Part shown: positions 1-64,000 of the stretch, piece by piece | Position numbering within the stretch: position 1 is the stretch's first letter | How the letters are laid out: every line of letters starts with the position of its first letter | From: an uncultured Candidatus Saccharibacteria bacterium | GTDB taxonomy: Bacteria > Patescibacteriota > Saccharimonadia > Saccharimonadales > JAGQNJ01 | Direction of reading: 5' to 3' | Assembly: GCA_964491925.1 (NCBI GenBank) | Contig: CAZBGZ010000003.1 | Location: 22,234 to 86,233 of the forward strand | Length of the DNA stretch: 64,000 nucleotides | Notes under the pieces: model-generated | What the model saw: only the letters and a program-made list of their open reading frames with translations | What the model was told of the DNA's origin: nothing | Database searches by the model: none | Program-made: the position numbers and the translations under genes

Positions 1-228
1 AAACCAGTTATTGCAGTAACATCGGACCAGATTATAGCCAACCAGCTAGCTTTAGTGTTTGGGGTTAAAAGCTATTGCCGTCCAGTCGACAAGTTTGCAG
101 CCACAAAACTAACCAATTGGCTGTTAGAGCACAAAGTGCTAAAAAAAGACGACACCGTCATAACAGCATCAGGACATTACCCAGGGGTAGTTGGTACAAC
201 AGATACAATAAAGGTGAGGGTATTGTGA
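1..228 (+). CDS. pyk: pyruvate kinase, C-terminal fragment (5' end lies outside the window)
   Basis: Frame 1 is open from the window edge to TGA 226-228. The translation KPVIAVTSDQIIANQLALVFGVKSY...GHYPGVVGTTDTIKVRVL resembles the C-terminal domain of pyruvate kinase. The stop overlaps the pgk GTG (GTGA). It is absent from the ORF track because no start codon falls in the window. Confidence 0.6.
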   Translation, partial: KPVIAVTSDQIIANQLALVFGVKSYCRPVDKFAATKLTNWLLEHKVLKKDDTVITASGHYPGVVGTTDTIKVRVL

Positions 229-1514
229 GTTTTCATAAAAAATCAGTCAGAGACATCGACCTAAAAGGCAAAACAGTTCTTCTGCGCAGCGATTTTAACG
301 TGCCCTTAATGCCAGATGGCGAAATTAGGGACGATTACCGCATAAAACAGGAGCTGCCAACCATGGATTTTTTATTAGAGCAAAACTGCAAAATTATTAT
401 TTGCGCACACTTGGGCCGCCCTAACGGCAAACCAGACTCTCAGTATTCAATCAAACCAGTAGCAAAAACTCTGGAAAGACTTCTAAAAACCGGAGTAAAG
501 TTTTCCCCAGATTGCATAGGTGGTGAAGTAGAAAAACAAGTCAAAAATCTGAAAGCAAAAGATATATTATTGCTAGAAAATCTACGTTTTCACCCAGAGG
601 AAGAAGCTAACGATGCCGATTTTGCCAAAAAACTAGCTGGTTTAGCCGATGTTTTCGTCCAGGACGGTTTTGGCAATGCCCACCGCAAGCATGCATCAAT
701 GGATGCGATTACAAAGTTTTTGCCTAGCGTTGCTGGACTATTACTGGAAAAAGAATACTTGGCAATTACCGAAGCCATGGAAAAACCAGATCGTCCATTG
801 ATGGCAATCGTGGGGGGAGCAAAAATTGCCGACAAAATAGAAATATTACGGAAATTTATCGCAAAAGCCGACTTTGTGGCTGTGGGTGGTGCAATGGCCA
901 ATACATTTTTACTTGCAATAGGAATGGAAGTTGGCAAAAGTCTAGTAGATAGGGATGACTTGGAGCTTGCTAGAAAAATAATCGAGGAAGCTAAACAAGA
1001 ATCCAAAAAACGACAATTTACGTTTTATTTACCACAGGACAGTGTGGTTGCAACTTCGCTAGAAAAGACAGCTACAACCAGGATCGTAGACTGGGACGCC
1101 CATGTAATTGCCGCCATAGAAAACTACCCCAGGCAGGCTCCTGGACGAGCAGGTCAAGTCCAAGAGAATGAACGAATTCTCGACCTAGGGCCATTTTCAG
1201 GTGCTTTTATCGCGGGCAGCATGCAGTTTTGCGGTACCGTAATATGGAACGGAGTGATGGGCGTTACGGAAACCCCTGGTCTGCATGGTCCTGTTGGTCC
1301 CTTTGCCCACGGCACTGAGTTAATTCTTGATTCTATGATGGGTCAGTACGGACACAAACCATATAGTTTGATAGGCGGCGGCGATACATCTAGCTATGTA
1401 GAACATCGTGGACTGACAGAATGTTTTGATCATGTTTCGACTGGTGGTGGTGCTTGTCTAGAACTGATGACCGGTAAAAAACTACCCGCAATTGAAGCCT
1501 TGACGGCAAAGTAA
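225..1514 (+). CDS. pgk: phosphoglycerate kinase
   Basis: Part of ORF 75-1514. PGK-like sequence begins at VSFHKKSVRDIDLKGKTVLLRSDFNVPL. GTG 225 is in frame and preceded by GGTGAGGG. The region upstream of 225 belongs to pyk in another frame. Confidence 0.9.
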   Translation: MSFHKKSVRDIDLKGKTVLLRSDFNVPLMPDGEIRDDYRIKQELPTMDFLLEQNCKIIICAHLGRPNGKPDSQYSIKPVAKTLERLLKTGVKFSPDCIGGEVEKQVKNLKAKDILLLENLRFHPEEEANDADFAKKLAGLADVFVQDGFGNAHRKHASMDAITKFLPSVAGLLLEKEYLAITEAMEKPDRPLMAIVGGAKIADKIEILRKFIAKADFVAVGGAMANTFLLAIGMEVGKSLVDRDDLELARKIIEEAKQESKKRQFTFYLPQDSVVATSLEKTATTRIVDWDAHVIAAIENYPRQAPGRAGQVQENERILDLGPFSGAFIAGSMQFCGTVIWNGVMGVTETPGLHGPVGPFAHGTELILDSMMGQYGHKPYSLIGGGDTSSYVEHRGLTECFDHVSTGGGACLELMTGKKLPAIEALTAK

Positions 1515-1559
1515 GGTAGAAATTATAAAAGTCCTATATAATAAACATAAGCAAATATC

Positions 1560-2351
1560 ATGAAACGTTTACTTATTGTCGCAAATTGGAAAATGAACCT
1601 GAATACATCTCAGGCTAGCTTGTTATTGCACAGATTACACGAACGAATAAAGATATATCGAAATATAGAAGTTGTGCTAGCACCAAGTATGCTCGTGTTG
1701 CAGCCACTGAGCTTGCAGATTGATCGCAGAAAGTTTCGACTTGCTGCTCAAAACGCTTATCACAAAGACGAAGGCGCTTTTACCGGTGAAGTGTCATTTA
1801 CACAACTCCGTGACCTGGCACATTACGTCATTATTGGTCATTCTGAGCGTCGCGTTTATTTTGGCGAGAGCCTAGACATGATTCGTGAAAAAGTAACGGC
1901 AGCGGTGCGCAACGAAATTACCCCAATCTTGTGTGTAGGGGAAACAACCGCGCAGTTCAGGGCAAAAGAGTCTAAGCAGGTGTTACATGACCAGTTGGTT
2001 ACTGCACTTCACAACCTTACTGCTCGAGAAGTGAATGACATAGTTTTGGTGTATGAACCACAGTGGACAATAACCAGCTTTAATGGCCGTCCAGCGAAAC
2101 CAGATGAGGTAAAATCAGCGATAGATTACATAAGGTTACAAGTAAGTGGGTTGTACGGAAAAAAAGCTGCCAAGGATATCAGAGTTTTATATGGTGGTAG
2201 CGTTGATGAGAATACAGCCAGGGCGTATATGGATATCGATGGTTGTGATGGCGTCTTGGTTGGTAGTGCCAGCCTGAATTATCACAAGTTTTCAGAAATA
2301 GTTAAAGCCGGTTTTCGTTCACAAGCAACAGAGGAAAATCAAGATGTTTGA
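1560..2351 (+). CDS. tpiA: triosephosphate isomerase
   Basis: 263 aa with ANWKMN, IIGHSERR and the YEPQW(AIGTG-equivalent) region. It follows pgk as in the classical glycolytic operon. Confidence 0.9.
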   Translation: MKRLLIVANWKMNLNTSQASLLLHRLHERIKIYRNIEVVLAPSMLVLQPLSLQIDRRKFRLAAQNAYHKDEGAFTGEVSFTQLRDLAHYVIIGHSERRVYFGESLDMIREKVTAAVRNEITPILCVGETTAQFRAKESKQVLHDQLVTALHNLTAREVNDIVLVYEPQWTITSFNGRPAKPDEVKSAIDYIRLQVSGLYGKKAAKDIRVLYGGSVDENTARAYMDIDGCDGVLVGSASLNYHKFSEIVKAGFRSQATEENQDV

Positions 2352-2892
2352 TGAAGAAAAACCAAAAGATGAAGCCAAGCAGAAAATTATAGTAAATCAC
2401 GAAACGCGCGCCGAAAACCCAAGTGAAAAGCAAACCGATAGTGATGAAAGTGCAGAAATCATACTACCACAAACTACAAAAGAACTCGGTGATGAATCCA
2501 GCGCCAACAAAACAGTAATAGAGCCAGATAAAACCCCGGATGAAGTAGACTCAAAAGAACTAGACGAAGATGAAGTTCAGCCAAAAGAAGTCAAAAATTC
2601 CGAAGAAGTCGATGATAAACCAGATGATCATAGCGAAAAAAGTGCAACTCACGAGGGAAGTGACAATATTGTCAATGAGCTAGCAGAGGCAGCCGCAAGC
2701 AAAAAGCAAGAAAAAACCGATAATGATCACGAGCAGGCGTATATTCAGAGCTTAGAAAAACTAGTAGAAGAAAAAACCTACAACGTCCCTATTGGCCAAC
2801 TAACCCACAAACGCAACACAAGAATTATCGTTGCAGTATTCATTGTCATCACGGTTATGGTTGCAGTAACTATAATGTCCTTTGTCTTGTAG
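2344..2892 (+). CDS. hypothetical acidic protein with C-terminal transmembrane anchor
   Basis: 182 aa, very D/E/K-rich and low complexity. It ends in the hydrophobic helix IIVAVFIVITVMVAVTIMSFVL. The start overlaps the tpiA stop by 8 nt. Confidence 0.55.
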   Translation: MFDEEKPKDEAKQKIIVNHETRAENPSEKQTDSDESAEIILPQTTKELGDESSANKTVIEPDKTPDEVDSKELDEDEVQPKEVKNSEEVDDKPDDHSEKSATHEGSDNIVNELAEAAASKKQEKTDNDHEQAYIQSLEKLVEEKTYNVPIGQLTHKRNTRIIVAVFIVITVMVAVTIMSFVL

Positions 2893-2955
2893 GCTTTATC
2901 AGCGTTATCTGTAAAATTACGAAAGAATCTAACATAAATGCATTGTTTCTAGAGC

Positions 2956-2964
2956 TGTTATAAT
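2956..2964 (+). promoter_or_regulatory. extended -10 promoter (TGtTATAAT) of pcrA
   Basis: TGTTATAAT lies 6 nt upstream of GTG 2971, with no Shine-Dalgarno sequence between them. Confidence 0.45.
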
Positions 2965-2970
2965 TGATTA

Positions 2971-5127
2971 GTGAACGACCTATTTGTTGGACTGAATGAC
3001 GAGCAAGCACGAGCGGTAAAAACTGTTGAAGGCCCATTGCTGATTTTGGCCGGGGCAGGTAGTGGAAAAACAAAAACCCTGACCCATCGTATCGCTCATA
3101 TTATAGATAGCAAACTGGCGACCCCATACAATATTTTGGCTGTAACCTTCACGAACAAGGCCGCGGGCGAAATGCGCCAACGCGTAGCTGAACTACTAGG
3201 CTTCGATTCTAATAATCGAAATTTTATGCCGTATATGGGGACCTTCCACAGTATCTGTGTGCGTTTGCTGCGCCAAGACGGTGACTTCGCCGAGATACCC
3301 AAGAACTTTGTTATTTTTGACGAACTAGACCGAACAAGTGTTATAAAGAAAATCAGCAAACAACTATCAATAGACGAAAAAGCTTTCCCGGCCAGATCTC
3401 TTGGGGGACTTATTAGTAGTGCAAAAAACGAACTGATAACCCCTAGCGCCTACGCTTCTATGGCTAACAGCCCGGCTCAGACTCACGCATCTAGAGTATT
3501 CCCACTTTATGAAAAAGCATTAAAAGATGCTGGCGCACTAGACTTTGATGATCTGATTGCAAAAGCTGTAAAGATGTTAGAGAAAAACCAAGAACTGCGA
3601 AAAAAATGGCAACAGCAATTTTCATACGTCATGATTGACGAGTACCAGGATACTAACGCTGCTCAGTACAAACTGATAAAATTACTAACCAACGAAAAAA
3701 ATAACATTGCAGTAGTCGGCGACGACTGGCAAAGCATATATTCTTGGCGTGGAGCAGATTTTCGGAATATTCTAAATTTTGAAAAAGATTATCCTGGAGT
3801 GACGGTTATCAAACTAGAACAAAACTATCGCAGCACCAAGTCAATTTTGGATGCCGCGCATACCGTAATTACAAAAAACCAACAACGCTCGGATAAAAAG
3901 CTCTGGACTGCAGCAGGGGAAGGTATGCCGGTTCAGGTTTTGCAGGCCAGTAGCGAGAGGTCTGAAGCTGAATCAATTGTGCGTAGAATAAGGAATACAG
4001 TGGACGCCAAGATCAGTGAGTATAAAGACTTCGCTGTTTTGTATCGTACCAACGCCCAAAGCCGATCGATTGAAGAAGTTTTTATTCATTATTCAATACC
4101 TTATCGCATAGTTGGTGGAGTCCGGTTCTACGATCGCAAAGAGATAAAAGACATCATGGCGTATTTGCGTCTAATGTATCAACCCCAGGATCTGAGTAGT
4201 TTTGATAGGATTGTTAATGTTCCATCCAGAGGCATAGGTGCAAAATCGTTACTAACATTTAACGATTGGCGAGAAGCATCGGGCATGACACTACAGGGTG
4301 CCATGCAACAAATCAATGACTGTACAGGCCTGACGCCGAAAGCAAAGTCAGCATTCTCGTCACTTGGTGATATGCTTGAATCCCTAAGAATCGTTATGTC
4401 TGACGAGAATGTTAGCAATGTTATAAACTCGGTTGTTAATCGTTTGGATTATCTTAACTACCTAGATGATGGGACCCCACAAGGAGAATCACGACAAGAA
4501 AACGTACGCGAACTGCTCAGCATGGCATTGCATTATCAAGATTTGGGCATGGACGGATTTTTAGAGGAAGTAGCACTGCTTAGCGATGTCGAAACAGGCA
4601 AACAGACCGGAGACAGTGTTACATTGATGACGCTTCACGGCGCAAAAGGACTAGAATTTCCAGTGGTATTTATGGTGGGTATGGAGGAAACTATCTTTCC
4701 TCATTCTCGTGCTTTATATGATAGTCAAGAAATGGAAGAGGAGCGCCGGCTATGTTATGTCGGCATGACCAGAGCCCGAGAAGAGCTATACATGCTATAC
4801 GCTACTGGCAGAATGTTGTACGGGGCCCCACAGCACAACCCACCCAGTCGCTTCATTAGTGATATTGCAGGGGACTTGATGCGCGAACAAAGCGCAGGAT
4901 TATCTTATGATTACAATAACCAGCCAGCCAGACCGCCACAACCAAAGATGGATTCGACTGCCCCTCGCTATGTACCGGATTTAGAGGAAGGCGATGGCGT
5001 AAAGCACCAATTGTTTGGAGTCGGCACGATAGTTGAGATGAACGGGGATATAGCTACTATCTACTTCAAAGGCAAAGGAACCAAGCAGCTAGATATCAGC
5101 ATTGCGCCACTGGAGAAGCTGGAATGA
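2971..5127 (+). CDS. pcrA: ATP-dependent DNA helicase PcrA/UvrD (SF1)
   Basis: 718 aa with Walker A AGAGSGKT, DEYQDT, QNYRST, VLYRTNAQSR and TLHGAKGLEFPVVF motifs. Confidence 0.9.
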   Translation: MNDLFVGLNDEQARAVKTVEGPLLILAGAGSGKTKTLTHRIAHIIDSKLATPYNILAVTFTNKAAGEMRQRVAELLGFDSNNRNFMPYMGTFHSICVRLLRQDGDFAEIPKNFVIFDELDRTSVIKKISKQLSIDEKAFPARSLGGLISSAKNELITPSAYASMANSPAQTHASRVFPLYEKALKDAGALDFDDLIAKAVKMLEKNQELRKKWQQQFSYVMIDEYQDTNAAQYKLIKLLTNEKNNIAVVGDDWQSIYSWRGADFRNILNFEKDYPGVTVIKLEQNYRSTKSILDAAHTVITKNQQRSDKKLWTAAGEGMPVQVLQASSERSEAESIVRRIRNTVDAKISEYKDFAVLYRTNAQSRSIEEVFIHYSIPYRIVGGVRFYDRKEIKDIMAYLRLMYQPQDLSSFDRIVNVPSRGIGAKSLLTFNDWREASGMTLQGAMQQINDCTGLTPKAKSAFSSLGDMLESLRIVMSDENVSNVINSVVNRLDYLNYLDDGTPQGESRQENVRELLSMALHYQDLGMDGFLEEVALLSDVETGKQTGDSVTLMTLHGAKGLEFPVVFMVGMEETIFPHSRALYDSQEMEEERRLCYVGMTRAREELYMLYATGRMLYGAPQHNPPSRFISDIAGDLMREQSAGLSYDYNNQPARPPQPKMDSTAPRYVPDLEEGDGVKHQLFGVGTIVEMNGDIATIYFKGKGTKQLDISIAPLEKLE

Positions 5128-5152
5128 TCGAAAAGGTAAAAGAAAAGATCGA

Positions 5153-5608
5153 ATGAGAAAACTTTGGATATTTTTAGGACGAATCGCTGGGTACATGTCT
5201 TGGCCGCTAGTTTGGATTGTTATCAGGCAAACAACCAGAACTCGTATATTGTTAAACTCTGGCGATAAAATTTTGGTCACAAAAGGTTGGCTGAGTACTG
5301 GCAAATGGTCATTGCCTGGTGGTGGAATGCATCGGAGAGAAAAGCCAGCAGATGCAGTTCTCAGGGAACTCCGAGAGGAAACAAATATAGAACTGAAAGA
5401 AACCCAGCTCAAATACCTGGGGACAAAAAAACAAACTAAAGGATTGCCCATTAGCTACCACCTTTTTTCGGCCTCTGTGTCAGAAGAATTAGCCTTCAAA
5501 AGACAGAGATTTGAAATTGCGGATATACAGTGGTTGAATCGACGAGAATTATTAAGTAAATCTGTAGAGCAACACGTGCGCGAAGCATCCCAAGCGATGG
5601 AATCATAA
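5153..5608 (+). CDS. NUDIX hydrolase
   Basis: Nudix box GKWSLPGGGMHRREKPADAVLRELREETNI. ATG 5153 is chosen because the ORF-track start at 5102 overlaps the pcrA 3' end. Confidence 0.75.
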   Translation: MRKLWIFLGRIAGYMSWPLVWIVIRQTTRTRILLNSGDKILVTKGWLSTGKWSLPGGGMHRREKPADAVLRELREETNIELKETQLKYLGTKKQTKGLPISYHLFSASVSEELAFKRQRFEIADIQWLNRRELLSKSVEQHVREASQAMES

Positions 5609-5696
5609 GCGGTGATTTGCTACACTGATAACGGCTCTATAGGGAGTAGCTTTTCTTTATGTTACAAAAACTCTCAATATATGAGCCGTCTAAAAT

Positions 5697-6899
5697 ATGA
5701 GTAAAAACAACAATTCGAGCCGTCATAAACTGCTGAGACTAAAAAGCCATCCTTTTGTTGTTCCTGTAATAACTTTGGTGCTACTTTTTTTCGTTACGAT
5801 TGTGGCATTCGTTGGTTTTAATGCTACGACTATTGGTCCCGGAGATTCCAGAGTTGTTCAGCTTTTTGTTGATGGTGAATCGCAAACCCTGCCAACTAGA
5901 GCAAAAACAGTCGGGGATTTGCTAAAAAGACTCGACATTAAGATAAACGAGGGTGACGTTGTTGAACCTAAAGCCAATGCTCAAATTTTAGAAGATAATT
6001 TTACGGTTAATGTATATAGGGCCAGACCAGTCACGATAATAGATGGCAAGAAAAAAATAACAACTCTTTCGGCTTCGCAATCGTCTGAGGGCGTTGCCCG
6101 AAGTGTGGGTATAAAATTATTCCCAGAAGATATAGTAAAGGTTTCTACGCCCGATAATTTGATAGAAGAGGGAGTGGTGGCGGAAAAGTTTGTAATCGAC
6201 CGCTCCGTTCCAGTCAAACTGGTGCTATTTGGAAAATCATATGATGTTAGGACGCATGCGAAAACTGTTGGTGACCTTATTGTAGAGAAACAACTTAATC
6301 CGAACGAAATTACGGTATTCCCAGCCACAAATAAAAAATTAAGGCAGAACGACGTCGTTTTTGTGACTTCGCCTGGCAGGGACATAGTAATTAAAGAAGA
6401 GTCCATACCAAATAGAGAAGAAACAATCGAAGATCCAGATATGCCGCTAGGTGAATCGAAAATAAAAGAAGCCGGAAAACCTGGTAAAAAAGTCGTAATT
6501 TACGAAATTGATAAAAAGACAAAGAAGAAAAAAGCTTTACAAACAGTTATTGCGGCAAAACCGGTAAACAAAATAATTGCTAAAGGTTCAAAAATCGAGG
6601 CAGTAAAGTTAACTGGTAGTAAGGCAGATTGGATGCAAGCGGCGGGGATAGATCCTTCGCAGTATCAATATGTTGATTATATTATTGGGCGCGAGTCCGG
6701 ATGGAACCCGGCCAGTGTTAGTGCTAACCGATGCATTGGGCTTGGTCAAAAATGTAACGCCGGCAGTCTAATCGCAGCTTGCCCATCATGGCAAACTGAT
6801 CCAGTATGTCAGCTTAATCATTTCAGCGGTTACGCCAACGGGCGTTACGGGAGTTGGCAGGGGGCTTGGCAGTTCTGGAGCGTCAACCACTGGTGGTAA
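5697..6899 (+). CDS. DUF348/G5 domain cell-wall-associated protein (YabE-like) with C-terminal Cys/Trp-rich muramidase-like module
   Basis: 400 aa with an N-terminal TM helix. It has repeated AKTVGDLL...L modules typical of DUF348 and a G5-like segment (IKEAGKPGKKVVIYE). The C-terminus is YIIGRESGWNPASVSANRCIGLGQ. Confidence 0.7.
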   Translation: MSKNNNSSRHKLLRLKSHPFVVPVITLVLLFFVTIVAFVGFNATTIGPGDSRVVQLFVDGESQTLPTRAKTVGDLLKRLDIKINEGDVVEPKANAQILEDNFTVNVYRARPVTIIDGKKKITTLSASQSSEGVARSVGIKLFPEDIVKVSTPDNLIEEGVVAEKFVIDRSVPVKLVLFGKSYDVRTHAKTVGDLIVEKQLNPNEITVFPATNKKLRQNDVVFVTSPGRDIVIKEESIPNREETIEDPDMPLGESKIKEAGKPGKKVVIYEIDKKTKKKKALQTVIAAKPVNKIIAKGSKIEAVKLTGSKADWMQAAGIDPSQYQYVDYIIGRESGWNPASVSANRCIGLGQKCNAGSLIAACPSWQTDPVCQLNHFSGYANGRYGSWQGAWQFWSVNHWW

Positions 6900-7031
6900 G
6901 CGCGGCATATGCACCCGAATCATTTCATAATTATCTATCTTGTATGCATTCAATCTAGTGATATTGAATCTCTTTAGCTTGCTTTGAGAAGATAAAATAA
7001 GTACTGAGTAATATATTATTAGGAGATTGTT

Positions 7032-7541
7032 ATGTCGCGTAGTTATTTAGTTCCGGGTTCTAATGAGGTGGCTGCCGATGTTATGGTTGCGGTGGTTATT
7101 GGCCCAGGGCAGTATTTAATGAGTGATCTAGCTACCAAATTTGGCATTCTACACTCAACAGTAAGTCGTGAAACAAAGCGATTGGCAGGCGAGGGGTGGA
7201 TCGGGAACTCAGATAGGCAAACCCAGGATCTAGCGTATAAACCACTAGTTCCACTTCCAGGTTTTTGGAGGGCATACAATCAGGCAGTGAATGCCGCCCA
7301 CAATGTCGGACCACAACTAGTGTCTGTTTTTGAGGATTCTATTGATGAACGATATGAAATGGAGCAGTTAGAACCGTCAACTTATGATTTTTACAGAGCA
7401 CAAGCGATATATTTAGGGGGTGCAGCAGTTTTGGGTGAGGAATTTGATCTAAACGTTAACACATCAGGTAATTGGTTCGCAGGGGTTCCTGGATGGCGCG
7501 CTCTAATTGATATCCAAGTTTCGCAGATTCCTGCTTCATAA
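7032..7541 (+). CDS. hypothetical protein, possible winged-helix DNA-binding N-terminus
   Basis: 169 aa with an AGGAG SD at 7021-7025. The segment LMSDLATKFGILHSTVSRETKRLAGEGWI looks like an HTH. Confidence 0.5.
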   Translation: MSRSYLVPGSNEVAADVMVAVVIGPGQYLMSDLATKFGILHSTVSRETKRLAGEGWIGNSDRQTQDLAYKPLVPLPGFWRAYNQAVNAAHNVGPQLVSVFEDSIDERYEMEQLEPSTYDFYRAQAIYLGGAAVLGEEFDLNVNTSGNWFAGVPGWRALIDIQVSQIPAS

Positions 7542-7565
7542 GAATTTTTGTTAAGCTGTTGATAT

Positions 7566-7631
7566 ATGGGCGAAACTATACCAAAGAAATCACTAGGCCA
7601 ACACTGGCTCCATGATGACATTAATGAATGA
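7566..7631 (+). pseudogene. 21-codon remnant of an rsmA/ksgA N-terminus
   Basis: ATG..TGA translates to MGETIPKKSLGQHWLHDDINE*. The 12 residues KKSLGQHWLHDD are identical to residues 5-16 of the intact RsmA at 15269. The DNA differs at most synonymous positions. Confidence 0.6.
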
Positions 7632-7658
7632 GCTGTTAAAAAAGTAAATATAATCGTC

Positions 7659-8492
7659 TTAGAGTATGATCAAGATTAGTCCAGCGACGATAAGGATCCC
7701 AGTTAAAATTTTTTGCAGTAAAGCTTTCTCCTCAAAGTATCGTTGTCCGAAGACTACTGACCAAAACATCGCAGTCGTTCGTTTTAATACTGTAATTATT
7801 GAAGTAGGAGCGAAGTAAAATGCAAAGCTAATCATTACAGTCTCCATCGCAGAGGCTATTGATTGCAAACCAGTAACGGATTTGACTAAAAGTTTTAAAT
7901 CGATCGGTTTATTCTTTACAATTGAAGCGATAAAAAAGTATACAACTACTATTAAAGTAATAATAAATTGTTCTGCAGCTACACTGTTGAACTTTGTAAT
8001 ATCATACTTGAATAATGATAGAGTGATTGAAGCCATCATCGCACCAACGATTACCACCCAAGCTCCTTTTTTAGATTTTGGATTTCGAAAAAATAACAAT
8101 AATAGACCGCAGAACATAGCCGTAACCCCGATTATTTGGGTCAAACTCAGAGAATTACCCAAAGCAATATCGATACTTAGAACTAAAGGTATGGTTAATA
8201 ATCGTAGATAGGCAAACGTGCTACGCTCTGCTTTGATAATCCCAACAACCATTATATGAGAAAGGATAATTTCGAGTATGACTCGAGGTATAAAAGTCGG
8301 TAATGAGGCAGTGTTAAAAGTAAAATCTGCACCAAATCCAATTGTTATTAAAAAAAATACTGACACCCAAAAGGCGTTTAAAAACCCTAATGAATATATA
8401 TTTTCACGAGCTTTTTGAACTTGCATTTTGCCGATAGATTCAGAAATCTCTCCAAACAGTGAACCCAACAAGATTAATAGTCCTGCAAACAT
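7659..8492 (-). CDS. DMT/EamA-like multi-pass membrane transporter
   Basis: 277 aa, about 10 hydrophobic helices, internally duplicated architecture. The family call is tentative. Confidence 0.6.
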   Translation of the reverse strand: MFAGLLILLGSLFGEISESIGKMQVQKARENIYSLGFLNAFWVSVFFLITIGFGADFTFNTASLPTFIPRVILEIILSHIMVVGIIKAERSTFAYLRLLTIPLVLSIDIALGNSLSLTQIIGVTAMFCGLLLLFFRNPKSKKGAWVVIVGAMMASITLSLFKYDITKFNSVAAEQFIITLIVVVYFFIASIVKNKPIDLKLLVKSVTGLQSIASAMETVMISFAFYFAPTSIITVLKRTTAMFWSVVFGQRYFEEKALLQKILTGILIVAGLILIIL

Positions 8493-8607
8493 ACCCTCAA
8501 TTAAAACATAAAAATAAGGTATTTGTGTTTCAGCTTTTTGTGTATTTATGTTTGATTATTTATACGGGGGGTTATAATAAATCCTAAATAATAAGCGTGA
8601 GGGTTTT

Positions 8608-10503
8608 ATGAAAGTTTATTTTTCTAGGCGGTCGTATATACCATATTTGCTAGCACTACTAGTAGTAGCTTTATGTATGTTCGCCGTATTTCCAACAAAG
8701 GCTTTTGCTGCTACCACATACACCGTTAATTCAATAGGTGATGACCCAGATGCTACTCCTGGTGACTCAGTCTGTGAAACCGCTACACCAGACGAATGCA
8801 CACTACGGGCTGCCATACAAGAAGTAAATGCCGGCAGTGGTGGTGACACCATCAACTTCAACATCTCTGGCACCGGCGTGCATACACTTACTCCAGCCAG
8901 TGCTTACGACACTATTACCCAAAGTGTAACTATAAATGGCTACTCACAACCTGGGTCAGCTGTAAACACAGCTGTAGCCCCAGCACCACTCAATGGTACT
9001 TTGACGATTGAGATTGATGGTACGAATGCGGGGGGTGTAGATGGGTTGGGTATTAACGCTAATAATGTCACAATTCAAGGCCTTGTTGTTAATAGATTTA
9101 ATCAGAATGGTATTGTAAGTTCGTCTGATAGCGATACGGTTATTAGTGGCAATTACATTGGTACCGATACTATGGGAACTTCTGATTTAGGAAATCAAAA
9201 TAATGGGATACGAGTAGAAAGACATGCTACGATTGGTGGTACCGCAGCTGCTTCGAGAAACTTAATTGCAGGCAACAACAACCGTGGAATTTATGGTGCT
9301 AGTGGAACGAATGTCATTCAGGGCAACTACGTTGGCCTTGCAGCTGATGGAATTACCAGGCTCAAAAATAGTGGCAGGGGGGTAGAAGCTACGGGCGGAA
9401 ACAATACTATTGGGGGGACTTATACAGGAGCTATGAATGTTATATCGGGCAATGGCGATACCGGATTGATTATAGGTGATGGCGACGGTGATACTGTAAG
9501 AGGTAACTATATTGGATTAGATTATACCGGCATATCTTTACTTGGGAATGATGGACCCGGTATCTTTCTTATAGGTGGTACAAATTCTATAATCGGTGGC
9601 ACTTCTACAGCTGCTCGGAATTTTATTGCTGGTAATGCGATTGCCCAAGTAGCTGTATATGCAACATCTGGCGCAGTTGTGCAGGGTAATTATATTGGCT
9701 CTGATAAAGATGGAAATAGCGTCAGCAACCCTAATGGCAGTTATGGTGTAGCGGTTTATAATAGCAACGATAACAACTTAATTGGTGGCACGGGCGCTGG
9801 CGAAGGTAATAAAATAGCCTTTAATAAAGCTAATGGAGTTGTGATCGCTAACTTACCCGGCTTTGGCGGCAATGCACCACTTAACACCTCTATAATAGGC
9901 AACGATATCGAACAAAACGCACTAAGCGGCATTCGTTTATGTACTGATGATAATGCCGACTTTGTCTGTGACACCCCCGAGCCTTATTCTAACGATGCCG
10001 GTGACCCAGACGAAGGGCCTAATATGTATATCAACTTCCCAGTAATCAACTCTGCCAACAAAGGTAGTGGCCAAGTAACTGTTAATTACGATTTAGATAT
10101 TAACCCTGCAGAGGTTGGTGCGACCGGCTATAGTGTAGATTTCTATGCGAATAGCACCAATGCTCGTGAAGGCGCCATCTATTTAGGCTCAGACACTGTA
10201 GCCGGTTCAGTTACTGGCCAATCGGCTACTCTTACTCTGCCAGGCTCTGTACCAGCCGACTATTATGTAACAGCTGTAACCACCATGACCGATGCCTCTG
10301 TTGACGGCTTTGGGCACAGCTCAGAGTTCTCAGCCCCAGTACTAGCTGTTGTTGGATCAGCTGGTAGTACTATCTCAACCACAACCGACTCCTTAGCCAA
10401 CACCGGTGATAACACCCATTTGATTGAGGTTATGGCGTCTATGTTCTTAGTTACGGGGTTAGTTGGTAGTGTGTTCTTACTCAACAATGGGAAGATGGTC
10501 TAG
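8608..10503 (+). CDS. secreted parallel beta-helix repeat surface protein with CSLREA-like N-domain and LAxTG sorting signal
   Basis: Signal peptide ending AFA/ATTYTV. CTLRAAIQEVNA motif. Many GNYIG/IxGN beta-helix repeats. C-terminal LANTG followed by a hydrophobic helix. GAGGG SD upstream of the ATG. Confidence 0.75.
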   Translation: MKVYFSRRSYIPYLLALLVVALCMFAVFPTKAFAATTYTVNSIGDDPDATPGDSVCETATPDECTLRAAIQEVNAGSGGDTINFNISGTGVHTLTPASAYDTITQSVTINGYSQPGSAVNTAVAPAPLNGTLTIEIDGTNAGGVDGLGINANNVTIQGLVVNRFNQNGIVSSSDSDTVISGNYIGTDTMGTSDLGNQNNGIRVERHATIGGTAAASRNLIAGNNNRGIYGASGTNVIQGNYVGLAADGITRLKNSGRGVEATGGNNTIGGTYTGAMNVISGNGDTGLIIGDGDGDTVRGNYIGLDYTGISLLGNDGPGIFLIGGTNSIIGGTSTAARNFIAGNAIAQVAVYATSGAVVQGNYIGSDKDGNSVSNPNGSYGVAVYNSNDNNLIGGTGAGEGNKIAFNKANGVVIANLPGFGGNAPLNTSIIGNDIEQNALSGIRLCTDDNADFVCDTPEPYSNDAGDPDEGPNMYINFPVINSANKGSGQVTVNYDLDINPAEVGATGYSVDFYANSTNAREGAIYLGSDTVAGSVTGQSATLTLPGSVPADYYVTAVTTMTDASVDGFGHSSEFSAPVLAVVGSAGSTISTTTDSLANTGDNTHLIEVMASMFLVTGLVGSVFLLNNGKMV

Positions 10504-10582
10504 CCAACAAAGGCTACAACAAGCTATATTTGACAGGGTTGTTTTAAATGATATAATCCAAAATATTAGTTTTTGAACGAAC

Positions 10583-11242
10583 ATGATCGGAGCAGACATT
10601 AAAACTTTCTTTATCCGGGCTAGTTTAGTCTTAGCAACTCTTGCACTGAGTATTGCTTTTATCCAGCCTATTTATGCTTTTACTCCGATCATGACAGATG
10701 ACGTTATGGGCGGGAATCAAAAGCCCTTCGAATCCTCCACTGAATCTACCAATTTAATTCGTTGGAAGCCATGCGGTACAATTGAATACGTCATCGACGT
10801 GACTGATGCACCAATTGGTTGGGTGCATGACATCCATGATGCTTTTAGAGCAGCCTCCGTGGCTACCGGCATACCTGTGCGCTATGCTGGGCGTTGGCCA
10901 CACGGACAGTCGCATAGCAGTCGTGACCCTGTGCTCGTCTATTATAAATACGATAAAGGGTTCCCTCAGCATAACGCAATAGCCTACACTCAGATGGATA
11001 AAGATTTAAGTGGACATTGGATAATTGGTGGATATATTATTGTTGATCCTGAGATTGCACAATTTAATCATCGATACCACAGAAGAACAATTTTCCATGA
11101 AGTTGGTCATGCATTTGGTTTGCCTCATCCAGGCTCGAGATACTACGGTGTTAGTGTTATGGGATATGCGAACGCACCTTACAAGCCCTTTGATCTTTGG
11201 ATGTTTAAATTTGTGGGGCGTCAGCCTATCGAATGTAGATAA
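10583..11242 (+). CDS. secreted zinc metalloprotease (metzincin, matrixin-like)
   Basis: 219 aa with an N-terminal signal/TM and the HEVGHAFGLPH (HExxHxxGxxH) zinc-binding motif. Confidence 0.75.
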   Translation: MIGADIKTFFIRASLVLATLALSIAFIQPIYAFTPIMTDDVMGGNQKPFESSTESTNLIRWKPCGTIEYVIDVTDAPIGWVHDIHDAFRAASVATGIPVRYAGRWPHGQSHSSRDPVLVYYKYDKGFPQHNAIAYTQMDKDLSGHWIIGGYIIVDPEIAQFNHRYHRRTIFHEVGHAFGLPHPGSRYYGVSVMGYANAPYKPFDLWMFKFVGRQPIECR

Positions 11243-11334
11243 TATAATTTCGTTAAACAAATACACTTGTGTTTGAGCTTATGCTATAATGTCCCCAGTT
11301 AAGCAGGTGAGCGGATACGCTTTATTATGGGAAA

Positions 11335-14300
11335 ATGAAAAACTTACGGAAAATCATAGCCTTAAACATTGTTTTTATTGCTGTTTTTGGCGTCTTTTTA
11401 CTGTTGGGCTCTCACAACGCCTTTGCAGCAACTTACACAGTTACGAATACCGATGATTCGGGGGCTGGATCGCTGCGCCAAGCTGTAGATGATGCTAACA
11501 ATAACGTCGGTCATGACCAGATAGATTTTAATATTGGTGCCGGCGTGCAAACCATAACCTTAGGGTCAACTATAAATGTTTCAGACCCTGTGAAGATTAA
11601 CGGTCTTTCAGCATCTGGCTCTGCGTGCAATGGCACGAGCTCAACGCTGAAAGTAGTTATAGAAAATAATGTCATAGGGTTAGGAGTCGGCGCAGCAGGC
11701 ACCGAAATAAACGGATTGGTTTTTGGCCAAGGCAACGCACTAATTGCGGATAGTGCAGATAACGCAATAATTCGGTGTAACTTTTTCGGCACGAACGCTG
11801 CTGGGACTGCAGCCGTAAGTAGCGGTAGTCATGGTGGGGTGTATACATACGGAGTCAGTGGAACAACTATCGGTGGTGATGCCGTGACTGATATGAATTT
11901 ATTTGGAAAGTACGCCATACACATCGAAGGCACCTCTCAGACTATAAAAAACAACATTGTAGGCACCGATATTACCGGCACTATGGCTCTCGGTATAGAT
12001 GACTACGGAGCTATTTTGCTCACAAATGTGTCGAATACAGTTGTCAGTAACAACCTGGTATCTGGAGCTACCGGTAGTGGAATACATTTTTATTATGGTA
12101 CAGACAGCGGCAATACAATTAAGGGAAATAAAATTGGTACAAATTATGCTGGTACTGCTGCGCTCCCAAATTCGGGTGCTGGTATCTCATCATGGGCTGC
12201 ACACAGTAATGAAATGATCGGGGGTCCAAACGAGGCAGATAGAAACATAATATCCGGCAATAGCGACTACGCTATTAAAGGCCTAAGCATAGGCGTAACG
12301 ATTCAAAACAACTTTATTGGTACAAATGCCGCAGGCGATGCGGCAATACCCAATGCCGTTGGTGTAGGAATTGATTGTGGGGATGCAGACTGTAGTAGTG
12401 CTCACATAATAGACAACGTCATTAGTGGTAATGGTAATAACGGGCTGTATCTTGGCGGAATCGGAAACCATCTTGGGGCGGTTGTTCAGGGCAATCACAT
12501 CGGCACCGACATAACTAACACTTTAGATCTCGGTAATGAACTAGATGGAATATTTGTAGGTACTGGAGGCGATAGTGGACGATTTCTCATTGGTGGTACT
12601 GGCGCAAACGAAGGTAACACCATTAGGTTTAATGGAGGTCATGGTATTGGTGTGAATTATTTCTCTGGCGGAAAAGCTAGTTTGCTAGGAAACAGTATAT
12701 CGGACAACGGTTTACTTGGCATAAGCCTAGGTAGTTTTGGAAGCCTTGAGAATGGTCTCAACCATACTGTCAACGACTCGGGGGATGGTGATACTGGACC
12801 AAATGATTTGCTTAACTATCCGATTGTTACGCAGGCTACAGATGTTTCTGGCCATACCAACCTTAATTTCGACCTTGACGTCCCTGCGGGTGATTACCGC
12901 ATAGAATTCTTTAGTAACACCGAGGCTGATCCTAGCGGTTATGGCGAAGGAGAGACATATTTGGGATACGAGGATATAACCAGTACAGGTACAGGTTCAC
13001 AAAGTTTTACCACTAGCGTGAGTGGCACAGGGCATACTCATTTAGCAGCCACAGCCACTTTAATAGATGGCGACAGCCCAAGTGGTTTCGGCCCAACTAG
13101 CGAATTTGGCAAGTTTGAACCAGTAACTGATCTAGAGGTTGCTAGTGACGACGGCGTAACAACAGTTCATTCAGGAGATAGCAATACTTACACTTTTACT
13201 GTAACTAACAATGGACCATCAGCTATTGATCACTTTAGGCTCAATAATGGCGATTTTATGGATGAACCGACATTTGAAGTTATTGCTGAAGGCTCTACTG
13301 CCTCGGATACCGGTAGCTTTAGCGGAAATGCCTGGGAAAAGGATTGGGACGGTACACTAGAGACCGGGCAAACCTTAGTTTTTCAAATCCACGGCGTAAT
13401 AGGTGGTGATAACTACGGCGATATACATTCTAGTCGTGCGTGCGTAGCTAACCTGGAGTTTGAAGGTAATAACACATCGGATTCTAACGAAGAAAACAAC
13501 TGTGGAACCGATGATGATACTAACTTTCCTGCTCCAGTCGCGGATGGAGAAATTACAAAAACATTGAATTCACCAGGCACAATTACAAACGGTCAGCAAG
13601 CTACCTATAAACTTACATATACTAATCATGGGCCAGATGTTGGTGGAGTAAACCCATTTTATATATATGACCTTTTGCCTCCAGGCTTAACGTTTGCTTC
13701 CGCGACTGACGGCGGAATACATCCTTTGGGCGATGACGGTATATACGTACCTTGTGATAGTAACCCCGAACAATCTTGCTGGATTATTGGTTCAGCCGGT
13801 TCTTCCCCTTGGGCTTCTCATCCTGGCTCGCTGATATATGCTGTATATATAGGCGGGCAAACCATTGGCCAAACCATTGGTGTAGGAGAGTCAGTAAGTC
13901 TAAACATCACGGTTGATGTTGCAGACCAAGAAGACGGTGCAACTGTTATAAACTGGGCTCTGTTGTTTGCCCCTAGCGACAGTGACCCAGAAGCAGGTGC
14001 TATTGAAGATTCATATGAGACCGAAGGTGGACCATTTGACCTTGTTAACAACGATATCACCCATCATACTTATAACCCTAATGTTCCTCCAGATGGCGAC
14101 CTAGATGGAGTAACTAATGCGGTAGAAAGCGCAGGACCAAATAATGGTGACGCCAATGACGATGGTATAACTGATGCCGACCAGCCAAATGTGGCGAGTT
14201 ATGTAGACAGTGTTACTGGGCAATATGTTGTAGTCGAATCTAGTTGCCCTGTTGTCTCAGGTGCGGGCGTGGTGGCTGAGTCTAGTGACGACCCAGATGC

Positions 14301-14784
14301 TGATTACAGCTATCCCGCAGGGCTCGTTAATTTCACCACAAACTGTAGTACGCCAGGCTCCGAAGCAACTATTACTCAGTATTATTATGGTTCATTTGAT
14401 CCAACCAAATTGGCACTGCGCAAATGGAACCCTAACACGCACACGTATACTTCACTAGAAGATGTAGACTTATCCAGCGTAACAGTTGGTGGTCACAGCG
14501 CCATCAAAGCCGTCTACCAAATCACCGATGGCAGCAGTCTCGACCAAGACGGTATAGCCAATGGGACAATTGTTGACCTGGTTGGGCCAGCATTATCGGC
14601 TGACGGGAGCTCTAGCGGTTCATCAAACGAATCAAGGAGCACTAGCTCAGCAAAAAATTCAAGTGACGACCTTGCCGATACAGGTGATAACACGGGGGTT
14701 GTGATAACTGCCGGTGTGGTCTTGCTTCTGGCGGGTGTAACAAGTTTGACCTTATGGGTTAAAACTTCTTCTCCAAGAAAGTAG
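11335..14784 (+). CDS. large cell-wall-anchored surface protein (beta-helix repeats, DUF11-like repeats, LAxTG signal)
   Basis: 1149 aa. Signal peptide ...AFA/ATYTVT and a GSLRQAVDDANNN motif paralogous to the 8608 protein. NNxIGTN beta-helix repeats. TVTNNGPS and TYTNHGPD repeat-domain motifs. C-terminal LADTG, a hydrophobic helix, then KTSSPRK. Confidence 0.75.
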   Translation: MKNLRKIIALNIVFIAVFGVFLLLGSHNAFAATYTVTNTDDSGAGSLRQAVDDANNNVGHDQIDFNIGAGVQTITLGSTINVSDPVKINGLSASGSACNGTSSTLKVVIENNVIGLGVGAAGTEINGLVFGQGNALIADSADNAIIRCNFFGTNAAGTAAVSSGSHGGVYTYGVSGTTIGGDAVTDMNLFGKYAIHIEGTSQTIKNNIVGTDITGTMALGIDDYGAILLTNVSNTVVSNNLVSGATGSGIHFYYGTDSGNTIKGNKIGTNYAGTAALPNSGAGISSWAAHSNEMIGGPNEADRNIISGNSDYAIKGLSIGVTIQNNFIGTNAAGDAAIPNAVGVGIDCGDADCSSAHIIDNVISGNGNNGLYLGGIGNHLGAVVQGNHIGTDITNTLDLGNELDGIFVGTGGDSGRFLIGGTGANEGNTIRFNGGHGIGVNYFSGGKASLLGNSISDNGLLGISLGSFGSLENGLNHTVNDSGDGDTGPNDLLNYPIVTQATDVSGHTNLNFDLDVPAGDYRIEFFSNTEADPSGYGEGETYLGYEDITSTGTGSQSFTTSVSGTGHTHLAATATLIDGDSPSGFGPTSEFGKFEPVTDLEVASDDGVTTVHSGDSNTYTFTVTNNGPSAIDHFRLNNGDFMDEPTFEVIAEGSTASDTGSFSGNAWEKDWDGTLETGQTLVFQIHGVIGGDNYGDIHSSRACVANLEFEGNNTSDSNEENNCGTDDDTNFPAPVADGEITKTLNSPGTITNGQQATYKLTYTNHGPDVGGVNPFYIYDLLPPGLTFASATDGGIHPLGDDGIYVPCDSNPEQSCWIIGSAGSSPWASHPGSLIYAVYIGGQTIGQTIGVGESVSLNITVDVADQEDGATVINWALLFAPSDSDPEAGAIEDSYETEGGPFDLVNNDITHHTYNPNVPPDGDLDGVTNAVESAGPNNGDANDDGITDADQPNVASYVDSVTGQYVVVESSCPVVSGAGVVAESSDDPDADYSYPAGLVNFTTNCSTPGSEATITQYYYGSFDPTKLALRKWNPNTHTYTSLEDVDLSSVTVGGHSAIKAVYQITDGSSLDQDGIANGTIVDLVGPALSADGSSSGSSNESRSTSSAKNSSDDLADTGDNTGVVITAGVVLLLAGVTSLTLWVKTSSPRK

Positions 14785-14790
14785 CTACTA

Positions 14791-15231
14791 TTATTTTGCC
14801 GGTGCTTTGAATTTTGGCGCAGCGAGCACCGTTATATGCCGTGCGTTGTTTTTGTTGGCTTCTTCGGGGTAAATAATAACCAGCAGGCCCTTTTTAACGG
14901 TGTCTGTGTTAGTCTTTTTGCTATTAAGGTATATCTCGGTGTCTTTTGTTATAGCAAATGTACTCGACTTCTTGCTTTTTATAGTAGTGACCGTGATAGA
15001 TGTTTTAGAAATGTCACTAACTTTACCAATAAAACTTGGGTTCGTAATTTGGCCAGATGTGTGGGCTTTAGCCCAAGCTTGGTCTTGCTTTTTTTGCACA
15101 TGACTACCAAGCTTATAACCAGTCGAGACTAGTGCTAACGAAATAACAATAACACTGAGTATAATGACCTTTTTTGATTTTTTTACAGATTTTTTTACTA
15201 TTAAATGTTCCACTAACCTAGTATACCTCAA
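14791..15231 (-). CDS. small N-terminally membrane-anchored protein, unknown function
   Basis: 146-aa ORF with a K-rich N-terminus followed by one TM helix. A TATACT box 6 nt before the internal GTG at 15213 suggests the real start may be there. Confidence 0.5.
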   Translation of the reverse strand: MRYTRLVEHLIVKKSVKKSKKVIILSVIVISLALVSTGYKLGSHVQKKQDQAWAKAHTSGQITNPSFIGKVSDISKTSITVTTIKSKKSSTFAITKDTEIYLNSKKTNTDTVKKGLLVIIYPEEANKNNARHITVLAAPKFKAPAK

Positions 15232-15251
15232 CTTGGGATTACAAAATTGTT

Positions 15252-15260
15252 TGCTACACT
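15252..15260 (+). promoter_or_regulatory. extended -10 promoter (TGcTACACT) of rsmA
   Basis: Lies 8 nt upstream of ATG 15269 with no SD sequence. Confidence 0.45.
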
Positions 15261-15268
15261 GATCTAAT

Positions 15269-16054
15269 ATGACTGGAGTTAAAAAGAGTTTGGGTCAGCA
15301 TTGGCTGCATGATGATAACGCACTTAGGGCTATGGTAGAGTCATCTTTAGTTAAAAAAACAGATAACATTCTCGAAATTGGACCAGGGCTTGGGACTTTA
15401 ACGGATGAACTCTTGAAAACTGGCGCAAAAGTGACTGCCTTGGAGTTTGACCATGAACTAGTACTGAAACTGCAGAAAAAATATTCAGGAAATGCCCAAA
15501 TTGACGTCAGAGAGGGTGACATTCGCAGGTTTGATTTTTCGTCTATGGCCCCCGGCTACAAAATAGTAGCGAACATTCCATACTATTTAACCGCTAACTT
15601 GCTGCGATCGTTGATCGATACAGACAACAAGCCGGTCATTGCATCGTTACTAGTGCAAAAAGAAGTTGCCGTGAGAATCGCCGCAAGACCTGGCCAGCTG
15701 TCTTTTATATCTGTTGCAACCCAAGTTTTTTATGATGCAATTCTCAGCGATTTAGTCCCGGCCCATTTGTTTGACCCACCACCAAAGGTGGATTCTCAGA
15801 TACTGATATTAGTGAAACGAGATCAGCCGTTGTTCAATAACCTAGATACAGCGGTATTTTTCAGGCTATTAAAGGCAGGATTTGATCAAAAAAGGAAAAA
15901 GATAAAAACCAGCCTAGCTGGTGGGCTGGGAGTAGGCAAGGGCGAAGTCACGAAACTGTTAGCCACTGCCAACATTCACAGCGATCTGCGCCCGCAAGAA
16001 CTAACCCTAGAACAATGGCACAAACTGTATTCTGTCTACCTGGCTTCCCTTTAG
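15269..16054 (+). CDS. rsmA: 16S rRNA (adenine1518/1519-N6)-dimethyltransferase
   Basis: 261 aa with SLGQHWLHD, the SAM motif LEIGPGLGTLT and NIPYYLT. Confidence 0.9.
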   Translation: MTGVKKSLGQHWLHDDNALRAMVESSLVKKTDNILEIGPGLGTLTDELLKTGAKVTALEFDHELVLKLQKKYSGNAQIDVREGDIRRFDFSSMAPGYKIVANIPYYLTANLLRSLIDTDNKPVIASLLVQKEVAVRIAARPGQLSFISVATQVFYDAILSDLVPAHLFDPPPKVDSQILILVKRDQPLFNNLDTAVFFRLLKAGFDQKRKKIKTSLAGGLGVGKGEVTKLLATANIHSDLRPQELTLEQWHKLYSVYLASL

Positions 16055-16189
16055 TCCCCCTACCCTACTGTTGTAAAAATAAAACACCTTCAAATAATTT
16101 ACCGTGTTTTCCGCTAATAGAATTTTCCATAATACTCCCCTATTTTTGATTTTGACACTTCCCCACTTTCATTTCCTAAAATAGCGCAA

Positions 16190-16207
16190 TTGTGAGATAT
16201 CTCACAA
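16190..16207. promoter_or_regulatory. perfect 18-bp palindrome TTGTGAGATATCTCACAA (operator-like)
   Basis: Read directly. The half-site AATTGTGAG matches the half-site of the symmetric lac operator. It lies just downstream of a TTGACA ... TAAAAT promoter-like pair at 16152-16182. Confidence 0.4.
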
Positions 16208-16219
16208 AAAGGGAGTAAT

Positions 16220-16262
16220 AAAAAAAGCACCAGTAAAACTGATGCATTTTTGGTGGAGCACC
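16220..16262 (-). repeat. duplicate of the tmRNA 3' end (GCTCCACCA) plus terminator
   Basis: Minus strand reads GGTGCTCCACCAAAAATGCATCAGTTTTACTGGTGCTTTTTTT. Compare the tmRNA end, GCTCCACCAAAAACGCATCTCAAAAGAGGTGCTTTTTT. The hairpin stems differ by compensatory changes. Confidence 0.55.
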
Positions 16263-16392
16263 TAGAAAAAAGTTCACCCCTCATCTTTGCAGAAATAGAA
16301 AGATGGCGTTATTTACTCTGGGACGAGTATATTGAGTTCAAGAGGGGACAAGAACCACGAAAGAAGTTACTTATCCCCTGAAGGTATACGCC

Positions 16393-17037
16393 CTAGGCAG
16401 CTATTTGATTAATGACTGTCTCAGCACCATCTGCATATACCAATAGTCGTTTCCGTGATGTGGAGCCTACGCCAACTACTCCATGGGGTTTTGTAGCAAA
16501 ACCAAACCCTTTATCTTCGTTTGGTGGCAGAACCAGACCATCGATAGCTACGAAGTCGGCACAACCGCTTATGACGATTATTTCATTGGAGTCAATTTTG
16601 GGCCTGCGACCATTTATTGTGTAGTGTAAATCTCCCTGTACATCCCAGTTAAATATCACTGCATGACCATCTAAAAAGTCTCTGTGCTCGTCAAGCACCA
16701 TGTCTTGCCTGGCTTCATGTCGCAATGAAACTTGTATCTTATTTGCGTCTGGACTATTTATACGATTAAAAAGCGATATGCGACCCATAGTGCGTGCCAG
16801 TGGACCAGCAACAGGATGTTGCTCCACTATGTCAGTAGAGCATTTGCCATTAGGAGGAACTGGTAACTTATCCATCAAGGCTAGAGCTTCAGGAGTCAGC
16901 ACGTCAGATATGTGAGCATAGTGGCCCTCGACAGGAGCTTTTGTGTATTCATGAACCCACAACATGTCCAAGTCTATAGGGTGCTGCAAATATGGTTCTA
17001 AAGCAGGGTCTGGATGAGCAAACTCTCTGATTAACAT
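16393..17037 (-). CDS. hypothetical protein (weak HxD...H pattern, possibly cupin/2OG-oxygenase-like)
   Basis: 214 aa. Its own TGgTATAAT box (17045-17053) sits 7 nt before the ATG. There is no recognisable family; DEHRDF...KPHGV is only suggestive. Confidence 0.55.
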   Translation of the reverse strand: MLIREFAHPDPALEPYLQHPIDLDMLWVHEYTKAPVEGHYAHISDVLTPEALALMDKLPVPPNGKCSTDIVEQHPVAGPLARTMGRISLFNRINSPDANKIQVSLRHEARQDMVLDEHRDFLDGHAVIFNWDVQGDLHYTINGRRPKIDSNEIIVISGCADFVAIDGLVLPPNEDKGFGFATKPHGVVGVGSTSRKRLLVYADGAETVINQIAA

Positions 17038-17107
17038 AATGTTTATTATACCATAAGAGATTTAATCTGTCGATAAGCTATAGTGTCCTACTTTAGGTTT
17101 CTGTGAA

Positions 17108-17138
17108 ACAAAAAAGCACCTCTTTTGAGATGCGTTTT
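17108..17138 (-). terminator. intrinsic terminator of ssrA
   Basis: Minus strand GCATCTC-AAAA-GAGGTGC followed by TTTTTT, immediately after the encoded CCA. Confidence 0.7.
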
Positions 17139-17546
17139 TGGTGGAGCTGCCGGTTACTGCCACCGGGTCCGCGGGATTATCTTTGTTAGTCGTCTACAGG
17201 TATATTCTGCTTAGTTGTCTTAGAAACCTCGTCTTTAAACAGACAAAATAACGAAGAATCGCAATCCTAAAGTCTTAGTCCAACTTACGGATCGTAAGCT
17301 GGAAGCAACCCTGGAATATAGCGCGTCGCATCACTACCAAGATATCGTGATAGACACGGCTTAAATAATTAAACTTAAGCGGTTGTGGCTACAGGTGCCT
17401 CGAAAGCAGTTTTTAGGCTGTTTACGAAAGCAACTGATAGACCACGTAATTTAGAATTTGCATCTAAAAAAGTTTACCTATAACGCTGATAAGCGACCTG
17501 CTGATCTAACTGATAAAGTCCTACGTCGAGCTTGAAATTCAGCCCC
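17139..17546 (-). ncRNA. ssrA: tmRNA (ssrA), one-piece, CCA encoded
   Basis: The 5' end GGGGCTGAATTTCAAGCTCGACGTAGGAC matches the tmRNA 5' consensus (GGGGCUGA...UCGACG). The 3' end CAGCTCCACCA pairs with it, giving the G3:U alanine identity pair. The putative tag ORF at 17461-17375, after TTTTTTAGAT, reads ANSKLRGLSVAFVNSLKTAFEAPVATTA*. Confidence 0.8.
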
Positions 17547-17603
17547 GTATCTGAGCTAGCGAAAATACACTAATACTCATAAGCTACCTCTGTAACTAAC
17601 TAT

Positions 17604-17612
17604 ATTATACCA
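17604..17612 (-). promoter_or_regulatory. extended -10 promoter (TGgTATAAT) upstream of ssrA
   Basis: The minus strand reads TGGTATAAT about 58 nt upstream of tmRNA G1. This implies a 5' leader removed by RNase P. Confidence 0.4.
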
Positions 17613-17700
17613 CTTATGCCATAAAATATGAACCTTATTACTTTTTTGAGGTAAATTATCCATAACCATATATAAAGCCCAGAAAGTCCTTGAGCCCATC

Positions 17701-17709
17701 TGCTACAAT
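17701..17709 (+). promoter_or_regulatory. extended -10 promoter (TGcTACAAT)
   Basis: Lies 9 nt upstream of ATG 17719. Confidence 0.45.
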
Positions 17710-17718
17710 GAAGACTCG

Positions 17719-18372
17719 ATGGATAACCACCCTACAAATCCTAAACTGAATAGAATTGCTTGGGCTCTCGGCATCTTTGTCTCATTGGTGGCAGTTCTTA
17801 ACTGGGGTCAGGGGATTGATTGGCAATTTTCTACAATAACAGCATATAGTCTATTCCCTCTTTTTGGATTACTAGCTTTTAGCCTGATGTGGACCCATTA
17901 TATCCTTGGTGCGATGCGGCGAAAAATGGCCGTAAACAAATCTGTTGTCAAAGACTATTTTACAATAACAGGTTGGGTTGTTCTGCTATTAATCTGTTTG
18001 CACCCAGGCCTACTTTGGTTTCAGTTATGGCGTGATGGTTTCGGCTTTCCGCCCAGCAGTTATCTGAATAATTATGTCGCGCCAACGCTAAAATGGGCAG
18101 CAATGTTAGGCACTGCGAGTTTGCTTATGTTTTTGGCATTCGAGTTCAAGCGTTGGTTTGGCAAGAAAAAATGGTGGGTTGCTATAGAATACGCTAATGT
18201 TGCTGCCATGTTTGCAATCTTGGTGCACAGCCTGAAGCTGGGCACAAATCTGCAAACCGGAGCACTAAGATTGGTATGGATTTTTTACGGCATAACATTG
18301 GTCATTTCTGTAGTTTATATTTACAGTGGTAAACATAGTGATAAAATAACGAAATTGAAAGGAAACCAATGA
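17719..18372 (+). CDS. integral membrane protein (about 6 TM helices, conserved His residues; possibly heme-b/ferric-reductase-like)
   Basis: 217 aa, hydrophobic, with His residues in several helices (MWTHYILG, CLHPGLLW, LVHSLKLG). The 4-nt overlap with the next ORF suggests an operon. Confidence 0.6.
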   Translation: MDNHPTNPKLNRIAWALGIFVSLVAVLNWGQGIDWQFSTITAYSLFPLFGLLAFSLMWTHYILGAMRRKMAVNKSVVKDYFTITGWVVLLLICLHPGLLWFQLWRDGFGFPPSSYLNNYVAPTLKWAAMLGTASLLMFLAFEFKRWFGKKKWWVAIEYANVAAMFAILVHSLKLGTNLQTGALRLVWIFYGITLVISVVYIYSGKHSDKITKLKGNQ

Positions 18373-18788
18373 AAAAAATAGTAGCAATAGTAGCCATAGT
18401 AATTTTCGTATTGATCGGCGGAGTTTTTATGTTAACTAGGGGTTCAAATGAAACGGTCGCACCAGAAACATCACCGGCCGAAAAAACTAAAGATATACCA
18501 GCAACAGGGGTTGATTCCGCAACATCAACGATTACCTATACTAATGATGGTTTTAGCCCTTCAACAATAACTGTATCTGCGGGTACGACGATTACTATAA
18601 AAAATGATTCATCTAAGAGCCTACAATTTGCATCCAACGACCACCCTACTCATACAAAAAATCCAGAACTAAACGGGTCAACAATCGACGCGGGGCAGTC
18701 ACAAACCATAACTGTCACCAAAACGGGGACGAGCGGTTATCATAATCACTTGAATCCCAGTGACACTGGTACAATTGTTGTCCAATAA
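18369..18788 (+). CDS. membrane-anchored extracytoplasmic beta-sandwich (cupredoxin-like fold) protein, no Cys ligand
   Basis: 139 aa with an N-terminal TM helix. The domain ITYTNDGFSPSTITVSAGTTITIKN...GYHNHLNPSDTGTIVV resembles cupredoxin-like domains but lacks cysteine. Confidence 0.5.
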   Translation: MKKIVAIVAIVIFVLIGGVFMLTRGSNETVAPETSPAEKTKDIPATGVDSATSTITYTNDGFSPSTITVSAGTTITIKNDSSKSLQFASNDHPTHTKNPELNGSTIDAGQSQTITVTKTGTSGYHNHLNPSDTGTIVVQ

Positions 18789-18833
18789 TCACTAGCAATA
18801 TTTTGTAACTACTAATAATGCTATAGTTATGGC

Positions 18834-19097
18834 ATGAATACCTCGGTGGAGTCTGGTTTCGCAGATCTAAATTTCGCTAACCATGAGGCTAGCTGGGGCT
18901 TGACGGGCGCAGCAGGGGCGTTAGTAGTAGACGGTATTGCTGGCGCTAAACAAATATATCATTTGCTAGCCGGGCATCCGGAACTAACGCGAGCTGATGA
19001 GGTGGCTTTTGTTGTAGCAAGCGCTGCGGTTCTGGCATGCACTGCTATTTGGTCCCATGGAGTTAATCGGGCACGCCAAGTAGTTTCTGTCAGGTAG
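18834..19097 (+). CDS. small hydrophobic hypothetical protein
   Basis: 87 aa. TGcTATAGT at 18819-18827 lies 6 nt before the ATG, which supports expression. Confidence 0.45.
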   Translation: MNTSVESGFADLNFANHEASWGLTGAAGALVVDGIAGAKQIYHLLAGHPELTRADEVAFVVASAAVLACTAIWSHGVNRARQVVSVR

Positions 19098-19110
19098 GGT
19101 ATATATGCAT

Positions 19111-19140
19111 TTGACTACTGTAGTCCGCTCGAACTACACT
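19111..19140 (+). promoter_or_regulatory. sigma70-type promoter TTGACT-N18-TACACT of the trehalase gene
   Basis: Read directly. The -10 box ends 8 nt before ATG 19149. Confidence 0.5.
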
Positions 19141-19148
19141 GTTAACAC

Positions 19149-20411
19149 ATGTTCGAAAAAGCAAAAAAAACCATAAAACGAGTTACTTTTCATAAGCCCT
19201 ATATGGACCTTGACTCTGATGATGTAGTCAAAGCGCGCGAATATATAGCCGGTTATTGGAAAAAGCTAGAGCGCTACCACCCCAAAGATGACGAGACATT
19301 GCTTGGTCTGCCTAATACATACCTAGTCCCAGCCAGCGAAGAGGGCCATGCCTTTGACTTTAACGAAATGTATTATTGGGATAGTTATTTTATGGTCCAG
19401 GGCATGTTAGACAAAGAGCACCAGGAATTAGTCGAGGGGATTCTAGAGAACCTGATTTATATGCAAAAACGGTTCAAAATAATTCCTAATGCCTCGCGCA
19501 CCTATCTGATGGGGCGTTCTCAGCCACCCTTTCTAACCAGTTTTATATTTGATGTCTACGATGCATACCACAAAGATAAAAAATGGTTAAGAGAGCATAT
19601 TGCAGTGGCTCATAACGAGTATTCGACCGTTTGGCTAGGAACAAAAAAACCTAATTGGCGCGAAGTTTATATGGGTCTCAGCCGTTATTACGATATAAAT
19701 ATGCTCAATGATCTGGCCGAGGCCGAGAGCAGCTGGGATATGACTACCAGATTTAATCGGCGGGCACTTAACTATCTACCGATAGATCTAAATACACTGC
19801 TTTACAAATACGAGTCAGACTTTGCTCGGGCAGCAAAAATATTAGGCAACGACCAGGACGCAGGTGTTTGGCTAAGCCGTGCCCATGCTCGCAAGAAAAC
19901 CATAGATCAGCTGATGTGGAGCACGGTACACGAGTTTTACTATGATTATAATTTTGTTAAACGCAAAAGGGGAAATGTGACTTCCCTAGCCGGATTTTTC
20001 CCACTGAACGCTGGAATGGTAGATGACGAACGGGCAGAGAAGCTGGTCAAAGCCCTCCGTCGTTTCGAGAATAAAGGTGGGCTTAGCACAACAGACATGC
20101 AAGCAGTCAATCAAATGCTGCCAGGCAGCTTGCCAGTTCAGTGGGCGCATCCCAACGGTTGGGCGCCACTACATTACGTTGTCATAAAGGGGCTAGAGCG
20201 ATACGGATATCACGAAGACGCCAAGAGAATAGCTTTGAAATGGCTACACACAAATCTAGAGTGGTTCAATAAACACGGCGTGTTTTTAGAAAAATATAAT
20301 GTTGTAAATCCTACAAAACCACCACAAAAAGGTGTGTACCCATCGCAAACCGGTTTCGGCTGGACTAACGCCATTTTTGAACGCCTATGCCAAGACTACA
20401 TTGATAACTAA
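19149..20411 (+). CDS. treA: alpha,alpha-trehalase (GH37)
   Basis: 420 aa with trehalase signatures FNEMYYWDSYF, RSQPPFL and QWAHPNGWAPLHY. Confidence 0.85.
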   Translation: MFEKAKKTIKRVTFHKPYMDLDSDDVVKAREYIAGYWKKLERYHPKDDETLLGLPNTYLVPASEEGHAFDFNEMYYWDSYFMVQGMLDKEHQELVEGILENLIYMQKRFKIIPNASRTYLMGRSQPPFLTSFIFDVYDAYHKDKKWLREHIAVAHNEYSTVWLGTKKPNWREVYMGLSRYYDINMLNDLAEAESSWDMTTRFNRRALNYLPIDLNTLLYKYESDFARAAKILGNDQDAGVWLSRAHARKKTIDQLMWSTVHEFYYDYNFVKRKRGNVTSLAGFFPLNAGMVDDERAEKLVKALRRFENKGGLSTTDMQAVNQMLPGSLPVQWAHPNGWAPLHYVVIKGLERYGYHEDAKRIALKWLHTNLEWFNKHGVFLEKYNVVNPTKPPQKGVYPSQTGFGWTNAIFERLCQDYIDN

Positions 20412-20450
20412 CTGCGCGGCACATAGCATCGTTGCAAATTCCGCCACTCC

Positions 20451-20474
20451 TGAGCTGTATGCACATACAGCTCA
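20451..20474 (+). terminator. 10-bp perfect hairpin (TGAGCTGTAT-GCAC-ATACAGCTCA) downstream of the trehalase gene, no U-tract
   Basis: Read directly, 40 nt after the stop codon. Its function as a terminator is inferred. Confidence 0.35.
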
Positions 20475-20600
20475 GTCCGGTGCTCGTTTGCGCCTTGCTC
20501 TGTATCCACGCAGTTACTTATCAACGTTTGTCATCAAATACAGTCATTCGATTATAGACAAGGAATTTAATAATTTATTTAGTGTGTATACTTTTATTTA

Positions 20601-21248
20601 ATGCAACGCAAATATACTGATGTACCGCCTCAAGCAATTTATGGATTTGCAGAATATCTGACTGAAAAAGCGGTTATTTATAGAGAAGAACCGTTTCAAT
20701 TGAGGGCTGGTCCTGAATCAAATTGGTATCTCGACGTAAGAATGCCACTGGGGTTAGTTAATGCTTCTTTGTTTGTTGGCGAACTGATTGTGGCAAAAGC
20801 AGAAATACTGGGTATTGAGTGGGATGTTATGGCCGCGTCAGGCATTGGCGGTAAACCACCAATGTTTGGGGCAAGATGGGCGAGTCGCTCTCGAATTGCG
20901 GAAATTAATGATAACGATAAAGAAAGAACACTCGCAGACGACAACTATCCATACGGTTTACACCCGCCAATTTCTAGCGGAGATAGGGTACTAGTAATCG
21001 ATGATACCCTGACCAGTGGTGACTCTGTTATAACATCGATCAAAATGTCCCGAGGAATACGTAAAGATATAGAAGGAGATGGAGAATTCACTATTGCGGG
21101 CGAGCGTGGTGTTGTTGAACACGCTTTTGTGGTGGTTGATAGAAGCCAGGGAGTAGGGATTGAGGCTGTCGCTGCATATGGGGTAGAGGTCCATCCTTTG
21201 TTTGAATTTAGTGAAGAAACAGGATTGATTACTCCCATTGGGTTGTAG
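20601..21248 (+). CDS. phosphoribosyltransferase (orotate-PRT-like) with an internal insertion
   Basis: 215 aa with the PRPP-binding motif VLVIDDTLTSGDS. TATACT lies 8 nt before the ATG. Confidence 0.65.
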   Translation: MQRKYTDVPPQAIYGFAEYLTEKAVIYREEPFQLRAGPESNWYLDVRMPLGLVNASLFVGELIVAKAEILGIEWDVMAASGIGGKPPMFGARWASRSRIAEINDNDKERTLADDNYPYGLHPPISSGDRVLVIDDTLTSGDSVITSIKMSRGIRKDIEGDGEFTIAGERGVVEHAFVVVDRSQGVGIEAVAAYGVEVHPLFEFSEETGLITPIGL

Positions 21249-21268
21249 CAGTGCTGTAAACTAATAAT

Positions 21269-21583
21269 ATGAACTTGCCAGATAAGCCCACGTTGGCTGA
21301 TTACCAAAAGCTAGGTAAACAACTGATTATTGAGCGTGGTTTTGATAAAGAGACTGTGCCAGAGGTCTTCACAATTTTTGTTGAAGAAGTTGGCGAGTTG
21401 GCGAAGGCTATCCGTAAGGCTAACGGGCAAAAAACAGACAAGAACTCTAAGCACCATGATGTCGAAGAAGAGGCAGCTGATGTTTTCTGGTTGCTAATTG
21501 ACCTTTGTAACAGACTAGATATTGACTTAGAAAAGGCATTCAGGGAAAAAGAAGAAAAAAATAAAACCAGAAATTGGGAATAA
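21269..21583 (+). CDS. MazG-like nucleoside triphosphate pyrophosphohydrolase
   Basis: 104 aa with the EEVGELAKAIRK ... EEEAADVFWLLIDLCNRLDIDLEKA pattern (EExxE ... ExxD). Confidence 0.75.
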   Translation: MNLPDKPTLADYQKLGKQLIIERGFDKETVPEVFTIFVEEVGELAKAIRKANGQKTDKNSKHHDVEEEAADVFWLLIDLCNRLDIDLEKAFREKEEKNKTRNWE

Positions 21584-21602
21584 CTAAAAAGGTTAATTAG
21601 CC

Positions 21603-22103
21603 ATGCCGGTTCAGACTGCAGGAATACTAGTTTATAGACGAAAATATAACCAATTAGAGGTATTTTTGGTACATAACGGGGGGCCATATTTCGCTAAACG
21701 CGACAAAGGCTTTTGGACTATCCCAAAGGGTAAAATTGAGGACGGTGAAGATGCTTTAACCACCGCCAAGCGGGAATTTGAAGAAGAAACCGGCCTGGGG
21801 ATGCCAGATGGGAAACTGTTAGACCTTGGTAAAATAAAACAAGTTAATAACAAGGAAGTCCAAGCCTGGGCCGTTGAAGGTGACCTGGACCCTACTAAAA
21901 TCAGCAGTAATACATTCGAGATTGAATGGCCGCCAAAAACAGGCCAAAAACAATCTTTTCCAGAAATTGACAGAGGTGAATGGTTCGACCTGCACCAGGC
22001 TGCCATAAAAATAAATGCTGGGCAGGGGGATTTACTGCGCCGTTTAGCCGACCATTTCGGCGAAACCAAGCCAGAAATCCCCGAACAAGTCCCTCTCTTT
22101 TAA
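21603..22103 (+). CDS. NUDIX hydrolase
   Basis: Nudix box GKIEDGEDALTTAKREFEEETGL. Confidence 0.8.
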   Translation: MPVQTAGILVYRRKYNQLEVFLVHNGGPYFAKRDKGFWTIPKGKIEDGEDALTTAKREFEEETGLGMPDGKLLDLGKIKQVNNKEVQAWAVEGDLDPTKISSNTFEIEWPPKTGQKQSFPEIDRGEWFDLHQAAIKINAGQGDLLRRLADHFGETKPEIPEQVPLF

Positions 22104-22348
22104 AAATTAACTTTTTAATATTCAATTTACCTCTGAATGTGTTCGACCGGACACAAATTGGGGTAAATTTGCTATGTCTAGGGCTAGGGGAAGATAGCCG
22201 TTCCATCAGCCTGACGGTGGTGATATACTGATAAATGAGATGACAAACGCATATACGATACGAACCATGCGGATGATGCCCTAGGGCAGACTACTTTTAC
22301 TTTGATTTTTATATTTAATACAATTAATAACGAATACTTGAAAGACTA

Positions 22349-23806
22349 ATGATGAAATACTACGTAACTACTTCAATTCCATATGTAAATGGTGACCCTC
22401 ACATTGGGTTTGCTATGGAATTATTGCAGGCTGACGTTCTGGCTAGGTATGCCCGCCAGCAGAAAAAACCAACTATCTTTAGCACGGGAACAGATGAGCA
22501 TGGTGGTAAAATATCCGAAAAGGCTAAAGAATTAGGCCTAGACACAAAAGAATTCACCGACCAAATCAGTCAAAAATTCCGTGATCTTCAGAAATCTTTA
22601 AATATCAGCAATGACCGGTTTATCCGCACTACTGATGCTGGGCATGAACAGCGCGCCCAAATTGTCTGGAAAAACCTGGCAAAATTCATTTATAAGGGCA
22701 GTTACGAGGGCTGGTACTGTACGGGATGCGAAACGTTCATAACAGAGGCCGTCGCAAAAGAAAACAAAGGTGCATGCCCAAACCACAACCGCCCTTACGA
22801 AAAGCTGAAAGAAGATAATTATTTTTTTAAACTTAGTGTTTTTGCAGATCAAATCAAGAAAGTTATAGATAACGGTAGCTTCAAGATAATTCCTACCACT
22901 CGTAAAAACGAGATTTTGCAGGTTATAAATGACGGTTTAGATGACATCAGTATATCTAGGCCTAAAGAGACGATCTCTTGGGGTATTCCAGTCCCCGGCG
23001 ACCCTAGTCAGGTTATGTACGTGTGGTTTGAGGCGCTAATGAACTACATTACTGTTCTGGGTTACCCTGAACACAAAGACTTCAAAGATTATTGGCCAGC
23101 CAATGTCCAGGTTATCGGCAAAGACATCATCCGTCATCACGCTGCTATTTGGCCAGGAATGTTGTTAGCGTTGGGCTTACCGTTACCAAAAATGTTATTT
23201 GTTCATGGATTCGTGAACGTTGATGGCAAAAAGATGAGTAAATCTCTAGGAAACGTTATTTCACCACAAGAAGTCATTAGTAAATACGGTACTGACCCAT
23301 TTCGCTACTTTTTCTTACGATATATTCCTAGTTACGACGATGGAAGCTTTTCTTGGGCAAAATTTGAAGAGGTTTACAACAACGAGTTAGCTAACGAGCT
23401 AGGAAATGCCGTTCAGCGAACACTAGCTATGATTGTCCGCTACCAAAACGGCGTAATCGGTGAAATCCCAGAATCGGAACACGACACTAGCCAGTACAAC
23501 CAGGCGCTCGAACTGTGCAAATTTGACCGAGCATTCGACGAGGTGTGGGAACAAGTACGTGGCCTAAACCAGTACATAGAAGAACAGAAACCGTGGGAAA
23601 TTGCCAAAAACGACGACGATGGACATCTACGCGATGTCCTGGCTTACCAAGTTAGTTGTTTGCTGCAAATCGCTGACATGCTAGAACCATTTATGCCTAC
23701 TACTGCCGTTAAAATCCGTCATGTATTTCAAGAAGGTGTGATTCGCAGCCCAGAAAGTACTCTTTTCCCGAAAGCTGATGAAGCAAAAACCCCAAAACAG
23801 GCTTGA
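22349..23806 (+). CDS. metG: methionine--tRNA ligase
   Basis: 485 aa with a HIGH-type motif (PHIGFAME), KMSKS and a CxxC...CPxH zinc knuckle. Confidence 0.9.
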   Translation: MMKYYVTTSIPYVNGDPHIGFAMELLQADVLARYARQQKKPTIFSTGTDEHGGKISEKAKELGLDTKEFTDQISQKFRDLQKSLNISNDRFIRTTDAGHEQRAQIVWKNLAKFIYKGSYEGWYCTGCETFITEAVAKENKGACPNHNRPYEKLKEDNYFFKLSVFADQIKKVIDNGSFKIIPTTRKNEILQVINDGLDDISISRPKETISWGIPVPGDPSQVMYVWFEALMNYITVLGYPEHKDFKDYWPANVQVIGKDIIRHHAAIWPGMLLALGLPLPKMLFVHGFVNVDGKKMSKSLGNVISPQEVISKYGTDPFRYFFLRYIPSYDDGSFSWAKFEEVYNNELANELGNAVQRTLAMIVRYQNGVIGEIPESEHDTSQYNQALELCKFDRAFDEVWEQVRGLNQYIEEQKPWEIAKNDDDGHLRDVLAYQVSCLLQIADMLEPFMPTTAVKIRHVFQEGVIRSPESTLFPKADEAKTPKQA

Positions 23807-23813
23807 AAGCCAG

Positions 23814-24602
23814 ATGAAATTTTTTGACACGCATGCTCATATTCACTTTGATGACTACGGCTTGGACCCCGATGTAGTCATAGAGGATGCTCGAAAAGCA
23901 GGAGTCACGCGGCTGTTATGTGTTGGTTGTACGTTGGATGATAGCAAACTAGGAATAGAAATGGCAGCCCAGAACAATAACATTTGGGCATCGATAGGCC
24001 TCCATCCGCACGAAGGCGCGGAGTATATAGATGACCCACTGGCCATAAAAGAATTTCAGAGCTTGGCTCTGTCCCCAAAAGTCGTTGCTGTTGGTGAAAC
24101 AGGCTTAGACTATTACTACGAGCACTCGCCGAAAGAAGTGCAGAAAAAGCTGTTAATTATACAATTAGCGCTGGCCAAAGAACATAACTTGCCAGTTATT
24201 TTTCATTTGCGAGGGGCAAAAGACAATCCAGCCGACGTATTTGATGATTTTTTTGCCATTGTAGCCAATTTTGAGGGCATTAGGGGCGTTGTTCATAGCT
24301 TTACTGGTACAAAGGCGCAACTTGACAAAATACTTAACCTAGGGCTTTATATTGGCTTAAACGGCATCATGACATTTACCAAAGACCAAAAACAACTAGA
24401 AATGGCTAAAGCTGTCCCGTTGTCAAAACTACTGCTAGAAACAGATGCGCCGTTCTTGACTCCTAGCCCGTTTCGTGGTACTATCTGTCAGCCTAAGCAT
24501 CTGGTGCTGACGGCGGAGTTTTTAGCGACCTTGAGAGGAGAATCCCTTGAGCAGCTTGCAGAACAGACGACCGAAAACGCACGGGAGCTATTTAACCTTT
24601 AA
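23814..24602 (+). CDS. tatD: TatD family metal-dependent hydrolase/DNase
   Basis: MKFFDTHAHIHF start, then GETGLDYYY, HSF and ETDAPFLTP. ATG 23814 is chosen to avoid overlapping metG. Confidence 0.85.
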   Translation: MKFFDTHAHIHFDDYGLDPDVVIEDARKAGVTRLLCVGCTLDDSKLGIEMAAQNNNIWASIGLHPHEGAEYIDDPLAIKEFQSLALSPKVVAVGETGLDYYYEHSPKEVQKKLLIIQLALAKEHNLPVIFHLRGAKDNPADVFDDFFAIVANFEGIRGVVHSFTGTKAQLDKILNLGLYIGLNGIMTFTKDQKQLEMAKAVPLSKLLLETDAPFLTPSPFRGTICQPKHLVLTAEFLATLRGESLEQLAEQTTENARELFNL

Positions 24603-24609
24603 GAGAGAC

Positions 24610-25068
24610 ATGACAATTTTAGACGATTTTTTTACTACTTTTATTCCCGGAATTGGCGGCGAAACAGCGCCCATCGAAACACATCCTAGCGTTAGCGCCG
24701 AGATGAAGGGAGTAGTCGATACTCGAATTGCAGAATTTGTAGCGGGTGTGGCGGGGCTCGGTGACGAAGTAGCAAGATTGCCAGCAGTAAAACCAGTACC
24801 AGTTTCACCAGAAGTTCTAGCACACATAACAGGGATGAATGACCAACCAGGAACTCCTGCAGTTGGACCCGAATTAACCCCAGTCGCGCAAGAAGCAGTG
24901 TCAGCCGATATTCTAGAAGAAATAACGGGTATCGACGGCCAGGGTGTTCTGAACGCAGAAATAGCAAACTTGACGCCCGAACAACGAGCAAAAATCGCGC
25001 TTGATGAAGCCAATGCACTGGCTATAGAGATTGCTCAAGCACCAAACGAGGATGCCCTAAATGTTTAA
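24610..25068 (+). CDS. hypothetical acidic A/V/P/E-rich protein
   Basis: 152 aa counted from MTILDDFF. No motif recognised. Confidence 0.45.
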   Translation: MTILDDFFTTFIPGIGGETAPIETHPSVSAEMKGVVDTRIAEFVAGVAGLGDEVARLPAVKPVPVSPEVLAHITGMNDQPGTPAVGPELTPVAQEAVSADILEEITGIDGQGVLNAEIANLTPEQRAKIALDEANALAIEIAQAPNEDALNV

Positions 25069-25444
25069 AGACCTTATAAACACGCTAGTGTCTCAGTCGC
25101 ATGCCTCAAAAAAACAAGAGCGACTAAACGAACTTCGCCTAGGCCTAATTAGGCACGAGGCGAAAGTTGGTGGTCGCGTTTTCGGTGATGTTCCAAAAGG
25201 CCACAGCCGAGACTTTTTTTGCCTAGATAGACACACGTGGGTATGGCACGAAGAATGGACGGATGAAAATGGTCAAAGACAAATCTTAGCTACTCGCTAC
25301 GACGTCCGACCTGGAAATGGTGTTCTAAAGTCACAAAATGGCGGACATTACCAACAGGCCAGCCCAGATGAAGTCCGCCGGTTATACAAAGCCGCGAAAC
25401 TGTACGAAACAAGAGTTAAAAGAGAAGTTTATAACTTCGCCTAA
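25061..25444 (+). CDS. hypothetical basic protein
   Basis: 127 aa. The start overlaps the upstream stop by 8 nt, suggesting translational coupling. No motif recognised. Confidence 0.5.
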   Translation: MFKDLINTLVSQSHASKKQERLNELRLGLIRHEAKVGGRVFGDVPKGHSRDFFCLDRHTWVWHEEWTDENGQRQILATRYDVRPGNGVLKSQNGGHYQQASPDEVRRLYKAAKLYETRVKREVYNFA

Positions 25445-25462
25445 TGAACGGATAGACCAGAG

Positions 25463-25987
25463 ATGAAGGAGCGTATTGAGATTACTCCTTTGTGGGCACG
25501 AAACTTTTTAAGCGAAACCGTTGGTATTGAGAAACCAGATTTACCCCGAGTGTACTGCTACGGAGATATTTACCCATGGGGTGGTCACATGGGGCAGACT
25601 TTAATTCGTTGTGCTATGCAGGAAGCCAACGGCACATCCTTCGACTTACGAAAACTTTATAGAAGTGTTTGCAGGCAATATGTAAATGCATACGAGGATG
25701 TTTGGCATTTAGAAGGTTTTGGACTAGAAGATGAAATGAAGCATTTTGAGATGGCAGTTGATGCCGGTGATAGAAATCTAAACGAAATAGTTAGACAGAG
25801 ACTGAATGGGCAAGCGATTAGTGGTTCATTGCCAACCCCTTTTTTGGAGTGGATGGCAGGAGTTGATGCAGGCGATACCATTGCGGCTAGTCGCATGTAT
25901 TATGCGGGCATCCCACAGCCAGCAGAGCCATACCCAGCAACTGAACAAGAACAAGTTATTCTTAGATTAAGTACTGCGTTAAGATAA
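25463..25987 (+). CDS. hypothetical protein
   Basis: 174 aa. No motif recognised. Confidence 0.5.
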   Translation: MKERIEITPLWARNFLSETVGIEKPDLPRVYCYGDIYPWGGHMGQTLIRCAMQEANGTSFDLRKLYRSVCRQYVNAYEDVWHLEGFGLEDEMKHFEMAVDAGDRNLNEIVRQRLNGQAISGSLPTPFLEWMAGVDAGDTIAASRMYYAGIPQPAEPYPATEQEQVILRLSTALR

Positions 25988-25996
25988 AGGCAAGCA

Positions 25997-27148
25997 ATGA
26001 AGTACCCAAAAACAATATATTTAGATTACGCCGCTACAACCCCCGTTGATCCAGCTGTTTTAGAAGCTATGCTGCCGTATTTTGCGGATAATTTTTATAA
26101 CCCATCTGCCAGTTATTTAGCAGCAAAATCTGTCGCTGATGATGTTAAAAAAGCGCGAGAGTCTGTGGCATTTTGGTTGGGGGCAAAACCTTCCGAGATT
26201 ATTTTTACAGCTGGGGGGACAGAGGCCAACAACCTAGCAACTTCTGGAATTGTGGACCAATATCCGGATGGGAATGTAGTAGTTAGTGTCATAGAACACG
26301 AATCTATCCTAGAGCCTGCCAACAAATATAATAATAAAGAGGTAAAAGCTACCAAAGACGGTATTGTGGATGTTAGTTATTTAGAGAAAATTGTCGATGA
26401 TAAAACTGTTCTAGTTAGCGTAATGTACGCTAATAACGAAATCGGAACCATCCAACCAATCAAGGAAATTGCGAAACTGTTGCAAAAAATTAGAAAATCC
26501 CGTGCAAACAGTAATAACAAGCGCCCTATATATCTGCACACTGATGCCTGTCAGGCAGGAAATTACCTAGATTTGCACACTGCAAGTCTTGGCGTAGACC
26601 TCATGACGCTCAATAGCGGGAAAATATACGGCCCGAAGCAATCTGGCGCACTATATATACGAACAGGTGTTGTGATATCAGCGCAAATACTAGGTGGCGG
26701 ACAAGAGCGCGGACTTCGTAGTGGCACAGAAAATGTTTCCAGTATTATTGGTTTTGCAAAAGCCCTAGAAATTGCCCAAGAAATGCGGCCAGTCGAAGCC
26801 AAAAGGCTGGCAGAAATCAGAGACGACTTTATCCGCCAGTTAATTAAAAATTTCCCTGATTGCGAAATAAATGGTTCATTAAAAAAAAGGTTACCGAATA
26901 ACATCAGCGTGACTTTCCCCGGTGTTGATAACGAACGATTAATGATGCAACTAGACGAAAAAGGGATCATGTGTGCCGTTGGCTCGGCCTGCAGTGCTAG
27001 CAACGACGAGCCATCACATGTCCTAAAAGCAATTGGGCTATCAGACAAACGAGCCCAATCCACGCTTCGTTTCAGCCTCGGTAGAAAAACTACTAAAAAA
27101 GACGTAAATACTGTAATCCAAGCGTTGAAAGAGTTACTGTATGTCTAG
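25997..27148 (+). CDS. cysteine desulfurase (NifS/IscS class V aminotransferase)
   Basis: 383 aa with TAGGTEANN, HTDACQA, the PLP-lysine region SGKIYGPK and the catalytic-Cys loop GSACSAS. Confidence 0.85.
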   Translation: MKYPKTIYLDYAATTPVDPAVLEAMLPYFADNFYNPSASYLAAKSVADDVKKARESVAFWLGAKPSEIIFTAGGTEANNLATSGIVDQYPDGNVVVSVIEHESILEPANKYNNKEVKATKDGIVDVSYLEKIVDDKTVLVSVMYANNEIGTIQPIKEIAKLLQKIRKSRANSNNKRPIYLHTDACQAGNYLDLHTASLGVDLMTLNSGKIYGPKQSGALYIRTGVVISAQILGGGQERGLRSGTENVSSIIGFAKALEIAQEMRPVEAKRLAEIRDDFIRQLIKNFPDCEINGSLKKRLPNNISVTFPGVDNERLMMQLDEKGIMCAVGSACSASNDEPSHVLKAIGLSDKRAQSTLRFSLGRKTTKKDVNTVIQALKELLYV

Positions 27149-28184
27149 AACTGTTTATGTTGGAATGAGTGGCGGAGTTGATAGCTCTGTTACGGCGGCA
27201 CTTCTTAAAGAGCAGGGGTACAATGTTGTCGGAGTCTATATGAAAAACTGGACAAAGAACTTGCCTGGTTTCGACTGCCCATGGAAAGAGGATTTCCAGG
27301 ATGCCAAACGCGTGGCAGTGCAGCTCGGAATAGATTTTAAGGTGTTTGACTTCGAGAAACAGTATAAGCACAAAGTTGTTGATTATATGATCGACGAGTT
27401 TAAAGCCGGTCGGACACCAAACCCCGATATTATGTGTAATCAAGAGGTAAAGTTTAAACTGTTTCTGGAAACATGCCTACAGGACGGCGCCGATTTTATC
27501 GCTACCGGCCACTACGCAAAAGTTAAGGATGGCAAAATGTATCAGGCAAAGGACAAAAATAAGGACCAAACTTACTTTTTGTATCGCGTTACGGAAAATG
27601 CGCTAAAGAAAACGCGCTTTCCGCTAGGCGAACACACAAAGCCAGAAGTACGAAAATTAGCCAAGAAATTTGGTCTTGCCACGGCCGAGAAGAAAGAAAG
27701 TATGGGTATCTGTTTTGTCGGCAAGGTTGGTATTAAAGAATTCTTGAGTCAATACGTTAAATCAAAACCAGGCAAAATAATCGATCAAAATAAAAGAGTA
27801 ATTGGTGAGCACGATGGTGCGATTTTCTACACTATCGGTCAACGTTCGGGCCTTGGTATAGGCGGCGGTTTGCCGTACTACGTAGTCGGTAAAGATATGG
27901 GTAAAAATGAGGTATACGTTACGACTAACCTAGACGACAAAAACCTCTGGTACAAAAAAATACAATTAACAGATACGCACTGGATAAATAACGTACCGAA
28001 AGATAAATTAATAGTACAGATCCGCACTAGACATAGAGCTCCTTTGACGGACGCAACACTACATGTGGTGTCCAAAAACTGCGCAGTCATTCAACTAAAG
28101 GACGAAATAAGAGCGATAACGCCTGGTCAATCAACTGTTATTTACGATGGTGATTTAGTCCTTGGCGGAGGGGTGATAGTTTAA
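27141..28184 (+). CDS. mnmA: tRNA 2-thiouridine(34) synthase
   Basis: 347 aa with the PP-loop VGMSGGVDSSV, plus NPDIMCN and KDQTYFL. It overlaps the desulfurase gene. Confidence 0.9.
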   Translation: MSRTVYVGMSGGVDSSVTAALLKEQGYNVVGVYMKNWTKNLPGFDCPWKEDFQDAKRVAVQLGIDFKVFDFEKQYKHKVVDYMIDEFKAGRTPNPDIMCNQEVKFKLFLETCLQDGADFIATGHYAKVKDGKMYQAKDKNKDQTYFLYRVTENALKKTRFPLGEHTKPEVRKLAKKFGLATAEKKESMGICFVGKVGIKEFLSQYVKSKPGKIIDQNKRVIGEHDGAIFYTIGQRSGLGIGGGLPYYVVGKDMGKNEVYVTTNLDDKNLWYKKIQLTDTHWINNVPKDKLIVQIRTRHRAPLTDATLHVVSKNCAVIQLKDEIRAITPGQSTVIYDGDLVLGGGVIV

Positions 28185-28573
28185 TGGGCTTCTTCCCTGA
28201 AAGTGGTCCAAACCGAAGTGATATCTCGTGTGATGATTGCTCCGCGGCTTGTTGCCGCGCAGGTATGGGCATTACGTTATCTAAGACAGAAGTCGTACTA
28301 AATTCGCTGAAAATCAAAAGGAAAGTAGTGATACCAGCTGAGCCAAATGAACGAAGTTTTACGGTGCATGAACCAGATAGTTACCCTGAGCCCTTCACGG
28401 CTGTAATCCCTGCTAACATAGAAGTATCAACGCTTGTTGAGGACTGTGGACATCTGGACGGTAACAGGTGTTTAATATACGATTCACCAACAAGGCCTGA
28501 AGCTTGTGATGTTATGGAGGTTGGATCAGACGAGTGCCTTAATGCCAGAAAAGTTGCTGGTTTTGTAGACTAA
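28184..28573 (+). CDS. YkgJ-family Cys-rich zinc/iron-chelating domain protein
   Basis: 129 aa with a CDDCSAACCRAG (CxxCxxCC) signature. Confidence 0.5.
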   Translation: MGFFPESGPNRSDISCDDCSAACCRAGMGITLSKTEVVLNSLKIKRKVVIPAEPNERSFTVHEPDSYPEPFTAVIPANIEVSTLVEDCGHLDGNRCLIYDSPTRPEACDVMEVGSDECLNARKVAGFVD

Positions 28574-28583
28574 AGATTATATC

Positions 28584-28592
28584 TGGTAGAAT
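28584..28592 (+). promoter_or_regulatory. extended -10 promoter (TGgTAGAAT) of alaS
   Basis: Lies exactly 7 nt upstream of ATG 28600 with no SD sequence. Confidence 0.5.
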
Positions 28593-28599
28593 ATAACAG

Positions 28600-30492
28600 A
28601 TGAATGCACAAGAGATACGAGCGGCTTACTTAAAGTTTTTTGAAAAACGTGGGCACAAAGTGATTCCACGTGCTCCTTTGGTCCCCGACAATGACCCGAC
28701 GACGCTATTTACTGGTAGTGGTATGCAACCGTTGTTGCCATATTTGCTCGGCGAGAAACACCCAGCTGGTGTGCGACTGACCGATAGCCAAACAGTTATT
28801 CGCGTGCAAGATATTGAAGAAGTAGGCGACAATCGACACGACACTTTTTTCGAGATGTTGGGTAACTGGAGCCTAGGTGATTACTTCAAGAAGGAACAAA
28901 TCCCTTGGTTTTGGGAATTACTAACAGAGGAAATTGGCCTGGAACCTGACAAGCTTTTTATAACTTTGTTCATTGGGGATGAAAAATACAATGTCCCCAG
29001 AGACGCTGATTCTGCGGGTATTTGGAAAGATGTTTTGGGTGAAAATGATATCAAGAAAATTGAGGCCGACATGGGTAGCGAAGACGAAGCCGCCAAAAGA
29101 GGCATGAAACCGGGTGAGAAAATATTTTTCTACGATGGTTCGAAAAACTGGTGGAGTCGCTCTGGGCAGCCAGAAAATATGCCAGCTGGCGAACCGGGTG
29201 GGCCAACGACAGAAATTTTTTACGAATTTGACTTCGTAGAACATGACACAAATTACGGGAAAAATTGTCATCCAAACTGTGACTGTGGGCGGTTTGTTGA
29301 AATTGGCAACTCGGTGTTCATGGAGTATCTCAAAACAGAAAAAGGTATCGAGAAACTACCTAAACAAAACGTAGATTTTGGTGGAGGGTTGGAGCGTATC
29401 GCGATGGCTGCAATAAATAGTCCTGATGTTTTCAAGATCAGCATAATGTGGCCAATTATCGAAAAGCTAGAGAAAATTAGCGGAAAAAATTACGACTCTC
29501 ACACAACCGCTATGCGCGTAATCGCCGATCACTTACGTAGCGCAACGTGGCTAGCTGTGGACGGTGTCACGCCTAGTAACAAAGAACAGGGTTATGTTAT
29601 GCGTCGACTGCTACGCCGTGCTATTCGATTCGCCTTTGAGCTGGGTGTCGAGCAAAACTTTTTGCAAGAAGTAGTGCCAGTCATTACTCAGTTATATGAA
29701 AATGATTTTCCAGAGGTAAAGGCCAAAAAAGACGATGTAATCGAGATATTGGTACGAGAAGAAAAAGTCTTTCGCCAGACATTACGGAAGGGTGTCCGTG
29801 AGTTAAAAAAGATGTCCGAAGGCGGAAAACTGAACGGTGGCCACATATTTACACTTTACGATACTTATGGCTTCCCATCAGAACTCAGTATTGAAGAGGT
29901 GGCAATGCAGGGTTATGAAGTATCAAAAAATTGGAAAACAGAATTTGGTGAGAAGATGAAAGAACAGCGCGAGCGGAGTCAGACTGCTACGAAAGGTACG
30001 TTTAAAGGTGGCCTTGGTGGACAGACGCTGCAACACAAAAAGTACCATACTGCTACGCACTTGATGTATCAGGCCTTGCGAGATGTTTTAGGCGATCACG
30101 TTATTCAGCGCGGATCCAACATCACTGAAGAGCGACTGCGATTTGACTTTAGCCATCCTGAAAAAGTGACCCGTGAACAACTGGACAAAGTTGAAAAAAT
30201 AGTCAATGAACAGATCAAAAAAGACTTAAAAGTTACATGGCACGAATACCCTACAAAAGTTGCTCGTGAGGGAAAAGGTGCTCTGGGGCAGTTTGGTGAT
30301 CGTTACGGCGATACTGTAAAAGTCTACAAAATGATCGCCGATGGCGCCGAAAAACCATTTAGCTTTGAAATTTGCGGTGGTCCGCACGTAGACCATACTC
30401 TCCAGCTAATAGAAGACGGAAAAACTTTCAAAATCATAAAAGAAGAATCCTCATCCGCTGGAATCCGACGCATCAAAGCAGTTTTGCAATAA
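28600..30492 (+). CDS. alaS: alanine--tRNA ligase (short form lacking the C-Ala domain)
   Basis: 630 aa with an FTGSGMQP class II core and editing-domain HTATHL ... CGGPHV motifs. It ends shortly after the editing domain. Confidence 0.9.
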   Translation: MNAQEIRAAYLKFFEKRGHKVIPRAPLVPDNDPTTLFTGSGMQPLLPYLLGEKHPAGVRLTDSQTVIRVQDIEEVGDNRHDTFFEMLGNWSLGDYFKKEQIPWFWELLTEEIGLEPDKLFITLFIGDEKYNVPRDADSAGIWKDVLGENDIKKIEADMGSEDEAAKRGMKPGEKIFFYDGSKNWWSRSGQPENMPAGEPGGPTTEIFYEFDFVEHDTNYGKNCHPNCDCGRFVEIGNSVFMEYLKTEKGIEKLPKQNVDFGGGLERIAMAAINSPDVFKISIMWPIIEKLEKISGKNYDSHTTAMRVIADHLRSATWLAVDGVTPSNKEQGYVMRRLLRRAIRFAFELGVEQNFLQEVVPVITQLYENDFPEVKAKKDDVIEILVREEKVFRQTLRKGVRELKKMSEGGKLNGGHIFTLYDTYGFPSELSIEEVAMQGYEVSKNWKTEFGEKMKEQRERSQTATKGTFKGGLGGQTLQHKKYHTATHLMYQALRDVLGDHVIQRGSNITEERLRFDFSHPEKVTREQLDKVEKIVNEQIKKDLKVTWHEYPTKVAREGKGALGQFGDRYGDTVKVYKMIADGAEKPFSFEICGGPHVDHTLQLIEDGKTFKIIKEESSSAGIRRIKAVLQ

Positions 30493-30520
30493 AAGCAAAT
30501 CAGTTATAAAATAGGCGTAT

Positions 30521-31330
30521 ATGAGTTTAGAGAGTGACTTAATATCAATACGATATGTGCGAGAGCATGGTGTCCACCAGTTCGGGGCAGTCAATGGAGT
30601 GGAAGTAACCGGTATTTCTGTTCCCACCTGGGAAGATTTTGAAACTGCCCTGGATGAACTGCCACCAACAGATGGTTACATTGTTTCGCCAGAATTAATT
30701 ACATCACCAGTCCCCCTAGATCAAGTTGCAGGCATGCAAAAAACTATCGAAGAGCGAACAGAGTGGGTTCGTGACATATCCGCGCGGCATCGTTGGGCCC
30801 GCATACTTCTGGGAACAGCAACTTTTGACCCAGTAGAAGAATTACCACGAAACAGTGTTCTGTCTTTGTTCGGGGGCAACGAGATAGGCAGACAACATAA
30901 AATCGGTGCCGCACAAGGCGAAGGTACATATTTTCATTACGACTGGAATCTAGAAAAGCCAGGTAGAGCACTTGATATTGATAGCCAAAGACTACTAATT
31001 TGTGCAGATATGGCCGAGGCGGCAGGAGCGGCCGTACTAGCCAGTCAACCAAATTTTGGTCACAGGCGAGAACGGGCAGACAGAATTATTCCTCCGGCAG
31101 CAAGGACTATAATCGCTGTTAACTGTTGGGCTGTTCCGATATCAGATAGGAGAATAACTGCGTCACCACGGGTTATTGAAAATGTATGTCAGAAATCACT
31201 AGACGGTGTCACCAGAACTATCTTTGCTTCATTCCCTGCGCTTAGAGAATTAATTATGGTCGATCGGGCAATCCCAGAATTAGGGACCCGCCCATTTAAT
31301 GCCCATTTTAAACGTTTATCCATTAACTAG
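30521..31330 (+). CDS. hypothetical protein (weak nitrilase-superfamily-like pattern)
   Basis: 269 aa. RQHKIG and LLICADMAE weakly recall the K and C of the CN-hydrolase triad. Low confidence. Confidence 0.45.
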   Translation: MSLESDLISIRYVREHGVHQFGAVNGVEVTGISVPTWEDFETALDELPPTDGYIVSPELITSPVPLDQVAGMQKTIEERTEWVRDISARHRWARILLGTATFDPVEELPRNSVLSLFGGNEIGRQHKIGAAQGEGTYFHYDWNLEKPGRALDIDSQRLLICADMAEAAGAAVLASQPNFGHRRERADRIIPPAARTIIAVNCWAVPISDRRITASPRVIENVCQKSLDGVTRTIFASFPALRELIMVDRAIPELGTRPFNAHFKRLSIN

Positions 31331-31366
31331 ACTGTTTGTGCTCATGGTATAATTACCACAGTAGTT

Positions 31367-32662
31367 ATGCTTGATAAAATAAAGAAGTTAAAACATTCTG
31401 CGCTAGGACACACGCCGTCGAAACCGAGCTCGGATAAATATATCGTTGCCCTCGACGTAGGCACAGAGTATGTAAAGGCATTGATTGCCAGAATGACCAC
31501 CGAAGGCGGCGCCGAGATAATCGGAGTCGGACGGGCACACCAGGGCCTGGGCGACATGCAGGCCGGTGCTATTGCTGATATTTCCGGGGTTGTAGCTAAC
31601 TGCGACAAGGCGCTGTCGATTGCTGAGCAACAGGCCGGTGTTAGCGCAAGAACAGTCATTATTGGTATTGCTGGCGAGTTAGTAAAAGGAACCACGACCA
31701 CCGTCAGATGCAAGCGGGTAGATGCTGAAAAACCACTAGATATTGAAGAAGTCGAAAAAATTATCAAAATTGTTCAAAAACGAGCCGAAGAAAAGGCCCG
31801 CAAACAATTGGCCTGGGAATTAGGTGGAAAAGAAGTAGAAATTCGCTTGGTTAACAGCGCATTGGTAGGAATCGAAATAGATGGCTATAAGGTTACTAAT
31901 CCACTGGGTTTTCAAGGCAAAGACGTAGTTGTTCAGCTATATACTGCATTTGCTCCGTTGATACACATTGGGGCTTTAGAAAGAACCAGCCAAGAATTGG
32001 ACCTTGATTTGCTGGCTGTAGCAGCCGAGCCCTTTGCCGTTGCAAGGTCTGTCATTGGCGACGATGGCAACACGAATATGAGTGCAATACTTATGGATGT
32101 GGGCGGTGGTACTACCGATATAGCTGTTATTAACGATGGCGGGGTACAGGGCACTAAAATGTTTGGTATTGGCGGCCGGGCTTACACTAGGTCAATAGAG
32201 CGCGAAATGGATATTCCTTTTGATAAAGCCGAGAACCTGAAAATGGCATTGGCTGACCCCAATCACCCTGCAAAAGAAAACAAGAGCGTCGTAAATGCAC
32301 TAGAAAAAACACTAGGTGTCTGGATCAAGGGCGTAGAGTTAGCACTGAGCGAATTTGACCAATTAGATCATTTGCCGCAGAAAATGCTACTGTGTGGCGG
32401 TGGATCATCACTAGAAATGCTGGTCCATGATTTGAATAATACTGATTGGTATCGCGGTTTACCATTTACTAAAAAGCCCAAAGTCCAACATATTCAGCCT
32501 AATCAGGTGGTGGGGATTATTGACAAAACAGGCGATGTAACTGATCATACTTTCATAACCGCTATGGGGTTGCTGCGCGTCGGATTGGACACACTACAAC
32601 AAGAATTAGATGGACCCAGCGGTTCAGTAAAAGAACGCATTGATAGGATTCTAAAGGTTTAA
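31367..32662 (+). CDS. ftsA: cell division protein FtsA-like (actin/HSP70 fold)
   Basis: 431 aa with IVALDVGTEYVK, VIIGIAGELVKG and MDVGGGTTDIAV phosphate-binding motifs. Confidence 0.7.
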   Translation: MLDKIKKLKHSALGHTPSKPSSDKYIVALDVGTEYVKALIARMTTEGGAEIIGVGRAHQGLGDMQAGAIADISGVVANCDKALSIAEQQAGVSARTVIIGIAGELVKGTTTTVRCKRVDAEKPLDIEEVEKIIKIVQKRAEEKARKQLAWELGGKEVEIRLVNSALVGIEIDGYKVTNPLGFQGKDVVVQLYTAFAPLIHIGALERTSQELDLDLLAVAAEPFAVARSVIGDDGNTNMSAILMDVGGGTTDIAVINDGGVQGTKMFGIGGRAYTRSIEREMDIPFDKAENLKMALADPNHPAKENKSVVNALEKTLGVWIKGVELALSEFDQLDHLPQKMLLCGGGSSLEMLVHDLNNTDWYRGLPFTKKPKVQHIQPNQVVGIIDKTGDVTDHTFITAMGLLRVGLDTLQQELDGPSGSVKERIDRILKV

Positions 32663-32665
32663 CAG

Positions 32666-34324
32666 ATGGCTGATAGCTCTAAAGATACAATCTACATAGA
32701 TGTTGACGACGAAATCACGGCGATAATAGACAAATTACAGTCTAGCGATTCTAAAATCGTAGCACTTGTCTTGCCAAAACGTGCCGTGGCGTTGCAGAGC
32801 ATCGTTAACATGAAGCTGTTAAAGAGAACGGCCGATGAGTCTGGAAAGCATCCGGTGCTTATTACCTCTGAAGCTGGACTTTTGCCTATCGCTGGCGCTA
32901 CTGGGCTGTATGTTGCCAAAAATCTCCAATCAAAGCCCGAAATACCGAATGCTCCTGATGACCGGATTGATGAAAACGAAGAGATAGAAGCTGATGTTGA
33001 GGATCCTGTAATTGATAGAAAAGCACCTGTTGGAGTTCTAGCGGGCGCAGCAGCTGCAGGGGCAATAGACATGAACGAAGAACAGGTATCTGCTGCAAGT
33101 GAACCAGCTACTAGTCCACCGAAAACTGCTAAAAAAAGCAAATCCAAGGGTGCAAAGAACCCTAAAATACCCAATTTTGAGAAGTTTCGTAAAAAACTGT
33201 TCATAATAATTGGTGCAGGTATTGCATTGATTGTTTTGTGGTATCTGGCGTTTTTTGTTGCTCCTAGCGCATCTATAACGATAGAAACAGATGCCCAACC
33301 GATTGATACTAGTCTAGAAATTACCGCTAGCCCATCTACTACCGAATTAAACGAGTCTGACAACATTGCCCCATCAAAACTAGCTGAGAAAAAAGAAGAG
33401 GATTCTCAGGAGGTCCCAGCTACTGGCCAGAAAGACCTCAGCGCTAAAGCATCGGGAGTCGTCACGATACGTCAACGGTGCGATGATGTAGGCAACGGAT
33501 TTATAACGGTGCCAGCAGGAACAGGTGTTAGTGCAAATGGTCTTACATACATAACCCAATCAAACACAACTATAAACAATACAGACGTCGGCGGTGGAAA
33601 TTGTTTTTCAGGATTAACAAAAGTTGTTGCACAAAAAAACGGTGAACAATACAATGTCGGTGCTGCAAGCTACACAGTATCTGGATACTCTAGCCTTAGC
33701 GCTACTGGAACAGCAATGACAGGCGGAATCAGTAAAACAATAAAAGTTGTTAGTGATCAGGATGTTGATTCGGCTAAGGGCAAAATGGACGTTAAAGACG
33801 ATGCTATAAAAACAGATTTGAAACAACAACTAGAGGATGCCGGCTATTACGCAATCACAGATAGCTTCAAAAAGTCTAATGAAAACACTGACGTTAGTCC
33901 CGGGGTTGGGCAAGAAGCAACCAATGTGAAAGTAAGCTATAGTGCCGACTTTAGTATGGTTGGAATAAAACGAGATGATTTGAAAAAACTCATCACTGCC
34001 AGCATGAAAGACAAAATCGATACAGAAAAACAGACTATTCAGGACGATGGTATCGATACTGCCAAGTTTGTAATCAAAGAAACCAAGCCCAACGGAGATA
34101 CGGTTATTGCGATAGATACCACTGCTTTGGTTGGCCCAGATATTGATCAAGAGCAGCTGAAAACCGACATAGCTGGTAAAAAGAGCGGCGAAACAGAGAA
34201 CATCATCAAAGAATTCCCAGGAGTCAAAGAGGCTCAAGTCAAATATAGTCCGTTCTGGGTTTCGCGTACACCAAAGAAAGTTGCCAAGATTAATTTAGTT
34301 TTCACCTCCACAAAAAACAACTAA
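32666..34324 (+). CDS. hypothetical single-pass membrane protein downstream of ftsA
   Basis: 552 aa. Cytoplasmic N-domain, then the TM helix LFIIIGAGIALIVLWYLAFFV, then a large extracytoplasmic part. Confidence 0.55.
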   Translation: MADSSKDTIYIDVDDEITAIIDKLQSSDSKIVALVLPKRAVALQSIVNMKLLKRTADESGKHPVLITSEAGLLPIAGATGLYVAKNLQSKPEIPNAPDDRIDENEEIEADVEDPVIDRKAPVGVLAGAAAAGAIDMNEEQVSAASEPATSPPKTAKKSKSKGAKNPKIPNFEKFRKKLFIIIGAGIALIVLWYLAFFVAPSASITIETDAQPIDTSLEITASPSTTELNESDNIAPSKLAEKKEEDSQEVPATGQKDLSAKASGVVTIRQRCDDVGNGFITVPAGTGVSANGLTYITQSNTTINNTDVGGGNCFSGLTKVVAQKNGEQYNVGAASYTVSGYSSLSATGTAMTGGISKTIKVVSDQDVDSAKGKMDVKDDAIKTDLKQQLEDAGYYAITDSFKKSNENTDVSPGVGQEATNVKVSYSADFSMVGIKRDDLKKLITASMKDKIDTEKQTIQDDGIDTAKFVIKETKPNGDTVIAIDTTALVGPDIDQEQLKTDIAGKKSGETENIIKEFPGVKEAQVKYSPFWVSRTPKKVAKINLVFTSTKNN

Positions 34325-34325
34325 T

Positions 34326-34751
34326 ATGAGTGTCGGCAACCTTCTGGCTTTGGATATTGGTGAAAAGCGGATTGGCATTGCCCGGGCTAACGGAGTAGCG
34401 TTGATAGCTGAGGCTTTGGTAACTTTAGGCAATGACAAAAGCTTTTCGACTAAGTTACAAGAACTAGTTAGCAGTGAAGGCGCCACTACATTAGTCATCG
34501 GACTGCCGCGCAATCTGAATGGTCAAGATACTGCACAGACGCAATATGTCCGGGAATTTGTGTCTAATATGAATATTGATTCTGGCGTTAAAGTCGTGTT
34601 TCAGGATGAAGCTACTAGTTCTATTAAGGCCGAAGATTTCCTGAAATCACAAAAAAAGCCGTACTCAAAGGCCGACATCGATTCTCAGGCCGCTAAGGTG
34701 ATTTTGCAAGATTACATGGATTCAGTCATACTTACAGGGGCCAGCCGGTAA
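34326..34751 (+). CDS. ruvX: Holliday-junction-resolvase-like pre-16S rRNA nuclease YqgF
   Basis: 141 aa with LALDIGEKRIGIA and GLPRNLNGQD. Confidence 0.85.
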   Translation: MSVGNLLALDIGEKRIGIARANGVALIAEALVTLGNDKSFSTKLQELVSSEGATTLVIGLPRNLNGQDTAQTQYVREFVSNMNIDSGVKVVFQDEATSSIKAEDFLKSQKKPYSKADIDSQAAKVILQDYMDSVILTGASR

Positions 34752-35801
34752 ATGATTATGAAGAAATTGAATTCTAAACGAAACTCAAGAAAAAAAACTC
34801 TACTTGTCGGCGTTATTTTTCTATTTATAGTTTTGGTGATTGGTGCAGCTGCTTTTGTACACAATATTTATAACCAAGCTCTAAAACCTGTCAGTAAGTC
34901 TCAGAATATTGTTCTGGTCGAGATCCCATCTGGTTATTCTACCCAGGCTATATCAAAAACTTTGAAAGAAAAAGGTGTAATAAAGGAGAGTTGGGCCTTT
35001 GAATGGTACGTGCGCAATAGCCCATTGCGAGAAGATCTCAAAGCCGGTAGTTATGCACTCCGACCCAGCCAAACTGTACCAGAAATTGTAACAATACTAG
35101 CGAAAGGGATTGTTGCCACTGATCTAGTAACAATTTTGCCAGGGCAACGTATAGATCAGGTTGAGGCGACTCTAATCAACAGCGGCTTCAAGCCAAAGGA
35201 CGTAGTTGAGGCATTGCGACCACAGAACTACAAGAACCATCCAGCACTTGTTGATAAGCCAGTGAAGGCAAGCCTGGAAGGCTATTTGTACCCAGAATCT
35301 TTTCAAAAAACTGCTCAAACGTCAGCCAAAGACATAGTTACTGCGTCTCTAGACGAGATGCAAAAAAGACTCACCCCTGCAGTACGCGAAGGTATTACGC
35401 GCCAGGGCCTAACTGTTCATGAGGGCATTATCCTCGCATCAATAATTGAGCAAGAGGTAGCAAAAGATACAGATAGGGCAGTTGTGGCGCAAATATTCTT
35501 AAAGCGCCTACGGTCTGGTGGGCCATTACAGTCAGATGTTACGGTACTGTATGGTGCCATAGCTGATGGAAAAACTCCTAGCTTAACTTATGACTCTCGT
35601 TATAACACCTTTAAACACACTGGACTTCCGGTCGGTCCAATTAGCAATGTAACTGATCACTCACTTGATGCGGTAAGGAAACCAGCCAAAACAGATCATT
35701 TATATTTCGTTGCTGGCGATAATGGCAAGACCTATTTTGCTGACACGCTAGAACAGCATCAAGCAAATGTTGATAAATATTGTAAAATACTGTGTAATTA
35801 G
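34752..35801 (+). CDS. mltG: endolytic murein transglycosylase MltG (YceG-like)
   Basis: 349 aa with an N-terminal TM, plus LASIIEQEV and YNTFKHTGLPVGPISN. Confidence 0.85.
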   Translation: MIMKKLNSKRNSRKKTLLVGVIFLFIVLVIGAAAFVHNIYNQALKPVSKSQNIVLVEIPSGYSTQAISKTLKEKGVIKESWAFEWYVRNSPLREDLKAGSYALRPSQTVPEIVTILAKGIVATDLVTILPGQRIDQVEATLINSGFKPKDVVEALRPQNYKNHPALVDKPVKASLEGYLYPESFQKTAQTSAKDIVTASLDEMQKRLTPAVREGITRQGLTVHEGIILASIIEQEVAKDTDRAVVAQIFLKRLRSGGPLQSDVTVLYGAIADGKTPSLTYDSRYNTFKHTGLPVGPISNVTDHSLDAVRKPAKTDHLYFVAGDNGKTYFADTLEQHQANVDKYCKILCN

Positions 35802-36018
35802 TATATTTACAGGGGTAGAATTAGCTCAAAAAGCATTGCTTTTTGTTGACCGAGTATGCTATAATCGGGGTTACGATTTAAAACTGAAGTTATATGTTTT
35901 AACAGAGGTAAGAATCGTCTACAAACCGATAATTAGCGAAAAAATTAGAGAAACCCTTTTTAGGTCGAGTTTCTCGAGAAAAGTCATTAACAACGGTTTA
36001 TAGTGTAAGGCGTAAGCC

Positions 36019-37173
36019 TTGGAGGCTGGTATTCGTACCACTGAAGCTCTCAATCAAGAAATTTCAGCTCGTTTGAGCACAATACAGACAGATATCAAGC
36101 ATAACCGCTGGTATCGTAGAATGCTTGCCAAAAAGAATCGGGGCAAACTGGTTCGCTATTCCTTATTGGCTAGTAATGCCTTATTGCTTGTGGTTGTAGT
36201 TGCATTTGTTGCCCAAAATCCACAGACCAGTGGTACTGGCGTAAGTAACGCTATTTTGAATACTTCTCAGTCTGAGGAAGTCGTAAATCCGCTAGACGCA
36301 TTATCGTCTGCGGATATTGCCGTAAATATCGCGAAAACTGCTGGCCTACCAGAAACAAGCTCGGTAGCGAATAAAGCCGACACCGTTAACGCCCAGTTGG
36401 CAATAGCTCCGTCAGACAATATAGTCGCTGCAAAACCTCAAGTAATTGCAACGGCGCTAAAATCTCGTGCCGATATCCAATTTTATACTGTTCAAAAAGG
36501 TGACACCGTACCAAGCATTGCTGAAAAATTCGGCGTTACGTCTGACACAATACGTTGGTCTAATGACTTGGATGGTGACACCGTTAGTGTCGGCACAAAA
36601 CTCGTAATTTCGCCGATAGATGGTATTGCCTACAAGGTCCGTCCCGGGGAATCCGTAAACGAAATTATCTCTAAATACAGAGTAGATAAAGCTCAGGTAG
36701 TGACTTTTAACGATATTGAAACTGGTGGTTTACCAGTAGGGCAGTACATAATTCTGCCAAGCGCTAAGCCCGCAACCGTGGCGGCTACTCCGTCCGTAGA
36801 AAACGTTGCCTCAACTGGCGGTTTTGCTTGGGGCGGCTTCTCTGCCCAATATGATAAAAGCAACGGCTATGATTATGGTTACTGTACATGGTACGCAAAA
36901 ACCCGTCGTCCTGATTTGCCTAACAACCTAGGTAATGCCAGTACCTGGAAGATATTGGCTCAGCGTGCAGGATTTAGTGTTGGTAACAGCCCAAGAGCCG
37001 GTGCTGTCATCTGGACCCCACCTCGCGACTATTATGGTCATGTTGGATATGTCGAAAGGGTAAACTCTGACGGTAGTGTTGAAGTGTCAGAAATGAACGT
37101 TGCCGGTTTCGGTGTTTTGTCCCACAAGAAACTTTCTGCTTCTCAAGCCGCTGCATACGGCTACATATACTAG
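36019..37173 (+). CDS. LysM + CHAP domain peptidoglycan hydrolase
   Basis: Two LysM repeats (YTVQKGDTVPSIAEKFGV; YKVRPGESVNEIISKY). C-terminal CHAP domain (GYCTWYAK ... GHVGYVE). The start is uncertain: TTG 36019 or ATG 36121. Confidence 0.75.
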   Translation: MEAGIRTTEALNQEISARLSTIQTDIKHNRWYRRMLAKKNRGKLVRYSLLASNALLLVVVVAFVAQNPQTSGTGVSNAILNTSQSEEVVNPLDALSSADIAVNIAKTAGLPETSSVANKADTVNAQLAIAPSDNIVAAKPQVIATALKSRADIQFYTVQKGDTVPSIAEKFGVTSDTIRWSNDLDGDTVSVGTKLVISPIDGIAYKVRPGESVNEIISKYRVDKAQVVTFNDIETGGLPVGQYIILPSAKPATVAATPSVENVASTGGFAWGGFSAQYDKSNGYDYGYCTWYAKTRRPDLPNNLGNASTWKILAQRAGFSVGNSPRAGAVIWTPPRDYYGHVGYVERVNSDGSVEVSEMNVAGFGVLSHKKLSASQAAAYGYIY

Positions 37174-37197
37174 ATCACTGATATACTTAAGTGAGCA

Positions 37198-37650
37198 ATG
37201 AGAACAATCAAAAGAGATATAGTCGGGGCGTTTATTTTTTCCAAAGATAATAAAATCCTATTAGGAAAGAGTATAAAGGGTGGCGTATACCCGGATTTAT
37301 GGGTTGTACCTGGGGGCGGAATAAATCACGGTGAAAAAAAGATAGATGCAGTAAAGCGCGAATTAAAAGAAGAGGTCGGTTTATTAATAAAAAATGAACA
37401 GATTACTGAGGTAGGAGGACATTCTACTGGTAAAAGTGAAAAAACATTGCGCGACACCAAGGAAAGAGTGATGGTGAACATGACTTTTTACGATTACATT
37501 ATTGATTTACCTATTAACTCTGAAGATGCAAAGGTAGTCTGCGATGATGACTTCGTGAGTGCGAAGTGGTTTTATGCTAGTGAAGTTAAAGCCATGAAGT
37601 TGGGACCAGCCACAATGGCTCGATTGAAAAGTATCAATTTTATAGACTGA
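37198..37650 (+). CDS. NUDIX hydrolase
   Basis: Nudix box GGGINHGEKKIDAVKRELKEEVGL. Confidence 0.75.
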   Translation: MRTIKRDIVGAFIFSKDNKILLGKSIKGGVYPDLWVVPGGGINHGEKKIDAVKRELKEEVGLLIKNEQITEVGGHSTGKSEKTLRDTKERVMVNMTFYDYIIDLPINSEDAKVVCDDDFVSAKWFYASEVKAMKLGPATMARLKSINFID

Positions 37651-37719
37651 TCCAGGTAAACTACATGCATTTGCCGCCCTCTGGACAACAGAGGTGGATG
37701 ATGAGACACTAGGGATAGT

Positions 37720-38991
37720 ATGTTTGTTGATAATGTAGAAATGACGCTGAAAGCAGGTGATGGCGGTAATGGAATCGTTAACTTTAGACATGAAAAATTT
37801 ATAGAAAAAGGTGGGCCTGATGGTGGCGATGGTGGTAAGGGTGGAGATATCGTAGTTCTTTCTAGCTACAATCAAGATACGCTAGCGACCTATCGTTATA
37901 AAAAAGAAATGACAGCGATCTCTGGTGATGGTGGTAGCAAGCGTAAACGTCATGGCAGAAACGGTCAAGATCTAGTACTGCACGTGCCCGTCGGGACTGT
38001 GGTAATGGACGAAGAAGGCAAGGTTTTGGTTGACCTAGTACAAGACAACCAAAAGGCCATAATTTGCAGAGGTGGTAGAGGCGGGTACGGTAACGCCCAT
38101 TTTACTAGCTCTGTTCGTCAGGCTCCTAGGGTCGCCGAAAAAGGTGAAAAAGGTGAAAAAAGACATATAAGACTAGAGCTAAAGATGATAGCTGATGTCG
38201 GTTTAGTGGGACAACCTAATGCTGGTAAATCTACTCTACTGGCTAGCATTAGTAATGCTCGACCAGAAATAGCTGATTATGCTTTCACTACCCTTTCTCC
38301 GAACTTGGGTATGGTGGATACTGACAATACTTCGCTGTTATTCGCCGACATTCCTGGTCTAATAGAAGGCGCAAGTGAAGGGAAGGGTCTGGGCGACGAG
38401 TTTTTGCGACACATCGAGCGAACTTCGGTATTATTGCATCTGGTCGATGCTTACCAGGACGAAGTTGGCCCAATATATAAGGTCATCCAGGCAGAGTTAA
38501 AAAACTATTCAAAGAACCTGGCTAAGAAACCGCAGATAGTTGTACTGAATAAAATAGACGGTTTAGATGACGAAATAATCGCTGACAAAATCCAACAATT
38601 ACGAAGAGTTGTGCCTAAAACTACTATAATATTGGCAATATCGGCAAAAAGCAAACAGGGCCTACAAGAGCTACTCAGAACGACCGTAATGATGGTCGAC
38701 AAATACAAAGCAAAAATCAAGAAAACTAACAAAAAAGAACTACCAGTAATCCGTTTACAGGCCCAGGATTTGCCTTGGCAAGTCGTTAAAGAAAAGAAAT
38801 ATTTTTTAGTTACAGGTGGGAAAATAGAAAAGTTTGCACACCGAACAGACTATGAAAACTCGCATGGTATTCGCCGGTTGCGTGACATTATGAAAAAAAT
38901 GGGGATAATGCACGAGCTAGAGAAACAAAACATCGAGCCAGGAACAAAAATTAAATTTGGTAAAAATGGAGATTACGAGATTGAGTACTAG
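37720..38991 (+). CDS. obg: GTPase Obg/CgtA
   Basis: 423 aa with the glycine-rich Obg fold (GGDGGKGGDI) and G1 GQPNAGKST, DIPGLIEGA, NKID. Confidence 0.9.
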   Translation: MFVDNVEMTLKAGDGGNGIVNFRHEKFIEKGGPDGGDGGKGGDIVVLSSYNQDTLATYRYKKEMTAISGDGGSKRKRHGRNGQDLVLHVPVGTVVMDEEGKVLVDLVQDNQKAIICRGGRGGYGNAHFTSSVRQAPRVAEKGEKGEKRHIRLELKMIADVGLVGQPNAGKSTLLASISNARPEIADYAFTTLSPNLGMVDTDNTSLLFADIPGLIEGASEGKGLGDEFLRHIERTSVLLHLVDAYQDEVGPIYKVIQAELKNYSKNLAKKPQIVVLNKIDGLDDEIIADKIQQLRRVVPKTTIILAISAKSKQGLQELLRTTVMMVDKYKAKIKKTNKKELPVIRLQAQDLPWQVVKEKKYFLVTGGKIEKFAHRTDYENSHGIRRLRDIMKKMGIMHELEKQNIEPGTKIKFGKNGDYEIEY

Positions 38992-40420
38992 TGGGACGAG
39001 CTCCGATTTAACTTTTTACTTTTATGACCTAGAAACTAGTGGTTTTAACCCCAGGACTGATCGCATCATGCAATTTGGCGGACAGCGCGTTGACATGAAC
39101 CTGCGGGCCATAGGTGAGCCAGATGACATGCTAATCGCGCTTTCTGATGATATTTTACCTAGCCCTGATGCCATTTTAGTAACTGGAATTACACCGCAAA
39201 AAACAAAAAGTGAAGGCTACACCGAAGCAGAGTTTTTAAAAATATTTCACGAAAAGATAGCAGTCCCTGGGACTATTTTTGTTGGTTATAACACTGTGCG
39301 TTTTGACGATGAATTTGTAAGATTTTTGCAGTACAGGAATTTTTATGATGCCTATGAATGGCAGTGGAAAGATAACAGGGGTAGATGGGATATGCTTGAC
39401 GTCGCAAGGATGACCCGAGCTCTACGTCCTGAAGGCGTAGTTTGGCCTTTTGACAGTAGCGGCAAACCCAGTAATCGACTGGAATTGTTGACTTCAGTCA
39501 ACAAGCTAGATCATGCAAATGCTCATGATGCACTTAGTGATGTGAACGCCACTCTGTCGTTAGCTAGGCTACTTAAATCCAAACAGCCAAAATTATTTGA
39601 TTATTTATTTACGATGAGGGACAAGAAAAAAGTGGCCAGTCTGGTCGATAATGGTCAACCGTTCATTTACGTGAGCGGCAAATTCGCTCACGAATTTGAG
39701 AAAGCTACAATTGCTATCAAGATTGCTGATCATCCTAAAAAGCAAGGTTCTCTTGTCTATGATCTACGCCATAATCCAGATGCCTTCACTAATTTGTCAC
39801 CGGAAAAACTGGCGGATTTATGGAAGTATAAAAAAGATCATACAGATCCACAATTACCCGTAAAAACTCTGCAGTACAATCGCTGCCCAGCGGTTGCCCC
39901 GATAAGTGTTCTGGATAAGGCTTCACAAAATCGGCTGGATATTGACATGGAAGTCATTGAAAAAAATAAAGGCAAATTAAAAACGAATCCACAATTTGTT
40001 GATAACCTCATGAAGGCACTAGAAATATTAGATAAACAGCAGCAGACTCGTTTGATGGAAAACGAAAATGATGTAGATGGTAGGCTTTATGATAGTTTTT
40101 TACAGGATGCAGATCGGAATTTGCTGGGAAGAGTGCACAATGCTAGCCCAGATAATCTAATACAAGACCAATTTGGCTTTAATGATGATCGCATGGTAAA
40201 ACTTTTACCCCTGTATAAAGCCCGAAATTTCCCCAAAAAGTTATCAGATTCAGAACGCGCAGAATGGGAAACGTTCAGGGATGGAAAAATTTCTAAACAG
40301 ATGCCAGGATATCTAAAAAGATTACAAGAATTACTACTAGTTACAAAAGATCAAGAAAAGCTATATCTTCTGGAAGAACTTCGACTATATGCTGAAAGTA
40401 TTAGCCCCGCGCTAGATTAG
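38966..40420 (+). CDS. sbcB: exodeoxyribonuclease I
   Basis: DEDDh motifs YDLETSGFNP, YNTVRFDDEF and HDALSDV. The length is about 480 aa. The start is uncertain and overlaps the obg 3' end. Confidence 0.8.
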   Translation: MEITRLSTSGTSSDLTFYFYDLETSGFNPRTDRIMQFGGQRVDMNLRAIGEPDDMLIALSDDILPSPDAILVTGITPQKTKSEGYTEAEFLKIFHEKIAVPGTIFVGYNTVRFDDEFVRFLQYRNFYDAYEWQWKDNRGRWDMLDVARMTRALRPEGVVWPFDSSGKPSNRLELLTSVNKLDHANAHDALSDVNATLSLARLLKSKQPKLFDYLFTMRDKKKVASLVDNGQPFIYVSGKFAHEFEKATIAIKIADHPKKQGSLVYDLRHNPDAFTNLSPEKLADLWKYKKDHTDPQLPVKTLQYNRCPAVAPISVLDKASQNRLDIDMEVIEKNKGKLKTNPQFVDNLMKALEILDKQQQTRLMENENDVDGRLYDSFLQDADRNLLGRVHNASPDNLIQDQFGFNDDRMVKLLPLYKARNFPKKLSDSERAEWETFRDGKISKQMPGYLKRLQELLLVTKDQEKLYLLEELRLYAESISPALD

Positions 40421-40583
40421 ATTTTTTAGAGTTTTTTACGCCGGTTTTTTCTGTGTTTTGGTGGCTAGAATGAAACCGCATATCAGCCCAGATTAAAACA
40501 CCTAGTACCGAAAAGACGAACCAAGCTAGCGTAATTTGAAGATGTGTGCCAGGGATTTCCCCTAACACGATGAATTCGATCAT
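40401..40583 (-). CDS. small membrane protein (hypothetical)
   Basis: 60-aa ORF with one hydrophobic helix. It overlaps the sbcB 3' end convergently. Weak support. Confidence 0.3.
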   Translation of the reverse strand: MIEFIVLGEIPGTHLQITLAWFVFSVLGVLIWADMRFHSSHQNTEKTGVKNSKKSNLARG

Positions 40584-40660
40584 ATCCTTACCTCAAGATA
40601 AATGTTTAATTCAAGTATTACACTTTATTGATACAAAGTCAATAATATTCTAAATAAAGC

Positions 40661-41062
40661 TCAAGCTTTTGTTCTAAAATATGCTAGAATTTTCTTAAGT
40701 CGTTGTCGATTGCCCAAGAAAAGTGTGATTCCGAATAGAACAAATATCAATGAAACAGTTTGGGTGAATCCGGTTAGTTTTACTAATAAATACACTCCGA
40801 AAGCAAACATCGCTATCGCTAGCGAATCATAGAGTATTTTAACGATAGGATGGTCTACAAATATTCTGTCAAAAAATTTAAATCCGTAAGTTTTTATGTT
40901 GTGTAGTATTTTTCTAGCCCATTCGTGATTAATCGACAATAGACCGATTCCAGCTAACAACAGCGGAATGCCCCCAGGTCCGGGCAGCCAACCAGTTAAT
41001 ATAGCTAAAACTACTAAACCTAACCCCGCTAAATCAGTAATTATTATTTTAAATAATTTCAA
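40661..41062 (-). CDS. PGPGW-motif membrane protein
   Basis: 133 aa with WLPGPGGIPLLLAGIGLL and 3-4 TM helices. There is a 4-nt overlap with pheA. Confidence 0.6.
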   Translation of the reverse strand: MKLFKIIITDLAGLGLVVLAILTGWLPGPGGIPLLLAGIGLLSINHEWARKILHNIKTYGFKFFDRIFVDHPIVKILYDSLAIAMFAFGVYLLVKLTGFTQTVSLIFVLFGITLFLGNRQRLKKILAYFRTKA

Positions 41063-41895
41063 CTTTCGTCTCTTTTATAACTTCCTAACACTCTGACATC
41101 ACAACCCATAACTTTTAGTTGCGATAACGCATGCTCAAAACGTTTTTGATCGTCACCAATATCAAGGTCAATATAAAACATATAGTGCCACTTTTTTCCT
41201 ATAACTGGTCTTGAATTCAGAGAAGAAAGGCTGATGTGTTGTTCTGCTAGTGCCCCCAAGGCTTTGTGTAGCGAGCCTGCAGATTTGTCTGCCGGTGTTT
41301 GCAAAACAATCGAGGTCTTATTGGGCTCACTGCCAACCGGTCTTTTTTTGGATAGTATTAAGAATCTAGTTGTGTTGTGGGGACTATCCTCAATATCCCG
41401 AGCAAGAACTTTCATGCCGTGAAGCTCTGCGGCTTCTTTGCTGGCAATAGCAGCTTTTGTATTATCTCCAAGTTTTTTGACCATCTCGACGCTGGCAACG
41501 GTATCATGGTAATCAATCTTTTTTGTGTTTGGAAGATTTTTGTCCAAATAGTTTTCGCACTGGGCTAGTGCCATAACCTGTGAATATATTTCTTGCAATT
41601 TTTCTTTTTCAGCCCCAGGCAAACCGATTAGACAGTGGTGCACTTGTAAATTGACCTCGCCGTTTATAAATAAACTTTTCTTGAGCAATAGGTCATAGAC
41701 GGGGTTTATAGCCCCATAGAGGGAATTTTCAACTGCCACGATTCCGTATTCGGATATTCCGTTTTCAACAGAACTAAAAACATCCCTGAAGATGTTACAT
41801 GGATGTATCTGTACATTTTTGCCAAAAAACTTCTGAGCCGCTTGATGGTGATAAGAAGTGGGTTGGCCCTGTATTGCGACTTTTTTAATATTCAT
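41059..41895 (-). CDS. pheA: prephenate dehydratase
   Basis: VAIQGQPTSYHHQAA, TRFLIL and a C-terminal ACT domain. ATG 41895 is chosen because TACAAT (41902-41907) lies 6 nt upstream. Confidence 0.85.
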   Translation of the reverse strand: MNIKKVAIQGQPTSYHHQAAQKFFGKNVQIHPCNIFRDVFSSVENGISEYGIVAVENSLYGAINPVYDLLLKKSLFINGEVNLQVHHCLIGLPGAEKEKLQEIYSQVMALAQCENYLDKNLPNTKKIDYHDTVASVEMVKKLGDNTKAAIASKEAAELHGMKVLARDIEDSPHNTTRFLILSKKRPVGSEPNKTSIVLQTPADKSAGSLHKALGALAEQHISLSSLNSRPVIGKKWHYMFYIDLDIGDDQKRFEHALSQLKVMGCDVRVLGSYKRDES

Positions 41896-41977
41896 CTTAC
41901 CATTGTATAGTATTTTGATATTTGCAATACTGAGCAAGTAAATAGCTAAAGATAAAAAGTAGTGGGCAGAGGAAAAT

Positions 41978-42703
41978 GTGCCAAGAAATAATGGTTATGC
42001 AGCTAGGTCACACTCACGAAGACAACGAAGAGTTAACCCTACGAGTCTTCGAATTTATCATAAGGTTGAATTTGATGCGCCTCGGGCGGACAGCGATGAC
42101 CTACTATTCTTGAGATCAGGATTGCAAGAGAGCTTTAGAGCGGAGGGTGAACGCGCACCAATACGAGTATATGTAGAAGAAATGGCTGATGATCGTGCTG
42201 ATGATCGTAATCTCATGAAACTGACATTACTTAATAATGATGTACCGTCAACTTACAGAAGACCCGCAAATAGAGGATACCAAATGAGAGGTATTGGTAG
42301 GATTCGTGGTGAAATAGAAGATGGACTAGACCAACTACAATTTCCGAGAGTCGGGTTGGGAATTAAATTCAATAGAGTTGCATTGTTGTCGGAAGTTGTC
42401 GAAAAGCCAAAACCTTCCGACAGCCGAATAATCACATTGATACCTGACCCAGAACATCCATCAACAGCCATACTATATAGGGCTCATGAACTTTGCTTAG
42501 GTAAGGTATACCATCGAAAACGCGAAAAAACTGGTGATGATGCGTTCGTGCCTAATATGCCCGTCGCTGAAGTGTGGAATGGGCAAACAGAGGTTACGCC
42601 CAGGGACGTTATTCAGTTTGTCGAAAGGCGTTTGGACGTTTCAGCGGTTCTAGCCCCGCCGACATTCGTGTCCGAGCAACGACTCCGAGCGTGGGATAAC
42701 TAG
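41978..42703 (+). CDS. hypothetical protein
   Basis: 241 aa with an R-rich N-terminus. No motif recognised. Confidence 0.5.
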   Translation: MPRNNGYAARSHSRRQRRVNPTSLRIYHKVEFDAPRADSDDLLFLRSGLQESFRAEGERAPIRVYVEEMADDRADDRNLMKLTLLNNDVPSTYRRPANRGYQMRGIGRIRGEIEDGLDQLQFPRVGLGIKFNRVALLSEVVEKPKPSDSRIITLIPDPEHPSTAILYRAHELCLGKVYHRKREKTGDDAFVPNMPVAEVWNGQTEVTPRDVIQFVERRLDVSAVLAPPTFVSEQRLRAWDN

Positions 42704-42741
42704 CCGTATCACTCTATACCCTAGAAATTTCCCCTGTTTTT

Positions 42742-42750
42742 TGCTATAAT
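42742..42750 (+). promoter_or_regulatory. extended -10 promoter (TGcTATAAT) of uvrA
   Basis: Consensus extended -10 box, 11 nt upstream of ATG 42762. Confidence 0.5.
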
Positions 42751-42761
42751 CTGGGGACTTT

Positions 42762-45572
42762 ATGAGTGAGAAAATCGTAGTAAAAGGCGCCCGTGAACAT
42801 AATCTAAAAGATATTTCTGTTGAAATTCCCAGGGAAAAGCTAATTGTCATCACTGGTTTGTCTGGCTCTGGCAAGTCAAGTCTAGCCTTCGACACGATTT
42901 ACGCCGAGGGTCAGCGGCGATATGTTGAATCGCTGAGCTCATACGCACGTCAATTCCTCGGATTAATGGAAAAACCCGACGTTGACCAAATAGACGGCCT
43001 ATCGCCAGCAATTAGTATCGACCAAAAATCTACATCTCGTAATCCCCGTTCAACTGTCGCAACCGTTACGGAAATTTATGATTATCTACGTCTATTGTTT
43101 GCGCGCATTGGTGTGCCCCATTGCCCGCAGTGCGGCAAGCCGGTCACCAGGCAAACGCCGGCTGGGATTATTGACCAAGTAAACTCTGGGACAAAAGATG
43201 CAAAATTAATTATTTTGGCACCCGTAGTAATAGATAAAAAAGGCGCTTTCGAGCATATCCCAGAACAGTATATGCGAGCAGGGTTCGCTCGAGTACGGGT
43301 TGATGGCGTTATCTACGCTCTTGACGAATTCCCAGATTTGGATAAGGCAAAAAAACACACCATTGAGATAATTATTGACCGTCTCGTTAATAACGACAGC
43401 AGCTCGAACAGGATGGTGCAGTCCATAGAACAGGCGCTCGACATTGCTGATGGAAAACTAATAATACACAACGCCGACACAAAAACGGATGCAGCATACA
43501 GCCTGATGTATGCCTGTATCGACCATCCCGAAGTAGCTATTCCTGAGTTAGAACCTCGTACTTTTAGTTTTAATTCGCCTCATGGTGCTTGTCCTATTTG
43601 CACTGGTTTAGGTACTAGGATGGAGGTAGACCCGGACCTAGTTATTCCGAATGGTCGACTGACTATTGCGGAAGGGGCTATACGTCCATATAACCGAATC
43701 AACACAGACGCATGGTACATGAAGAAAATGCTTGCTGTTGCAGATGCTCACGGGTTTAGCCTTCATGTTCCAACAGCACAGTTAAAACAGTCCGACATCG
43801 ATAAATTAATGTACGGTACGGGCACTCAAACATACAAAGTCGCTCTTGGCAGTGGTCGATCGTTCGAAAGTACGTACGAAGGAGTAATCCCTAACCTAGA
43901 GCGTAGACACAAGGAAACCGAAAGTGACTTTATGCGGCGTGACATCGAAAGGTTTATGCAGGAGAGACCTTGCCACGCTTGCAAGGGCAAACGATTAAAG
44001 CCAGAAGTTTTAGCAATCACAGTTAACAGGACCTCTATAATTGATATTTGTGAATACTCTGTCGACGAGGCAGTTGAATTTTTTAAGGCCCTAAAACTAA
44101 CTGACAAAGAAAAACATATTTCTGCCCAGATAATAAAGGAAATCTGTGCAAGAATCAGCTTTCTGAAAGAAGTAGGTCTTAGCTATCTAACGCTAGCCCG
44201 AGGAGCAAAAACACTATCTGGTGGGGAGGCCCAACGTATACGCTTGGCTACTCAGATCGGGTCCGGATTGATGGGCGTGTTGTATGTTCTGGATGAGCCA
44301 TCTATTGGGTTGCATCAGCGAGACAATGAACGCCTCATAAAGACATTAAAGCACCTGCGAGACTTGGGCAACACAGTAATCGTGGTCGAGCACGACGAGG
44401 ACACCATAAGGACAGCTGATTATTTGCTGGATATTGGTCCCGGGGCAGGGATTCATGGAGGTCACGTTGTAGCAGAGGGAACTCCAGAAGAGGTTGCAAA
44501 AAACCCAAAAAGCATTACAGGTCAGTATTTGCGAGGTGAGAAAACGGTACCGGTACCAAAAAAGCGCCGAACAGGTAATGATAAAGTAATTGCTATCAAG
44601 GGCGCGCGCGAACATAATCTCCAGAATATTGATGTCGACATACCACTCGGCATGTTAGTTGTGGTTAGCGGTGTTTCAGGCTCTGGCAAGTCATCGTTAA
44701 TCAACGACATTTTGGCAAAAGAGTTATCTGCGCAACTCCATAGAGCCAGCACTGTGCCAGGCAAACACGATGACATTGTCGGGATTAAGCAACTAGATAA
44801 AGCGATTGTTATCGATCAGTCTGCAATTGGTCGAACACCACGTTCCAATCCGGCCACATATACTGGACTTTTTACGCCAATACGTGAACTTTTCTCAAGC
44901 GTGCCAGAGGCCAAAATTCGCGGTTACAATCCCGGTAGGTTCAGCTTTAATGTTAAGGGCGGACGTTGTGAGAACTGCTCGGGTGATGGAATTATAAAAA
45001 TCGAAATGCATTTTTTGCCTGATGTATATGTTCCCTGTGAAGAATGCAAAGGAAAGCGATATAACAAAGAAGCGCTGGAGATACATTACAAAGGAAAGAC
45101 TATTAGCGATGTTTTAGAAATGACCTGTGAAACAGCCTTAGAATTTTTTAGTAACATTCCATCAATTTCCAGAAAGTTGCAAACATTGGTTGATGTTGGC
45201 CTAGGTTATATTGCACTTGGACAACCTGCGACGACATTGTCGGGCGGCGAGGCGCAGCGAATAAAGCTTGCTACAGAGTTATCAAGACGTCCTACTGGTA
45301 GAACTTTGTACATTCTGGACGAACCAACAACTGGATTACATATGGACGATGTTAATAAGCTACTTCAGGTTCTTCATGCGTTGGTTGATACGGGGAACAG
45401 CATGATAGTTATCGAACATAATCTAGATGTTATAAAATCTGCTGATCACATAATAGATATGGGGCCAGAGGGCGGGTCTGGGGGCGGCCAAATTATTGCT
45501 CAGGGCACCCCTGAGCAAATTGCAAAAAACAAGAAAAGCTACACCGGACAGTATTTGTCTAATATGCTTTAA
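42762..45572 (+). CDS. uvrA: excinuclease ABC subunit A
   Basis: 936 aa with [23 protein letters not shown], two ABC modules, zinc-finger Cys clusters and LSGGEAQRI twice. Confidence 0.95.
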
Positions 45573-45585
45573 ACCGCAAAAAGAG

Positions 45586-46257
45586 TTAGTCTATTTTTTT
45601 ATTAAGAAAAACTTGGCGTGCGGATAGTTTTATTTTTGCAATTAGAGCTTTCCGCGTTTTTTCGTCTCTGATAATGTGCAGCAAAGATCCACCAAGGCTA
45701 AGCACAATAATGCCAATTAACACGTACTCGATATAATTACTCAAGCCGGGGATTTTGCCCCCTAACCAATATCCTAGAAGAGTCATAGAAAAAACCCATA
45801 ATACACCACCTATGATGTTAAAAAACATAAATCGCTGACGAGACATTTTACCGGCTCCTGCCACTACGGGGGCGAAGGTTCGCACCACTGGCACAAACCT
45901 AGCAATTGTTATTGCTTTGCCACCATGTTTCTCATAGAATTTTTCCGCTTTTATTAAGTGGTCTTTGTGAAATAGTATGCCATCATCTTTCTTGAATATT
46001 CGTGGGCCTGCTCGTCGGCCAATGCTATAACCGACATTATCTCCAACTATTGCAGCAATGGAAGTGAACAACAACAGTAATGGTAAAGAAGGTGATCCTT
46101 GGGAAGCCAAAAGGCCAGCGCTGAATAAAAGGGTGTCGCCCGGCAAGAAGAACCCAACCAAGAGCCCGGATTCAGCGAAAACTATTGCAGCTACAATCAG
46201 TATTCCTCCGCTGGCGACAATGTGTTCTACATCAAACATGTCGTATAAGTATAACAT
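45586..46257 (-). CDS. DedA family membrane protein
   Basis: 223 aa with FLPGDTLLFSAG and KAITIARFVPVVRTF motifs. Confidence 0.8.
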   Translation of the reverse strand: MLYLYDMFDVEHIVASGGILIVAAIVFAESGLLVGFFLPGDTLLFSAGLLASQGSPSLPLLLLFTSIAAIVGDNVGYSIGRRAGPRIFKKDDGILFHKDHLIKAEKFYEKHGGKAITIARFVPVVRTFAPVVAGAGKMSRQRFMFFNIIGGVLWVFSMTLLGYWLGGKIPGLSNYIEYVLIGIIVLSLGGSLLHIIRDEKTRKALIAKIKLSARQVFLNKKID

Positions 46258-46328
46258 TCCTCTGGGTAACAGCGATAATTTTTGATATACTAGTATGTAC
46301 TATTTACAGATTCCACTAGGAGGAAATT

Positions 46329-46994
46329 TTGAGCAACGATCAAATTGCGGTAACGCTAAAAAAACGCGAGACAGTGGGCAAAGGGCTGGGCGAGCTAAAA
46401 CGCTCTGGAAAAATACCAGCTGTTATCCATAACCACGGCCAAGATTCCGTTATTGTTGAAGGCGATTATCTTGACATTGTCAAAATGTACAACAAGGCCG
46501 GCAAACATCACGCGGTTGATGTGACCGTAGATGGTAAAAAATTTCTAACTATTATCAAGGACGTCGATTTCGAGCCAAAGAAAAATCAAATTCGTCATGT
46601 GGTGTTCGGTGCAATACGCCAGGATGAAAAAGTGGAGACAGAAGTTCCAGTCATTTTCACAGGCGATTCACCCGCGGTTAAAGCGGGGCTATTAGTTATA
46701 CGTCAACTCGATAATATAAAGGTTGAAGCACTGCCACGTGATCTCGTAGACGAAGTAACTGTGAGCATCGAAAGTTTGGCTGAAATTGGCGACAAACTGA
46801 CTGTAATTGATATTGAAATTCCAGAAAAAGTTACATTACTAACAGAACCAGAACACGCTGTAGCGGTGGTAGAAGAAACTAAAGCACAGCTATCCGAAGA
46901 GTCTGAAGAAGAGGCAGCCGAGTCCGAAGAAGATGCTGAGGCCGAAGACGGCGAAACAAAGCCAGGCGATAAAGACGCCGGTGAAGAAGAGTAA
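46329..46994 (+). CDS. rplY: 50S ribosomal protein L25/general stress protein Ctc
   Basis: TTG start with an AGGAGG SD at 46318-46323. GKIPAVIHNHG motif and an acidic C-terminal tail. Confidence 0.85.
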   Translation: MSNDQIAVTLKKRETVGKGLGELKRSGKIPAVIHNHGQDSVIVEGDYLDIVKMYNKAGKHHAVDVTVDGKKFLTIIKDVDFEPKKNQIRHVVFGAIRQDEKVETEVPVIFTGDSPAVKAGLLVIRQLDNIKVEALPRDLVDEVTVSIESLAEIGDKLTVIDIEIPEKVTLLTEPEHAVAVVEETKAQLSEESEEEAAESEEDAEAEDGETKPGDKDAGEEE

Positions 46995-47003
46995 TTGGCC
47001 TGC

Positions 47004-47810
47004 TTAGGTTATCTCTAGTGATTGTAGTATAGCCATCGCTTGTTTGTAGGCGTTAGTCGTTTTAAACCAGTCTGTCGGTACAGCGTTGGTTGCCAAGTCG
47101 TCTTTTAGGTCCTCGCTAGAGTACCCGCCAGCAATAATTATAGTTTCAGCCTCTTTGCCATAATCAGGTCCAAGAGTATCGCCTTTCTTTAGCTCGTAGT
47201 TGCCTGCAATCAAGAAGAATGCAAAGTTGTCAGGCGTATTCATGCCAAATTGAGATAGGTTGGTTTGTTTGCGCTGAGACGGGGTTGGATTATCATATTT
47301 TAGTTTTTCTGAAGGCTCTATGGCTACGCCCTTACCTATGATTGATCCGTCTTGGTCTCGTCCACCTTTTCTAATATAGATTCGAAAATTGCCAGTTGTT
47401 GTAGATCCATCAGATTTTGTGTAACTAAATTTTTTCGATTCGACTCTAATACCGTTATCGCTTGCCTCAGTTAACATCCATGTTTTTGGATATGAAAAGG
47501 TGATTCGGTACGGGCTACTTGTATAAGATTCTGTGTTGTTTGCTTCGGGCACATCACTTGTTTGTGCGGGCTGTTGTGAGGAATTGTTGGTAACTGGGCT
47601 AGCACTACTGTTGTTCGACACTGGTTTGTCGGGAGTTTTTAGTAACATTACTATGACTACAGCTAGCCCAATGACTAATAAAAATACAAACAATCCAATT
47701 AAAAACTTTTTAGGTTTTTTCTTTTTACTTTGTACCCCTTTATGCGGCAGTGGGTTTTCGCCGCCAGGCAGTTCTAGGGGTTGGTTGAGAATCGGATCAT
47801 CATCGTTCAC
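47004..47810 (-). CDS. hypothetical membrane-anchored extracytoplasmic protein
   Basis: GTG 47810 is chosen because AAGGAGG lies 8 nt upstream on the minus strand. One TM helix (FLIGLFVFLLVIGLAVVIVMLL). Confidence 0.55.
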   Translation of the reverse strand: MNDDDPILNQPLELPGGENPLPHKGVQSKKKKPKKFLIGLFVFLLVIGLAVVIVMLLKTPDKPVSNNSSASPVTNNSSQQPAQTSDVPEANNTESYTSSPYRITFSYPKTWMLTEASDNGIRVESKKFSYTKSDGSTTTGNFRIYIRKGGRDQDGSIIGKGVAIEPSEKLKYDNPTPSQRKQTNLSQFGMNTPDNFAFFLIAGNYELKKGDTLGPDYGKEAETIIIAGGYSSEDLKDDLATNAVPTDWFKTTNAYKQAMAILQSLEIT

Positions 47811-47907
47811 GGCGACTACCTCCTTGTTGATGAGTGTATTATGCTCCTGTGTGGTTATGGTTACAAGATGTATTGTGGTATAGTTGGTCGGCACATTAAT
47901 TAAATAC

Positions 47908-48028
47908 GTATCAAGAGTGCAGCGAGAGATCTAGCTCTATGACCTGCCGGCAACCACAACGAGCTAAAGGTTTATCCTGAACTTGTTGAAGGGTGCCCCT
48001 TCTAGCCTTTTAGCACAAGGGAAGATGT
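47908..48028 (+). promoter_or_regulatory. SAM-I (S-box) riboswitch aptamer upstream of metK
   Basis: Core elements read by eye: TATCAAGAG, GAGAGA, TGA, GGCAACC, GGGTGCC, and AGATG closing P1. P3 looks enlarged. Downstream, CTCCTT (48043-48048) can pair with the metK SD AAGGAG (48087-48092). Confidence 0.7.
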
Positions 48029-48100
48029 AGGAACACCGAAAACTCCTTATTCTTTCCCCGTATGTAGAACGGCAGGACTGATACGAAAGGAGTATTTTTT

Positions 48101-49060
48101 ATGCCAACATATAAAACAGCCGAAAGTGTTTCCCCAGGCCACCCAGACAAACTCTGTGATCAGATTTCTGACGCTATTTTGGACTCATACCTAGAGGGAG
48201 ATAAAAATTCGCGAGTAGCCATTGAGACTGTCGGCGGTCACGGAAAAGTATTTGTTGTTGGCGAGGTAACGTCAAATGCGGTTGTGGACATAGCCCCAAT
48301 AGTAAAGCGCCTTGCTGGAGACGTAGATTTGGACGAATTGATTGTCAAACAAAGCCCAGAGATTGCCCAAGGAGTGGATACTGGCGGTGCAGGGGACCAA
48401 GGAATAATGGTTGGCTATGCCTGCAGTGATACGTCAGAGTTATTACCAACAGAGGTTGTTTTGTCTAGGAAACTAAATCAATTTTTATATAAAAAATGGC
48501 CATATGATGGGAAGACCCAAGTAACGCTCAAAGATGGCAAAATCGACTCCGTCGTCGCTAGTTTTCAGCATGCTCCAAAAAAAGAACTTGCTCGTGCTGT
48601 CCAGGAATGGCTAAATTCTATAGATAGTTCTGATAAACCAAAAGTCCACGCTAACCCAGCAGGCGACTGGGACCAAGGAGGGTTTGATGCTGACACTGGA
48701 CTGACTGGAAGAAAATTGGTAGTAGATAATTATGGGCCTAGTATTCCGATTGGCGGAGGCTGTTTTAGCGGAAAAGACCCCAGCAAAGTAGATCGTTCAG
48801 CTGCATATATGGCCCGTAAAATTGCCGTAGATTACCTAAAAATGCACAAAGCCAAGGAAGTATTTTGCCATCTAGCATACGCTATTGGAAAAGCGGAGCC
48901 ACTGGAGGCGACCGTTACCGTAGACGGGGTACAACACGTAGTCGAGGGTTATGACTTGACGCCTCACGGCATTATAAAATCTTTAGATTTGCGTAAGCCT
49001 CAGTACGAGAAAACCGCCCGCTGGGGGCACAGCGGAAACGATTTTCCCTGGGACAAATAG
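48101..49060 (+). CDS. metK: S-adenosylmethionine synthetase (compact form)
   Basis: 319 aa with ESVSPGHPDKLCDQISDAILD, GAGDQGIMVGYA, DTGLTGRK and GGGCFSGKDPSKVDRSAAY. Confidence 0.9.
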   Translation: MPTYKTAESVSPGHPDKLCDQISDAILDSYLEGDKNSRVAIETVGGHGKVFVVGEVTSNAVVDIAPIVKRLAGDVDLDELIVKQSPEIAQGVDTGGAGDQGIMVGYACSDTSELLPTEVVLSRKLNQFLYKKWPYDGKTQVTLKDGKIDSVVASFQHAPKKELARAVQEWLNSIDSSDKPKVHANPAGDWDQGGFDADTGLTGRKLVVDNYGPSIPIGGGCFSGKDPSKVDRSAAYMARKIAVDYLKMHKAKEVFCHLAYAIGKAEPLEATVTVDGVQHVVEGYDLTPHGIIKSLDLRKPQYEKTARWGHSGNDFPWDK

Positions 49061-49065
49061 AAACC

Positions 49066-50853
49066 TTAGTCTTCCATGAATCCACCGGATTGGTGGTTCC
49101 ATAGGTCAGCGTATTTACCGTTTGCACGTATTAGCTCTTTGTGTGAACCCTGTTCTACGATTTCCCCTTTTTCTAAGACAACAATTCTGTCCATTCGTTG
49201 GATTGTGCTCAGTCGGTGAGCAATGACAATTGCGGTCCTGCCTTCCATTAGCTTCCATAGCGCGTCTTGGATTAGCCCCTCGCTCTCAGAGTCGAGAGCA
49301 CTAGTTGCTTCATCTAAAAGCAGAACAGGAGCATTCTTGAGCATTGATCTGGCAATAGCAACGCGCTGTCTTTGACCCCCGGATAGTTTTACACCTCTCT
49401 CACCGACAAGGGTTTCATATTTTTCTGGCAGTTCTTCAATGAACTCGGCTGCATTGGCGAGTTTCGCGATGGCAATAATCTCTTTTATGGATGCTTGTGG
49501 TCTCGCGTAGCTTATGTTTTCTGCCAATGAACGATGGAATAGCAGAGGTTCCTGTGGAACATAGGTTATATTAGTCCTTAGTTTTTTCTGTGAAATATCT
49601 CGGATGTCATAACCATCTAATTCTATCGATCCCTTGTCTATGTCTGCAAACCTTAACAGAAGACTGGTTAGAGATGTTTTGCCTGATCCAGAATGGCCCA
49701 CCAAGCCAACTTTTTCTCCAGCTTTTATCCTTAGATTCAGATTTTTGAACAATGGCTTTTGCTTGCCTTTGTGTGTGTAAGTTACGTTTTTGAACTCTAT
49801 CATGCCTCGGTTGATTTTTGCATTAACAGGTTTCTCGATGTCTTTTATAGCCGGCTCGATTTGTAAAATTTTTACCATATCACTAGAGTCACCCAATGCT
49901 CGATTAAATTGTCGTAATACGTTTTGAAACTCCCAGAGTCTCATCCCAATATGACTGGTATAAGAAACTATCAAAAAGAGTGTAGCGATATTAGCACCGA
50001 AGTATTTAGTACCGAAAACCGCAATAAACAGTGCGCCTATTCCGATAGCCGAAGTCAGAGTAGAGGAAAAAGTTTCGCGATACGTTGTTGTGACCATTGA
50101 CTTCTCAGTCGCACGCATCGTTTTAGTGGCTTCTTCCCAATATCGTTTAGATTCATGATCTTCAGCCGCAAAGCTTTTCACTGCCATGATATTAGAAATA
50201 CTGTCAGCTAACTGGCCAGTTTGTTTGCTTTCTTGCTCGGCCTGGTGCCTGTTTGCTTCACGGACAGGCCTAGAAAAGTAGACTGTACCAACCATGTATA
50301 TGACGCTTAGCACAATCAGGCCAAATGCATATATTGGAACGCGAGGTCCTAATATTATAATGGTAGCAACCATTCCTATGACTAGTGTGTACAGATTAAA
50401 AACAAAGGCATCAGCGAAACGAATATAACTACCAACAAGTTTATTTGTTTGAGAAACGAGTGATCCGCCGAATCTATTAGCGTGGAAGTCCGCATCGAGC
50501 CGAATAAGGTGGTTAAATACTCTCTGAGCAATATCTCTAAGGACTCGCATTTCCAGATTCCAAATCAACCAAATATTTATACGCCATCCAACTATACCGG
50601 TCATTATGACCGCGAGTGCGTAGCTGATTAGTTCTTTGTTAAAGCTTTGCCAAAGATTATGAACGTCATAATTTCCGTCGCTTATCTTTTGTAAAACCTG
50701 CGCTTGGATATAAGGTTGCAAGTAGTCCATCACAATTACTGTGGCTACCACTGTGAATAATAAAGTCACTGCGTAACGTTTGTATTTAAACGCATGGTGT
50801 ACGAACAAACCTATAGTTAGGGAATTAGTTGATTTATTATTCTTATTTTTCAT
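49066..50853 (-). CDS. ABC exporter, fused permease/ATPase (MsbA-like)
   Basis: 595 aa. Six-TM N-domain. Walker A GHSGSGKTS, LSGGQRQR and LLLDEATSALD. GGAGG SD. Confidence 0.85.
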   Translation of the reverse strand: MKNKNNKSTNSLTIGLFVHHAFKYKRYAVTLLFTVVATVIVMDYLQPYIQAQVLQKISDGNYDVHNLWQSFNKELISYALAVIMTGIVGWRINIWLIWNLEMRVLRDIAQRVFNHLIRLDADFHANRFGGSLVSQTNKLVGSYIRFADAFVFNLYTLVIGMVATIIILGPRVPIYAFGLIVLSVIYMVGTVYFSRPVREANRHQAEQESKQTGQLADSISNIMAVKSFAAEDHESKRYWEEATKTMRATEKSMVTTTYRETFSSTLTSAIGIGALFIAVFGTKYFGANIATLFLIVSYTSHIGMRLWEFQNVLRQFNRALGDSSDMVKILQIEPAIKDIEKPVNAKINRGMIEFKNVTYTHKGKQKPLFKNLNLRIKAGEKVGLVGHSGSGKTSLTSLLLRFADIDKGSIELDGYDIRDISQKKLRTNITYVPQEPLLFHRSLAENISYARPQASIKEIIAIAKLANAAEFIEELPEKYETLVGERGVKLSGGQRQRVAIARSMLKNAPVLLLDEATSALDSESEGLIQDALWKLMEGRTAIVIAHRLSTIQRMDRIVVLEKGEIVEQGSHKELIRANGKYADLWNHQSGGFMED

Positions 50854-51078
50854 ACTAGCAGCCTCCGCTGCTTTTATATTATTGGTTGAAAATTTAGTTT
50901 TTTTAGTTTTAGTTAATAAACGAGAATAAGGAAGCAGTTACCTTGCTACGGCGGTAAAGCCAACTTTATCTGTATAGTCTGTGATTGGAATCATTGTTTT
51001 ATCGCCTTTCCTTTAATTTTATACAATCTAACCATTGTACCACTTATGTCAATAGTAGGCAAAAATCTGTAAAAAGTA

Positions 51079-51107
51079 TTGACACGGGTATAGGCAGGGT
51101 ATATATT
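51079..51107 (+). promoter_or_regulatory. near-consensus sigma70 promoter TTGACA-N17-TATATT with no annotated gene
   Basis: Read directly. It is followed by a GAGGTG SD, a 12-codon ORF (including stop, 51134-51169, MNNHSNIFIHR), a hairpin and a terminator. Confidence 0.5.
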
Positions 51108-51197
51108 TGGAATTGTCATTCGTGAGGTGACAAATGAATAACCATAGCAATATATTTATTCATCGTTAGCAAAACTCCCGCAGTCTTGCTAACAAAT

Positions 51198-51226
51198 AAA
51201 AAAGGACCCTAGTGGCCCTTTTTTAT
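51198..51226. terminator. bidirectional intrinsic terminator
   Basis: AAAAAAGGACC-CTAGT-GGCCCTTTTTT. It lies between the small plus-strand unit and the 3' end of the minus-strand gene 51246-51674. Confidence 0.55.
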
Positions 51227-51245
51227 ATACAATTTTTTGTGCAGT

Positions 51246-51674
51246 TTATCGGACTCTTTCAACAAAAGTACATACTTCTGCATGAGTATTTTGATTAATT
51301 GTGCAAAGCTGGTACTTTATTCGCATTAAATGTCTAGATGCCGGTAGGTTCCTAATTACACCAGCTTCAGTGTTTGAAGACCTTTTCCAGCCACCATAAC
51401 CATCACCAGAGTCTAACTTTAATGAGACATTTTTACAGCTGGCACCAACTGCTTTAATGCTAGTTACTTGACGTCCATTGGCTACCCAATAACGGATTTT
51501 ACCCTGGCAGTCCATGCCGCCATTTGGTACTCGGAATTGGCAAAAAGAGTTGCTGAAACTAATAGTATGATTTGGGTTGGTTATGCACTGCGATGCAGCA
51601 CTTACGGGCGCTGCTGAGATAATAGACATTACTATTATTGAAAACGATGCTAAAAACATGTGTAAAAATTTCAT
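51246..51674 (-). CDS. secreted Cys-containing hypothetical protein
   Basis: Signal peptide MKFLHMFLASFSIIVMSIISAAPVSA and six Cys in the mature part. The start is set at the MKF methionine. Confidence 0.55.
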   Translation of the reverse strand: MKFLHMFLASFSIIVMSIISAAPVSAASQCITNPNHTISFSNSFCQFRVPNGGMDCQGKIRYWVANGRQVTSIKAVGASCKNVSLKLDSGDGYGGWKRSSNTEAGVIRNLPASRHLMRIKYQLCTINQNTHAEVCTFVERVR

Positions 51675-51842
51675 AGACACATATGCTAACACACATCTGA
51701 TAAAAAAGCAATACCCTGCATATAATATAGAACCACAAACTAAGTTTTCTAGAGGAGAGTACTCTAAAGGTGTAAATTTGTCATTACTTTAACTACAGGC
51801 TTTTGAGTGTGTTCGTTCGGAGTTTATTTTACAGGGGTGGGG

Positions 51843-51851
51843 TGTTATAAT
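51843..51851 (+). promoter_or_regulatory. extended -10 promoter (TGtTATAAT) of trhO
   Basis: The ORF-track ATG at 51850 lies inside this box. The next in-frame ATG, at 51859, is 7 nt downstream. Confidence 0.5.
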
Positions 51852-51858
51852 GCCAGAG

Positions 51859-52758
51859 ATGAATAAGGTTATTTTGTATTATAAGTTCGTTCCAGTATCT
51901 GACCCGGCAATCACCATGAGATGGCAGAGGGAATTGTGTAACCGTTTAAATCTAAAAGGTAGAGTAATCGTCAGTGTACACGGCATTAATGGGACTCTTG
52001 GTGGCAACATAGAGTCACTACGTGAGTACAAGCGCGAAATGAATCGATCGGTACTTTTCAAGGGCATTATGTACAAATGGAGTGATGGAAATGGCGGAGA
52101 ATTTCCCAGACTGAGTGTAAAAGTTAAGCCCGAACTAGTAGCTTTTGGTGTACCCAATGACATTTTGGTTGATGAAAAAGGGGTTGTGGGTACCGGCAAG
52201 CACCTGAAACCTGAGGCCTTGCACAATCTAGTCAAAGAACGGGGTGAAGACGTGGTGTTTTTTGATGGCCGCAATGCTTACGAGGCTGCAGTGGGTAGGT
52301 TTAAGAACGCGGTAGTCCCAGACACAAAAACAACACATGATTTTGTTACTGAACTGAAAAAGGACAAGTATAACGATATCAAAGATAAACCCGTGGTAAC
52401 TTATTGCACCGGCGGAGTGCGCTGCGAAATCCTTAGCTCTATTATGAAAAAAGAGGGATTTAAAGAAGTTTATCAAGTAGATGGTGGCATAGTGAAATAT
52501 GGCGAAAAGTTCAAAGATGATGGATTGTGGGAGGGCGCTCTCCACATATTTGACGACAGAATGACACATAGATTTTCTGACAAGTCCAAAGATATAGGAG
52601 AATGTGTTCATTGCCACAGCAAAACCAGCAACTACGAAAATTGTGATAACGTTTCTTGTAACAAATTAGTTTTGATATGCAAAAACTGCACACAAAAAAC
52701 TTTTTGCGACAAATGCGCAAAAACCAAAAATCTCAAACCCAGTAGAATAAAAGCGTGA
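51859..52758 (+). CDS. trhO: rhodanese-related sulfurtransferase / tRNA uridine(34) hydroxylase (YceA/TrhO family)
   Basis: UPF0176 N-domain, rhodanese active-site loop CTGGVRCE and a C-terminal Cys cluster. Confidence 0.8.
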   Translation: MNKVILYYKFVPVSDPAITMRWQRELCNRLNLKGRVIVSVHGINGTLGGNIESLREYKREMNRSVLFKGIMYKWSDGNGGEFPRLSVKVKPELVAFGVPNDILVDEKGVVGTGKHLKPEALHNLVKERGEDVVFFDGRNAYEAAVGRFKNAVVPDTKTTHDFVTELKKDKYNDIKDKPVVTYCTGGVRCEILSSIMKKEGFKEVYQVDGGIVKYGEKFKDDGLWEGALHIFDDRMTHRFSDKSKDIGECVHCHSKTSNYENCDNVSCNKLVLICKNCTQKTFCDKCAKTKNLKPSRIKA

Positions 52759-54248
52759 ATAAAATACAAAAGAAATTAAAGGAGCTTCCTAGAGATCCGG
52801 GGGTTTACCTGTACAAAAATGATAGTGGCGAGATTATTTATGTCGGTAAGGCGGCGGTACTAAAAAACCGGGTCCGCCAGTATTTTCAGAAAAGTCGCCC
52901 CTTTGAAGCAAAAACAGAAGCCCTGGTGGCTGATATATGCGATATAGACTGGATAACAGTTGAAACAGAGCTAGACGCACTGTTTTTAGAGGCCGAATTA
53001 ATCCGTCGTTACATGCCCAAATACAACATTCTGCTGAGGGACGATAAGAGTAGCGGTTATATAAGGGTAACTTATAGTAGCGATCACCCAACTGTCACAA
53101 TTACTAGACGTCCACTAGATGATGGGGCTCAATACTTTGGCCCCTATTACAATGTCAATAGTATCCGCAAAGCTCTGACCCATCTACGCAAGGCTTTTCC
53201 GTTTTCTACCCACGAACAAAGTATTCCCAAGCGTGCATGCCTGCAATATCACTTGGGGCTTTGCCCAGGCCTAGAAGAGAATAAAACCACCCTTAAGGAT
53301 TACCGAGAAAACCTTAAAAAGCTAACAAAATATTTCAAGGGAGAGCGAAAGAGCTTGATAGTCGCAGTCGAGAGGTCAATGCTCCTGGCCGCAAAAAAGT
53401 CAGAATTCGAAGAAGCTGAAAAATTAAGGAAACAACTTTTTGCATTAAAGGGTTTGACTAGGCAAGTCGTATTTAGCGACAGCGAGTTCATGGACCTCAG
53501 CAAAGACGCCGGATTGTCAGGTATAGCAGACTTATTGGGTCTAGAGAAACCACCTATGAGAATAGAAGGTTATGATATTTCCCATATGAGCGGAACTGAT
53601 ACCGTCGCCAGTATGGTCGTGTTTACTAATGGGTTGCCCAACAAGGCCGAGTACCGAAAGTTCAAAATGCGAGTACCAGGGAATGATGATTTCGCCCACA
53701 TGAATGAGGTCATTGCCAGGCGATTGAGTCAAAAAAATATAAAACAGTGGGGTGTCCCGGATTTATTCTTGATTGATGGGGGAAAAGGACAGCTAGGGGC
53801 TGCGATAAAAGCCAGGGATGAGGCGGGACAAAACCATATCCCAATGATTGGGCTGGCTAAGCGCGAGGAAGAAATAGTAGTCGCGAAGTCTAGTAATTTT
53901 AATATTTGTTTGCCAAAAAATTCTTACATAACTAAATCAGATCAGTTCGAAGCTATATTACTTCCGAAGACCTCACATATCGTTATGTTGTTGCAGAGAA
54001 TTCGTGACGAATCACATCGTTTTGCAGTGAGCTATCACACCGTATTAAAGCGCACAAGGCAAACCGATAGTCTACTAGACGACATCCCAGGGATAGGGCC
54101 AGCCACTAAAAAACAATTACTAAAGTCATTTGGATCTATAAAGCGGGCGTCGGAAGCATCAGCTAAAGATATAGAAAAAGTAGTCGGAAAGAAAAAAACA
54201 GTTATACTAGAGAAATATTTATTAGCTAATAAAAAAGGGAAATTGTGA
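52755..54248 (+). CDS. uvrC: excinuclease ABC subunit C (short form)
   Basis: GIY-YIG domain (GVYLYKNDSGEIIYVGKA...RVRQY), an endonuclease V-like domain and a C-terminal HhH (IPGIGPATKKQLL). 497 aa. Confidence 0.85.
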   Translation: MNKIQKKLKELPRDPGVYLYKNDSGEIIYVGKAAVLKNRVRQYFQKSRPFEAKTEALVADICDIDWITVETELDALFLEAELIRRYMPKYNILLRDDKSSGYIRVTYSSDHPTVTITRRPLDDGAQYFGPYYNVNSIRKALTHLRKAFPFSTHEQSIPKRACLQYHLGLCPGLEENKTTLKDYRENLKKLTKYFKGERKSLIVAVERSMLLAAKKSEFEEAEKLRKQLFALKGLTRQVVFSDSEFMDLSKDAGLSGIADLLGLEKPPMRIEGYDISHMSGTDTVASMVVFTNGLPNKAEYRKFKMRVPGNDDFAHMNEVIARRLSQKNIKQWGVPDLFLIDGGKGQLGAAIKARDEAGQNHIPMIGLAKREEEIVVAKSSNFNICLPKNSYITKSDQFEAILLPKTSHIVMLLQRIRDESHRFAVSYHTVLKRTRQTDSLLDDIPGIGPATKKQLLKSFGSIKRASEASAKDIEKVVGKKKTVILEKYLLANKKGKL

Positions 54249-55456
54249 ACGCGGATTTTTTCATTGATAACCGCCAAAAAATTTTAGGCAAGGCAGGGTG
54301 CGACATAATAGTTCTGACAGCTAATAGCCGAATGCAACGGAATGGAGATAACACCTACGCATTTCGACAAGATAGTAATTTTTGGTATTTTTGTGGGATA
54401 AACGAACCAGATTACGTCCTTGTTTTTTCTTCTTCTAATTCTTTTTTGATAGCCCCAAAACGGTCAGATGTGGAAATTTTCTTCGATGGTCAGCTCAGTG
54501 ACGCAGAGTTAAGAAGAACTTCAGGTGTAGATAAAATCTACGAAAACGATGCTGGTTGGGAGTTACTCGCCCAAATGCTCAGTGACGCGCATTACGTTGG
54601 CCATATTTCACCTGTTACTAGAAAAAATATTGATTTTGTTCCTAATGATGCGCGTTTTCGTCTTCGAAAGAAGATAAAACAACATATGTTACCAAAAACT
54701 AGACTGAGGACAATTAACGCATCTATTGTGCAGGCTAGGATGGTCAAGCAACCTATCGAGCTAAAGCAGATAAAGAGTGCAATTAATATCACCACCCAAG
54801 CATTCAGAGAAATTTTAAACCAGGGAACACTTAAAAGTTATAAATATGAAAACGAAATAGAAGCAGAATTTAATAAGATTTTTACAAGGAAAAAGGCTAA
54901 ACATGCCTATGCACCAATTGTTGGTAGCGGAAAAAGATCATGCACCTTGCACTACAATAAAAATAATCATTTTATAAAAAATAATGAAGTTGTATTAGTT
55001 GACGTGGGGGCAGAAACTAATAACTATGCTGCGGATATTACTAGAACTGTAGTAATGGGCAGTCCAACCGATAGGCAGTTACAAGTTATTGAAGCTGTTA
55101 AACAAATTCAGAAATATGCTATATCCCAGATAAAGCCAGGTATGACTCTGTTACAAAGCGAGCAAAATGTTGCTAATTATACTGGTCAGGTATTGATCGA
55201 ATTGGGCTTAATACAATCCGCAACCAAAGAGTCTATGCGAAAGTATTCGCCTCACGCAACTTCGCACTTTTTGGGGCTTGATGTGCATGACGTTGGCGAC
55301 TATCGGACTTTGCTCAAACCGAATATGGTCATAACAGTTGAACCAGGCATTTATATACCAGAAGAAAGTATCGGTGTTCGCATCGAGGACGATGTATTGA
55401 TTACAAAAGACGGTTGCCGGGTTATGAGTGGCGGCTTGCCGGCGATACTAGAATAA
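54245..55456 (+). CDS. pepP: Xaa-Pro aminopeptidase (M24B)
   Basis: 403 aa with DVGAETNNYAADITRT, HATSHFLGLDVHD and VEPGIY...GVRIED metal ligands. Confidence 0.85.
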   Translation: MNADFFIDNRQKILGKAGCDIIVLTANSRMQRNGDNTYAFRQDSNFWYFCGINEPDYVLVFSSSNSFLIAPKRSDVEIFFDGQLSDAELRRTSGVDKIYENDAGWELLAQMLSDAHYVGHISPVTRKNIDFVPNDARFRLRKKIKQHMLPKTRLRTINASIVQARMVKQPIELKQIKSAINITTQAFREILNQGTLKSYKYENEIEAEFNKIFTRKKAKHAYAPIVGSGKRSCTLHYNKNNHFIKNNEVVLVDVGAETNNYAADITRTVVMGSPTDRQLQVIEAVKQIQKYAISQIKPGMTLLQSEQNVANYTGQVLIELGLIQSATKESMRKYSPHATSHFLGLDVHDVGDYRTLLKPNMVITVEPGIYIPEESIGVRIEDDVLITKDGCRVMSGGLPAILE

Positions 55457-55480
55457 ACTACAATAAACGTAAGTATTAAT

Positions 55481-55846
55481 ATGAAAAACTCTTTTAGCCG
55501 ATTTTTAGTTAGATGGTTTGTCTGTGGACTTGGTCTGTGGATTGCTGCTAGCGTGCTTGGGGATGGTAGAATCACATATCAGGACAAATTAGGTGTGATT
55601 GTCGTCGCTGGGCTAATCTTGGCAATTATCAACACTATAATAAAGCCTATTGTTGTTCTTCTATCCCTGCCTGCTCTGTTATTTTCGCTTGGCTTCTTTA
55701 TGATTATCATCAATGCCTTGATGGTGCTACTGGCTAGCAAGTTCTACGACAAGCTAGAAGTGGCCAACTTCGGCACGGCATTACTTGCCGGTATCATCAT
55801 AGGACTGGTAAACTACCTAGTGACCGCAATTTTGGAGGAAAGATGA
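55481..55846 (+). CDS. DUF360/phage-holin-4-like membrane protein (YvlD family)
   Basis: 121 aa, 3-4 TM helices, with typical GLWIAASVL ... IIKPIVVLLSLP sequence. Confidence 0.65.
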   Translation: MKNSFSRFLVRWFVCGLGLWIAASVLGDGRITYQDKLGVIVVAGLILAIINTIIKPIVVLLSLPALLFSLGFFMIIINALMVLLASKFYDKLEVANFGTALLAGIIIGLVNYLVTAILEER

Positions 55847-56058
55847 ATTTAATCAATATAGTTACCATAGTCAGCGCAATATTCATGATCATTTTGATTT
55901 TGGTGCAAACTCGTGGGGCAACTCTCGGCGCAGGTTTTGGCGGTGGTGCTGAAATAAACACTGTTCGAAGGGGCTCCGACAAAACTATATTCCAAATGAC
56001 AATAATCACTGCATTTATATTCGCAGGTTCGATTATTTTAAACGTTGTTCTAGCGTAG
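55843..56058 (+). CDS. secG: preprotein translocase subunit SecG
   Basis: 71 aa, two TM helices and the LVQTRGATLGAGFGGG motif. Confidence 0.75.
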   Translation: MNLINIVTIVSAIFMIILILVQTRGATLGAGFGGGAEINTVRRGSDKTIFQMTIITAFIFAGSIILNVVLA

Positions 56059-56077
56059 GTAAAATCTAAGGGGTTAA

Positions 56078-57868
56078 ATGGCAGCGGATAAACTACGAAA
56101 GTTACGTTTGGGACATAGGTTCAAGAAGAGCCAAAAACACGTTGAGAATATTGGCCAACAAGCCGAAGCAGGCTTGGAGAGGCATTTTTTTGGCCGATTG
56201 AGTCGTTTTGTAGGCGTCAGGAGGTTTGTTTTTGCCTGGATAATGCTCTTAGCATTGTTGGTAGGAGGCGTAGTTGTTCAAGTGCGCGGATTATCTCAGT
56301 ACTATCAGCAATTAATGCCGGCAGAGGGCGGCACATACATCGAAGGAGTGCTGGGTTCTTTTACCAATGCCAACCCAATATACGCAACTGGTCCGGTAGA
56401 CTCGACAGTAGCCAAGTTACTTTTCTCGAGCATCATGCAATACGACAGCAATAATAAGCTGGTGGGCGATTTAGCATTAAAACTAGATTCCAACCCCCAG
56501 GCAGATGTATATACAATAAAACTTCGTGATGACGTACATTGGCATGATGGCAAGCCACTGACAGCTGAGGACGTCGTTTTCACCTATCAAACAATTCAAA
56601 ATCCTGATGCTCAATCACCACTTTTGCCTAACTGGAGAGGGGTGAAAATAAAGGCAATTAACAACCATACCGTCGAGTTTGATTTACCGCATGCCCTTGC
56701 CTCTTTCCCGCATTCTTTGACTTCGGGAGTTGTGCCGAAACATTTACTCAGCAACATTCCGGCTTCGCAACTTCGTTCTATATCATTCAACACCGCTAAC
56801 CCCGTTGGCTCAGGGCCATTCAAGTGGGGCTCTATACAGGTTGACGGTTCTACTCCTGACACGAGAGAAGAACAGGTTGGTCTTGTTAAAAATGAACAGT
56901 ATTACCTCGGTGCACCAAAATTGGATAGATTCACGGTTCGGGCTTTTAGGAGTGACGAAGCATTAGCTACTAGTATTAATAACAAAGAAGTTGCTGGTGC
57001 GGCTGGCTTGGACGCAATGTTGGCAAGCAAATCCAATGATCTTTCCACGAAGGAATACAGTGTGCCGTTGATGGGTGAAATAATGGTCTTTCTTAAAAAC
57101 TCTGACGAAATCCTAAAGGATGCCAACGTAAGGCGTGCGCTAACCAAAGGTACGGATGTTGACGAAATAGTTGCCGGTCTAGGATACCCTGTTATCAAAT
57201 CAGACAGCCTGTTATTGCGTAGTCATACAGGTTACAACAAAAAAATAATTCAGCAGGCATATAACCCCAAGCAGGCTAAACAACTACTAAAAAAATCTGG
57301 CTGGGTAAAAATAAATGACAAAGGAATCAGAACTAAAAAAGGCAAAGAGTTGACGGTTAGAATGTTCTCTCGGAGTAATAGTCAGTACTCGTATGTAACC
57401 AGTGTTCTGCAAAAACAATGGCGAGCAATAGGAGTAAAGCTAGATGTTGCCTTGCAGTCGGATGAAGAGCTTCAGTCAACGATTGCCTTTCATAACTATC
57501 AAGCTCTTTTGTATGGCATTAGCCTGGGCAACGATCCTGACATCTATGCTTATTGGCACAGCTCACAGGCAGATGCCGGGTCATCTGGCAGGCTTAATCT
57601 AGCAGAATACAAATCAAATATTTTGGACCAGGCTCTCGAGGGTGGACGTAGTCGGGTTGACCCGAAACTTCGGGCTACAAAGTACAAACCAATGCTTGCC
57701 CAGTGGCGGGCAGATGCGCCGGCGATAGCACTTTACCAGCCCAGGTATTTGTACATTACAGCAGACAGCGTTCAGGGATTTATGCCCACAAAATTCGTTA
57801 GCCCCACTGACAGATTTGCAAACATAGTCAATTGGACTATTAAAGAAGCGCCGAAAACACAGGATTAA
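56078..57868 (+). CDS. ABC transporter substrate-binding protein, family 5 (peptide/nickel type)
   Basis: 596 aa, N-terminal TM anchor, with RDDVHWHDGKPLTAEDVVFTY typical of SBP_bac_5. No cognate permease genes are adjacent. Confidence 0.8.
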   Translation: MAADKLRKLRLGHRFKKSQKHVENIGQQAEAGLERHFFGRLSRFVGVRRFVFAWIMLLALLVGGVVVQVRGLSQYYQQLMPAEGGTYIEGVLGSFTNANPIYATGPVDSTVAKLLFSSIMQYDSNNKLVGDLALKLDSNPQADVYTIKLRDDVHWHDGKPLTAEDVVFTYQTIQNPDAQSPLLPNWRGVKIKAINNHTVEFDLPHALASFPHSLTSGVVPKHLLSNIPASQLRSISFNTANPVGSGPFKWGSIQVDGSTPDTREEQVGLVKNEQYYLGAPKLDRFTVRAFRSDEALATSINNKEVAGAAGLDAMLASKSNDLSTKEYSVPLMGEIMVFLKNSDEILKDANVRRALTKGTDVDEIVAGLGYPVIKSDSLLLRSHTGYNKKIIQQAYNPKQAKQLLKKSGWVKINDKGIRTKKGKELTVRMFSRSNSQYSYVTSVLQKQWRAIGVKLDVALQSDEELQSTIAFHNYQALLYGISLGNDPDIYAYWHSSQADAGSSGRLNLAEYKSNILDQALEGGRSRVDPKLRATKYKPMLAQWRADAPAIALYQPRYLYITADSVQGFMPTKFVSPTDRFANIVNWTIKEAPKTQD

Positions 57869-57942
57869 GCGTTGCCTAGCTATGTTATTATTAGAAAAAG
57901 AAATGCTAATGTTTTAACGCACTAAGGGAACAGAAAAAATCT

Positions 57943-59580
57943 ATGAATAAGGTCGCTCATTATTTGCAGGAACATTTATTAGGCGAGGTCGTGACGTCTG
58001 CTGATGCTAGGAAGTATTTTTCGACGGATGGGGGTGTTTTCCAATTAATGCCGGCAATGGTTGTCTATCCACAAAATGAAAATGATGTGAGGAAAACAGC
58101 TAAATTTGCTTGGCAATTAGCAGAGAGAGGCCGTCCACTAGGCATCACTGCACGTGGGCGCGGTAGCGACCAGGCAGGGGCAGCTATTGGCGAGGGGATA
58201 ATATTGGTTTTCCCGGCGCATATGAATAAGCTTATCGAGCTCGATTCTCGCTCTGGTGATGTTGTTGTAGAGCCCGGCCTTGTGTACGCCAAGCTGCAAC
58301 AAGCATTGCACACTCATGGGCGTTTTTTGCCTCCATTTCCATCATCAATCGAGTTTTCGACTCTTGGTGGTGCAGTATCTAACAATGCTGGGGGCGAAAA
58401 AACCCTAAAGTACGGCAATACCCGCAATTACACGAGGTCACTCAGAGTTGTTCTGGCTAATGGAGAAGTGATTGAGACCGGTCGATTGACAAAAAGAGAA
58501 CTCAGCAAAAAAATGGGTTTATCGACTTTCGAAGGCGAAATATATCGTGCCCTAGATGGGCTAATAGATGACAACAAAGATATTATCAATAATATGACCC
58601 TTAACGTCAGTAAAAATTCTGCCGGTTACGATATTCAAGACATCAAACAGAAAAATGGTTCGTTTGATCTAACGCCGTTGTTCGTAGGATCGCAGGGAAC
58701 ACTAGGAATAGTTACCGAGGCTGTACTGGGGACAGAACCTTACAACCCCAACACTACACTTATAGCTGCATTTTTTGATGATATCGATTCAGCTCAAAAA
58801 ATAGTTATGGAGATTAATAAGTTGCCTGATCAACCCTGCGCCTTAGAAGTGGTAGACGATAATCTGCTAAATTTATTGGACAACATCAACCCTAACCAGT
58901 TAAAGGGAATAGTCGAGAAACCATTCCATAAATTAATTGTTTTAATAGAATTCGATAACCAGAGTGACCGCGTACAAAAGCGAATGAGCAAACGTACGAC
59001 CAAGATTTTGCAAAAACATGGTGTGACATTCCAGTTAGAAACTAATAGTGCCGCCAAAGATAAGCTGTGGAAGATTCGACACAGTGCCGCGTCTGTTATT
59101 ACTCATACGGAGGGTAAATCAAAAGCATTGCCGATAATCGAAGACGGAATTGTTCCATCTGAAAGATTGGCAGAATATATGGACGGTATTTATAATATAT
59201 TTGATAAGTATCATCTAAAAGTTGCTATTTGGGGTCATGCCGGCAATGCCAACTTACACATGCAGCCATTTTTAGATTTGTCAGCTGTCGGCGACCGCCA
59301 AAAAGTATTTAATATCATAGATGATTATTACAACTTGGTTATTGGCCTAGGTGGCAGTACGAGTGGCGAACACAGTGATGGACGTTTGCGTGCTCCATAC
59401 CTAAAACAATTATACGGTGATGAGGCCTATGGTTTGTTCGAAAAAATTAAAACAATTTTTGATCCGCACAACATTCTAAATCCTGGCGTTAAAATTGGCG
59501 TAACTATCGAGGACATAAAGCCGCTACTACGCGAAGAATACTCAATGGATCATCTTTATGACCATCTCCCCAGGAGCTAA
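57943..59580 (+). CDS. FAD-binding oxidoreductase (GlcD/D-lactate dehydrogenase-like)
   Basis: 545 aa with an FAD_binding_4-like N-domain (ARGRGSDQAGAAIG, GGAVSNNAGGEKTLKYG) and C-terminal HAGNANLH ... GEHSDG. Confidence 0.8.
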   Translation: MNKVAHYLQEHLLGEVVTSADARKYFSTDGGVFQLMPAMVVYPQNENDVRKTAKFAWQLAERGRPLGITARGRGSDQAGAAIGEGIILVFPAHMNKLIELDSRSGDVVVEPGLVYAKLQQALHTHGRFLPPFPSSIEFSTLGGAVSNNAGGEKTLKYGNTRNYTRSLRVVLANGEVIETGRLTKRELSKKMGLSTFEGEIYRALDGLIDDNKDIINNMTLNVSKNSAGYDIQDIKQKNGSFDLTPLFVGSQGTLGIVTEAVLGTEPYNPNTTLIAAFFDDIDSAQKIVMEINKLPDQPCALEVVDDNLLNLLDNINPNQLKGIVEKPFHKLIVLIEFDNQSDRVQKRMSKRTTKILQKHGVTFQLETNSAAKDKLWKIRHSAASVITHTEGKSKALPIIEDGIVPSERLAEYMDGIYNIFDKYHLKVAIWGHAGNANLHMQPFLDLSAVGDRQKVFNIIDDYYNLVIGLGGSTSGEHSDGRLRAPYLKQLYGDEAYGLFEKIKTIFDPHNILNPGVKIGVTIEDIKPLLREEYSMDHLYDHLPRS

Positions 59581-59588
59581 AGGCTAAA

Positions 59589-59870
59589 ATGTCATCGATA
59601 GTGGAAATACTGGGGGTTATTGGGGGAGTATTTTACCTAATCGCATTTGTTGAAGTATCTGCTGGCGAGTGGAATGGACGATCTTATCGATATGAGATAT
59701 TCAACCTAATCGGCGGCATATTGCTGTTGTACTATTCGATAGCGAAGCATGCCTACACTAATATAGTCCTCAACATTATCTGGATAGTAGTCGCGCTGTA
59801 TGTGATAAGAGCGATAATAAAACGACATAAAAAACGTCGGATTATCAGAAAAACTAGGAAGAAACGATAA
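59589..59870 (+). CDS. small two-TM membrane protein with K/R-rich tail
   Basis: 93-aa ORF with hydrophobic helices and the C-terminus KRHKKRRIIRKTRKKR. Confidence 0.45.
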   Translation: MSSIVEILGVIGGVFYLIAFVEVSAGEWNGRSYRYEIFNLIGGILLLYYSIAKHAYTNIVLNIIWIVVALYVIRAIIKRHKKRRIIRKTRKKR

Positions 59871-59878
59871 ATCCTAAA

Positions 59879-59898
59879 TGGTGTGCGAGAGAGGATTC
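59879..59898 (-). pseudogene. 20-nt fragment of the tRNA-Leu 3' end (T-loop to CCA)
   Basis: The plus strand TGGTGTGCGAGAGAGGATTC matches 60056-60075 at 19/20 positions. The sequence diverges completely beyond that. Confidence 0.55.
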
Positions 59899-59961
59899 CT
59901 TCATCTTCCGCTAGCGACAAAATTACTTTTAGTAATTGCGCATGCGGGCAAGTAAGTAAAA

Positions 59962-59987
59962 CGGAAACAGCCATTGGGCTGTTTCCG
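59962..59987 (-). terminator. 11-bp hairpin CGGAAACAGCC-CAAT-GGCTGTTTCCG followed by TTTT (minus strand), downstream of tRNA-Leu
   Basis: Read directly. The T-run follows the hairpin on the minus strand only. Confidence 0.55.
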
Positions 59988-60055
59988 ACCCGAGGGTTCG
60001 AACCTATTCGATCAAAATTCTTCATGGTCCTGCCAGAAAACAGAACAACGAAGAA

Positions 60056-60139
60056 TGGTGCGCGAGAGAGGATTCGAACCTCCACACCTTGCGGCACCAG
60101 TCCCTCAGACTGGCGTGTCTACCGTTCCACCACTCGCGC
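60056..60139 (-). tRNA. tRNA-Leu(GAG), type II, CCA encoded
   Basis: Manual cloverleaf. Acceptor GCGCGAG/CTCGCGC. Anticodon arm CCAGT-CTGAGGG-ACTGG. 13-nt variable arm. T-arm GGAGG-TTCGAAT-CCTCT. Confidence 0.9.
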
Positions 60140-60149
60140 ATCGGATATA

Positions 60150-60178
60150 AGCATACTGGGGACAGCGGACTTTTTCAA
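60150..60178 (-). promoter_or_regulatory. candidate promoter TTGAAA-N17-TATGCT for tRNA-Leu
   Basis: Read on the minus strand. The -10 box ends about 10 nt before the mature tRNA 5' end. Confidence 0.35.
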
Positions 60179-60187
60179 GAAGCCAGC

Positions 60188-60216
60188 TTGAATTTATCTC
60201 TGTTGTAAGCTATTAT
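60188..60216 (+). promoter_or_regulatory. candidate promoter TTGAAT-N17-TATTAT for the tRNA-Val/Phe cluster
   Basis: Read directly, 23 nt upstream of tRNA-Val. Confidence 0.4.
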
Positions 60217-60239
60217 TCTGCGGTACCATTAATCGTAAT

Positions 60240-60316
60240 GGGCGGTTAGCTCAGTTGGCTAGAGCACCTCGTTTACACCGAGGGGGTCACAGGTTCGAGT
60301 CCTGTACCGCCCACCA
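60240..60316 (+). tRNA. tRNA-Val(TAC), CCA encoded
   Basis: Manual cloverleaf. Acceptor GGGCGGT/ACCGCCC. Anticodon loop TTTACAC. T-arm ACAGG-TTCGAGT-CCTGT. Confidence 0.9.
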
Positions 60317-60368
60317 TTAACAATTTATTGCGCAAAACTATTGCGGCTCTTTAGCTCAGTTGGTAGAG
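60317..60368 (+). repeat. 52-bp direct repeat, copy 1 (28-nt spacer plus first 24 nt of tRNA-Phe)
   Basis: TTAACAATTTATTGCGCAAAACTATTGCGGCTCTTTAGCTCAGTTGGTAGAG is identical to 60424-60475. Confidence 0.9.
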
Positions 60369-60423
60369 TTTGAAGAGCATGTAAAATCTGGTTGGTCCCT
60401 AGGGACACAAAGAGACTGCACAT
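60345..60423 (+). pseudogene. decayed tRNA-Phe paralogue
   Basis: The acceptor/D-arm is identical to tRNA-Phe. CAGAGGC (the 5' anticodon stem) is deleted. The degenerate T-arm CTGGTTGGTCCCTAGGG is not followed by a matching acceptor 3' strand or CCA. Confidence 0.6.
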
Positions 60424-60475
60424 TTAACAATTTATTGCGCAAAACTATTGCGGCTCTTTAGCTCAGTTGGTAGAG
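60424..60475 (+). repeat. 52-bp direct repeat, copy 2
   Basis: Identical to 60317-60368. The period is 107 bp. Confidence 0.9.
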
Positions 60476-60527
60476 CAGAGGCTTGAAGAGCCTTGTGTCC
60501 CCGGTTCGAGTCCGGGAGGAGCCACCA
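60452..60527 (+). tRNA. tRNA-Phe(GAA), CCA encoded
   Basis: Manual cloverleaf. Acceptor GGCTCTT/AGGAGCC. Anticodon arm GAGGC-TTGAAGA-GCCTT. T-arm CCCGG-TTCGAGT-CCGGG. Confidence 0.9.
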
Positions 60528-60590
60528 ATATAAATATAGTGTGTCAGTATTTTCTGCTGACCATTTTTTGTTAGGGCACAAAGCCTTGTT

Positions 60591-60676
60591 GTCACGTCCC
60601 GCGACCCCGTAGCAACATCTTTGCAAACCAGTTTGCAAGAGTTGACTACCTTGCGAACTGCCACAGGCAATTCTCA
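60591..60676 (+). other. conserved structured module, copy A (unknown function)
   Basis: GTCACGTCCCGCGACCCCG, then 39 nt containing a hairpin, then CCTTGCGAAC and the hairpin GAACTGCC-ACA-GGCAATTC. Homologous, with identical spacing, to minus strand 63880-63797. Confidence 0.4.
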
Positions 60677-60704
60677 CCCGGTTCGAGTCCGGGAGGAGCC
60701 ACCA
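60677..60704 (+). pseudogene. exact duplicate of the tRNA-Phe 3' end (T-arm, acceptor strand, ACCA)
   Basis: CCCGGTTCGAGTCCGGGAGGAGCCACCA is identical to 60500-60527. Confidence 0.75.
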
Positions 60705-60719
60705 CCGTGAATACATTTC

Positions 60720-60750
60720 AAAACTCTCATAATTTTTGTGAGAGTTTTTT
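60720..60750 (+). terminator. intrinsic terminator after the tRNA-Phe mosaic
   Basis: CTCTCA-TAATTTTTG-TGAGAG followed by TTTTTT. Confidence 0.7.
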
Positions 60751-60793
60751 AATATACTACAAAAGCGGTTATGTTATACAATAAATATAAATC

Positions 60794-61594
60794 ATGAATA
60801 AAAATAATACAGAGGAACATTTAGAAGCATTTCTTTCTTATTATAGTGGGGATGTGTCAGCTGCAACGGCAGCCCTGCGCTCCTTCGCAATTAAAAAACA
60901 AAAACCCAAACACGAAGCAACTGGTCCAGTGGTTGTCTCGTTAGAAAATGTATCAAAAAAGTATAAATTAGGACGAGAAAATGTGAATGCTTTAAAAAAT
61001 GTTTCTTTAGAAATAAAACAAGGCGAGTTCGTTGCAGTTACAGGCTCTAGCGGTAGTGGCAAAAGTACGCTTTTGCAGTTAATCGGCGCGCTAGATAAAC
61101 CTAGTGAAGGACGAATCGTCGTCGACGGACAAGATATAAGCACGCTCAGTGACGGTAAATTGTCAGTTTTTCGCAACAAGACAGTTGGGTTTGTGTTTCA
61201 GTTTTTTTACCTACAGCCTTTCTTGGACATACAAACCAACATAGAGGTTCCCGCAATGTTTGCGCGAACAAAAAAATCAGAACGGATTGAAAGGTCCACA
61301 GAACTAGCAACGGCAGTAGGCTTAGTCGATAGGGTCGGCCATAAGCCAAAAGAACTTTCTGGTGGTCAGATGCAACGAGCAGCGATCGCCAGAGCGCTTC
61401 TTAACAAGCCAAAAATTTTACTAGCTGATGAGCCTACTGGTAATCTGGACAGCAAGAACGGCATGGCCATTATTGACTTGTTTGAAACTGCAAGGCAGAA
61501 ATTTGGAACTACTGTAATAATGGTTACTCATGATCCGAAGATTGCATACCATGCCGATAGGGAAATAGTGCTTCATGATGGAGAGATAGCATGA
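60794..61594 (+). CDS. ABC transporter ATP-binding protein (MacB/LolD/FtsE-like)
   Basis: 266 aa with Walker A GSSGSGKST, LSGGQMQR and LLADEPTGNLD, plus an N-terminal extension of about 45 aa. Confidence 0.85.
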   Translation: MNKNNTEEHLEAFLSYYSGDVSAATAALRSFAIKKQKPKHEATGPVVVSLENVSKKYKLGRENVNALKNVSLEIKQGEFVAVTGSSGSGKSTLLQLIGALDKPSEGRIVVDGQDISTLSDGKLSVFRNKTVGFVFQFFYLQPFLDIQTNIEVPAMFARTKKSERIERSTELATAVGLVDRVGHKPKELSGGQMQRAAIARALLNKPKILLADEPTGNLDSKNGMAIIDLFETARQKFGTTVIMVTHDPKIAYHADREIVLHDGEIA

Positions 61595-63528
61595 TTACAC
61601 TGAAAGATGCCAGTGTTTTGGCTGTGACAAAATTACGTACGCGTAAGGTCCGATTATCCGTGACGGTCATTATTTCTGGCCTATTGTTTTGTGTCCTGTC
61701 TACAACCTCATTTGTTGCACGAGGAGCCTTCAAGAGTTTGAATAGTTTTTCTCAAGAAGGTCTTGGTGACAGATTCTTGACTTCGGCCACCACAATGACA
61801 AATTTTGATGCTCCCTCAAATAAAGAGGTTGTTCGACGTGCCGAGGATTTGCAGAAAAAGATAATCACTCAAAAGAAACTAGAAGCAAAACGTCTTGGGA
61901 TCGAATATGATGATAAAACAGAACCCAGGGTCATAGACGAATTCGACGGTCAAAATGGCAAAGAAAAAGTCGTTAATTCGCAGACTGTTATCGGCCAAAA
62001 AGTAATTAACGATTATTTAACAGAGCATCCCCTGCCTGGGAAGGCTGATTTAGCCAAACTGTCGCGTTCATATAACCCGAGTAATTATTTCGAGATCACG
62101 CCTATCAATATGCCTATTTCTGTTTCAAGCGGTGTGCCATCCTCGCTACAGGTATTGAAAGGGGGCGAAGAGCGTTTTGATCAATCACAGCAGCCTCAGG
62201 ACCCATACACCGCAACCGGGCTTAGTTCGTTCACATCTTCTTGGAATTTGGCAGACCCTAGCCTACTCAGCCCGTTTCTTCTTCAGGGAAGTAGTCTGGC
62301 TATTAGCAAAGACGGAAGATTACCGGTTTTGGCGCCCTACACTGCGGCCGAAGAACTATTGGGTCTCCGGCCTCTGCCTAGCACAGCCGAATCAACAGAA
62401 AAAATTGAACGAATTAGGTTTGTCCGTGAAAAGATAAAAGACAATGCTTTTAGCGTGTGCTATCGCAACGGTGAATCAGTATCTATTATTCAAGATGTTG
62501 TTGCTACAAACTCTGAAATAGAAAAAAACAAAAATGATAAAACATACCAAAAGCCAGCTTTTATTAAATCGTTGCCATCGAAGCCTTGTGGAAATGTTGG
62601 CGTCAAGCAAGACACTAGGACATTCGGTGAGAAAACACTGGCATCTAAACAAGCACAGTTTGATAAAATTTTCGGCAAGGAAGACCCTAAAAGCCAAGTT
62701 TTTAACTTCAAAGTTGTTGGAATCGTGCCCGATCCACCTAGCAATGCCACGTCAGGTATACAGCAGCTACTGGGCGGGATACTGGGATCGACAATCGGTA
62801 GCGGTTGGTACTCGCCGACAGAAATTATTAAAAGTAACACAACCATAGGTTCAATCTTCAAACCCACTGGCCAGCCTAACGGTATGCCACATCAATACAT
62901 TGTAGAGTTTAATTCGGCAGACGATGCAAGAGGATTTATAGAGAATGGAAACTGCAAATTGGATTTTGGCACAGGCCTCAATGGGGAAGACCCTATGAAA
63001 CAGTGCGTAAAAGATGGTAAATATTTTTCCATCACACCCTTCGGCAGTAGTAGCTTGGCCCTGAACGATATCAAAAAGGGTTTTAGCAAGTACTTTAAAG
63101 ACGCTGCAATAGGTTTTGCAGTTATTGCATCGATAATAATGATGGGTACGGTAGGCCGAATTATTGCGGATAGTCGCCGCGAGACTGCAGTCTTTCGTGC
63201 AATCGGCGCCAAACGCAAAGACATATCGCAGATTTACATAGGGTATGTAATGTTGCTCTCAGGATTGATTGGGTCTTTTGCGTTAATAACAGGGTCGGTG
63301 ATAGCATTTATCGCTAATTCTAGGTGGACAGAAAACCTAACAGTTTCTGCTCTAATTAATTTCAATTCGCAAGATCTTACTAGAAAATTTACGATTTTCG
63401 CTCTTGACCCTAGGGACATATTCGTTCTGCTGGGAGTCATACTATTAGCAGGGCTTGTTAGCGCAGTGTTGCCTCTACTCAGCAATCTTCGACGTAACCC
63501 GATAAAAGATATGCGAGACGAAAACTAA
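61591..63528 (+). CDS. ABC transporter permease, FtsX/MacB-type with large extracytoplasmic domain
   Basis: 645 aa. TM1, then an extracytoplasmic region of about 450 aa, then a C-terminal FtsX domain (AVFRAIGAKRKDI plus 3 TM helices). There is a 4-nt overlap with the ATPase gene. Confidence 0.8.
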   Translation: MITLKDASVLAVTKLRTRKVRLSVTVIISGLLFCVLSTTSFVARGAFKSLNSFSQEGLGDRFLTSATTMTNFDAPSNKEVVRRAEDLQKKIITQKKLEAKRLGIEYDDKTEPRVIDEFDGQNGKEKVVNSQTVIGQKVINDYLTEHPLPGKADLAKLSRSYNPSNYFEITPINMPISVSSGVPSSLQVLKGGEERFDQSQQPQDPYTATGLSSFTSSWNLADPSLLSPFLLQGSSLAISKDGRLPVLAPYTAAEELLGLRPLPSTAESTEKIERIRFVREKIKDNAFSVCYRNGESVSIIQDVVATNSEIEKNKNDKTYQKPAFIKSLPSKPCGNVGVKQDTRTFGEKTLASKQAQFDKIFGKEDPKSQVFNFKVVGIVPDPPSNATSGIQQLLGGILGSTIGSGWYSPTEIIKSNTTIGSIFKPTGQPNGMPHQYIVEFNSADDARGFIENGNCKLDFGTGLNGEDPMKQCVKDGKYFSITPFGSSSLALNDIKKGFSKYFKDAAIGFAVIASIIMMGTVGRIIADSRRETAVFRAIGAKRKDISQIYIGYVMLLSGLIGSFALITGSVIAFIANSRWTENLTVSALINFNSQDLTRKFTIFALDPRDIFVLLGVILLAGLVSAVLPLLSNLRRNPIKDMRDEN

Positions 63529-63611
63529 AGTTCGCCTGTTGAGATAACAGTGTTGAGTTTGGTTACAAAACTCTTTATAATATTCCTCTGTTCAGCGAGA
63601 TAAGTATTTAC

Positions 63612-63639
63612 CAAATTCGAGAGAGGATTCTCGAATTTG
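63612..63639. repeat. 11-bp perfect inverted repeat CAAATTCGAGA-GAGGAT-TCTCGAATTTG containing a 13-mer of the tRNA-Leu T-arm
   Basis: CGAGAGAGGATTC (63618-63630) is identical to 60063-60075 and 59886-59898. It lies 4 nt upstream of tRNA-Gly. Confidence 0.5.
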
Positions 63640-63643
63640 AAAA

Positions 63644-63720
63644 GCGGGTGTAGCTCAGTTGTTTAGAGCGCGTCCTTGCCAAGGACGAGGCCAGGGGTTA
63701 GAGTCCCCTCACCCGCACCA
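63644..63720 (+). tRNA. tRNA-Gly(GCC), CCA encoded, non-canonical elbow (U19/A56)
   Basis: Manual cloverleaf. Acceptor GCGGGTG/CACCCGC. Anticodon arm CGTCC-TTGCCAA-GGACG. D-loop AGTTGTTTA. T-arm AGGGG-TTAGAGT-CCCCT. Confidence 0.85.
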
Positions 63721-63723
63721 ATC

Positions 63724-63750
63724 AAAAGACGTCCCGATGGGGCGTTTTTT
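63724..63750 (+). terminator. intrinsic terminator after tRNA-Gly
   Basis: ACGTCCC-GAT-GGGGCGT followed by TTTTTT, with an A-run upstream. The hairpin is weaker on the minus strand. Confidence 0.65.
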
Positions 63751-63796
63751 GATTGGTATGATGGGGTTCAAACTCCTGCCCAAAAGGCCAGGGCGA

Positions 63797-63880
63797 GAAC
63801 AGCCTTTTGGCTGTTCGCAAGGCAGCCATCCGGTGCAGCTGTGCTGCTAGCCGCGATGTTGCGGGGTCGCGGAACGTTAC
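63797..63880 (-). other. conserved structured module, copy B (unknown function), inside a GC-rich 63754-63900 segment
   Basis: The minus strand reads GTAACGTTCCGCGACCCCG, then 39 nt with a hairpin, then CCTTGCGAAC and the hairpin GAACAGCC-AAAA-GGCTGTTC. It is followed by another hairpin and a tail ending ACCA at 63754. Confidence 0.4.
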
Positions 63881-63965
63881 TAGAGTCCACATTACCCAAC
63901 CAAGCATAAGAATTATGCTCTCGATATTTGGTATTATTGTTATGCTATAATTTAGTGAATTAATT

Positions 63966-64000
63966 ATGAAAATAAACAAACATGCATTATTCGCATCTTT
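63966..64000 (+). CDS. start of an ORF truncated by the window end
   Basis: ATG 63966 (MKINKHALFAS...) lies 14 nt downstream of TGcTATAAT (63943-63951). Only 11 codons are visible. Confidence 0.3.
   Translation, partial: MKINKHALFAS

Follow-up and report, generated by a model that had tools for sequence, protein, structure and literature searches.

Homology-facilitated illegitimate recombination (HFIR) pairs a homologous crossover at one end with illegitimate joining at the opposite end (PMC3240628). It is known from the naturally transformable bacteria Acinetobacter, Streptococcus pneumoniae and Pseudomonas stutzeri, and PMC5361080 cites the original studies. Saccharibacteria take up DNA by natural competence and incorporate it through homologous recombination (PMC10633639). 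A second class of related systems is formed by the T6SS effector-immunity, Rhs and CDI loci, which carry displacement arrays where immunity genes and the 3' ends of toxin genes have become orphans (PMC5361080).

We analyzed a window of 64,000 nucleotides from an uncultured Candidatus Saccharibacteria bacterium, in which a 5' remnant of rsmA and the intact gene flank a block of surface-protein genes. As in HFIR, one end of the added DNA appears to be anchored by homology, at a breakpoint in rsmA, and the other to be joined without it, and foreign DNA has been placed beside the anchor without a recombinase or repeats in a phylum known to be competent (PMC10633639). Unlike HFIR, which was seen in experiments, the case presented here is deduced from a natural genome, and the added tract is long (7.6 kb) and appears to come from a close relative rather than a foreign species. 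With displacement arrays the locus shares a conserved anchor gene beside a variable cassette region, where replacements are mostly clean and homologous and a rare imprecise swap leaves a fragment of the old gene orphaned. In contrast to those arrays, however, the orphaned piece comes from the 5' end of a housekeeping rRNA methyltransferase gene instead of a toxin or immunity module, it is a single scar and not an array, and the cargo consists of adhesin-like surface proteins.

A recently disabled rsmA start upstream of the intact gene

A preliminary description of this DNA had reported an open reading frame at 7566-7631 (+) with the translation MGETIPKKSLGQHWLHDDINE followed by a stop, and our analysis confirmed it. 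The frame comprises 18 rsmA-derived codons (7566-7619; 54 bases, start codon intact), three junction-derived codons and the stop. We searched all six frames of the window, as 3,370 stop-to-stop peptides, with an 18-column N-terminal HMM built on 119 RsmA homologues that did not include the protein of the window itself. The remnant scored E=2.7e-13, the intact rsmA E=1.6e-9 and the next match E=1.7, placing the 12 residues KKSLGQHWLHDD, which the remnant indeed has in common with the intact RsmA N-terminus, beyond chance. A full-length RsmA model also detected the remnant (E=2e-5) and found no further rsmA fragments in the window. Since the 12-mer is the clade consensus, occurring exactly in 10/120 of the best RsmA homologues, identity to the window's own RsmA alone says little. 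At the DNA level only 24/36 nucleotides of this stretch match and 9/12 codons differ, supporting the proposal that the remnant and the intact 5' end have distinct histories. Residues 1-15 of the remnant equal the N-termini of P0049 and P0050, and its DNA differs from the L028 rsmA (L numbers denote the loci compared) at 14/54 nucleotides, no closer than to other alleles. The remnant is carried by one organism only, of which L008 and L009 are 100% identical assemblies, and was not found in L014, L004 or any other genome compared. Judged by these searches and by its position, discussed below, it is a true rsmA 5' end in its ancestral place.

The proximal upstream region of the old gene has been kept as well, with 21/24 nucleotides at 7542-7565 (+) identical to the spacer between ORF173 and rsmA in L022. 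This region contains the motif TG-T-TAAGCT (7549-7557), 8 nucleotides before the remnant ATG. The same TGnTA(A/C)(A/G)CT-8 nt-ATG layout precedes both the intact rsmA (15252-15260) and rsmA in five relatives, and the outgroup L014 has a 1-nucleotide variant, TCTGATACAAT. The motif may represent an extended -10 element, for which a consensus promoter scan made no call at this site.

Compared with L022 over 15 codons, the remnant shows nine synonymous differences (9.8 sites) and no nonsynonymous ones (35.2 sites), and seven of its third-position bases are unique. Neutral decay is bounded at no more than about 0.085 substitutions per site, well below the dS of 0.44-0.55 between the window and L004. 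Because the differences from functional alleles are almost exclusively synonymous, the remnant was, by this measure, part of a working gene until recently.

Gene order to the left of the remnant

On its left the variable interval is bordered by a conserved yabE-like gene (5697..6899, +; Pfam DUF348 2.4e-16, G5 7e-14), which ends at 6899 as previously described and is 91% identical in nucleotides to that of L004 up to the stop codon, about 85% to L028 and 77% to L022. Key to the synteny argument is ORF169 (7032..7541, +), a small protein immediately left of the remnant that the preliminary description lacked. It is the orthologue of L022 ORF173 (9452-9970; BLASTP 46% identity, E 3e-53; pN 0.35 < pS 0.75), which sits between yabE and rsmA, and a word-based search of 5.8 billion proteins returned no other homologue. 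The window order yabE-ORF169-spacer-remnant is thus colinear with yabE-ORF173-spacer-rsmA in L022, the first 15 residues of the remnant being identical as well, and this colinearity is more telling than the 12-residue identity to the window's own RsmA.

In L028 and L006, yabE directly adjoins rsmA, and one gene lies between them in L022 and the distant L002. These arrangements make yabE-(ORF169)-rsmA the likely ancestral order, in keeping with the adjacency proposed earlier, and relative to these loci 7632-15268 is extra DNA. In Bacillus subtilis the corresponding order is metS-yabD-yabE-rnmV-ksgA, which the same four loci resemble in having yabE-like and rsmA/ksgA genes adjacent or one small gene apart. 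Unlike the B. subtilis locus, ORF169/ORF173 carry no Toprim/RNase M5 signature and give only a weak MarR-like winged-helix signal, with all matches sub-threshold, and metG and tatD, which do lie nearby (7-9 kb downstream), are downstream of rsmA and not upstream of yabE.

The block is a variable occupant of the interval

The labels first given to the genes of the block stand. A 277-aa DMT/EamA-like permease (7659..8492, -) is divergently paired with the surface-protein genes; it falls below the Pfam threshold, as does its TIGR03340 match (3.5e-6) below that model's cut-off, and its homologues are annotated as DMT. Among its 41 homologues, the closest (66-72% identity) adjoin surface-protein genes in every relative with a contig covering that side, a count that leaves out L020 and short contigs, which end before it. 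SP1 (8608..10503, +), a secreted protein with repeats and a LANTG sorting signal at its C-terminus, is 49% identical to a 582-aa protein of L010, and the region of its promoter and signal peptide shares 80% identity with L004 3732-3889. It is followed by a small secreted metzincin-type metalloprotease (10583..11242, +; 219 aa) with HEVGHAFGLPH at residues 172-182 and weak serralysin and M66 matches. SP2 (11335..14784, +), a 1149-aa DUF11/CLIPPER surface protein (Pfam DUF11 9.8e-11) with a C-terminal LADTG sorting signal, is a paralogue of SP1 (31% identity, E 2e-39) and is 44% identical over its full length to a 1121-aa CLIPPER protein of L011, whose gene adjoins DMT. Its C-terminal module recurs in surface proteins upstream of rsmA in L001, L004, L005, L024 and L025. 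Finally, ORF146 (14791..15231, -), a small protein that has a membrane anchor at its N-terminus and gave no family match in domain searches, occupies a variable slot just upstream of rsmA, filled in relatives by a YafQ-type toxin-antitoxin pair or by a 113-aa, 39-aa or unrelated 148-aa ORF.

The segment 7632-15268 had been interpreted as an insertion or replacement at the rsmA 5' end. Its status as additional DNA, joined within codons 18-21 of rsmA, is borne out, but the idea of a one-off foreign island is not. L014 has the order yabE-DMT(-)-secreted proteins-rsmA and L004 has yabE-surface protein-TA-rsmA, both without the remnant and without ORF169, so that related gene orders exist where no remnant does and the block is a recurrent variable occupant of the interval in this clade. 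Other Saccharibacteria also carry a DMT and surface-protein unit, located in their case between His_Phos_1 and BipA. From these gene orders, the block is not foreign to the clade. The expected discordance in GC content was absent (0.429 versus 0.428 in the flanks), and the tetranucleotide outlier status of the block is confounded by its repetitive surface-protein genes. As noted previously, no integrase or transposase domain is present in the five main island ORFs; the same holds for resolvase domains and for ORF214, and no repeats flanking the block or att-like repeats were found.

The left joint, apparently illegitimate, lies between the homology boundaries at 7618..7668, where rsmA codons 18-21 meet the DMT 3' flank. 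Homology to the L022 rsmA stops after CATGAT (about 7617-7620) and firm homology to the L014 DMT gene begins at 7669, with weak 3'-flank similarity to L014 and L016 extending to about 7634-7647.

The intact rsmA is a mosaic

The intact rsmA (15269..16054, +; Pfam RrnaAD 4.4e-50) starts MTGVKKSLGQHWLHDDNALRAMVE and is L004-like in its 5' part, to about 15652, and L028/L031-like in its 3' part. In a maximum chi-square analysis with L004 and L028, informative sites divided 50:13 to the left and 25:43 to the right of a breakpoint near 15652 (0/2000 permutations as extreme, p<0.0005), a three-sequence test that does not identify which of the three is recombinant. The L004-like tract runs from about 15245 to about 15650, and ORF146 just upstream is not L004-like. 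The L028 RsmA begins with the prefix MGETIP, like the remnant. In addition, dS calculated for each gene against L005 and L024 varies between 0.2 and 2.3, a spread that indicates pervasive homologous exchange among these lineages.

Origin of the remnant

We consider it probable, at roughly 60%, that a resident rsmA start was orphaned when HFIR joined the island to the locus and rebuilt a mosaic rsmA. The starting locus would have been yabE-ORF169-rsmA, as in L022, the remnant being the orphaned start of that rsmA. The incoming segment, from a related, unsampled Saccharibacterium, would have carried DMT, the two sortase-type surface proteins, the metzincin and the small membrane protein together with the 5' part of an rsmA allele. 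An ordinary homologous crossover inside rsmA near 15652 would have resolved its right end, and at the left the DMT 3' flank would have been joined illegitimately to resident rsmA codons 18-21. The outcome, 7.6 kb of added DNA, a mosaic yet intact rsmA and a 5' scar without function, is what HFIR following natural transformation would be expected to leave. The yabE-rsmA interval may thus be a recombination-prone slot in which relatives swap alternative surface-protein cassettes, normally cleanly and here with one imprecise end, and the remnant an ordinary recombination scar in a variable surface-protein locus. We infer the HFIR mechanism, the direction of transfer and uptake by transformation from the colinearity of the remnant with L022, its recent pseudogenization, the mosaic rsmA, the occurrence of the DMT/surface-protein block elsewhere, the lack of an integrase or repeats, and natural competence. 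Against this reading, the mosaic in rsmA could stem from a conversion event of its own that had nothing to do with the arrival of the island, the remnant DNA is no closer to L028 than to other alleles, and a single organism carries it.

Transfer in the opposite direction is unlikely but deserves attention. The prior locus would then have been yabE-DMT(-)-surface proteins-rsmA, as in L014, and a 0.73-kb fragment holding ORF169 and the first 54 nucleotides of rsmA, from a donor with the order yabE-ORF169-rsmA, would have been inserted between yabE and DMT. In L014, yabE adjoins DMT(-) and homology to the window starts at the DMT 3' end; the window yabE is closest to that of L004, which bears an island and lacks ORF169; and both the saturation of the remnant's synonymous sites against every sampled allele and the single, distant ORF169 homologue fit an unsampled donor. 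However, such an event requires two joints with no or very short homology, which should be far rarer than one-sided HFIR. The identity of yabE to L004 is 0.93 over 6774-6893, with no 3' drop and hence no homologous anchor, and the mosaic of the intact rsmA is left unexplained.

Genomic islands integrate at the ends of tRNA, tmRNA and conserved protein genes, bringing a replacement gene end. Site-specific integration of this kind at the rsmA 5' end, with the integrase since lost, would assign attL to the remnant and attR to the intact gene's start, and would account for the displaced end of the native gene at one border and the complete gene at the other. Both copies share CATGATGA exactly where the remnant homology ends, and, 1 kb downstream, a small insertion at the tmRNA gene is likewise flanked by the duplicated end of a gene. 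We nevertheless judge this improbable. Unlike gene-end-targeting islands, the block has neither an integrase nor a conserved att core, and its duplicated ends show 67% identity instead of being identical. The core common to both copies measures only 8 nucleotides, a match with a chance of ~1 in 4 given identical amino acids; the intact gene aligns with L004 through it without a break, and L004 and L014 have island variants without the duplication.

More doubtful still is an old insertion shared with L014, the remnant being retained as a useful 21-residue peptide or as an antisense promoter driving transcription into the convergent DMT gene. The island does occupy the same interval in distant L014, and the start codon, upstream motif and 15/15 residues are intact, with lineage-specific changes there all synonymous. 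Yet no other genome, L014 and L004 included, keeps the remnant, selection on an antisense promoter would not preserve an amino-acid sequence, and no activity is plausible for an RsmA N-terminus that lacks the methyltransferase fold.

Chance similarity to a conserved motif that is admittedly short, or recent duplication, within the genome, of the start of the window's own rsmA, is refuted by the independent HMM result, by the colinearity of the remnant's surroundings with L022, and by the copies themselves, which differ in prefix (MGETIP versus MTGV), show a DNA identity of only 67% and are preceded by sequences that do not align.

A truncated rsmA start lies upstream of the intact gene

Positions 7566-7631 on the forward strand translate to MGETIPKKSLGQHWLHDDINE followed by a stop codon, a short frame that the preliminary description had taken for the N-terminal remnant of an rsmA gene. 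An HMM derived from 119 other RsmA homologues (18 N-terminal columns) and run against the 3,370 peptides of a six-frame translation of the window confirms this identification. The remnant was recovered at E 2.7e-13 and the intact gene at E 1.6e-9, while the third-ranked peptide reached only E 1.7, which excludes chance similarity to RsmA. The full-length RsmA model also scored the remnant (E 2e-5) and detected no further rsmA fragments in any frame of the window. The intact rsmA (15269-16054, +) encodes a full RsmA protein (Pfam RrnaAD, 4.4e-50) that starts with MTGVKKSLGQHWLHDDNALRAMVE. As had also been described, the two copies have 12 residues in common; 9 of the 12 underlying codons differ, with 24 of 36 nucleotides matching (67%).

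Since KKSLGQHWLHDD is the clade consensus, occurring exactly in 10 of the 120 best RsmA homologues, the match to the window's own RsmA carries little information. The informative feature of the remnant is its MGETIP prefix. The RsmA proteins of two relatives, P0049 from locus L028 and P0050 from locus L022, are 84-85% identical to the window RsmA and both start with MGETIPKKSLGQHWL; the remnant is identical to their N-termini at 15 of 15 residues. It contains the N-terminal K-x-LGQ-[HN]-[FW]-L motif of the RsmA/KsgA family (PF00398) as KKSLGQHWL. The SAM-binding E-x-G-x-G-x-G motif, present in the intact gene as EIGPGLG, and the Rossmann methyltransferase domain are absent from the remnant, which ends after 21 codons. 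It is a gene fragment and not a member protein of the RsmA family.

The remnant occupies the ancestral position of rsmA

In L022, the gene order is PK-PGK-TIM-193aa-pcrA-nudix-yabE-ORF173-rsmA, the last gene encoding P0050. The window's ORF169 (7032-7541, +), a gene missed in the preliminary description that lies between the yabE-like gene and the remnant, is homologous to ORF173 (46% identity, E 3e-53), and DNA alignment showed that the ORF169 3' end, a 24-nt spacer and the remnant are colinear with the L022 ORF173-rsmA junction. In L028, rsmA directly follows yabE with 106 bp between them. The two genes also adjoin in L006 (RsmA 54% identical), and a single unrelated gene separates them in L002 (RsmA 46% identical). 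Given the L022 colinearity and the yabE-rsmA order in these relatives, we conclude that the remnant is the start of rsmA in its ancestral place and that 7632-15268 is extra DNA, which upholds the core of the original proposal that yabE-rsmA adjacency is ancestral and the intervening segment was added. The same colinearity, together with the 67% DNA identity and the different prefixes, excludes a recent copy of the window's own rsmA start. A segmental duplication, in which the DMT permease gene would be paralogous to the gene 3' of intact rsmA, was excluded because the two show no similarity.

The 259-aa gene of L002 was likewise rejected as an ORF169 homologue, there being no similarity, and the intergenic regions of L014, L004, L028 and L006 contained no decayed traces of ORF169 or rsmA. 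A word-based search of 5.8 billion proteins matched ORF169 to itself only and missed the 46%-identical L022 homologue, so absence from that search is not evidence of an orphan gene. Separately, L028 carries an HNH endonuclease gene (PF13392; 2920-3396 of that locus) just 3' of rsmA, which the window does not have.

The extra DNA is a surface-protein block in a variable slot

The block contains a putative DMT permease gene (-), the paralogous surface-protein genes SP1 and SP2, a putative metzincin gene (219 aa) and ORF146 (-). SP1 ends in LANTG, a hydrophobic stretch and NNGKMV, SP2 in LADTG, a hydrophobic stretch and KTSSPRK, and both begin with hydrophobic leaders with an AFAAT end. Judged by sequence, both are predicted to carry an LPXTG-type sorting signal, which combines L-x-x-T-G, a hydrophobic stretch, a basic tail and a signal peptide. 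The putative metzincin has the HExxHxxGxxH zinc-binding motif (HEVGHAFGLPH, residues 172-182), and all its family HMM matches fell under the cut-off. The DMT permease matched EamA at E 0.024 and TIGR03340 with 26.9 bits against a cut-off of 288; several of its homologues have a precomputed PF00892 match and one is called a DMT-like permease by JGI.

The interval between yabE and rsmA differs widely among relatives. L014 (DMT 72% identical, yabE 63% at the amino acid level) reads yabE-390 bp-DMT(-)-554aa-461aa-rsmA, with neither remnant nor ORF169. L004 is 90% identical to the window in nucleotide sequence from pcrA through to the yabE stop; there, yabE runs directly into an SP1-type promoter, followed by a 473-aa surface protein, a YafQ-type toxin-antitoxin pair, a 113-aa ORF and rsmA, without remnant, ORF169 or DMT gene. 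Other variants just 5' of rsmA occur in L001/L025, L024 and L031, where the remnant and ORF169 were not seen. In L010, L011, L016, L019 and L020, the DMT permease gene sits beside His_Phos_1/2-Hacid_dh/enolase, with divergent surface-protein genes on its other side where the contig reaches (all but L020) and BipA coming next in L010 and L011; no His_Phos_1, enolase or BipA gene is present in the window. SP2 is a full-length orthologue of the L011 CLIPPER protein (44% identity) and SP1 resembles a 582-aa protein of L010 (49% identity). These arrangements and protein matches establish that the DMT/surface-protein unit is a block found in at least two genomic contexts and that the yabE-rsmA interval is a variable slot. 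The earlier view of an inserted island stands as to the extra DNA. Such a block is not confined to this genome: relatives without the remnant have one too, which counts in part against the original claim. The remnant itself is carried by one organism only, L008 and L009 being 100% identical assemblies of it from two runs.

Three further observations concern these intervals. In L014, the yabE-DMT spacer (4263-4613), which corresponds to the part of the window with ORF169 and the remnant, is filled by a long hairpin that is almost perfect (GTCAAGACAAACAAC...GTTGTTTGTTTGAC). The 473-aa surface protein of L004 (3775-5196) has the promoter and signal peptide of SP1, the C-terminal module of SP2 and an unrelated middle, which suggests that surface proteins are shuffled in modules between conserved N- and C-terminal ends. 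A 148-aa ORF (-) in L031 was excluded as an ORF146 homologue, as it gave no match.

The left joint maps to a short interval without recombinase or repeats

Homology to L022 rsmA stops after CATGAT at ~7617-7620 and the L014 DMT gene is firmly matched from 7669 onwards, so the joint falls within 7618-7668, which pins one recombination joint to ~50 bases. With weak 3'-flank similarity to L014 and L016 extending out to ~7634-7647, its most likely position is 7618-7634. No homology across 7618-7668 was seen in comparisons with L022, L014 and L016.

The preliminary description had reported no recombinase, and we likewise found no integrase, transposase or resolvase domains among the five main ORFs of the island and ORF214, a reading frame 3' of intact rsmA (Pfam, NCBIfam and PHROGs, the PHROGs search covering ORF169, ORF146 and ORF214 only), and no integrase gene in 7632-15268 or its flanks. 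Searches for att sites and for direct or inverted repeats around the block gave chance-level matches only. As a possible att core, the two ends have only CATGATGA (8 nt) in common, and the 36-nt overlap is 67% identical. Composition, proposed earlier as a check on the island, gave a divided answer: GC is equal (0.429 in the block, 0.428 outside), and by tetranucleotide distance the block stands out at 0.0172, where 82 same-size segments average 0.0095 (sd 0.0008) and none exceeds 0.0119. This signal is located on the repetitive Gly/Asn/Thr-rich surface-protein genes and is therefore no proof of foreign origin.

The intact rsmA is mosaic

Sliding identities along the intact gene change partner. 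Across 15322-15500, L004 is closest (0.82-0.88, versus 0.64-0.71 for L022, L028 and L024), whereas across 15920-16072 L028 and L031 are closest (0.85-0.90, versus 0.76-0.78 for L004). A maximum chi-square test of the window, L004 and L028 placed a breakpoint near 15652, with 0 of 2000 permutations as extreme; as this test compares three sequences, the recombinant may be any of them. Informative sites to the left of 15652 are 50 L004-like and 13 L028-like, and those to the right 25 L004-like and 43 L028-like. Other triplets gave the same pattern. The intact rsmA is thus a mosaic.

Between 17700 and 27100, in comparisons with L005, L024 and L025, neighbouring genes differ about tenfold in dS against one and the same relative (0.2 to 2.3), and one of them, at 18369-18788, has 93% nucleotide identity to L024 and 66% to L005. 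Homologous exchange among these lineages is pervasive and their genomes are strongly mosaic. Because downstream genes span dS values of 0.2-2.3, we dropped the rsmA dS against L004 (1.17 versus ~0.5) as stand-alone evidence of import.

Homology-facilitated illegitimate recombination is the simplest account of the locus

In homology-facilitated illegitimate recombination (HFIR), one end of the incoming DNA is joined by a homologous crossover and the other by an illegitimate joint, which usually lies at 3-10 nt of microhomology. Here, the donor would be a relative that already had the block adjoining rsmA; its DNA would have been anchored by homology inside rsmA, with an illegitimate joint linking the far end to codons 18-21 of the resident rsmA. 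The expected homologous crossover has its counterpart in the rsmA breakpoint near 15652 from the three-sequence test, and HFIR products, like this locus in the domain and repeat searches, have no site-specific recombinase or terminal repeats. HFIR was defined as such a one-sided event (PMC3240628), and an analogous explanation has been put forward for orphan genes of T6SS and Rhs loci (PMC5361080). Natural competence and recombination of homologous DNA have been shown for cultivated Saccharibacteria (PMC10633639). We regard HFIR as the simplest account, within which we infer which way the DNA moved, that the rsmA breakpoint belongs to the arrival of the island, and that the DNA was taken up by transformation.

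The chief competing reading is the reverse event, insertion of an ORF169-rsmA' fragment into a yabE-DMT locus. It agrees with the arrangement in L014 and with the L004-like yabE, but it requires two joints without homology and does not account for the rsmA mosaic. An integrase-type island that has since decayed is unlikely, given that CATGATGA is the sole common core, that domain searches found no recombinase and that relatives have no duplication.

Against L022, the first 15 codons of the remnant show 9 synonymous and 0 nonsynonymous changes (9.8 and 35.2 sites); the remnant thus spent nearly all its separate history under protein-level selection inside a working rsmA. Seven third-position bases are found in the remnant only, compared with five other alleles with the same six-residue prefix, and its start codon and upstream motif are intact. 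With 35.3 nonsynonymous sites unchanged, neutral decay amounts to at most ~0.085 substitutions per site (95% bound). Synonymous divergence between the window and L004 is much higher (0.44-0.55 in pcrA, nudix and yabE). The event is therefore young and probably postdates the split from L004, which would require several structural changes to have arisen independently at this locus within a shallow clade.

The remnant is a real, well-explained recombination scar in a variable surface-protein locus and adds a further case to a known type of event. It reveals no new kind of system, and its value lies in the precisely mapped junction, where a surface-protein block, probably for host attachment, was added to an ultrasmall epibiotic bacterium without mobile-element machinery. 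As a variable slot for surface-protein cassettes, the yabE-rsmA interval points to an exchange hotspot; together with the mosaicism, it helps to explain why strains vary in host range. It also suggests an insert-tolerant site for genetic work on Saccharibacteria. We consider it rather unlikely, at roughly three in ten, that the interval is a dedicated slot where Saccharibacteria swap sortase-anchored adhesin/protease/transporter cassettes by natural transformation, with the remnant as the first natural HFIR footprint in a CPR/Patescibacteria genome.

Sequence features flanking rsmA

The motif TGnTA(A/C)(A/G)CT ends 8 nt 5' of the rsmA ATG at both copies in the window (7549-7565 and 15252-15268) and in L004, L022, L024, L028 and L031; the outgroup L014 has a 1-nt variant, TCTGATACAAT. 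These rsmA genes have no Shine-Dalgarno sequence. This layout suggests an extended -10 promoter with an mRNA that has no leader or almost none; the motif was not among the calls of the consensus promoter scan. Under the dedicated-slot reading, the remnant, which retains its upstream motif and start codon, may also give rise to a leaderless RNA running antisense into the convergent DMT gene.

Downstream of rsmA, Rfam model RF00023 matches a tmRNA gene at 17139-17546 (-; 64.4 bits). Its terminator and last ~9 nt recur at 16221-16268 (TGGTGGAGC on the + strand), and the 846-bp segment between both copies, missing in L025 and L026, looks like a small insertion into the ssrA 3' end with duplication of the gene end. 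Within it, ORF214 (16393-17037, -) has a strong promoter-like site (17073-17045) and matched no family and no viral contigs. Finally, the tmRNA segment (17106-17549; 84-100% nucleotide identity across these loci) has one orientation in the window, L025, L026, L028 and L031 and the opposite one in L004, L005, L022 and L024, so the region just 3' of rsmA is also rearrangement-prone.

Follow-up and report, generated by a model that had tools for sequence, protein, structure and literature searches.

Here we describe a segment of 888 bases beside the transfer-messenger RNA gene (ssrA) of an uncultured Saccharibacteria bacterium. The segment, at 16260-17138 of the 64-kb stretch of DNA that we analysed (hereafter the window), is probably a mobile cassette that was integrated site-specifically into the last nine bases of ssrA by a recombinase supplied in trans. 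Read in the direction of ssrA, the cassette begins with a terminator (T1) and a promoter of its own. A leaderless cargo gene follows, then a 43-codon open reading frame (ORF) in antisense orientation, and a 9-nt core, GCTCCACCA, closes the unit. Judged by sequence comparison, it is a member of a previously undescribed family of tiny, integrase-less cassettes that stack behind ssrA.

Anatomy of the cassette

The window carries an intact ssrA on the minus strand (17139-17546), which matches the full tmRNA model (Rfam RF00023, model positions 1-374, 64.4 bits); a run of ARAGORN did not call it. The gene's promoter lies at 17604-17632 on the same strand (TTCATA, a 17-nt spacer and TG-TATAAT; 10/12 plus TG in a promoter scan) and is also kept upstream of ssrA in the relative L073, described below. 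A preliminary description of this DNA had reported that the 3' end of ssrA recurs about 0.9 kb away, and we could reproduce both of its minus-strand readings, GCTCCACCAAAAACGCATCTCAAAAGAGGTGCTTTTTTG at 17147-17109 and GCTCCACCAAAAATGCATCAGTTTTACTGGTGCTTTTTTT at 16259-16220. A repeat search of the window returned a direct repeat of 19 nt that is 95% identical (18/19) at a spacing of 888 nt; it includes a 13-nt exact part, GCTCCACCAAAAA, and its distal copy occupies 16241-16259. With up to two mismatches, GCTCCACCAAAAAYGCATC occurs in the 64 kb only at 17129-17147 and 16241-16259, against a chance expectation of 0.00 from 100 shuffles.

The 9-mer GCTCCACCA likewise occurs at exactly two places in the window. 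Sequence reading places its proximal copy, the equivalent of attL, at 17139-17147 (minus strand), where it forms the last 9 nt of ssrA. The identity begins 9 nt from the 3' end of the gene, inside the acceptor stem. On checking, the distal copy is not the 3' end of another functional RNA gene. We also considered that the distal copy, together with the GGGGTG upstream of it, might fold into a microhelix that has the G3:U pair and terminal ACCA of an acceptor stem, as in tmRNA or tRNA-Ala. Folding in the window showed no significant stability (z = -0.4), and variants read in L015, L022 and copy 2 of L050 carry no compensating change; the mimicry is a remote idea at most.

A hairpin follows each copy of the repeat. 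T1 (17110-17133, minus strand) stands directly after ssrA and comprises GCATCTC-AAAA-GAGGTGC and a T run, and T2 (16220-16245, minus strand) comprises GCATCAG-TTTTA-CTGGTGC and a T run. A terminator scan called both as intrinsic terminators on the minus strand, at 17133-17116 with 7 pairs and at 16245-16227 with 8 pairs. The upper stems differ by compensatory changes (TC..GA versus AG..CT), from which the preliminary description had predicted that both should fold. The terminator calls agree with this, as do 12 related copies of the hairpin. In these the six common stem pairs stay paired in 100%, both partners change in two of the pairs, and one U.G wobble never varies.

The cargo gene (16393-17037, minus strand) encodes a protein of 214 aa. 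Its promoter, at 17045-17073 (minus strand; TCGACA, a 17-nt spacer and TG-TATAAT; 11/12 plus TG in the scan), ends 7 nt before the ATG, so the transcript should be leaderless or nearly so, as had been proposed from the sequence. The protein has no match in Pfam, PHROG, NCBIfam or PADLOC, and the best hit of a PDB profile search, to Tpa1, reached only E = 0.2. Structure prediction, which the preliminary description had recommended, was more informative: an AlphaFold2 model built from a 16-sequence alignment adopts a double-stranded beta-helix fold with a pLDDT of 92.2 and a pTM of 0.91. The top Foldseek matches in the PDB were mostly 2OG oxygenases, with some other cupins, and included prolyl 4-hydroxylases, PHD2, DAOCS, ABH8 and Tpa1 (probability up to 1.0, TM-score 0.45-0.50). 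In sequence alignments of the family, a putative HxD...H iron triad (H118-x-D120 and H185) is conserved, as are the basic residues R195/R197, candidates for contact with 2-oxoglutarate. As confidently modelled, the cargo is a divergent 2OG-Fe(II) oxygenase-like protein. This fold rules out the 214-aa protein as the recombinase. PAS and cadherin proteins among remote matches to its profile were taken as compositional or repeat noise.

The preliminary description had counted a single gene in the bracketed DNA. The 214-aa gene is indeed present, but a second gene accompanies it: a conserved 43-codon ORF with a TTG start (MVEHLEKSSPLIFAEIERWRYLLWDEYIEFKRGQEPRKKLLIP; 16250-16381, plus strand), which is antisense to the cargo gene and converges on it. 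The distal repeat itself supplies the start codon of this ORF and the first codons after it. On the attR side, the distal core (16251-16259) and the adjoining 21 nt, GGGGTGAACTTTTTTCTAGGT, together span 16251-16280 on the minus strand.

Empty and occupied ssrA sites

Comparison of ssrA loci in related genomes, a check named in the preliminary description, revealed that 16260-17138 is absent from the closest long relative. In this relative (L073/L074), the flanking genes are 80-90% identical to those of the window at the DNA level and follow the order ksgA, ssrA, terminator, orf193 and then the window's downstream genes. It has a single core and lacks both the 214-aa gene and the small ORF, which speaks against a gene that all relatives hold in place with no repeat. 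Directly after its ssrA stands AAAATGCATCAGTTGATTCTGGTGCTTTTTTG, which is 92.5% identical to the window's distal copy over the 40 nt of core and T2; T1 is less similar to the L073 terminator than T2 is. The hairpin type of T2 also directly follows ssrA in L075, whose site is likewise empty, with ssrA, a terminator, a single core and no cassette. The lack of an insert in L073/L074, combined with a distal-type terminator directly after ssrA, implies that 16260-17138 was inserted between the ssrA 3' core and the native terminator. By these comparisons T2 is the native ssrA terminator, displaced, and T1 presumably arrived with the cassette.

A second, independent occupied/empty pair is formed by L079 and L075, whose native flanks share 67% and 49% protein identity. 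L079 contains a perfect 42-nt direct repeat that starts at GCTCCACCA, with its copies 2469 nt apart. Between the copies lie a truncated small ORF, a sigma-70-like gene and a gene for 217 aa. On its left the repeat begins at one and the same G of GCTCCACCA in both the window and L079, with lengths of 13 and 42 nt. Both pairs support the earlier proposal that the two copies act as attL and attR on either side of an insert with no integrase.

Native terminators are displaced elsewhere too, in L071 and in L070, where the terminator lies after the third core and before orf166 and a conserved membrane gene. A proximal terminator common to the window and L070 had first suggested that the terminator to the right of the core is the cassette's own and that insertion occurs after the ssrA terminator. 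Comparisons with L073, L079, L070 and L071 disfavour this arrangement and favour a cassette that enters at the core and pushes the native terminator outwards. The ssrA-proximal terminator is similar in the window and L070, with different cargo, and the window and L010 have cargo in common, with different left-hand terminators. These pairings, which weigh against the mobile-cassette reading, indicate that the terminator does not strictly travel with the cargo and make the core a candidate rather than an established crossover point. The L010 gene is 83% identical to the window cargo and follows another small-ORF core rather than ssrA; with the two sequences read side by side, only the promoter region is alike to the left of the cargo ORF. 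L010 itself (900 nt) has an identical 23 nt at both ends, which first looked like the junction of an excised circle. We set the circle aside: each end falls within the 5' portion of the small ORF, a stretch that arrays repeat, and a break in the assembly graph explains the overlap equally well.

The locus has also been rearranged locally. A blastn map places L073 2697-3652 and 4775-9187 on window 15251-16206 and 17689-22102 in the same orientation, and L073 3677-4151 on window 17619-17106 in inverted orientation. The module of ssrA promoter, ssrA, cassette and T2 (16207-17619) is thus inverted relative to L073, and its orientation in the window is common to L077/L078. The genes adjoining the window ssrA are a membrane protein gene and ksgA. 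Just outside the distal repeat, the preliminary description had pointed to a palindrome and a promoter-like pair; both are chromosomal flank from the spacer between ksgA and ssrA, which L073 conserves, and do not belong to the element. The perfect palindrome, TTGTGAGATATCTCACAA (16190-16207), has its orthologue in L073 at about 3640-3657, between ksgA and the ssrA promoter. Among further relatives, L001 (87% in KsgA) ends before the informative region, and L002, L003 and L080 have no ssrA nearby.

A cassette family and how it may move

The small ORF with its core recurs at about 26 distinct Saccharibacteria loci. We detected ssrA in 12 of these ~26, and in 12/12 the small ORF lies downstream and antisense, 0.4-2.5 kb away. 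Some loci hold arrays, with three cassettes in L070 and two each in L050 and L015. Cargo is unrelated between loci: a comparison of 18 cargo ORFs showed homology in a single pair, window/L010, and Pfam matches include SDR, HAD, EamA, GIY-YIG and sigma-70, alongside ORFs that received no assignment. Every cassette boundary repeats the 9-nt ssrA end, even between unrelated terminators; in most loci these 9 nt are the whole identity between ssrA and the distal core, which is short for a classical attachment site. Of four ssrA loci sampled free of search-pattern bias, one carries a cassette, two are empty and the fourth is cut short. Next to cassettes with no visible ssrA we found no adjoining tRNA gene, and a scan of viral contigs for the cassette backbone gave no match.

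Every cassette of the family carries the small ORF, which retains its 43-codon length in 20/31 copies. Its entropy by codon position follows the order 3 > 1 > 2 (1.19, 0.90, 0.72), the residues W19, W24, P10 and P43 are invariant, and the synonymous sites of codons 6-10 are nearly invariant. The core and adjoining 21 nt (16251-16280) are the most conserved DNA of the family, a conservation inflated in appearance by the 19-base pattern from the element itself with which most family loci were fetched. Small-ORF copies retrieved by means other than this pattern reach 88-94% identity in the first 33 nt and 58-81% in the remaining 96 nt; the exception over the first 33 nt is a pseudogenised array copy, copy 2 of L070 (23/33). 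The core and the 30 highly conserved nt at the start of the small ORF are a candidate attachment site. The small protein, which has no match in Pfam, NCBIfam, PHROGs or the PDB, may be an accessory or maintenance factor.

That the bracketed DNA lacks an integrase had been noted from the start, and the observation extends to both cassette ORFs and the 64-kb window, in which none is recognisable. A motif scan of all 57 window ORFs found no recombinase, and neither did Pfam on the 10 window ORFs that had no assignment. Searches of the cargo proteins of family loci with Pfam, PHROG and PADLOC gave no match to a resolvase, integrase or other recombinase, and none of the 12 ssrA loci with inserts contains a visible integrase fragment. 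The recombination chemistry is inferred from the anatomy. On the mobile-cassette reading, the cassette core GCTCCACCA would recombine with the identical ssrA 3' end in a site-specific reaction, for which another locus of the genome or a helper element would provide the recombinase. The cassette would land between ssrA and its native terminator and rebuild the tmRNA 3' end, so that T1 would now serve ssrA and T2 would be pushed to the far side.

Could the same anatomy arise by other routes? One is a homologous-recombination hot spot, in which the gene between the conserved ssrA end and terminator and the small ORF is swapped by double crossover. Arrays would then form by unequal crossing-over between backbones of ~0.2 kb, making a dedicated recombinase unnecessary, which fits the lack of one anywhere searched. 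Saccharibacteria, assumed to be naturally competent, would take up DNA, and the backbone (small ORF, core, terminator and, in some loci, GCTTGTGCTTGC after the terminator) offers 150-200 nt of homology per side. Terminator types are also shuffled relative to cargo, and the ssrA-cassette module has stayed intact through inversions. We nevertheless consider this route unlikely. The empty sites of L073 and L075 have no small ORF, which leaves a first insertion with homology on the ssrA side only. Moreover, the left edge of the duplication falls at an identical base in the window and L079 despite repeats of 13 versus 42 nt, the 9-nt ssrA end appears at each boundary even where the terminators are unrelated, and crossovers leave unexplained a small-ORF start codon built from the ssrA 3' end.

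Two further accounts fare worse. The preliminary description had allowed for a decayed islet. In its fuller form, this account starts from a classical integrase-bearing ssrA island or prophage from which deletions left one cargo gene and a displaced ssrA fragment. It is improbable: the same tiny architecture occurs in many genomes with no integrase remnant, and twelve ssrA loci with inserts of 0.4-2.5 kb each keep a tidy terminator-cargo-small ORF layout. The right arm, moreover, is a conserved, apparently coding ORF and not a random leftover, and independent events would not repeatedly converge on the same sub-kilobase unit. Decay does have precedents, in that ssrA is a well-known integration site whose 3'-end direct repeats mark island ends (PMC4383910, PMC3146451) and about half of the Dehalococcoides ssrA islands have no integration module (PMC3146451); distal array cores also degrade here, for example in L070 copy 2, L034 copy 1 and L071. 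The last account dispenses with mobility and is very hard to credit. It takes the distal copy for a duplicated bidirectional terminator between convergent genes, with the likeness to CCACCA produced by constraint on an MVEH N-terminus. The hairpin between ksgA and the small ORF could indeed terminate ksgA, and the first 9-10 small-ORF codons are conserved at the protein level. Close relatives that lack the whole segment and have a distal-type terminator directly after ssrA already contradict it, and the perfect 42-nt repeat of L079 counts against it. The invariant U.G wobble, in turn, yields a good hairpin on the ssrA-sense strand only, with a C.A mismatch on the other, and the near invariance of the first 10 codons at synonymous sites points to a constraint on DNA or RNA.

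If the cassettes are mobile, a wider proposal follows that we regard as possible rather than probable: Saccharibacteria may practise an integron-like form of gene capture in which the ssrA 3' end takes the part of attI. The captured units would be sub-kilobase cassettes that each bring a terminator and a promoter. A recombinase of the host, recruited or activated by the 43-aa protein or by the 30-nt site at the start of its ORF, would insert them at ssrA and stack them there. Such a system would be a second, independent case of array-building single-gene cassettes beside integrons, and an integrase-less one in a phylum thought poor in mobile elements. In Saccharibacteria and other bacteria of the candidate phyla radiation, genomes are very small and recognised mobile elements are few. 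A recurrent ssrA-anchored cassette system would explain part of the strain-level variation in accessory genes of Saccharibacteria, with a cargo that includes enzymes, transporters, a sigma factor and a candidate defence gene. Its precise, conserved insertion point could also serve the engineering of these hard-to-manipulate organisms.

Relation to known mobile elements

Genomic islands in tRNA and tmRNA genes, as defined by Islander and TIGER, are placed by tyrosine integrases (PMC4383910, PMC12424338). The cassettes resemble them in several respects. The element enters the 3' part of ssrA and restores the gene with its own DNA, the 3' fragment pushed aside becomes the direct repeat at the far end, and the site is uninterrupted in related genomes. 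The cassettes differ in that no integrase lies in the element or in the 64 kb, units measure 0.6-2.5 kb rather than many kilobases, the identity block shrinks to as little as 9 nt at the extreme 3' end, and the conserved arm is a 43-codon ORF.

The ssrA islands of Dehalococcoides also form tandem arrays downstream of a single ssrA that are bounded by 3'-end repeats, with a conserved motif immediately upstream of each repeat and many units that have no integration module (McMurdie et al. 2011, PMC3146451). Those arrays are a main source of strain-level variation in gene content in a streamlined genome; the islands are ~10 kb or more, 16/31 carry a six-gene module that includes the serine recombinases DsiB and DsiA, and insertion occurs in the T loop with a 20-bp repeat (PMC3146451). 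The Saccharibacteria units, in contrast, range from sub-kilobase to 2.5 kb, insert 9 nt from the 3' end and show no recombinase. Tycheposons of Prochlorococcus are a further parallel, as islands beside tRNA or tmRNA genes that grow by successive integrations in a streamlined genome. Partial tRNA repeats lie between their cargo modules, and older elements are displaced outwards by newer arrivals; their tyrosine or serine recombinases, replication modules and several-kilobase length have no counterpart in the cassettes (bioRxiv 10.1101/2020.12.28.424599).

Like integron cassettes, the units form arrays of mostly single-ORF elements (L070, L050 and L015) beside one fixed site, carry unrelated cargo and no recombinase of their own, and each end in a conserved element that resembles a recombination site. 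Unlike in integrons, no IntI lies beside the array (no tyrosine recombinase was found in the window), the end of an RNA gene serves as the fixed site, and the conserved element overlaps a small protein-coding ORF. Integron cassettes are mostly promoterless, whereas the window cassette has its own strong promoter and terminator. We looked for attC by reading the junctions only, and these consist of GGTGCTCCACCA and then a plain terminator hairpin; boxes of the GTTRRRY or RYYYAAC type are missing.

Integrase-less integration has a precedent in IMEX elements, which exploit the host XerCD at the chromosomal dif site; some of them encode a small activating protein. The cassettes would likewise be integrative elements that have no integrase and rely on a recombinase of the host, and the two differ in their targets, dif for IMEX and ssrA for the cassettes.

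The repeated ssrA end and its empty sites

The tmRNA gene ssrA, a full-length Rfam match on the minus strand (17139-17546), ends in ...CAGCTCCACCA followed by AAAACGCATCTCAAAAGAGGTGCTTTTTTG. The minus strand at 16259-16220 reads GCTCCACCAAAAATGCATCAGTTTTACTGGTGCTTTTTTT, a distal copy of the last nine nucleotides of ssrA (the core; 17139-17147 and 16251-16259) and of what follows them. This 19-nt repeat is unique within the 64-kb window, where chance predicts none. Both hairpins, T1 directly after ssrA (17110-17133) and T2 beyond the distal core (16220-16245), are called as terminators on the minus strand. Twelve related copies, drawn from seven genomes, were aligned: all six stem pairs that they share are paired in every copy, and two vary on both sides; the preliminary description of a repeat with compensatory changes in its hairpins was thus correct. 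A U.G wobble in the stem is invariant across all 12 copies and would be a C.A mismatch on the opposite strand, so the hairpin is selected as RNA in the ssrA-sense transcript.

ARAGORN makes no tmRNA call in the window, where Rfam finds a full-length match, and it misses nearly all relatives too (L018, L031, L038, L044, L050, L052, L056 and L070, all full length by Rfam), calling only that of L036. The T loop is GGCAGTA or similar in the window and its relatives, versus the usual TTCRANT.

Relatives were sampled through the membrane protein adjoining ssrA, a route independent of the cassette (16260-17138). The closest long relative (L073/L074) has the order ksgA, ssrA, terminator, a 193-aa ORF and then the window's genes (cupredoxin, trehalase, MazG, NUDIX, MetRS, TatD), with a single core and no small ORF of the kind described below. 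Directly after ssrA, L073 reads AAAATGCATCAGTTGATTCTGGTGCTTTTTTG, which matches the window's distal copy at 92.5% identity over 40 nt; its terminator is clearly less like T1. In the window, therefore, an insertion separates the ssrA core from the native terminator. L075 is empty as well, and it shares the same native downstream genes with L079 (67% and 49% protein identity). The L079 insertion spans 2469 nt and is flanked by a perfect 42-nt repeat starting at the same G of GCTCCACCA, and in L070 and L071 a native-type terminator and native-looking genes lie beyond the last cassette. Three of the four identities expected of an attB x attP exchange were found in these comparisons (attL left = attB left, attR right = attB right, attR left = conserved cassette arm); the fourth, attL right = attP right, depends on a free cassette. 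The observation is real, and the main proposal of the preliminary description, an insert bracketed by a duplicated ssrA 3' end, is supported.

A conserved small ORF and an oxygenase-like cargo

The bracketed DNA had been said to hold only one gene, and this needs amending. A metagenome scan with the 20 nt ending in the distal core returned 57 loci, about two dozen of which share a longer conserved stretch upstream of the core. Its opposite strand is a 43-codon ORF, (T/A)TG GTG GAG CAC ..., with the product MVEHLEKSSPLI-EEI-RWR-LLWDDY...KK--IP. In the window this ORF occupies 16250-16381 (plus strand), its first three codons being the reverse complement of the distal core. It behaves as a coding sequence by its pattern of variation: the 43-codon length is retained in 20 of 31 copies, entropy peaks at third codon positions (1.19, versus 0.90 and 0.72), and two tryptophans and two prolines are invariant. 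Searches of Pfam, NCBIfam, PHROGs and PDB with the product gave no match. Copies found independently of the scan pattern show 88-94% identity to the window over their first 33 nt (except one pseudogenised array copy, 23/33) and 58-81% over the remaining 96 nt. This gradient and the near absence of synonymous variation in codons 6-10 argue for a DNA- or RNA-level element overlapping the ORF start.

For the product of the 214-aa cargo gene (16393-17037, minus strand), 5.8 billion clusters contain only three close relatives; an exhaustive profile search yields 19 remote ones, and no curated family includes the protein. The AlphaFold2 model (pLDDT 92.2, 16-sequence alignment) finds in Foldseek's top PDB matches mostly 2OG-Fe(II) oxygenases (prolyl hydroxylases, DAOCS, ABH8, Tpa1) and some other cupins, at TM-scores of 0.45-0.50. 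Together with the family's conserved H118-x-D120, H185 and R195/R197, these matches point to a divergent 2OG-Fe(II) oxygenase-like enzyme. The same model rules the protein out as a recombinase.

In L010, an 83% homologue follows another small-ORF core rather than ssrA, so the same cargo occurs at a different array position. L004 (6655-6870) has a 56% homologue next to a tRNA gene whose 3' half is partly duplicated. The homologue ends about 140 nt from the tRNA (anticodon CAT), and in between is a second copy of the last ~35 nt of the tRNA, whose T loop is interrupted by a 26-nt hairpin insert. A t(m)RNA 3' end is thus again duplicated beside this gene family, here without the small ORF.

A recurrent cassette family and its likely mobility

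Rfam finds ssrA in 12 of about 26 distinct small-ORF loci; the majority of the remaining loci do not extend far enough on the side in question. All 12 share one order (ssrA, terminator hairpin, 0.4-2.5 kb of cargo, antisense small ORF, another terminator hairpin), and in all 12 the small-ORF start falls at GGTGCTCCACCA. Cargo varies by genome, including a GIY-YIG protein, a short-chain dehydrogenase, a HAD hydrolase, an EamA transporter, a sigma-70-like protein, a P-loop ATPase and many proteins of no recognised family. When 18 cargo ORFs were compared against all loci, the window gene and its L010 homologue were the sole related pair. One cargo, a 475-aa protein in L044 (5921-7348), hits PADLOC's candidate defence protein PDC-M36A (E = 1.6e-31) as well as PHROG 30194 (E = 9.6e-59). 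Small-ORF copies also form arrays (three in L070, two each in L050 and L015), L034 has two copies 5.2 kb apart, and cores distant from ssrA are frequently degenerate.

How might these units be mobilised? The preliminary description saw no integrase in the bracketed DNA, and searches for tyrosine and serine recombinases detected none in the cassette, in the 64-kb window (motif scan of 57 ORFs, Pfam on the 10 unassigned ORFs) or among the cargo proteins tested. The best explanation, which we consider fairly probable, is site-specific recombination at the extreme 3' end of ssrA, with the enzyme supplied in trans from outside the cassette. Four observations favour it: the first base of the repeat is always the same, the small ORF is missing from empty genomes, every cassette boundary reproduces the 9-nt ssrA end, and the family's most conserved DNA abuts the core. 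The main rival, homologous exchange between conserved backbones, is unlikely as the full account, although it probably contributes where terminators are shuffled relative to cargo. Decay of a classical island, an option raised earlier as a "decayed genomic islet", is more doubtful still, leaving unexplained why tidy sub-kilobase units recur across loci. Simple reuse of a terminator is contradicted by the empty sites.

Among known systems, the cassette anatomy agrees with t(m)RNA-integrated islands in all respects but the defining integrase (PMC4383910). Closest in behaviour are the Dehalococcoides ssrA islands, which form tandem arrays delimited by copies of the ssrA end, have a conserved motif next to every copy and often lack an integration module (PMC3146451), and the Prochlorococcus tycheposon islands (10.1101/2020.12.28.424599); both are multi-kilobase and carry recombinases. 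The system may also work like an integron array, but no intI was found in the window and no attC was recognised on inspection of the junctions, and these cassettes bring their own promoter and terminator. Literature on Saccharibacteria with tmRNA, integron, cassette or island yielded no account of an ssrA cassette system; this recurrent ssrA-anchored family of Saccharibacteria is apparently undescribed.

Variation around the module

Window 16207-17619 (ssrA promoter, ssrA, cassette, T2) is inverted with respect to L073, and the window lacks the 193-aa ORF. L077/L078, the nearest relatives as judged from the neighbouring gene, have the window's orientation, and L038 shows the same inversion relative to ksgA; the ssrA-cassette module thus remains intact when the region is rearranged. 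A palindrome and a promoter-like pair noted earlier outside the distal repeat are part of the ksgA-ssrA spacer, upstream of the ssrA promoter in L073. The two junctions of the inversion against L073 3653-4774 (the 84% relative) carry CACAAAAAGGGAGTAATAA and CTCAAAAAAGTAATAA, which are weakly similar to each other in inverted orientation.

Several loci depart from the common layout. Between its small-ORF copies (1106-6405), L034 has an IS1595-family transposase, a Replic_Relax protein and two proteins of no recognised family (550 and 239 aa), perhaps a larger element that exploits these sites. L031 carries two small-ORF copies head to head, with identical upstream terminator flanks and a second tmRNA-like stretch: either an inverted duplication of the module or an assembly artefact. 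L071 has TTTTGTTTT directly after ssrA, without a hairpin (1880-1920), and a terminator almost the same as the window's T1 1.7 kb downstream, past two cargo genes (200-260), preceded by a degenerate core (CTCACCA) with no small ORF. Many terminators of cassettes and of ssrA (L070, L015, L047, L071, L073) have, just past their T run, the conserved motif GTTTGGCTTGTGCTTGC, which resembles a -35 region; neither T1 nor T2 of the window is followed by it.

The window's own strain is represented by two Logan contigs (L011, L012), each from a different sequencing run, and both start at window 17167. Presuming k = 31 for the assembly, their first 31-mer ends 3 nt beyond the tmRNA CCA end, which would fit an assembly-graph branch, that is, co-existing variants diverging immediately after the core. 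Elsewhere, window 8608-14784 holds two very large secreted/surface-type ORFs (631 and 1149 aa) and a 219-aa ORF between a MarR-like gene and ksgA; L070 and L079 have ksgA close to a G5-domain gene at this position, making it another variable region. An ordinary SAM riboswitch (Rfam RF00162, 46.9 bits) lies at 47905-48031, upstream of an ORF (48101-49060) taken to be metK from its N-terminal sequence.

Follow-up and report, generated by a model that had tools for sequence, protein, structure and literature searches.

The 64,000-nt stretch of Saccharibacteria (TM7) DNA analyzed here (the window) contains three tRNA-Phe-like sequences in close succession, and the array appears, on balance, to be layered nonfunctional debris of the tRNA-Phe gene in which the middle copy alone works; the mechanism that formed it is partly resolved. 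The potentially novel part of the locus is a structured element of ~90 nt, designated Y, which divides the downstream copy and which might represent a mobile element or tRNA-associated RNA of a new kind.

One intact and two partial tRNA-Phe copies

ARAGORN and Rfam made a single tRNA-Phe call at the locus (60452-60527), and neither ARAGORN nor Rfam model RF00005 (E values up to 10) recognized a tRNA in 60345-60423 or in 60562-60704. The other tRNAs called near the locus were tRNA-Val, tRNA-Leu(gag), and tRNA-Gly (Table 1). A functional second tRNA, an intron-containing tRNA, and a split tRNA were each rejected, as no detector called the copies, the 5' copy lacks the anticodon stem, and the 3' copy lacks the 5' half. 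The T-stem of the live gene (CCCGG/CCGGG) was seen in no other gene when 22 complete tRNA-Phe genes from L003-L025 were compared.

Table 1. Features of the tRNA-Phe locus and its surroundings, with positions given in window coordinates
Feature	Position	Strand	Evidence or remark
tRNA-Leu 3' fragment, GAATCCTCTCTCGCACACCA	59879-59898	-	19/20 identical
tRNA-Leu decayed inverted copy, with hairpin 59962-59987	59948-60010	+	alignment
tRNA-Leu(gag)	60056-60139	-	ARAGORN, Rfam
Divergent promoter candidate, would serve tRNA-Leu	60178-60150		consensus scan only
Sigma-70-like promoter candidate, TTGAAT-17-TATTAT	60188-60216	+	consensus scan only; for the tRNA-Val/pseudo-Phe/tRNA-Phe unit
tRNA-Val(TAC), intact	60240-60316	+	ARAGORN, Rfam; 70.3 bits
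28-nt spacer, copy 1	60317-60344	+	begins TTAACAAT, as in relatives' Val-Phe spacers
Upstream pseudo-tRNA-Phe, sense part	60345-60378	+	nt 1-24 exact
Tail of pseudo-copy: variable linker, palindrome (60395-60406), GGGACACAAAG	60379-60423	+	
28-nt spacer, copy 2, before live gene	60424-60451	+	
tRNA-Phe(GAA), sole functional copy	60452-60527	+	ARAGORN, Rfam; 67 bits
Terminator-like hairpin GTCAGTATTTTCTGCTGAC, then T-run	60543-60571 (hairpin 60543-60561)	+	directly after live tRNA-Phe
TAGGGCACAAAG, then GCCTTGTTGTC	60572-60593	+	antisense-like piece, then sense tRNA-Phe nt 39-48
Y element, ~90 nt, three hairpins	60590-60679	-	103.6 bits; copy belongs to the model training set
tRNA-Phe nt 49-76, exact copy (T-arm, acceptor 3' strand, ACCA)	60677-60704	+	
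Bidirectional terminator-like hairpin, AAAACTCTCATAATTTTTGTGAGAGTTTT	60720-60748	.	kept with flank in relative L083
tRNA-Gly	63644-63720		ARAGORN, Rfam
Terminator of tRNA-Gly	63728-63750		
Second Y element, 3' of tRNA-Gly and its terminator	63791-63881	+	75.9 bits
tRNA-Gly decayed 3' fragment, TAGAGTCCACATTACCCAACCA, T-loop to CCA	63881-63902	+	0/2,000 shuffles

A 52-nt segment, consisting of the 28-nt spacer and tRNA-Phe nt 1 to 24, occurs exactly twice (60317-60368 and 60424-60475), with 0 such repeats expected by chance (100 shuffles), and, at 96% identity, extends over 57 nt. The final 28 nt of tRNA-Phe, from the 5' strand of the T-stem through CCA, also occur exactly twice (60500-60527 and 60677-60704; none expected by chance), with 149 nt between the two copies, and the motifs TAGGGACACAAAG (60400-60412) and TAGGGCACAAAG (60572-60583) are both located in the window. 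These repeats, the shared spacer motifs, and the presence of one live and two dead partial tRNA-Phe copies had all been claimed in an earlier note on this DNA and are borne out. TRF did not report the 107-bp period described in that note as a tandem array, since no alignment is possible between the second halves of the units. Some details of the note need correction. The terminator after the 28-nt fragment had been taken for the only one, but a second hairpin with a T-run follows the intact tRNA-Phe, and the supposed degenerate T-arm of the first copy is instead a palindrome, GTCCC-TA-GGGAC.

It is very improbable that the repeats represent mis-joined or duplicated metagenome reads. An independent Logan assembly (SRR14932608) matches 60472-63673 exactly, placing the downstream half in another run, and homologous pseudo-Phe copies and downstream fragments are found in independent assemblies of other species. 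The upstream repeat is bracketed by the ends of two independent Logan contigs (60269 and 60472), and 60270-60471 therefore lies outside independent confirmation; such contig ends would suit an artifact, but real repeats longer than the k-mer are also expected to break contigs.

The upstream pseudo-tRNA-Phe

The upstream pseudo-copy lacks CAGAGGC, the 5' strand of the anticodon stem, and continues with the anticodon loop and the first stem bases, TTGAAGAGC. Its tRNA homology stops after GAAGAGC, at a breakpoint common to four other Saccharibacteria sequences (L006, L026, L027, and L028) that carry a pseudo-Phe immediately upstream of the live tRNA-Phe. The tails that follow the breakpoint in L006 and L027 are exact (16/16) reverse complements of tRNA-Phe nt 35 to 50, and those of L026, L028, and the window have diverged. 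The window tail GGGACACAAAG is a degraded form of the family's GGGACACAAGGCTCTT, which is this reverse complement, and the palindrome at 60395-60406 runs on, in homologous loci, as the same antisense sequence. The match of the window tail by itself to antisense tRNA was not significant, and its antisense assignment is made because of its homology to the L006 and L027 tails. The shared breakpoint and the antisense tails therefore point to an old duplicate with a fold-back rearrangement.

The spacers between pseudo-Phe and Phe and those between Val and Phe have a common TTAACA/TTTACA start, and the 28-nt spacer, present in both window units, resembles both kinds of spacer in relatives. This homology supports a putative old duplication of a unit made up of spacer plus tRNA-Phe. 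The first 52 nt of the two units are 100% identical, and the remainder aligns only with many gaps; so sharp a switch from identity to unalignable sequence indicates what is probably recent gene conversion or patching, and the 52- to 57-nt patch in the window is re-homogenized with the live gene. At tRNA position 32 (T or C), each pseudo-copy agrees with the live gene of its own genome. Tandem duplication followed by decay, which the earlier note had offered as an alternative, is thus half right: the spacer homology favors duplication of the spacer and tRNA unit, with the native spacer lying inside the duplicated segment, but uniform decay of the first copy does not hold, since divergence is not even over the whole length and the nonidentical part is a fold-back rearrangement common to the homologues.

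RNA folds of the pseudo-Phe were no better than those of shuffled sequences (z scores of -2.2 to +0.4), and its alignment contained no covariation; a structured upstream pseudo-Phe RNA was rejected on these grounds. Promoter-like boxes precede the pseudo-Phe in L026, L027, and L028. Perfect direct repeats of 24 to 40 nt that lie ~100 nt apart should vanish quickly by slippage, and the upstream pseudo-copy has nonetheless been kept in at least five lineages. Its persistence hints at selection, and hence at function, over pure debris.

The downstream copy

The downstream copy comprises tRNA-Phe nt 39 to 76 and is divided at nt 48/49 by the 90-nt Y element. The fragment had previously been described as the 28 exact nucleotides alone; it is longer, as a piece corresponding to nt 39 to 48 with one inserted base, GCCTTGTTGTC (60583-60593; shuffle test, 24/2,000), lies beyond the insert. 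The adjoining TAGGGCACAAAG resembles both the antisense of nt 50 to 40 and the motif in the upstream tail, an antisense assignment that by itself is not significant. The head of this region (60562-60582) is not significant as either sense or antisense sequence, and a full-length decayed sense copy (nt 15 to 48) was rejected for want of a significant match there.

Counted from the start of tRNA-Phe, a copy of its 3' end is located at +228 to +272 in the window and in L012, L020, L021, L023, L025, and L026, and a degenerate one is found in L028. The T-stems of the downstream fragments agree with those of the tRNA in their own genome (CCGGG in the window, CTGGG in most, and CGAGG in L021). Short spacing of this kind (~150 to 190 nt) was seen at three different tRNAs, and the species that show it number at least seven. 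In the close relative L083, whose permease is 93% identical, the terminator and its flank are as in the window, and just GGGACAC and an 11-nt tRNA end are present, without Y and without the T-arm.

A structured element associated with tRNA genes

Y consists of three hairpins (H1, 8 to 10 bp; H2, ~17 bp; H3, 6 bp with a conserved G-U pair). On the Phe side it lies on the strand opposite tRNA-Phe, with boundaries that are ambiguous by ~3 nt, and the second copy (63791-63881) is preceded by GGCCAGGG, which corresponds to tRNA-Gly nt 45 to 52. Compensatory changes were found at 21 of 34 base pairs in a MAFFT alignment and at 30 of 34 in a model-fitted alignment, in which 89.6% of cells were paired; in controls on the latter alignment, slid structures reached 35 to 48% pairing, and 0 of 500 shuffles attained the observed values. 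The copies contain 26 G-U pairs versus 5 A-C mismatches, and the structure is therefore strand specific. Having both compensatory pairs and strand specificity, Y has the generic features of a structured RNA, and its unpaired positions include the conserved motifs GGUGAGA, CGCAAGG, and CGGGGUC.

Eight other sequences carry Y beside tRNA-Leu, tRNA-Gly, or tRNA-Val genes (L020, L021, L025, L026, L079, L082 with two copies, L084, and, as a weak match, L004), and all 12 copies found adjoin tRNA genes in a search in which nearly all of the DNA flanked tRNA clusters. The two Y paralogues of L082 differ by compensated changes. Y lies within tRNA-Gly leaders, right behind promoter-like boxes, in L026 and L084, and TATAAT-like boxes stand directly before Y in the tRNA-Gly or tRNA-Leu leaders of L026, L084, L004, and L082. 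The Phe-side copy in the window had no promoter match and lies on the antisense strand with a terminator ahead of it. The conserved motifs and leader positions of Y fit a host-useful small RNA as well as they do a selfish element.

Rfam 15 gave no notable non-tRNA match in 59000-61500 (E values up to 10) or in 63400-64000 and seven related loci (E values up to 1), and the absence of a match at permissive E values led to the rejection of tmRNA, Y-RNA-like RNA, T-box, SRP, 6S, and self-cleaving ribozyme identities for the downstream elements. Terminal inverted repeats are absent from the aligned Y copies, to which no transposase, integrase, or reverse transcriptase was tied. Their junctions overlap tRNA bases (GGG and GAG), where a short target-site duplication could hide. 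A separate insert, X, is present in seven other species, where it occupies the T-loop of the downstream tRNA-Phe copies; MAFFT and RNAalifold backed just one stem in this family (GAACTGG/CCAGTTC). Literature searches returned no account of these elements. It is tentatively suggested that Y, and possibly X as well, belongs to an undescribed class of Saccharibacteria element, a ~90-nt three-hairpin RNA located inside partial tRNA copies (in the T-loop or variable region) that rides on tRNA promoters and processing, spreads among Leu, Gly, Val, and Phe tRNAs, and makes or exploits partial sense and antisense duplications, so that the arrays would be its footprint rather than the outcome of random decay.

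The tRNA-Leu and tRNA-Gly loci and the gene neighborhood

The compact layout of the Phe locus is seen again at tRNA-Leu and tRNA-Gly, both in the window and in other species. The tRNA-Leu 3' fragment, which is exact (20/20) in the close relative L077, lies 177 nt downstream of the matching position in the live tRNA-Leu, and the offset of the tRNA-Phe fragment is equal. A common 177-nt unit was nevertheless rejected, as the two units fail to align despite their equal offsets. An inverted tRNA-Leu copy sits between the live gene and its 3' fragment (59948-60010), and this segment matched antisense tRNA-Leu at a level reached by 2 of 2,000 shuffles and gave no signal against the sense strand. Homing-endonuclease-like genes were also observed at tRNA-Leu in the tRNA cluster.

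In relatives, tRNA-Gly often follows tRNA-Phe after 1 to 40 nt, and an uninterrupted Phe-Gly arrangement with such gaps is found in L005, L011, L014, L015, L017, L024, L079, L080, and L082. The ABC transporter genes of the window lie beyond the downstream fragment and outside the repeats, and such genes occupy the Phe-Gly position in the distant relative L084 too; both their position and this synteny rule them out as island cargo between the Phe repeats. The ABC permease is sporadic, with one relative at 93% identity and the next at ≤46%. Large serine recombinase genes abut tRNA-Gly in L003, L017, L023, L080, and L084, and the gene content between Phe and Gly differs among species.

Origin of the array

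Several layers of change may be superimposed at this locus. In the first, comparison with relatives suggests that the upstream pseudo-copy arose from an old tandem duplication of spacer plus tRNA-Phe, that everything 3' of its anticodon loop was swapped for a fold-back copy of tRNA nt 50 to 35, and that this rearranged form reached several Saccharibacteria lineages by inheritance or exchange. In the second, the pattern of identity shows that the 52- to 57-nt patch (spacer plus nt 1 to 24) was recently copied from the live unit to the pseudo-copy, probably by gene conversion or unequal exchange, with an imprecise right-hand junction at which the anticodon stem lost 7 nt. Identity to the live gene, its lineage-specific T-stem included, is likewise maintained in the downstream 28-mer. 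The third is the partial copy (nt 39 to 76) broken at nt 48/49 by Y, an element under selection for structure and present in or near partial copies beside live tRNA-Leu, tRNA-Gly, and tRNA-Val genes of relatives and beside tRNA-Gly in the window. In the fourth, Y would act as a small structured element that can move or be exchanged; it would persist solely in partial tRNA copies that are redundant, since its presence would destroy an essential tRNA gene that exists as a single copy. Transcription would make the upstream pseudo-copy a long spacer of the Val-Phe precursor, to be thrown away in tRNA processing, and the downstream copy lies behind a terminator, with Y on the wrong strand, and is therefore probably silent.

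The earlier note raised a classical integration scar and conceded that simple 3'-end integration fails to account for the 5' duplication, a point on which the present analysis agrees. In a fuller version, tRNA-Phe would have served integrative elements as attB, with regeneration of the gene and displacement of a native fragment; the element bodies would later have been deleted, leaving attL and attR ~150 nt apart, and the 5' pseudo-copy would come either from a 5'-restoring element or from one that split the host gene and carried its own tRNA-Phe, as in tRNA-dependent lysogeny. This origin is doubtful. The 28-mer does span exactly the stretch from the T-stem 5' strand to CCA that usually makes up an att identity block (Islander, PMC4383910), and the upstream copy ends at nt 40 where the downstream one starts at nt 39, as though one tRNA had been split around the live copy. 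Splitting of a host tRNA whose function is then supplied by a tRNA on the element has a precedent (PMC10865867), as does a mobile element that leaves a 5' tRNA fragment upstream (PMC3293823); the serine recombinases at tRNA-Gly in five relatives mark a real integration hotspot, and gene content between Phe and Gly is variable. The window does provide the direct 3' tRNA repeat of the expected signature; however, only the terminator, short tRNA-derived pieces, and Y lie between the live gene and the 28-mer copy, and neither foreign cargo nor an integrase or its remnant was found. The earlier observation that no integrase lies nearby was confirmed by Pfam searches of the neighboring ORFs, which found no recombinase, and by tblastn of the 64-kb window with the serine recombinase of relatives, which gave no match. 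Spacing of ~150 to 190 nt in at least seven species and at three tRNAs would demand identical deletions of whole elements, which is implausible, and the antisense tRNA pieces in what would be element-side DNA follow each cognate tRNA, unlike a fixed element end. The spacer before the live gene matches the native Val-proximal spacer exactly, an observation that speaks against a foreign tRNA brought in by an element; the ABC genes are located outside the repeats, and L084 has such genes at this position as well; and a terminator follows the intact gene. IMG/VR viral contigs contained no exact match to the 3'-end pattern, with T-stem variants allowed, and BLAST against phages and plasmids matched the intact tRNA only, in collections where Saccharibacteria mobile elements are poorly represented; a scan of IMG/VR with a 16-nt H3 motif gave 45 matches, and BLAST revealed no additional resemblance to Y in any of them. 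These searches, in which motif scans were empty or hit coding regions by chance, led to the rejection of an origin in phages or plasmids as far as those collections reach. The earlier note had also considered whether relatives share the array as a conserved multi-tRNA operon; homologous pseudo-copies do exist, but they are patchy and form no such operon.

A functional reading, in which the pseudo-Phe is a conserved tRNA-Phe leader whose tail could base-pair either to the nascent tRNA or to the 5' half of the pseudo-Phe itself, and Y is a small RNA made from tRNA promoters and freed by tRNA-processing enzymes, with the partial pieces as processing handles, is unlikely. The covariation, strand-specific G-U pairs, and conserved unpaired motifs of Y speak for it, as do the L082 paralogues that keep their fold through compensated changes and the TATAAT-like boxes right before Y, and the pseudo-Phe follows promoter-like boxes and has been kept despite deletion-prone repeats. 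The window features, however, appear damaged: 7 nt are gone from the pseudo-Phe and the GGCTCTT part from its tail, the Phe-side Y is antisense, behind a terminator, and without a promoter match, and the Leu-side element is decayed. The pseudo-Phe folds at shuffle level without covariation, it and Y are missing in most relatives, close ones included, and no Rfam family corresponds to them. Layered debris around a single working gene thus continues to be the preferred reading. For annotation, only one of the three tRNA-Phe-like stretches should be entered as a gene, and the other two should be flagged as fragments and not as island boundaries. In these ultrasmall Saccharibacteria (CPR), the core tRNA cluster is a busy recombination site, where serine-recombinase elements and homing-endonuclease-like genes occur together with tRNA fragments in sense and antisense orientation and with a structured insert that is conserved.

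Comparison with known systems

The displaced tRNA gene fragments at the att boundaries of islands and prophages (Islander, PMC4383910; PMC9897764) similarly place a 3' tRNA repeat from T-arm to CCA beside an intact gene. The tRNA cluster of relatives is likewise a proven integration hotspot, with a serine recombinase at tRNA-Gly. The window differs in having no integrase or island, a gap of only 149 nt, a 5' partial copy, and antisense pieces, and its compact layout repeats at several tRNAs and in several species. In the Escherichia coli tyrT operon, the distal 178-bp repeats each end in the last ~19 nt of tRNA-Tyr. The two loci share 3'-terminal tRNA segments with CCA ~180 nt downstream, inside the operon or right behind it, and an absence of mobile-element genes; however, the tyrT repeats are a simple tandem, whereas the window has a conserved three-hairpin element in between, involves several tRNAs in both orientations, and adds an upstream 5' pseudo-copy.

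Systems of tRNA-dependent lysogeny (PMC10865867) and the disruption model for the tRNA-Thr of Caldiarchaeum (PMC3293823) resemble the window in the split between 5' and 3' parts, in the functioning of an intact tRNA of the same isotype, and in the 5' fragment that remains upstream of the working gene. Those systems involve kilobase-sized elements with an integrase or recombinase, whereas in the window ~200 nt lie between the pieces and the upstream spacer is native. Like MITEs, REP/BIME sequences, and Rickettsia palindromic elements, Y is short, hairpin rich, noncoding, present in multiple copies, and patchy among close relatives, but it differs from them in having no terminal inverted repeats or evident target-site duplication and in its RNA-like G-U asymmetry and conserved unpaired motifs.

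Archaeal noncanonical tRNA introns are structured inserts in the T-loop, variable region, or D-arm. Like these introns and split tRNAs, Y represents one insert family in different tRNA genes. The copies that bear Y, in contrast, are truncated or decayed and could not yield a tRNA, the intact gene carries no insert, and the archaeal splicing endonuclease is not known from bacteria. Should Y turn out to be an RNA that is expressed, or a mobile element that targets tRNAs, it would constitute a new RNA family, would offer a counterpart in bacteria to the mobile introns and split genes of archaeal tRNAs, and would provide a testable route to the disruption and duplication of tRNA genes.

A live tRNA-Phe gene and two partial copies

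The window contains one live tRNA-Phe(GAA) gene, the sole tRNA-Phe called by ARAGORN and Rfam, together with two partial copies of it. When one genome per species was scanned for a pattern, 23 loci were returned, all from Saccharibacteria or Patescibacteria, and a cluster of Leu(gag), Val(tac), Phe(gaa), and Gly(gcc) genes, to which the live gene belongs, recurs among them. The earlier note had reported a single intact gene, an exact 52-nt repeat (TTAACAATTTATTGCGCAAAACTATTGC+GGCTCTTTAGCTCAGTTGGTAGAG), and an exact repeat of the final 28 nt of the tRNA; all three were confirmed, both repeats at both of their positions, and less than one occurrence of either is expected in shuffled sequence. 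Its description of the hairpin beyond the downstream copy as the only terminator is incorrect, since a terminator-like hairpin lies directly behind the intact gene. The stretch from 60472 to 63673 was reproduced identically in an independent Logan assembly from another run, and a second Logan contig stops at 60269; no independent assembly covers the 200 nt between the two contigs, which is expected where a repeat exceeds the assembler k-mer.

Features of the window and of related loci or contigs from Saccharibacteria and relatives (L numbers); positions without an L prefix are window positions
Feature	Position or locus	Strand	Basis or remark
tRNA-Leu(gag)	60056-60139	minus	ARAGORN, Rfam
tRNA-Val	60240-60316		ARAGORN, Rfam
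tRNA-Phe(GAA), intact	60452-60527		ARAGORN, Rfam
tRNA-Gly	63644-63720		ARAGORN, Rfam
52-nt exact repeat	60317-60368; 60424-60475
28-nt exact repeat	60500-60527; 60677-60704
Terminator-like hairpin and T-run	60543-60561		directly 3' of intact tRNA-Phe
Hairpin	60720-60748		terminator-like, beyond downstream copy
Y, Phe locus	60590-60679	minus	covariance model
Y, Gly locus	63791-63881	plus	covariance model
Y plus decayed tRNA-Gly fragment	63791-63902
Inverted tRNA-Leu copy	within 59879-60055
tRNA-Leu 3' fragment	59879-59898
CBU_0592-family ORF, 93 aa	59589-59870		between FAD oxidase gene and tRNA-Leu element
ABC ATPase and FtsX-permease pair	60794-63528		between tRNA-Phe and tRNA-Gly
Palindrome AAATTCGAGAGAGGATTCTCGAATTT	63613-63638		just upstream of tRNA-Gly
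Stretches compared	60640-60796; L083:1-135
tRNA-Phe 3'-end copy, relatives	L012, L020, L021, L023, L025, L026; L028		L028 degenerate
X family	L012, L020, L021, L023, L025, L026, L028		~80-260 nt after tRNA-Phe
Y, 1 match each	L020, L021, L025, L026		covariance model
Y, additional tandem copy without H3	L025		seen by eye
Y, 1 copy	L079		covariance model
Y, 2 copies	L082		covariance model
Y, 1 copy	L084		covariance model
Y, 1 copy, weak	L004		covariance model
tRNA-Leu(cag) with Y-bearing copies	L082:4020-4620
Pseudo-tRNA-Gly with Y	L026:2840-3003; L084:6007-6195
Serine recombinase gene at tRNA-Gly	L003:5111-6667; L017:4353-5897; L023:5038-6582; L080:10826-11635; L084:6260-7759
LAGLIDADG-like ORF	L082:7121-7822; L014:414-1109; L017:1054-1689; L018:2558-3184; L023:7058-7726

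The upstream copy

The upstream copy is a member of a family with a common breakpoint and an inverted tail. A pseudo-tRNA-Phe of the same kind lies directly upstream of the live gene in L006 and in three metagenome contigs (L026, L027, and L028) that were found by a pattern demanding two tandem 5' halves. As far as the anticodon loop, the five pseudo-copies, including that of the window, match the tRNA exactly or almost exactly, and in all five the homology ends after ...GAAGAGC and is followed by a variable 11- to 16-nt linker, a short hairpin, and GGGACACAAGGCTCTT or a variant of it. The reverse complement of this 16-mer matches tRNA-Phe nt 35-50 exactly. The second half of the pseudo-copy is thus a fold-back common to several lineages, rather than a T-arm and acceptor that have decayed. 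What the earlier note called a "degenerate T-arm" is actually the palindrome GTCCC-TA-GGGAC; the hairpin has the form GTCCC-loop-GGGAC in the window and L006 and has diverged in L026 and L028. The window pseudo-copy is degraded, lacking CAGAGGC and retaining in its tail no more than GGGACACAAAG, whose match to antisense tRNA is not significant by itself. Predicted folds of the pseudo-copy RNAs were no better than those of shuffles, and the alignment of the pseudo-copies contained no covariation.

The spacers 3' of the pseudo-copies begin with TTAACAAT or TTTA...CAAT, as do the Val-Phe spacers of genomes free of pseudo-copies, a likeness that is compatible with an ancient tandem duplication of the spacer and tRNA-Phe. 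In the window, the first 52 to 57 nt of the pseudo-copy, functionless spacer included, are identical to the live unit, and the 7-nt deletion falls exactly at the right edge of this patch. Such an abrupt switch from identity to nonalignment points to a recent conversion or exchange patch rather than to decay. Concerted evolution with the live gene is visible at tRNA position 32 (T or C), where each pseudo-copy agrees with the live gene of its own genome. Tandem duplication followed by decay, the alternative offered in the earlier note, is therefore incomplete: the spacers speak for an old duplication, whereas the fold-back tail and the likely conversion patch speak against decay.

The downstream copy and the Y element

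In the window and six relatives, the tRNA-Phe 3' end (G[GA]GAGGAGCCACCA) occurs again at +228 to +272 from the tRNA-Phe start. These partial copies, too, evolve together with the live gene: the T-stem variant of each 3'-end copy is that of its own genome, and the window T-stem, CCCGG/CCGGG, which recurs in its fragment, is found in no other of the 22 complete tRNA-Phe genes compared. In other species, the ~140 nt between tRNA-Phe and the 3'-end copy constitute a separate family, X, whose beginning is the 3' third of the tRNA in diverged, antisense form and whose end is GTCTGGGAGGAGCCACCA; the X core interrupts the T-loop of a sense tRNA-Phe copy. X had no Rfam match, and formal support for its structure is confined to a GAACTGG/CCAGTTC stem. 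The intervening DNA of the window is unlike X; its reverse complement is homologous to the DNA of L025 between tRNA-Leu and an exact 20-nt tRNA-Leu 3' fragment.

The downstream copy in the window is split by a structured, strand-specific, multicopy element, Y. At the Phe locus Y lies between GCCTTGTTGTC, which corresponds to tRNA-Phe nt 39-48 plus an additional base (24/2000 shuffles), and an exact copy of nt 49-76. Hence the downstream copy comprises tRNA-Phe nt 39-76, interrupted at 48/49, and is longer than the 28 nt given in the earlier note. Ahead of GCCTTGTTGTC, a short TAGGGCACAAAG is similar to the antisense motif in the upstream tail, a likeness that alone is not significant.

Aligned copies of Y span ~90 nt and consist of GGTGAGA, hairpin H1, CGCAAGG, a long hairpin H2, GGG, and hairpin H3. 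RNAalifold on a plain MAFFT alignment gave 34 pairs, and compensatory double changes occur in 21 of these. In a model-fitted alignment, 89.6% of cells were paired (versus 35-48% with slid partners) and double changes occurred in 30/34 pairs, values reached in 0/500 shuffles; this alignment leans toward structure, and the MAFFT result is thus the more conservative figure. The excess of G-U pairs (26) over A-C mismatches (5) indicates a fold specific to one strand, like that of an RNA.

L083 carries a permease 93% identical to that of the window, with the same ABC operon, upstream terminator, and flank. Between the T-run of its tRNA-Phe terminator and the flank it contains only TGGGACAC+AGGAGCCACCA, the second of which corresponds to the final 11 nt of the tRNA, and it lacks a ~120-nt block comprising tRNA-Phe nt 39-48, Y, and the T-arm. 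The block is thus an indel between close relatives, present in one and absent in the other.

The same architecture at other tRNA genes

Occurrences of Y were sought with a covariance model in the 64-kb window and in DNA that nearly all flanked tRNA clusters; within that DNA, all copies adjoin a tRNA gene. Most are inside a partial copy of the neighboring tRNA, usually in the T-loop (GTGGAG-Y-AAGTCC for Leu), and these partial copies lie either beyond the terminator on the 3' side of the live gene or, upstream of it, behind a promoter-like box. In L082, a single tRNA-Leu(cag) has a Y-bearing partial self-copy on each side, and the differences between the two Y paralogues are compensated; the live gene there is partly masked by a run of N. 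In two species (L026 and L084), a pseudo-tRNA-Gly (nt 1-24) followed by Y and the anticodon-arm-like CCTTGCCAGGCCAAG precedes the live tRNA-Gly and directly follows a TATAAT-like box, and Y at these loci would be transcribed as a tRNA leader.

The window tRNA-Gly is followed first by a terminator, next by a weak antisense stretch and GGCCAGGG (tRNA-Gly nt 45-52), and then by Y and a decayed T-loop-to-CCA fragment (0/2000 shuffles). With its own Y and 3' fragment, the tRNA-Gly locus therefore repeats the architecture of the tRNA-Phe locus. Downstream of tRNA-Leu, almost the entire tRNA recurs as an inverted copy that has decayed (antisense Leu, 2/2000 shuffles; sense Leu, no signal), and after it comes a tRNA-Leu 3' fragment matching at 19/20 positions. 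L077, whose FAD oxidase is 97% identical, contains the same Leu element with an exact fragment. The offset of the Leu fragment, 177 nt, is the same as that of the tRNA-Phe fragment. The palindrome upstream of tRNA-Gly holds 13 nt antisense to the tRNA-Leu 3' end.

The Phe-Gly gap is 1-40 nt in L005, L011, L014, L015, L017, L024, L079, L080, and L082, 75-1587 nt with assorted small ORFs in other species, and 3116 nt in the window. The upstream FAD-oxidase gene is syntenic in most relatives (55-73% identity; 77-97% in closer ones). The CBU_0592-family ORF is present in L025 and L084 and missing from L077, where the Leu 3' fragment follows almost directly after the oxidase stop codon. The ABC ATPase/FtsX-permease genes are a sporadic pair that also fills the Phe-Gly interval of the distant L084; one permease homologue has 93% identity and the remainder have <=46%, with only 41 at E<1e-30. 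In five relatives, a large serine recombinase gene (~500-520 aa; Resolvase and Recombinase domains) ends at or inside the tRNA-Gly(gcc) 3' end, an arrangement that looks like an integrative element targeting tRNA-Gly. Five relatives have a LAGLIDADG homing-endonuclease-like ORF (~234 aa) directly upstream of tRNA-Leu(gag) in the same orientation. The window contains neither gene.

Origin of the partial copies

The upstream copy probably originated by an old local duplication with a fold-back rearrangement, and its 52- to 57-nt patch by recent gene conversion or unequal exchange. Y is probably mobile or exchangeable, and only partial copies that are redundant would tolerate it. Transcription of the upstream copy would yield precursor spacer, whereas the downstream Y would be silent because it is on the wrong strand and behind a terminator. 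A functional-RNA reading is kept alive by the persistence of deletion-prone pseudo-copies, the conservation of the unpaired motifs of Y, and its promoter-proximal position in some genomes.

The earlier note had raised a classical integrase scar at tRNA-Phe while observing that no integrase remained. The 28-mer extends as far as att identity blocks typically do, joining the two partial copies would yield a single tRNA split near nt 39/40, and large serine recombinase genes adjoin tRNA-Gly in relatives; yet the window locus has no recombinase, its pieces match no phage or plasmid in the collections searched, in which Saccharibacteria mobile elements are poorly represented, and the compact layout recurs in many species and at three tRNAs, with antisense pieces tailored to each cognate tRNA. 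Moreover, the DNA upstream of the live gene is native spacer, and the ABC genes lie outside the repeats and occupy the same interval in L084. The scar is therefore a weak explanation, ranked second to duplication, fold-back, and exchange.

Relation to known systems

The finding is real and, as stated, represents moderately ordinary tRNA gene debris at a recombination hotspot. What was not expected is that Y is conserved and that sense and antisense tRNA pieces recur around it; both merit a dedicated survey, and literature searches found no description of Y, X, or the pseudo-tRNA-Phe family. Among the closest known things are the tRNA-linked repeats of E. coli and archaeal non-canonical tRNA introns, with each of which the window locus has single features in common but not the defining set. 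The same is true of tDNA att fragments (PMC4383910, PMC9897764), of tRNA-dependent lysogeny (PMC10865867), and of the mobile-element model of tRNA disruption in Caldiarchaeum (PMC3293823).
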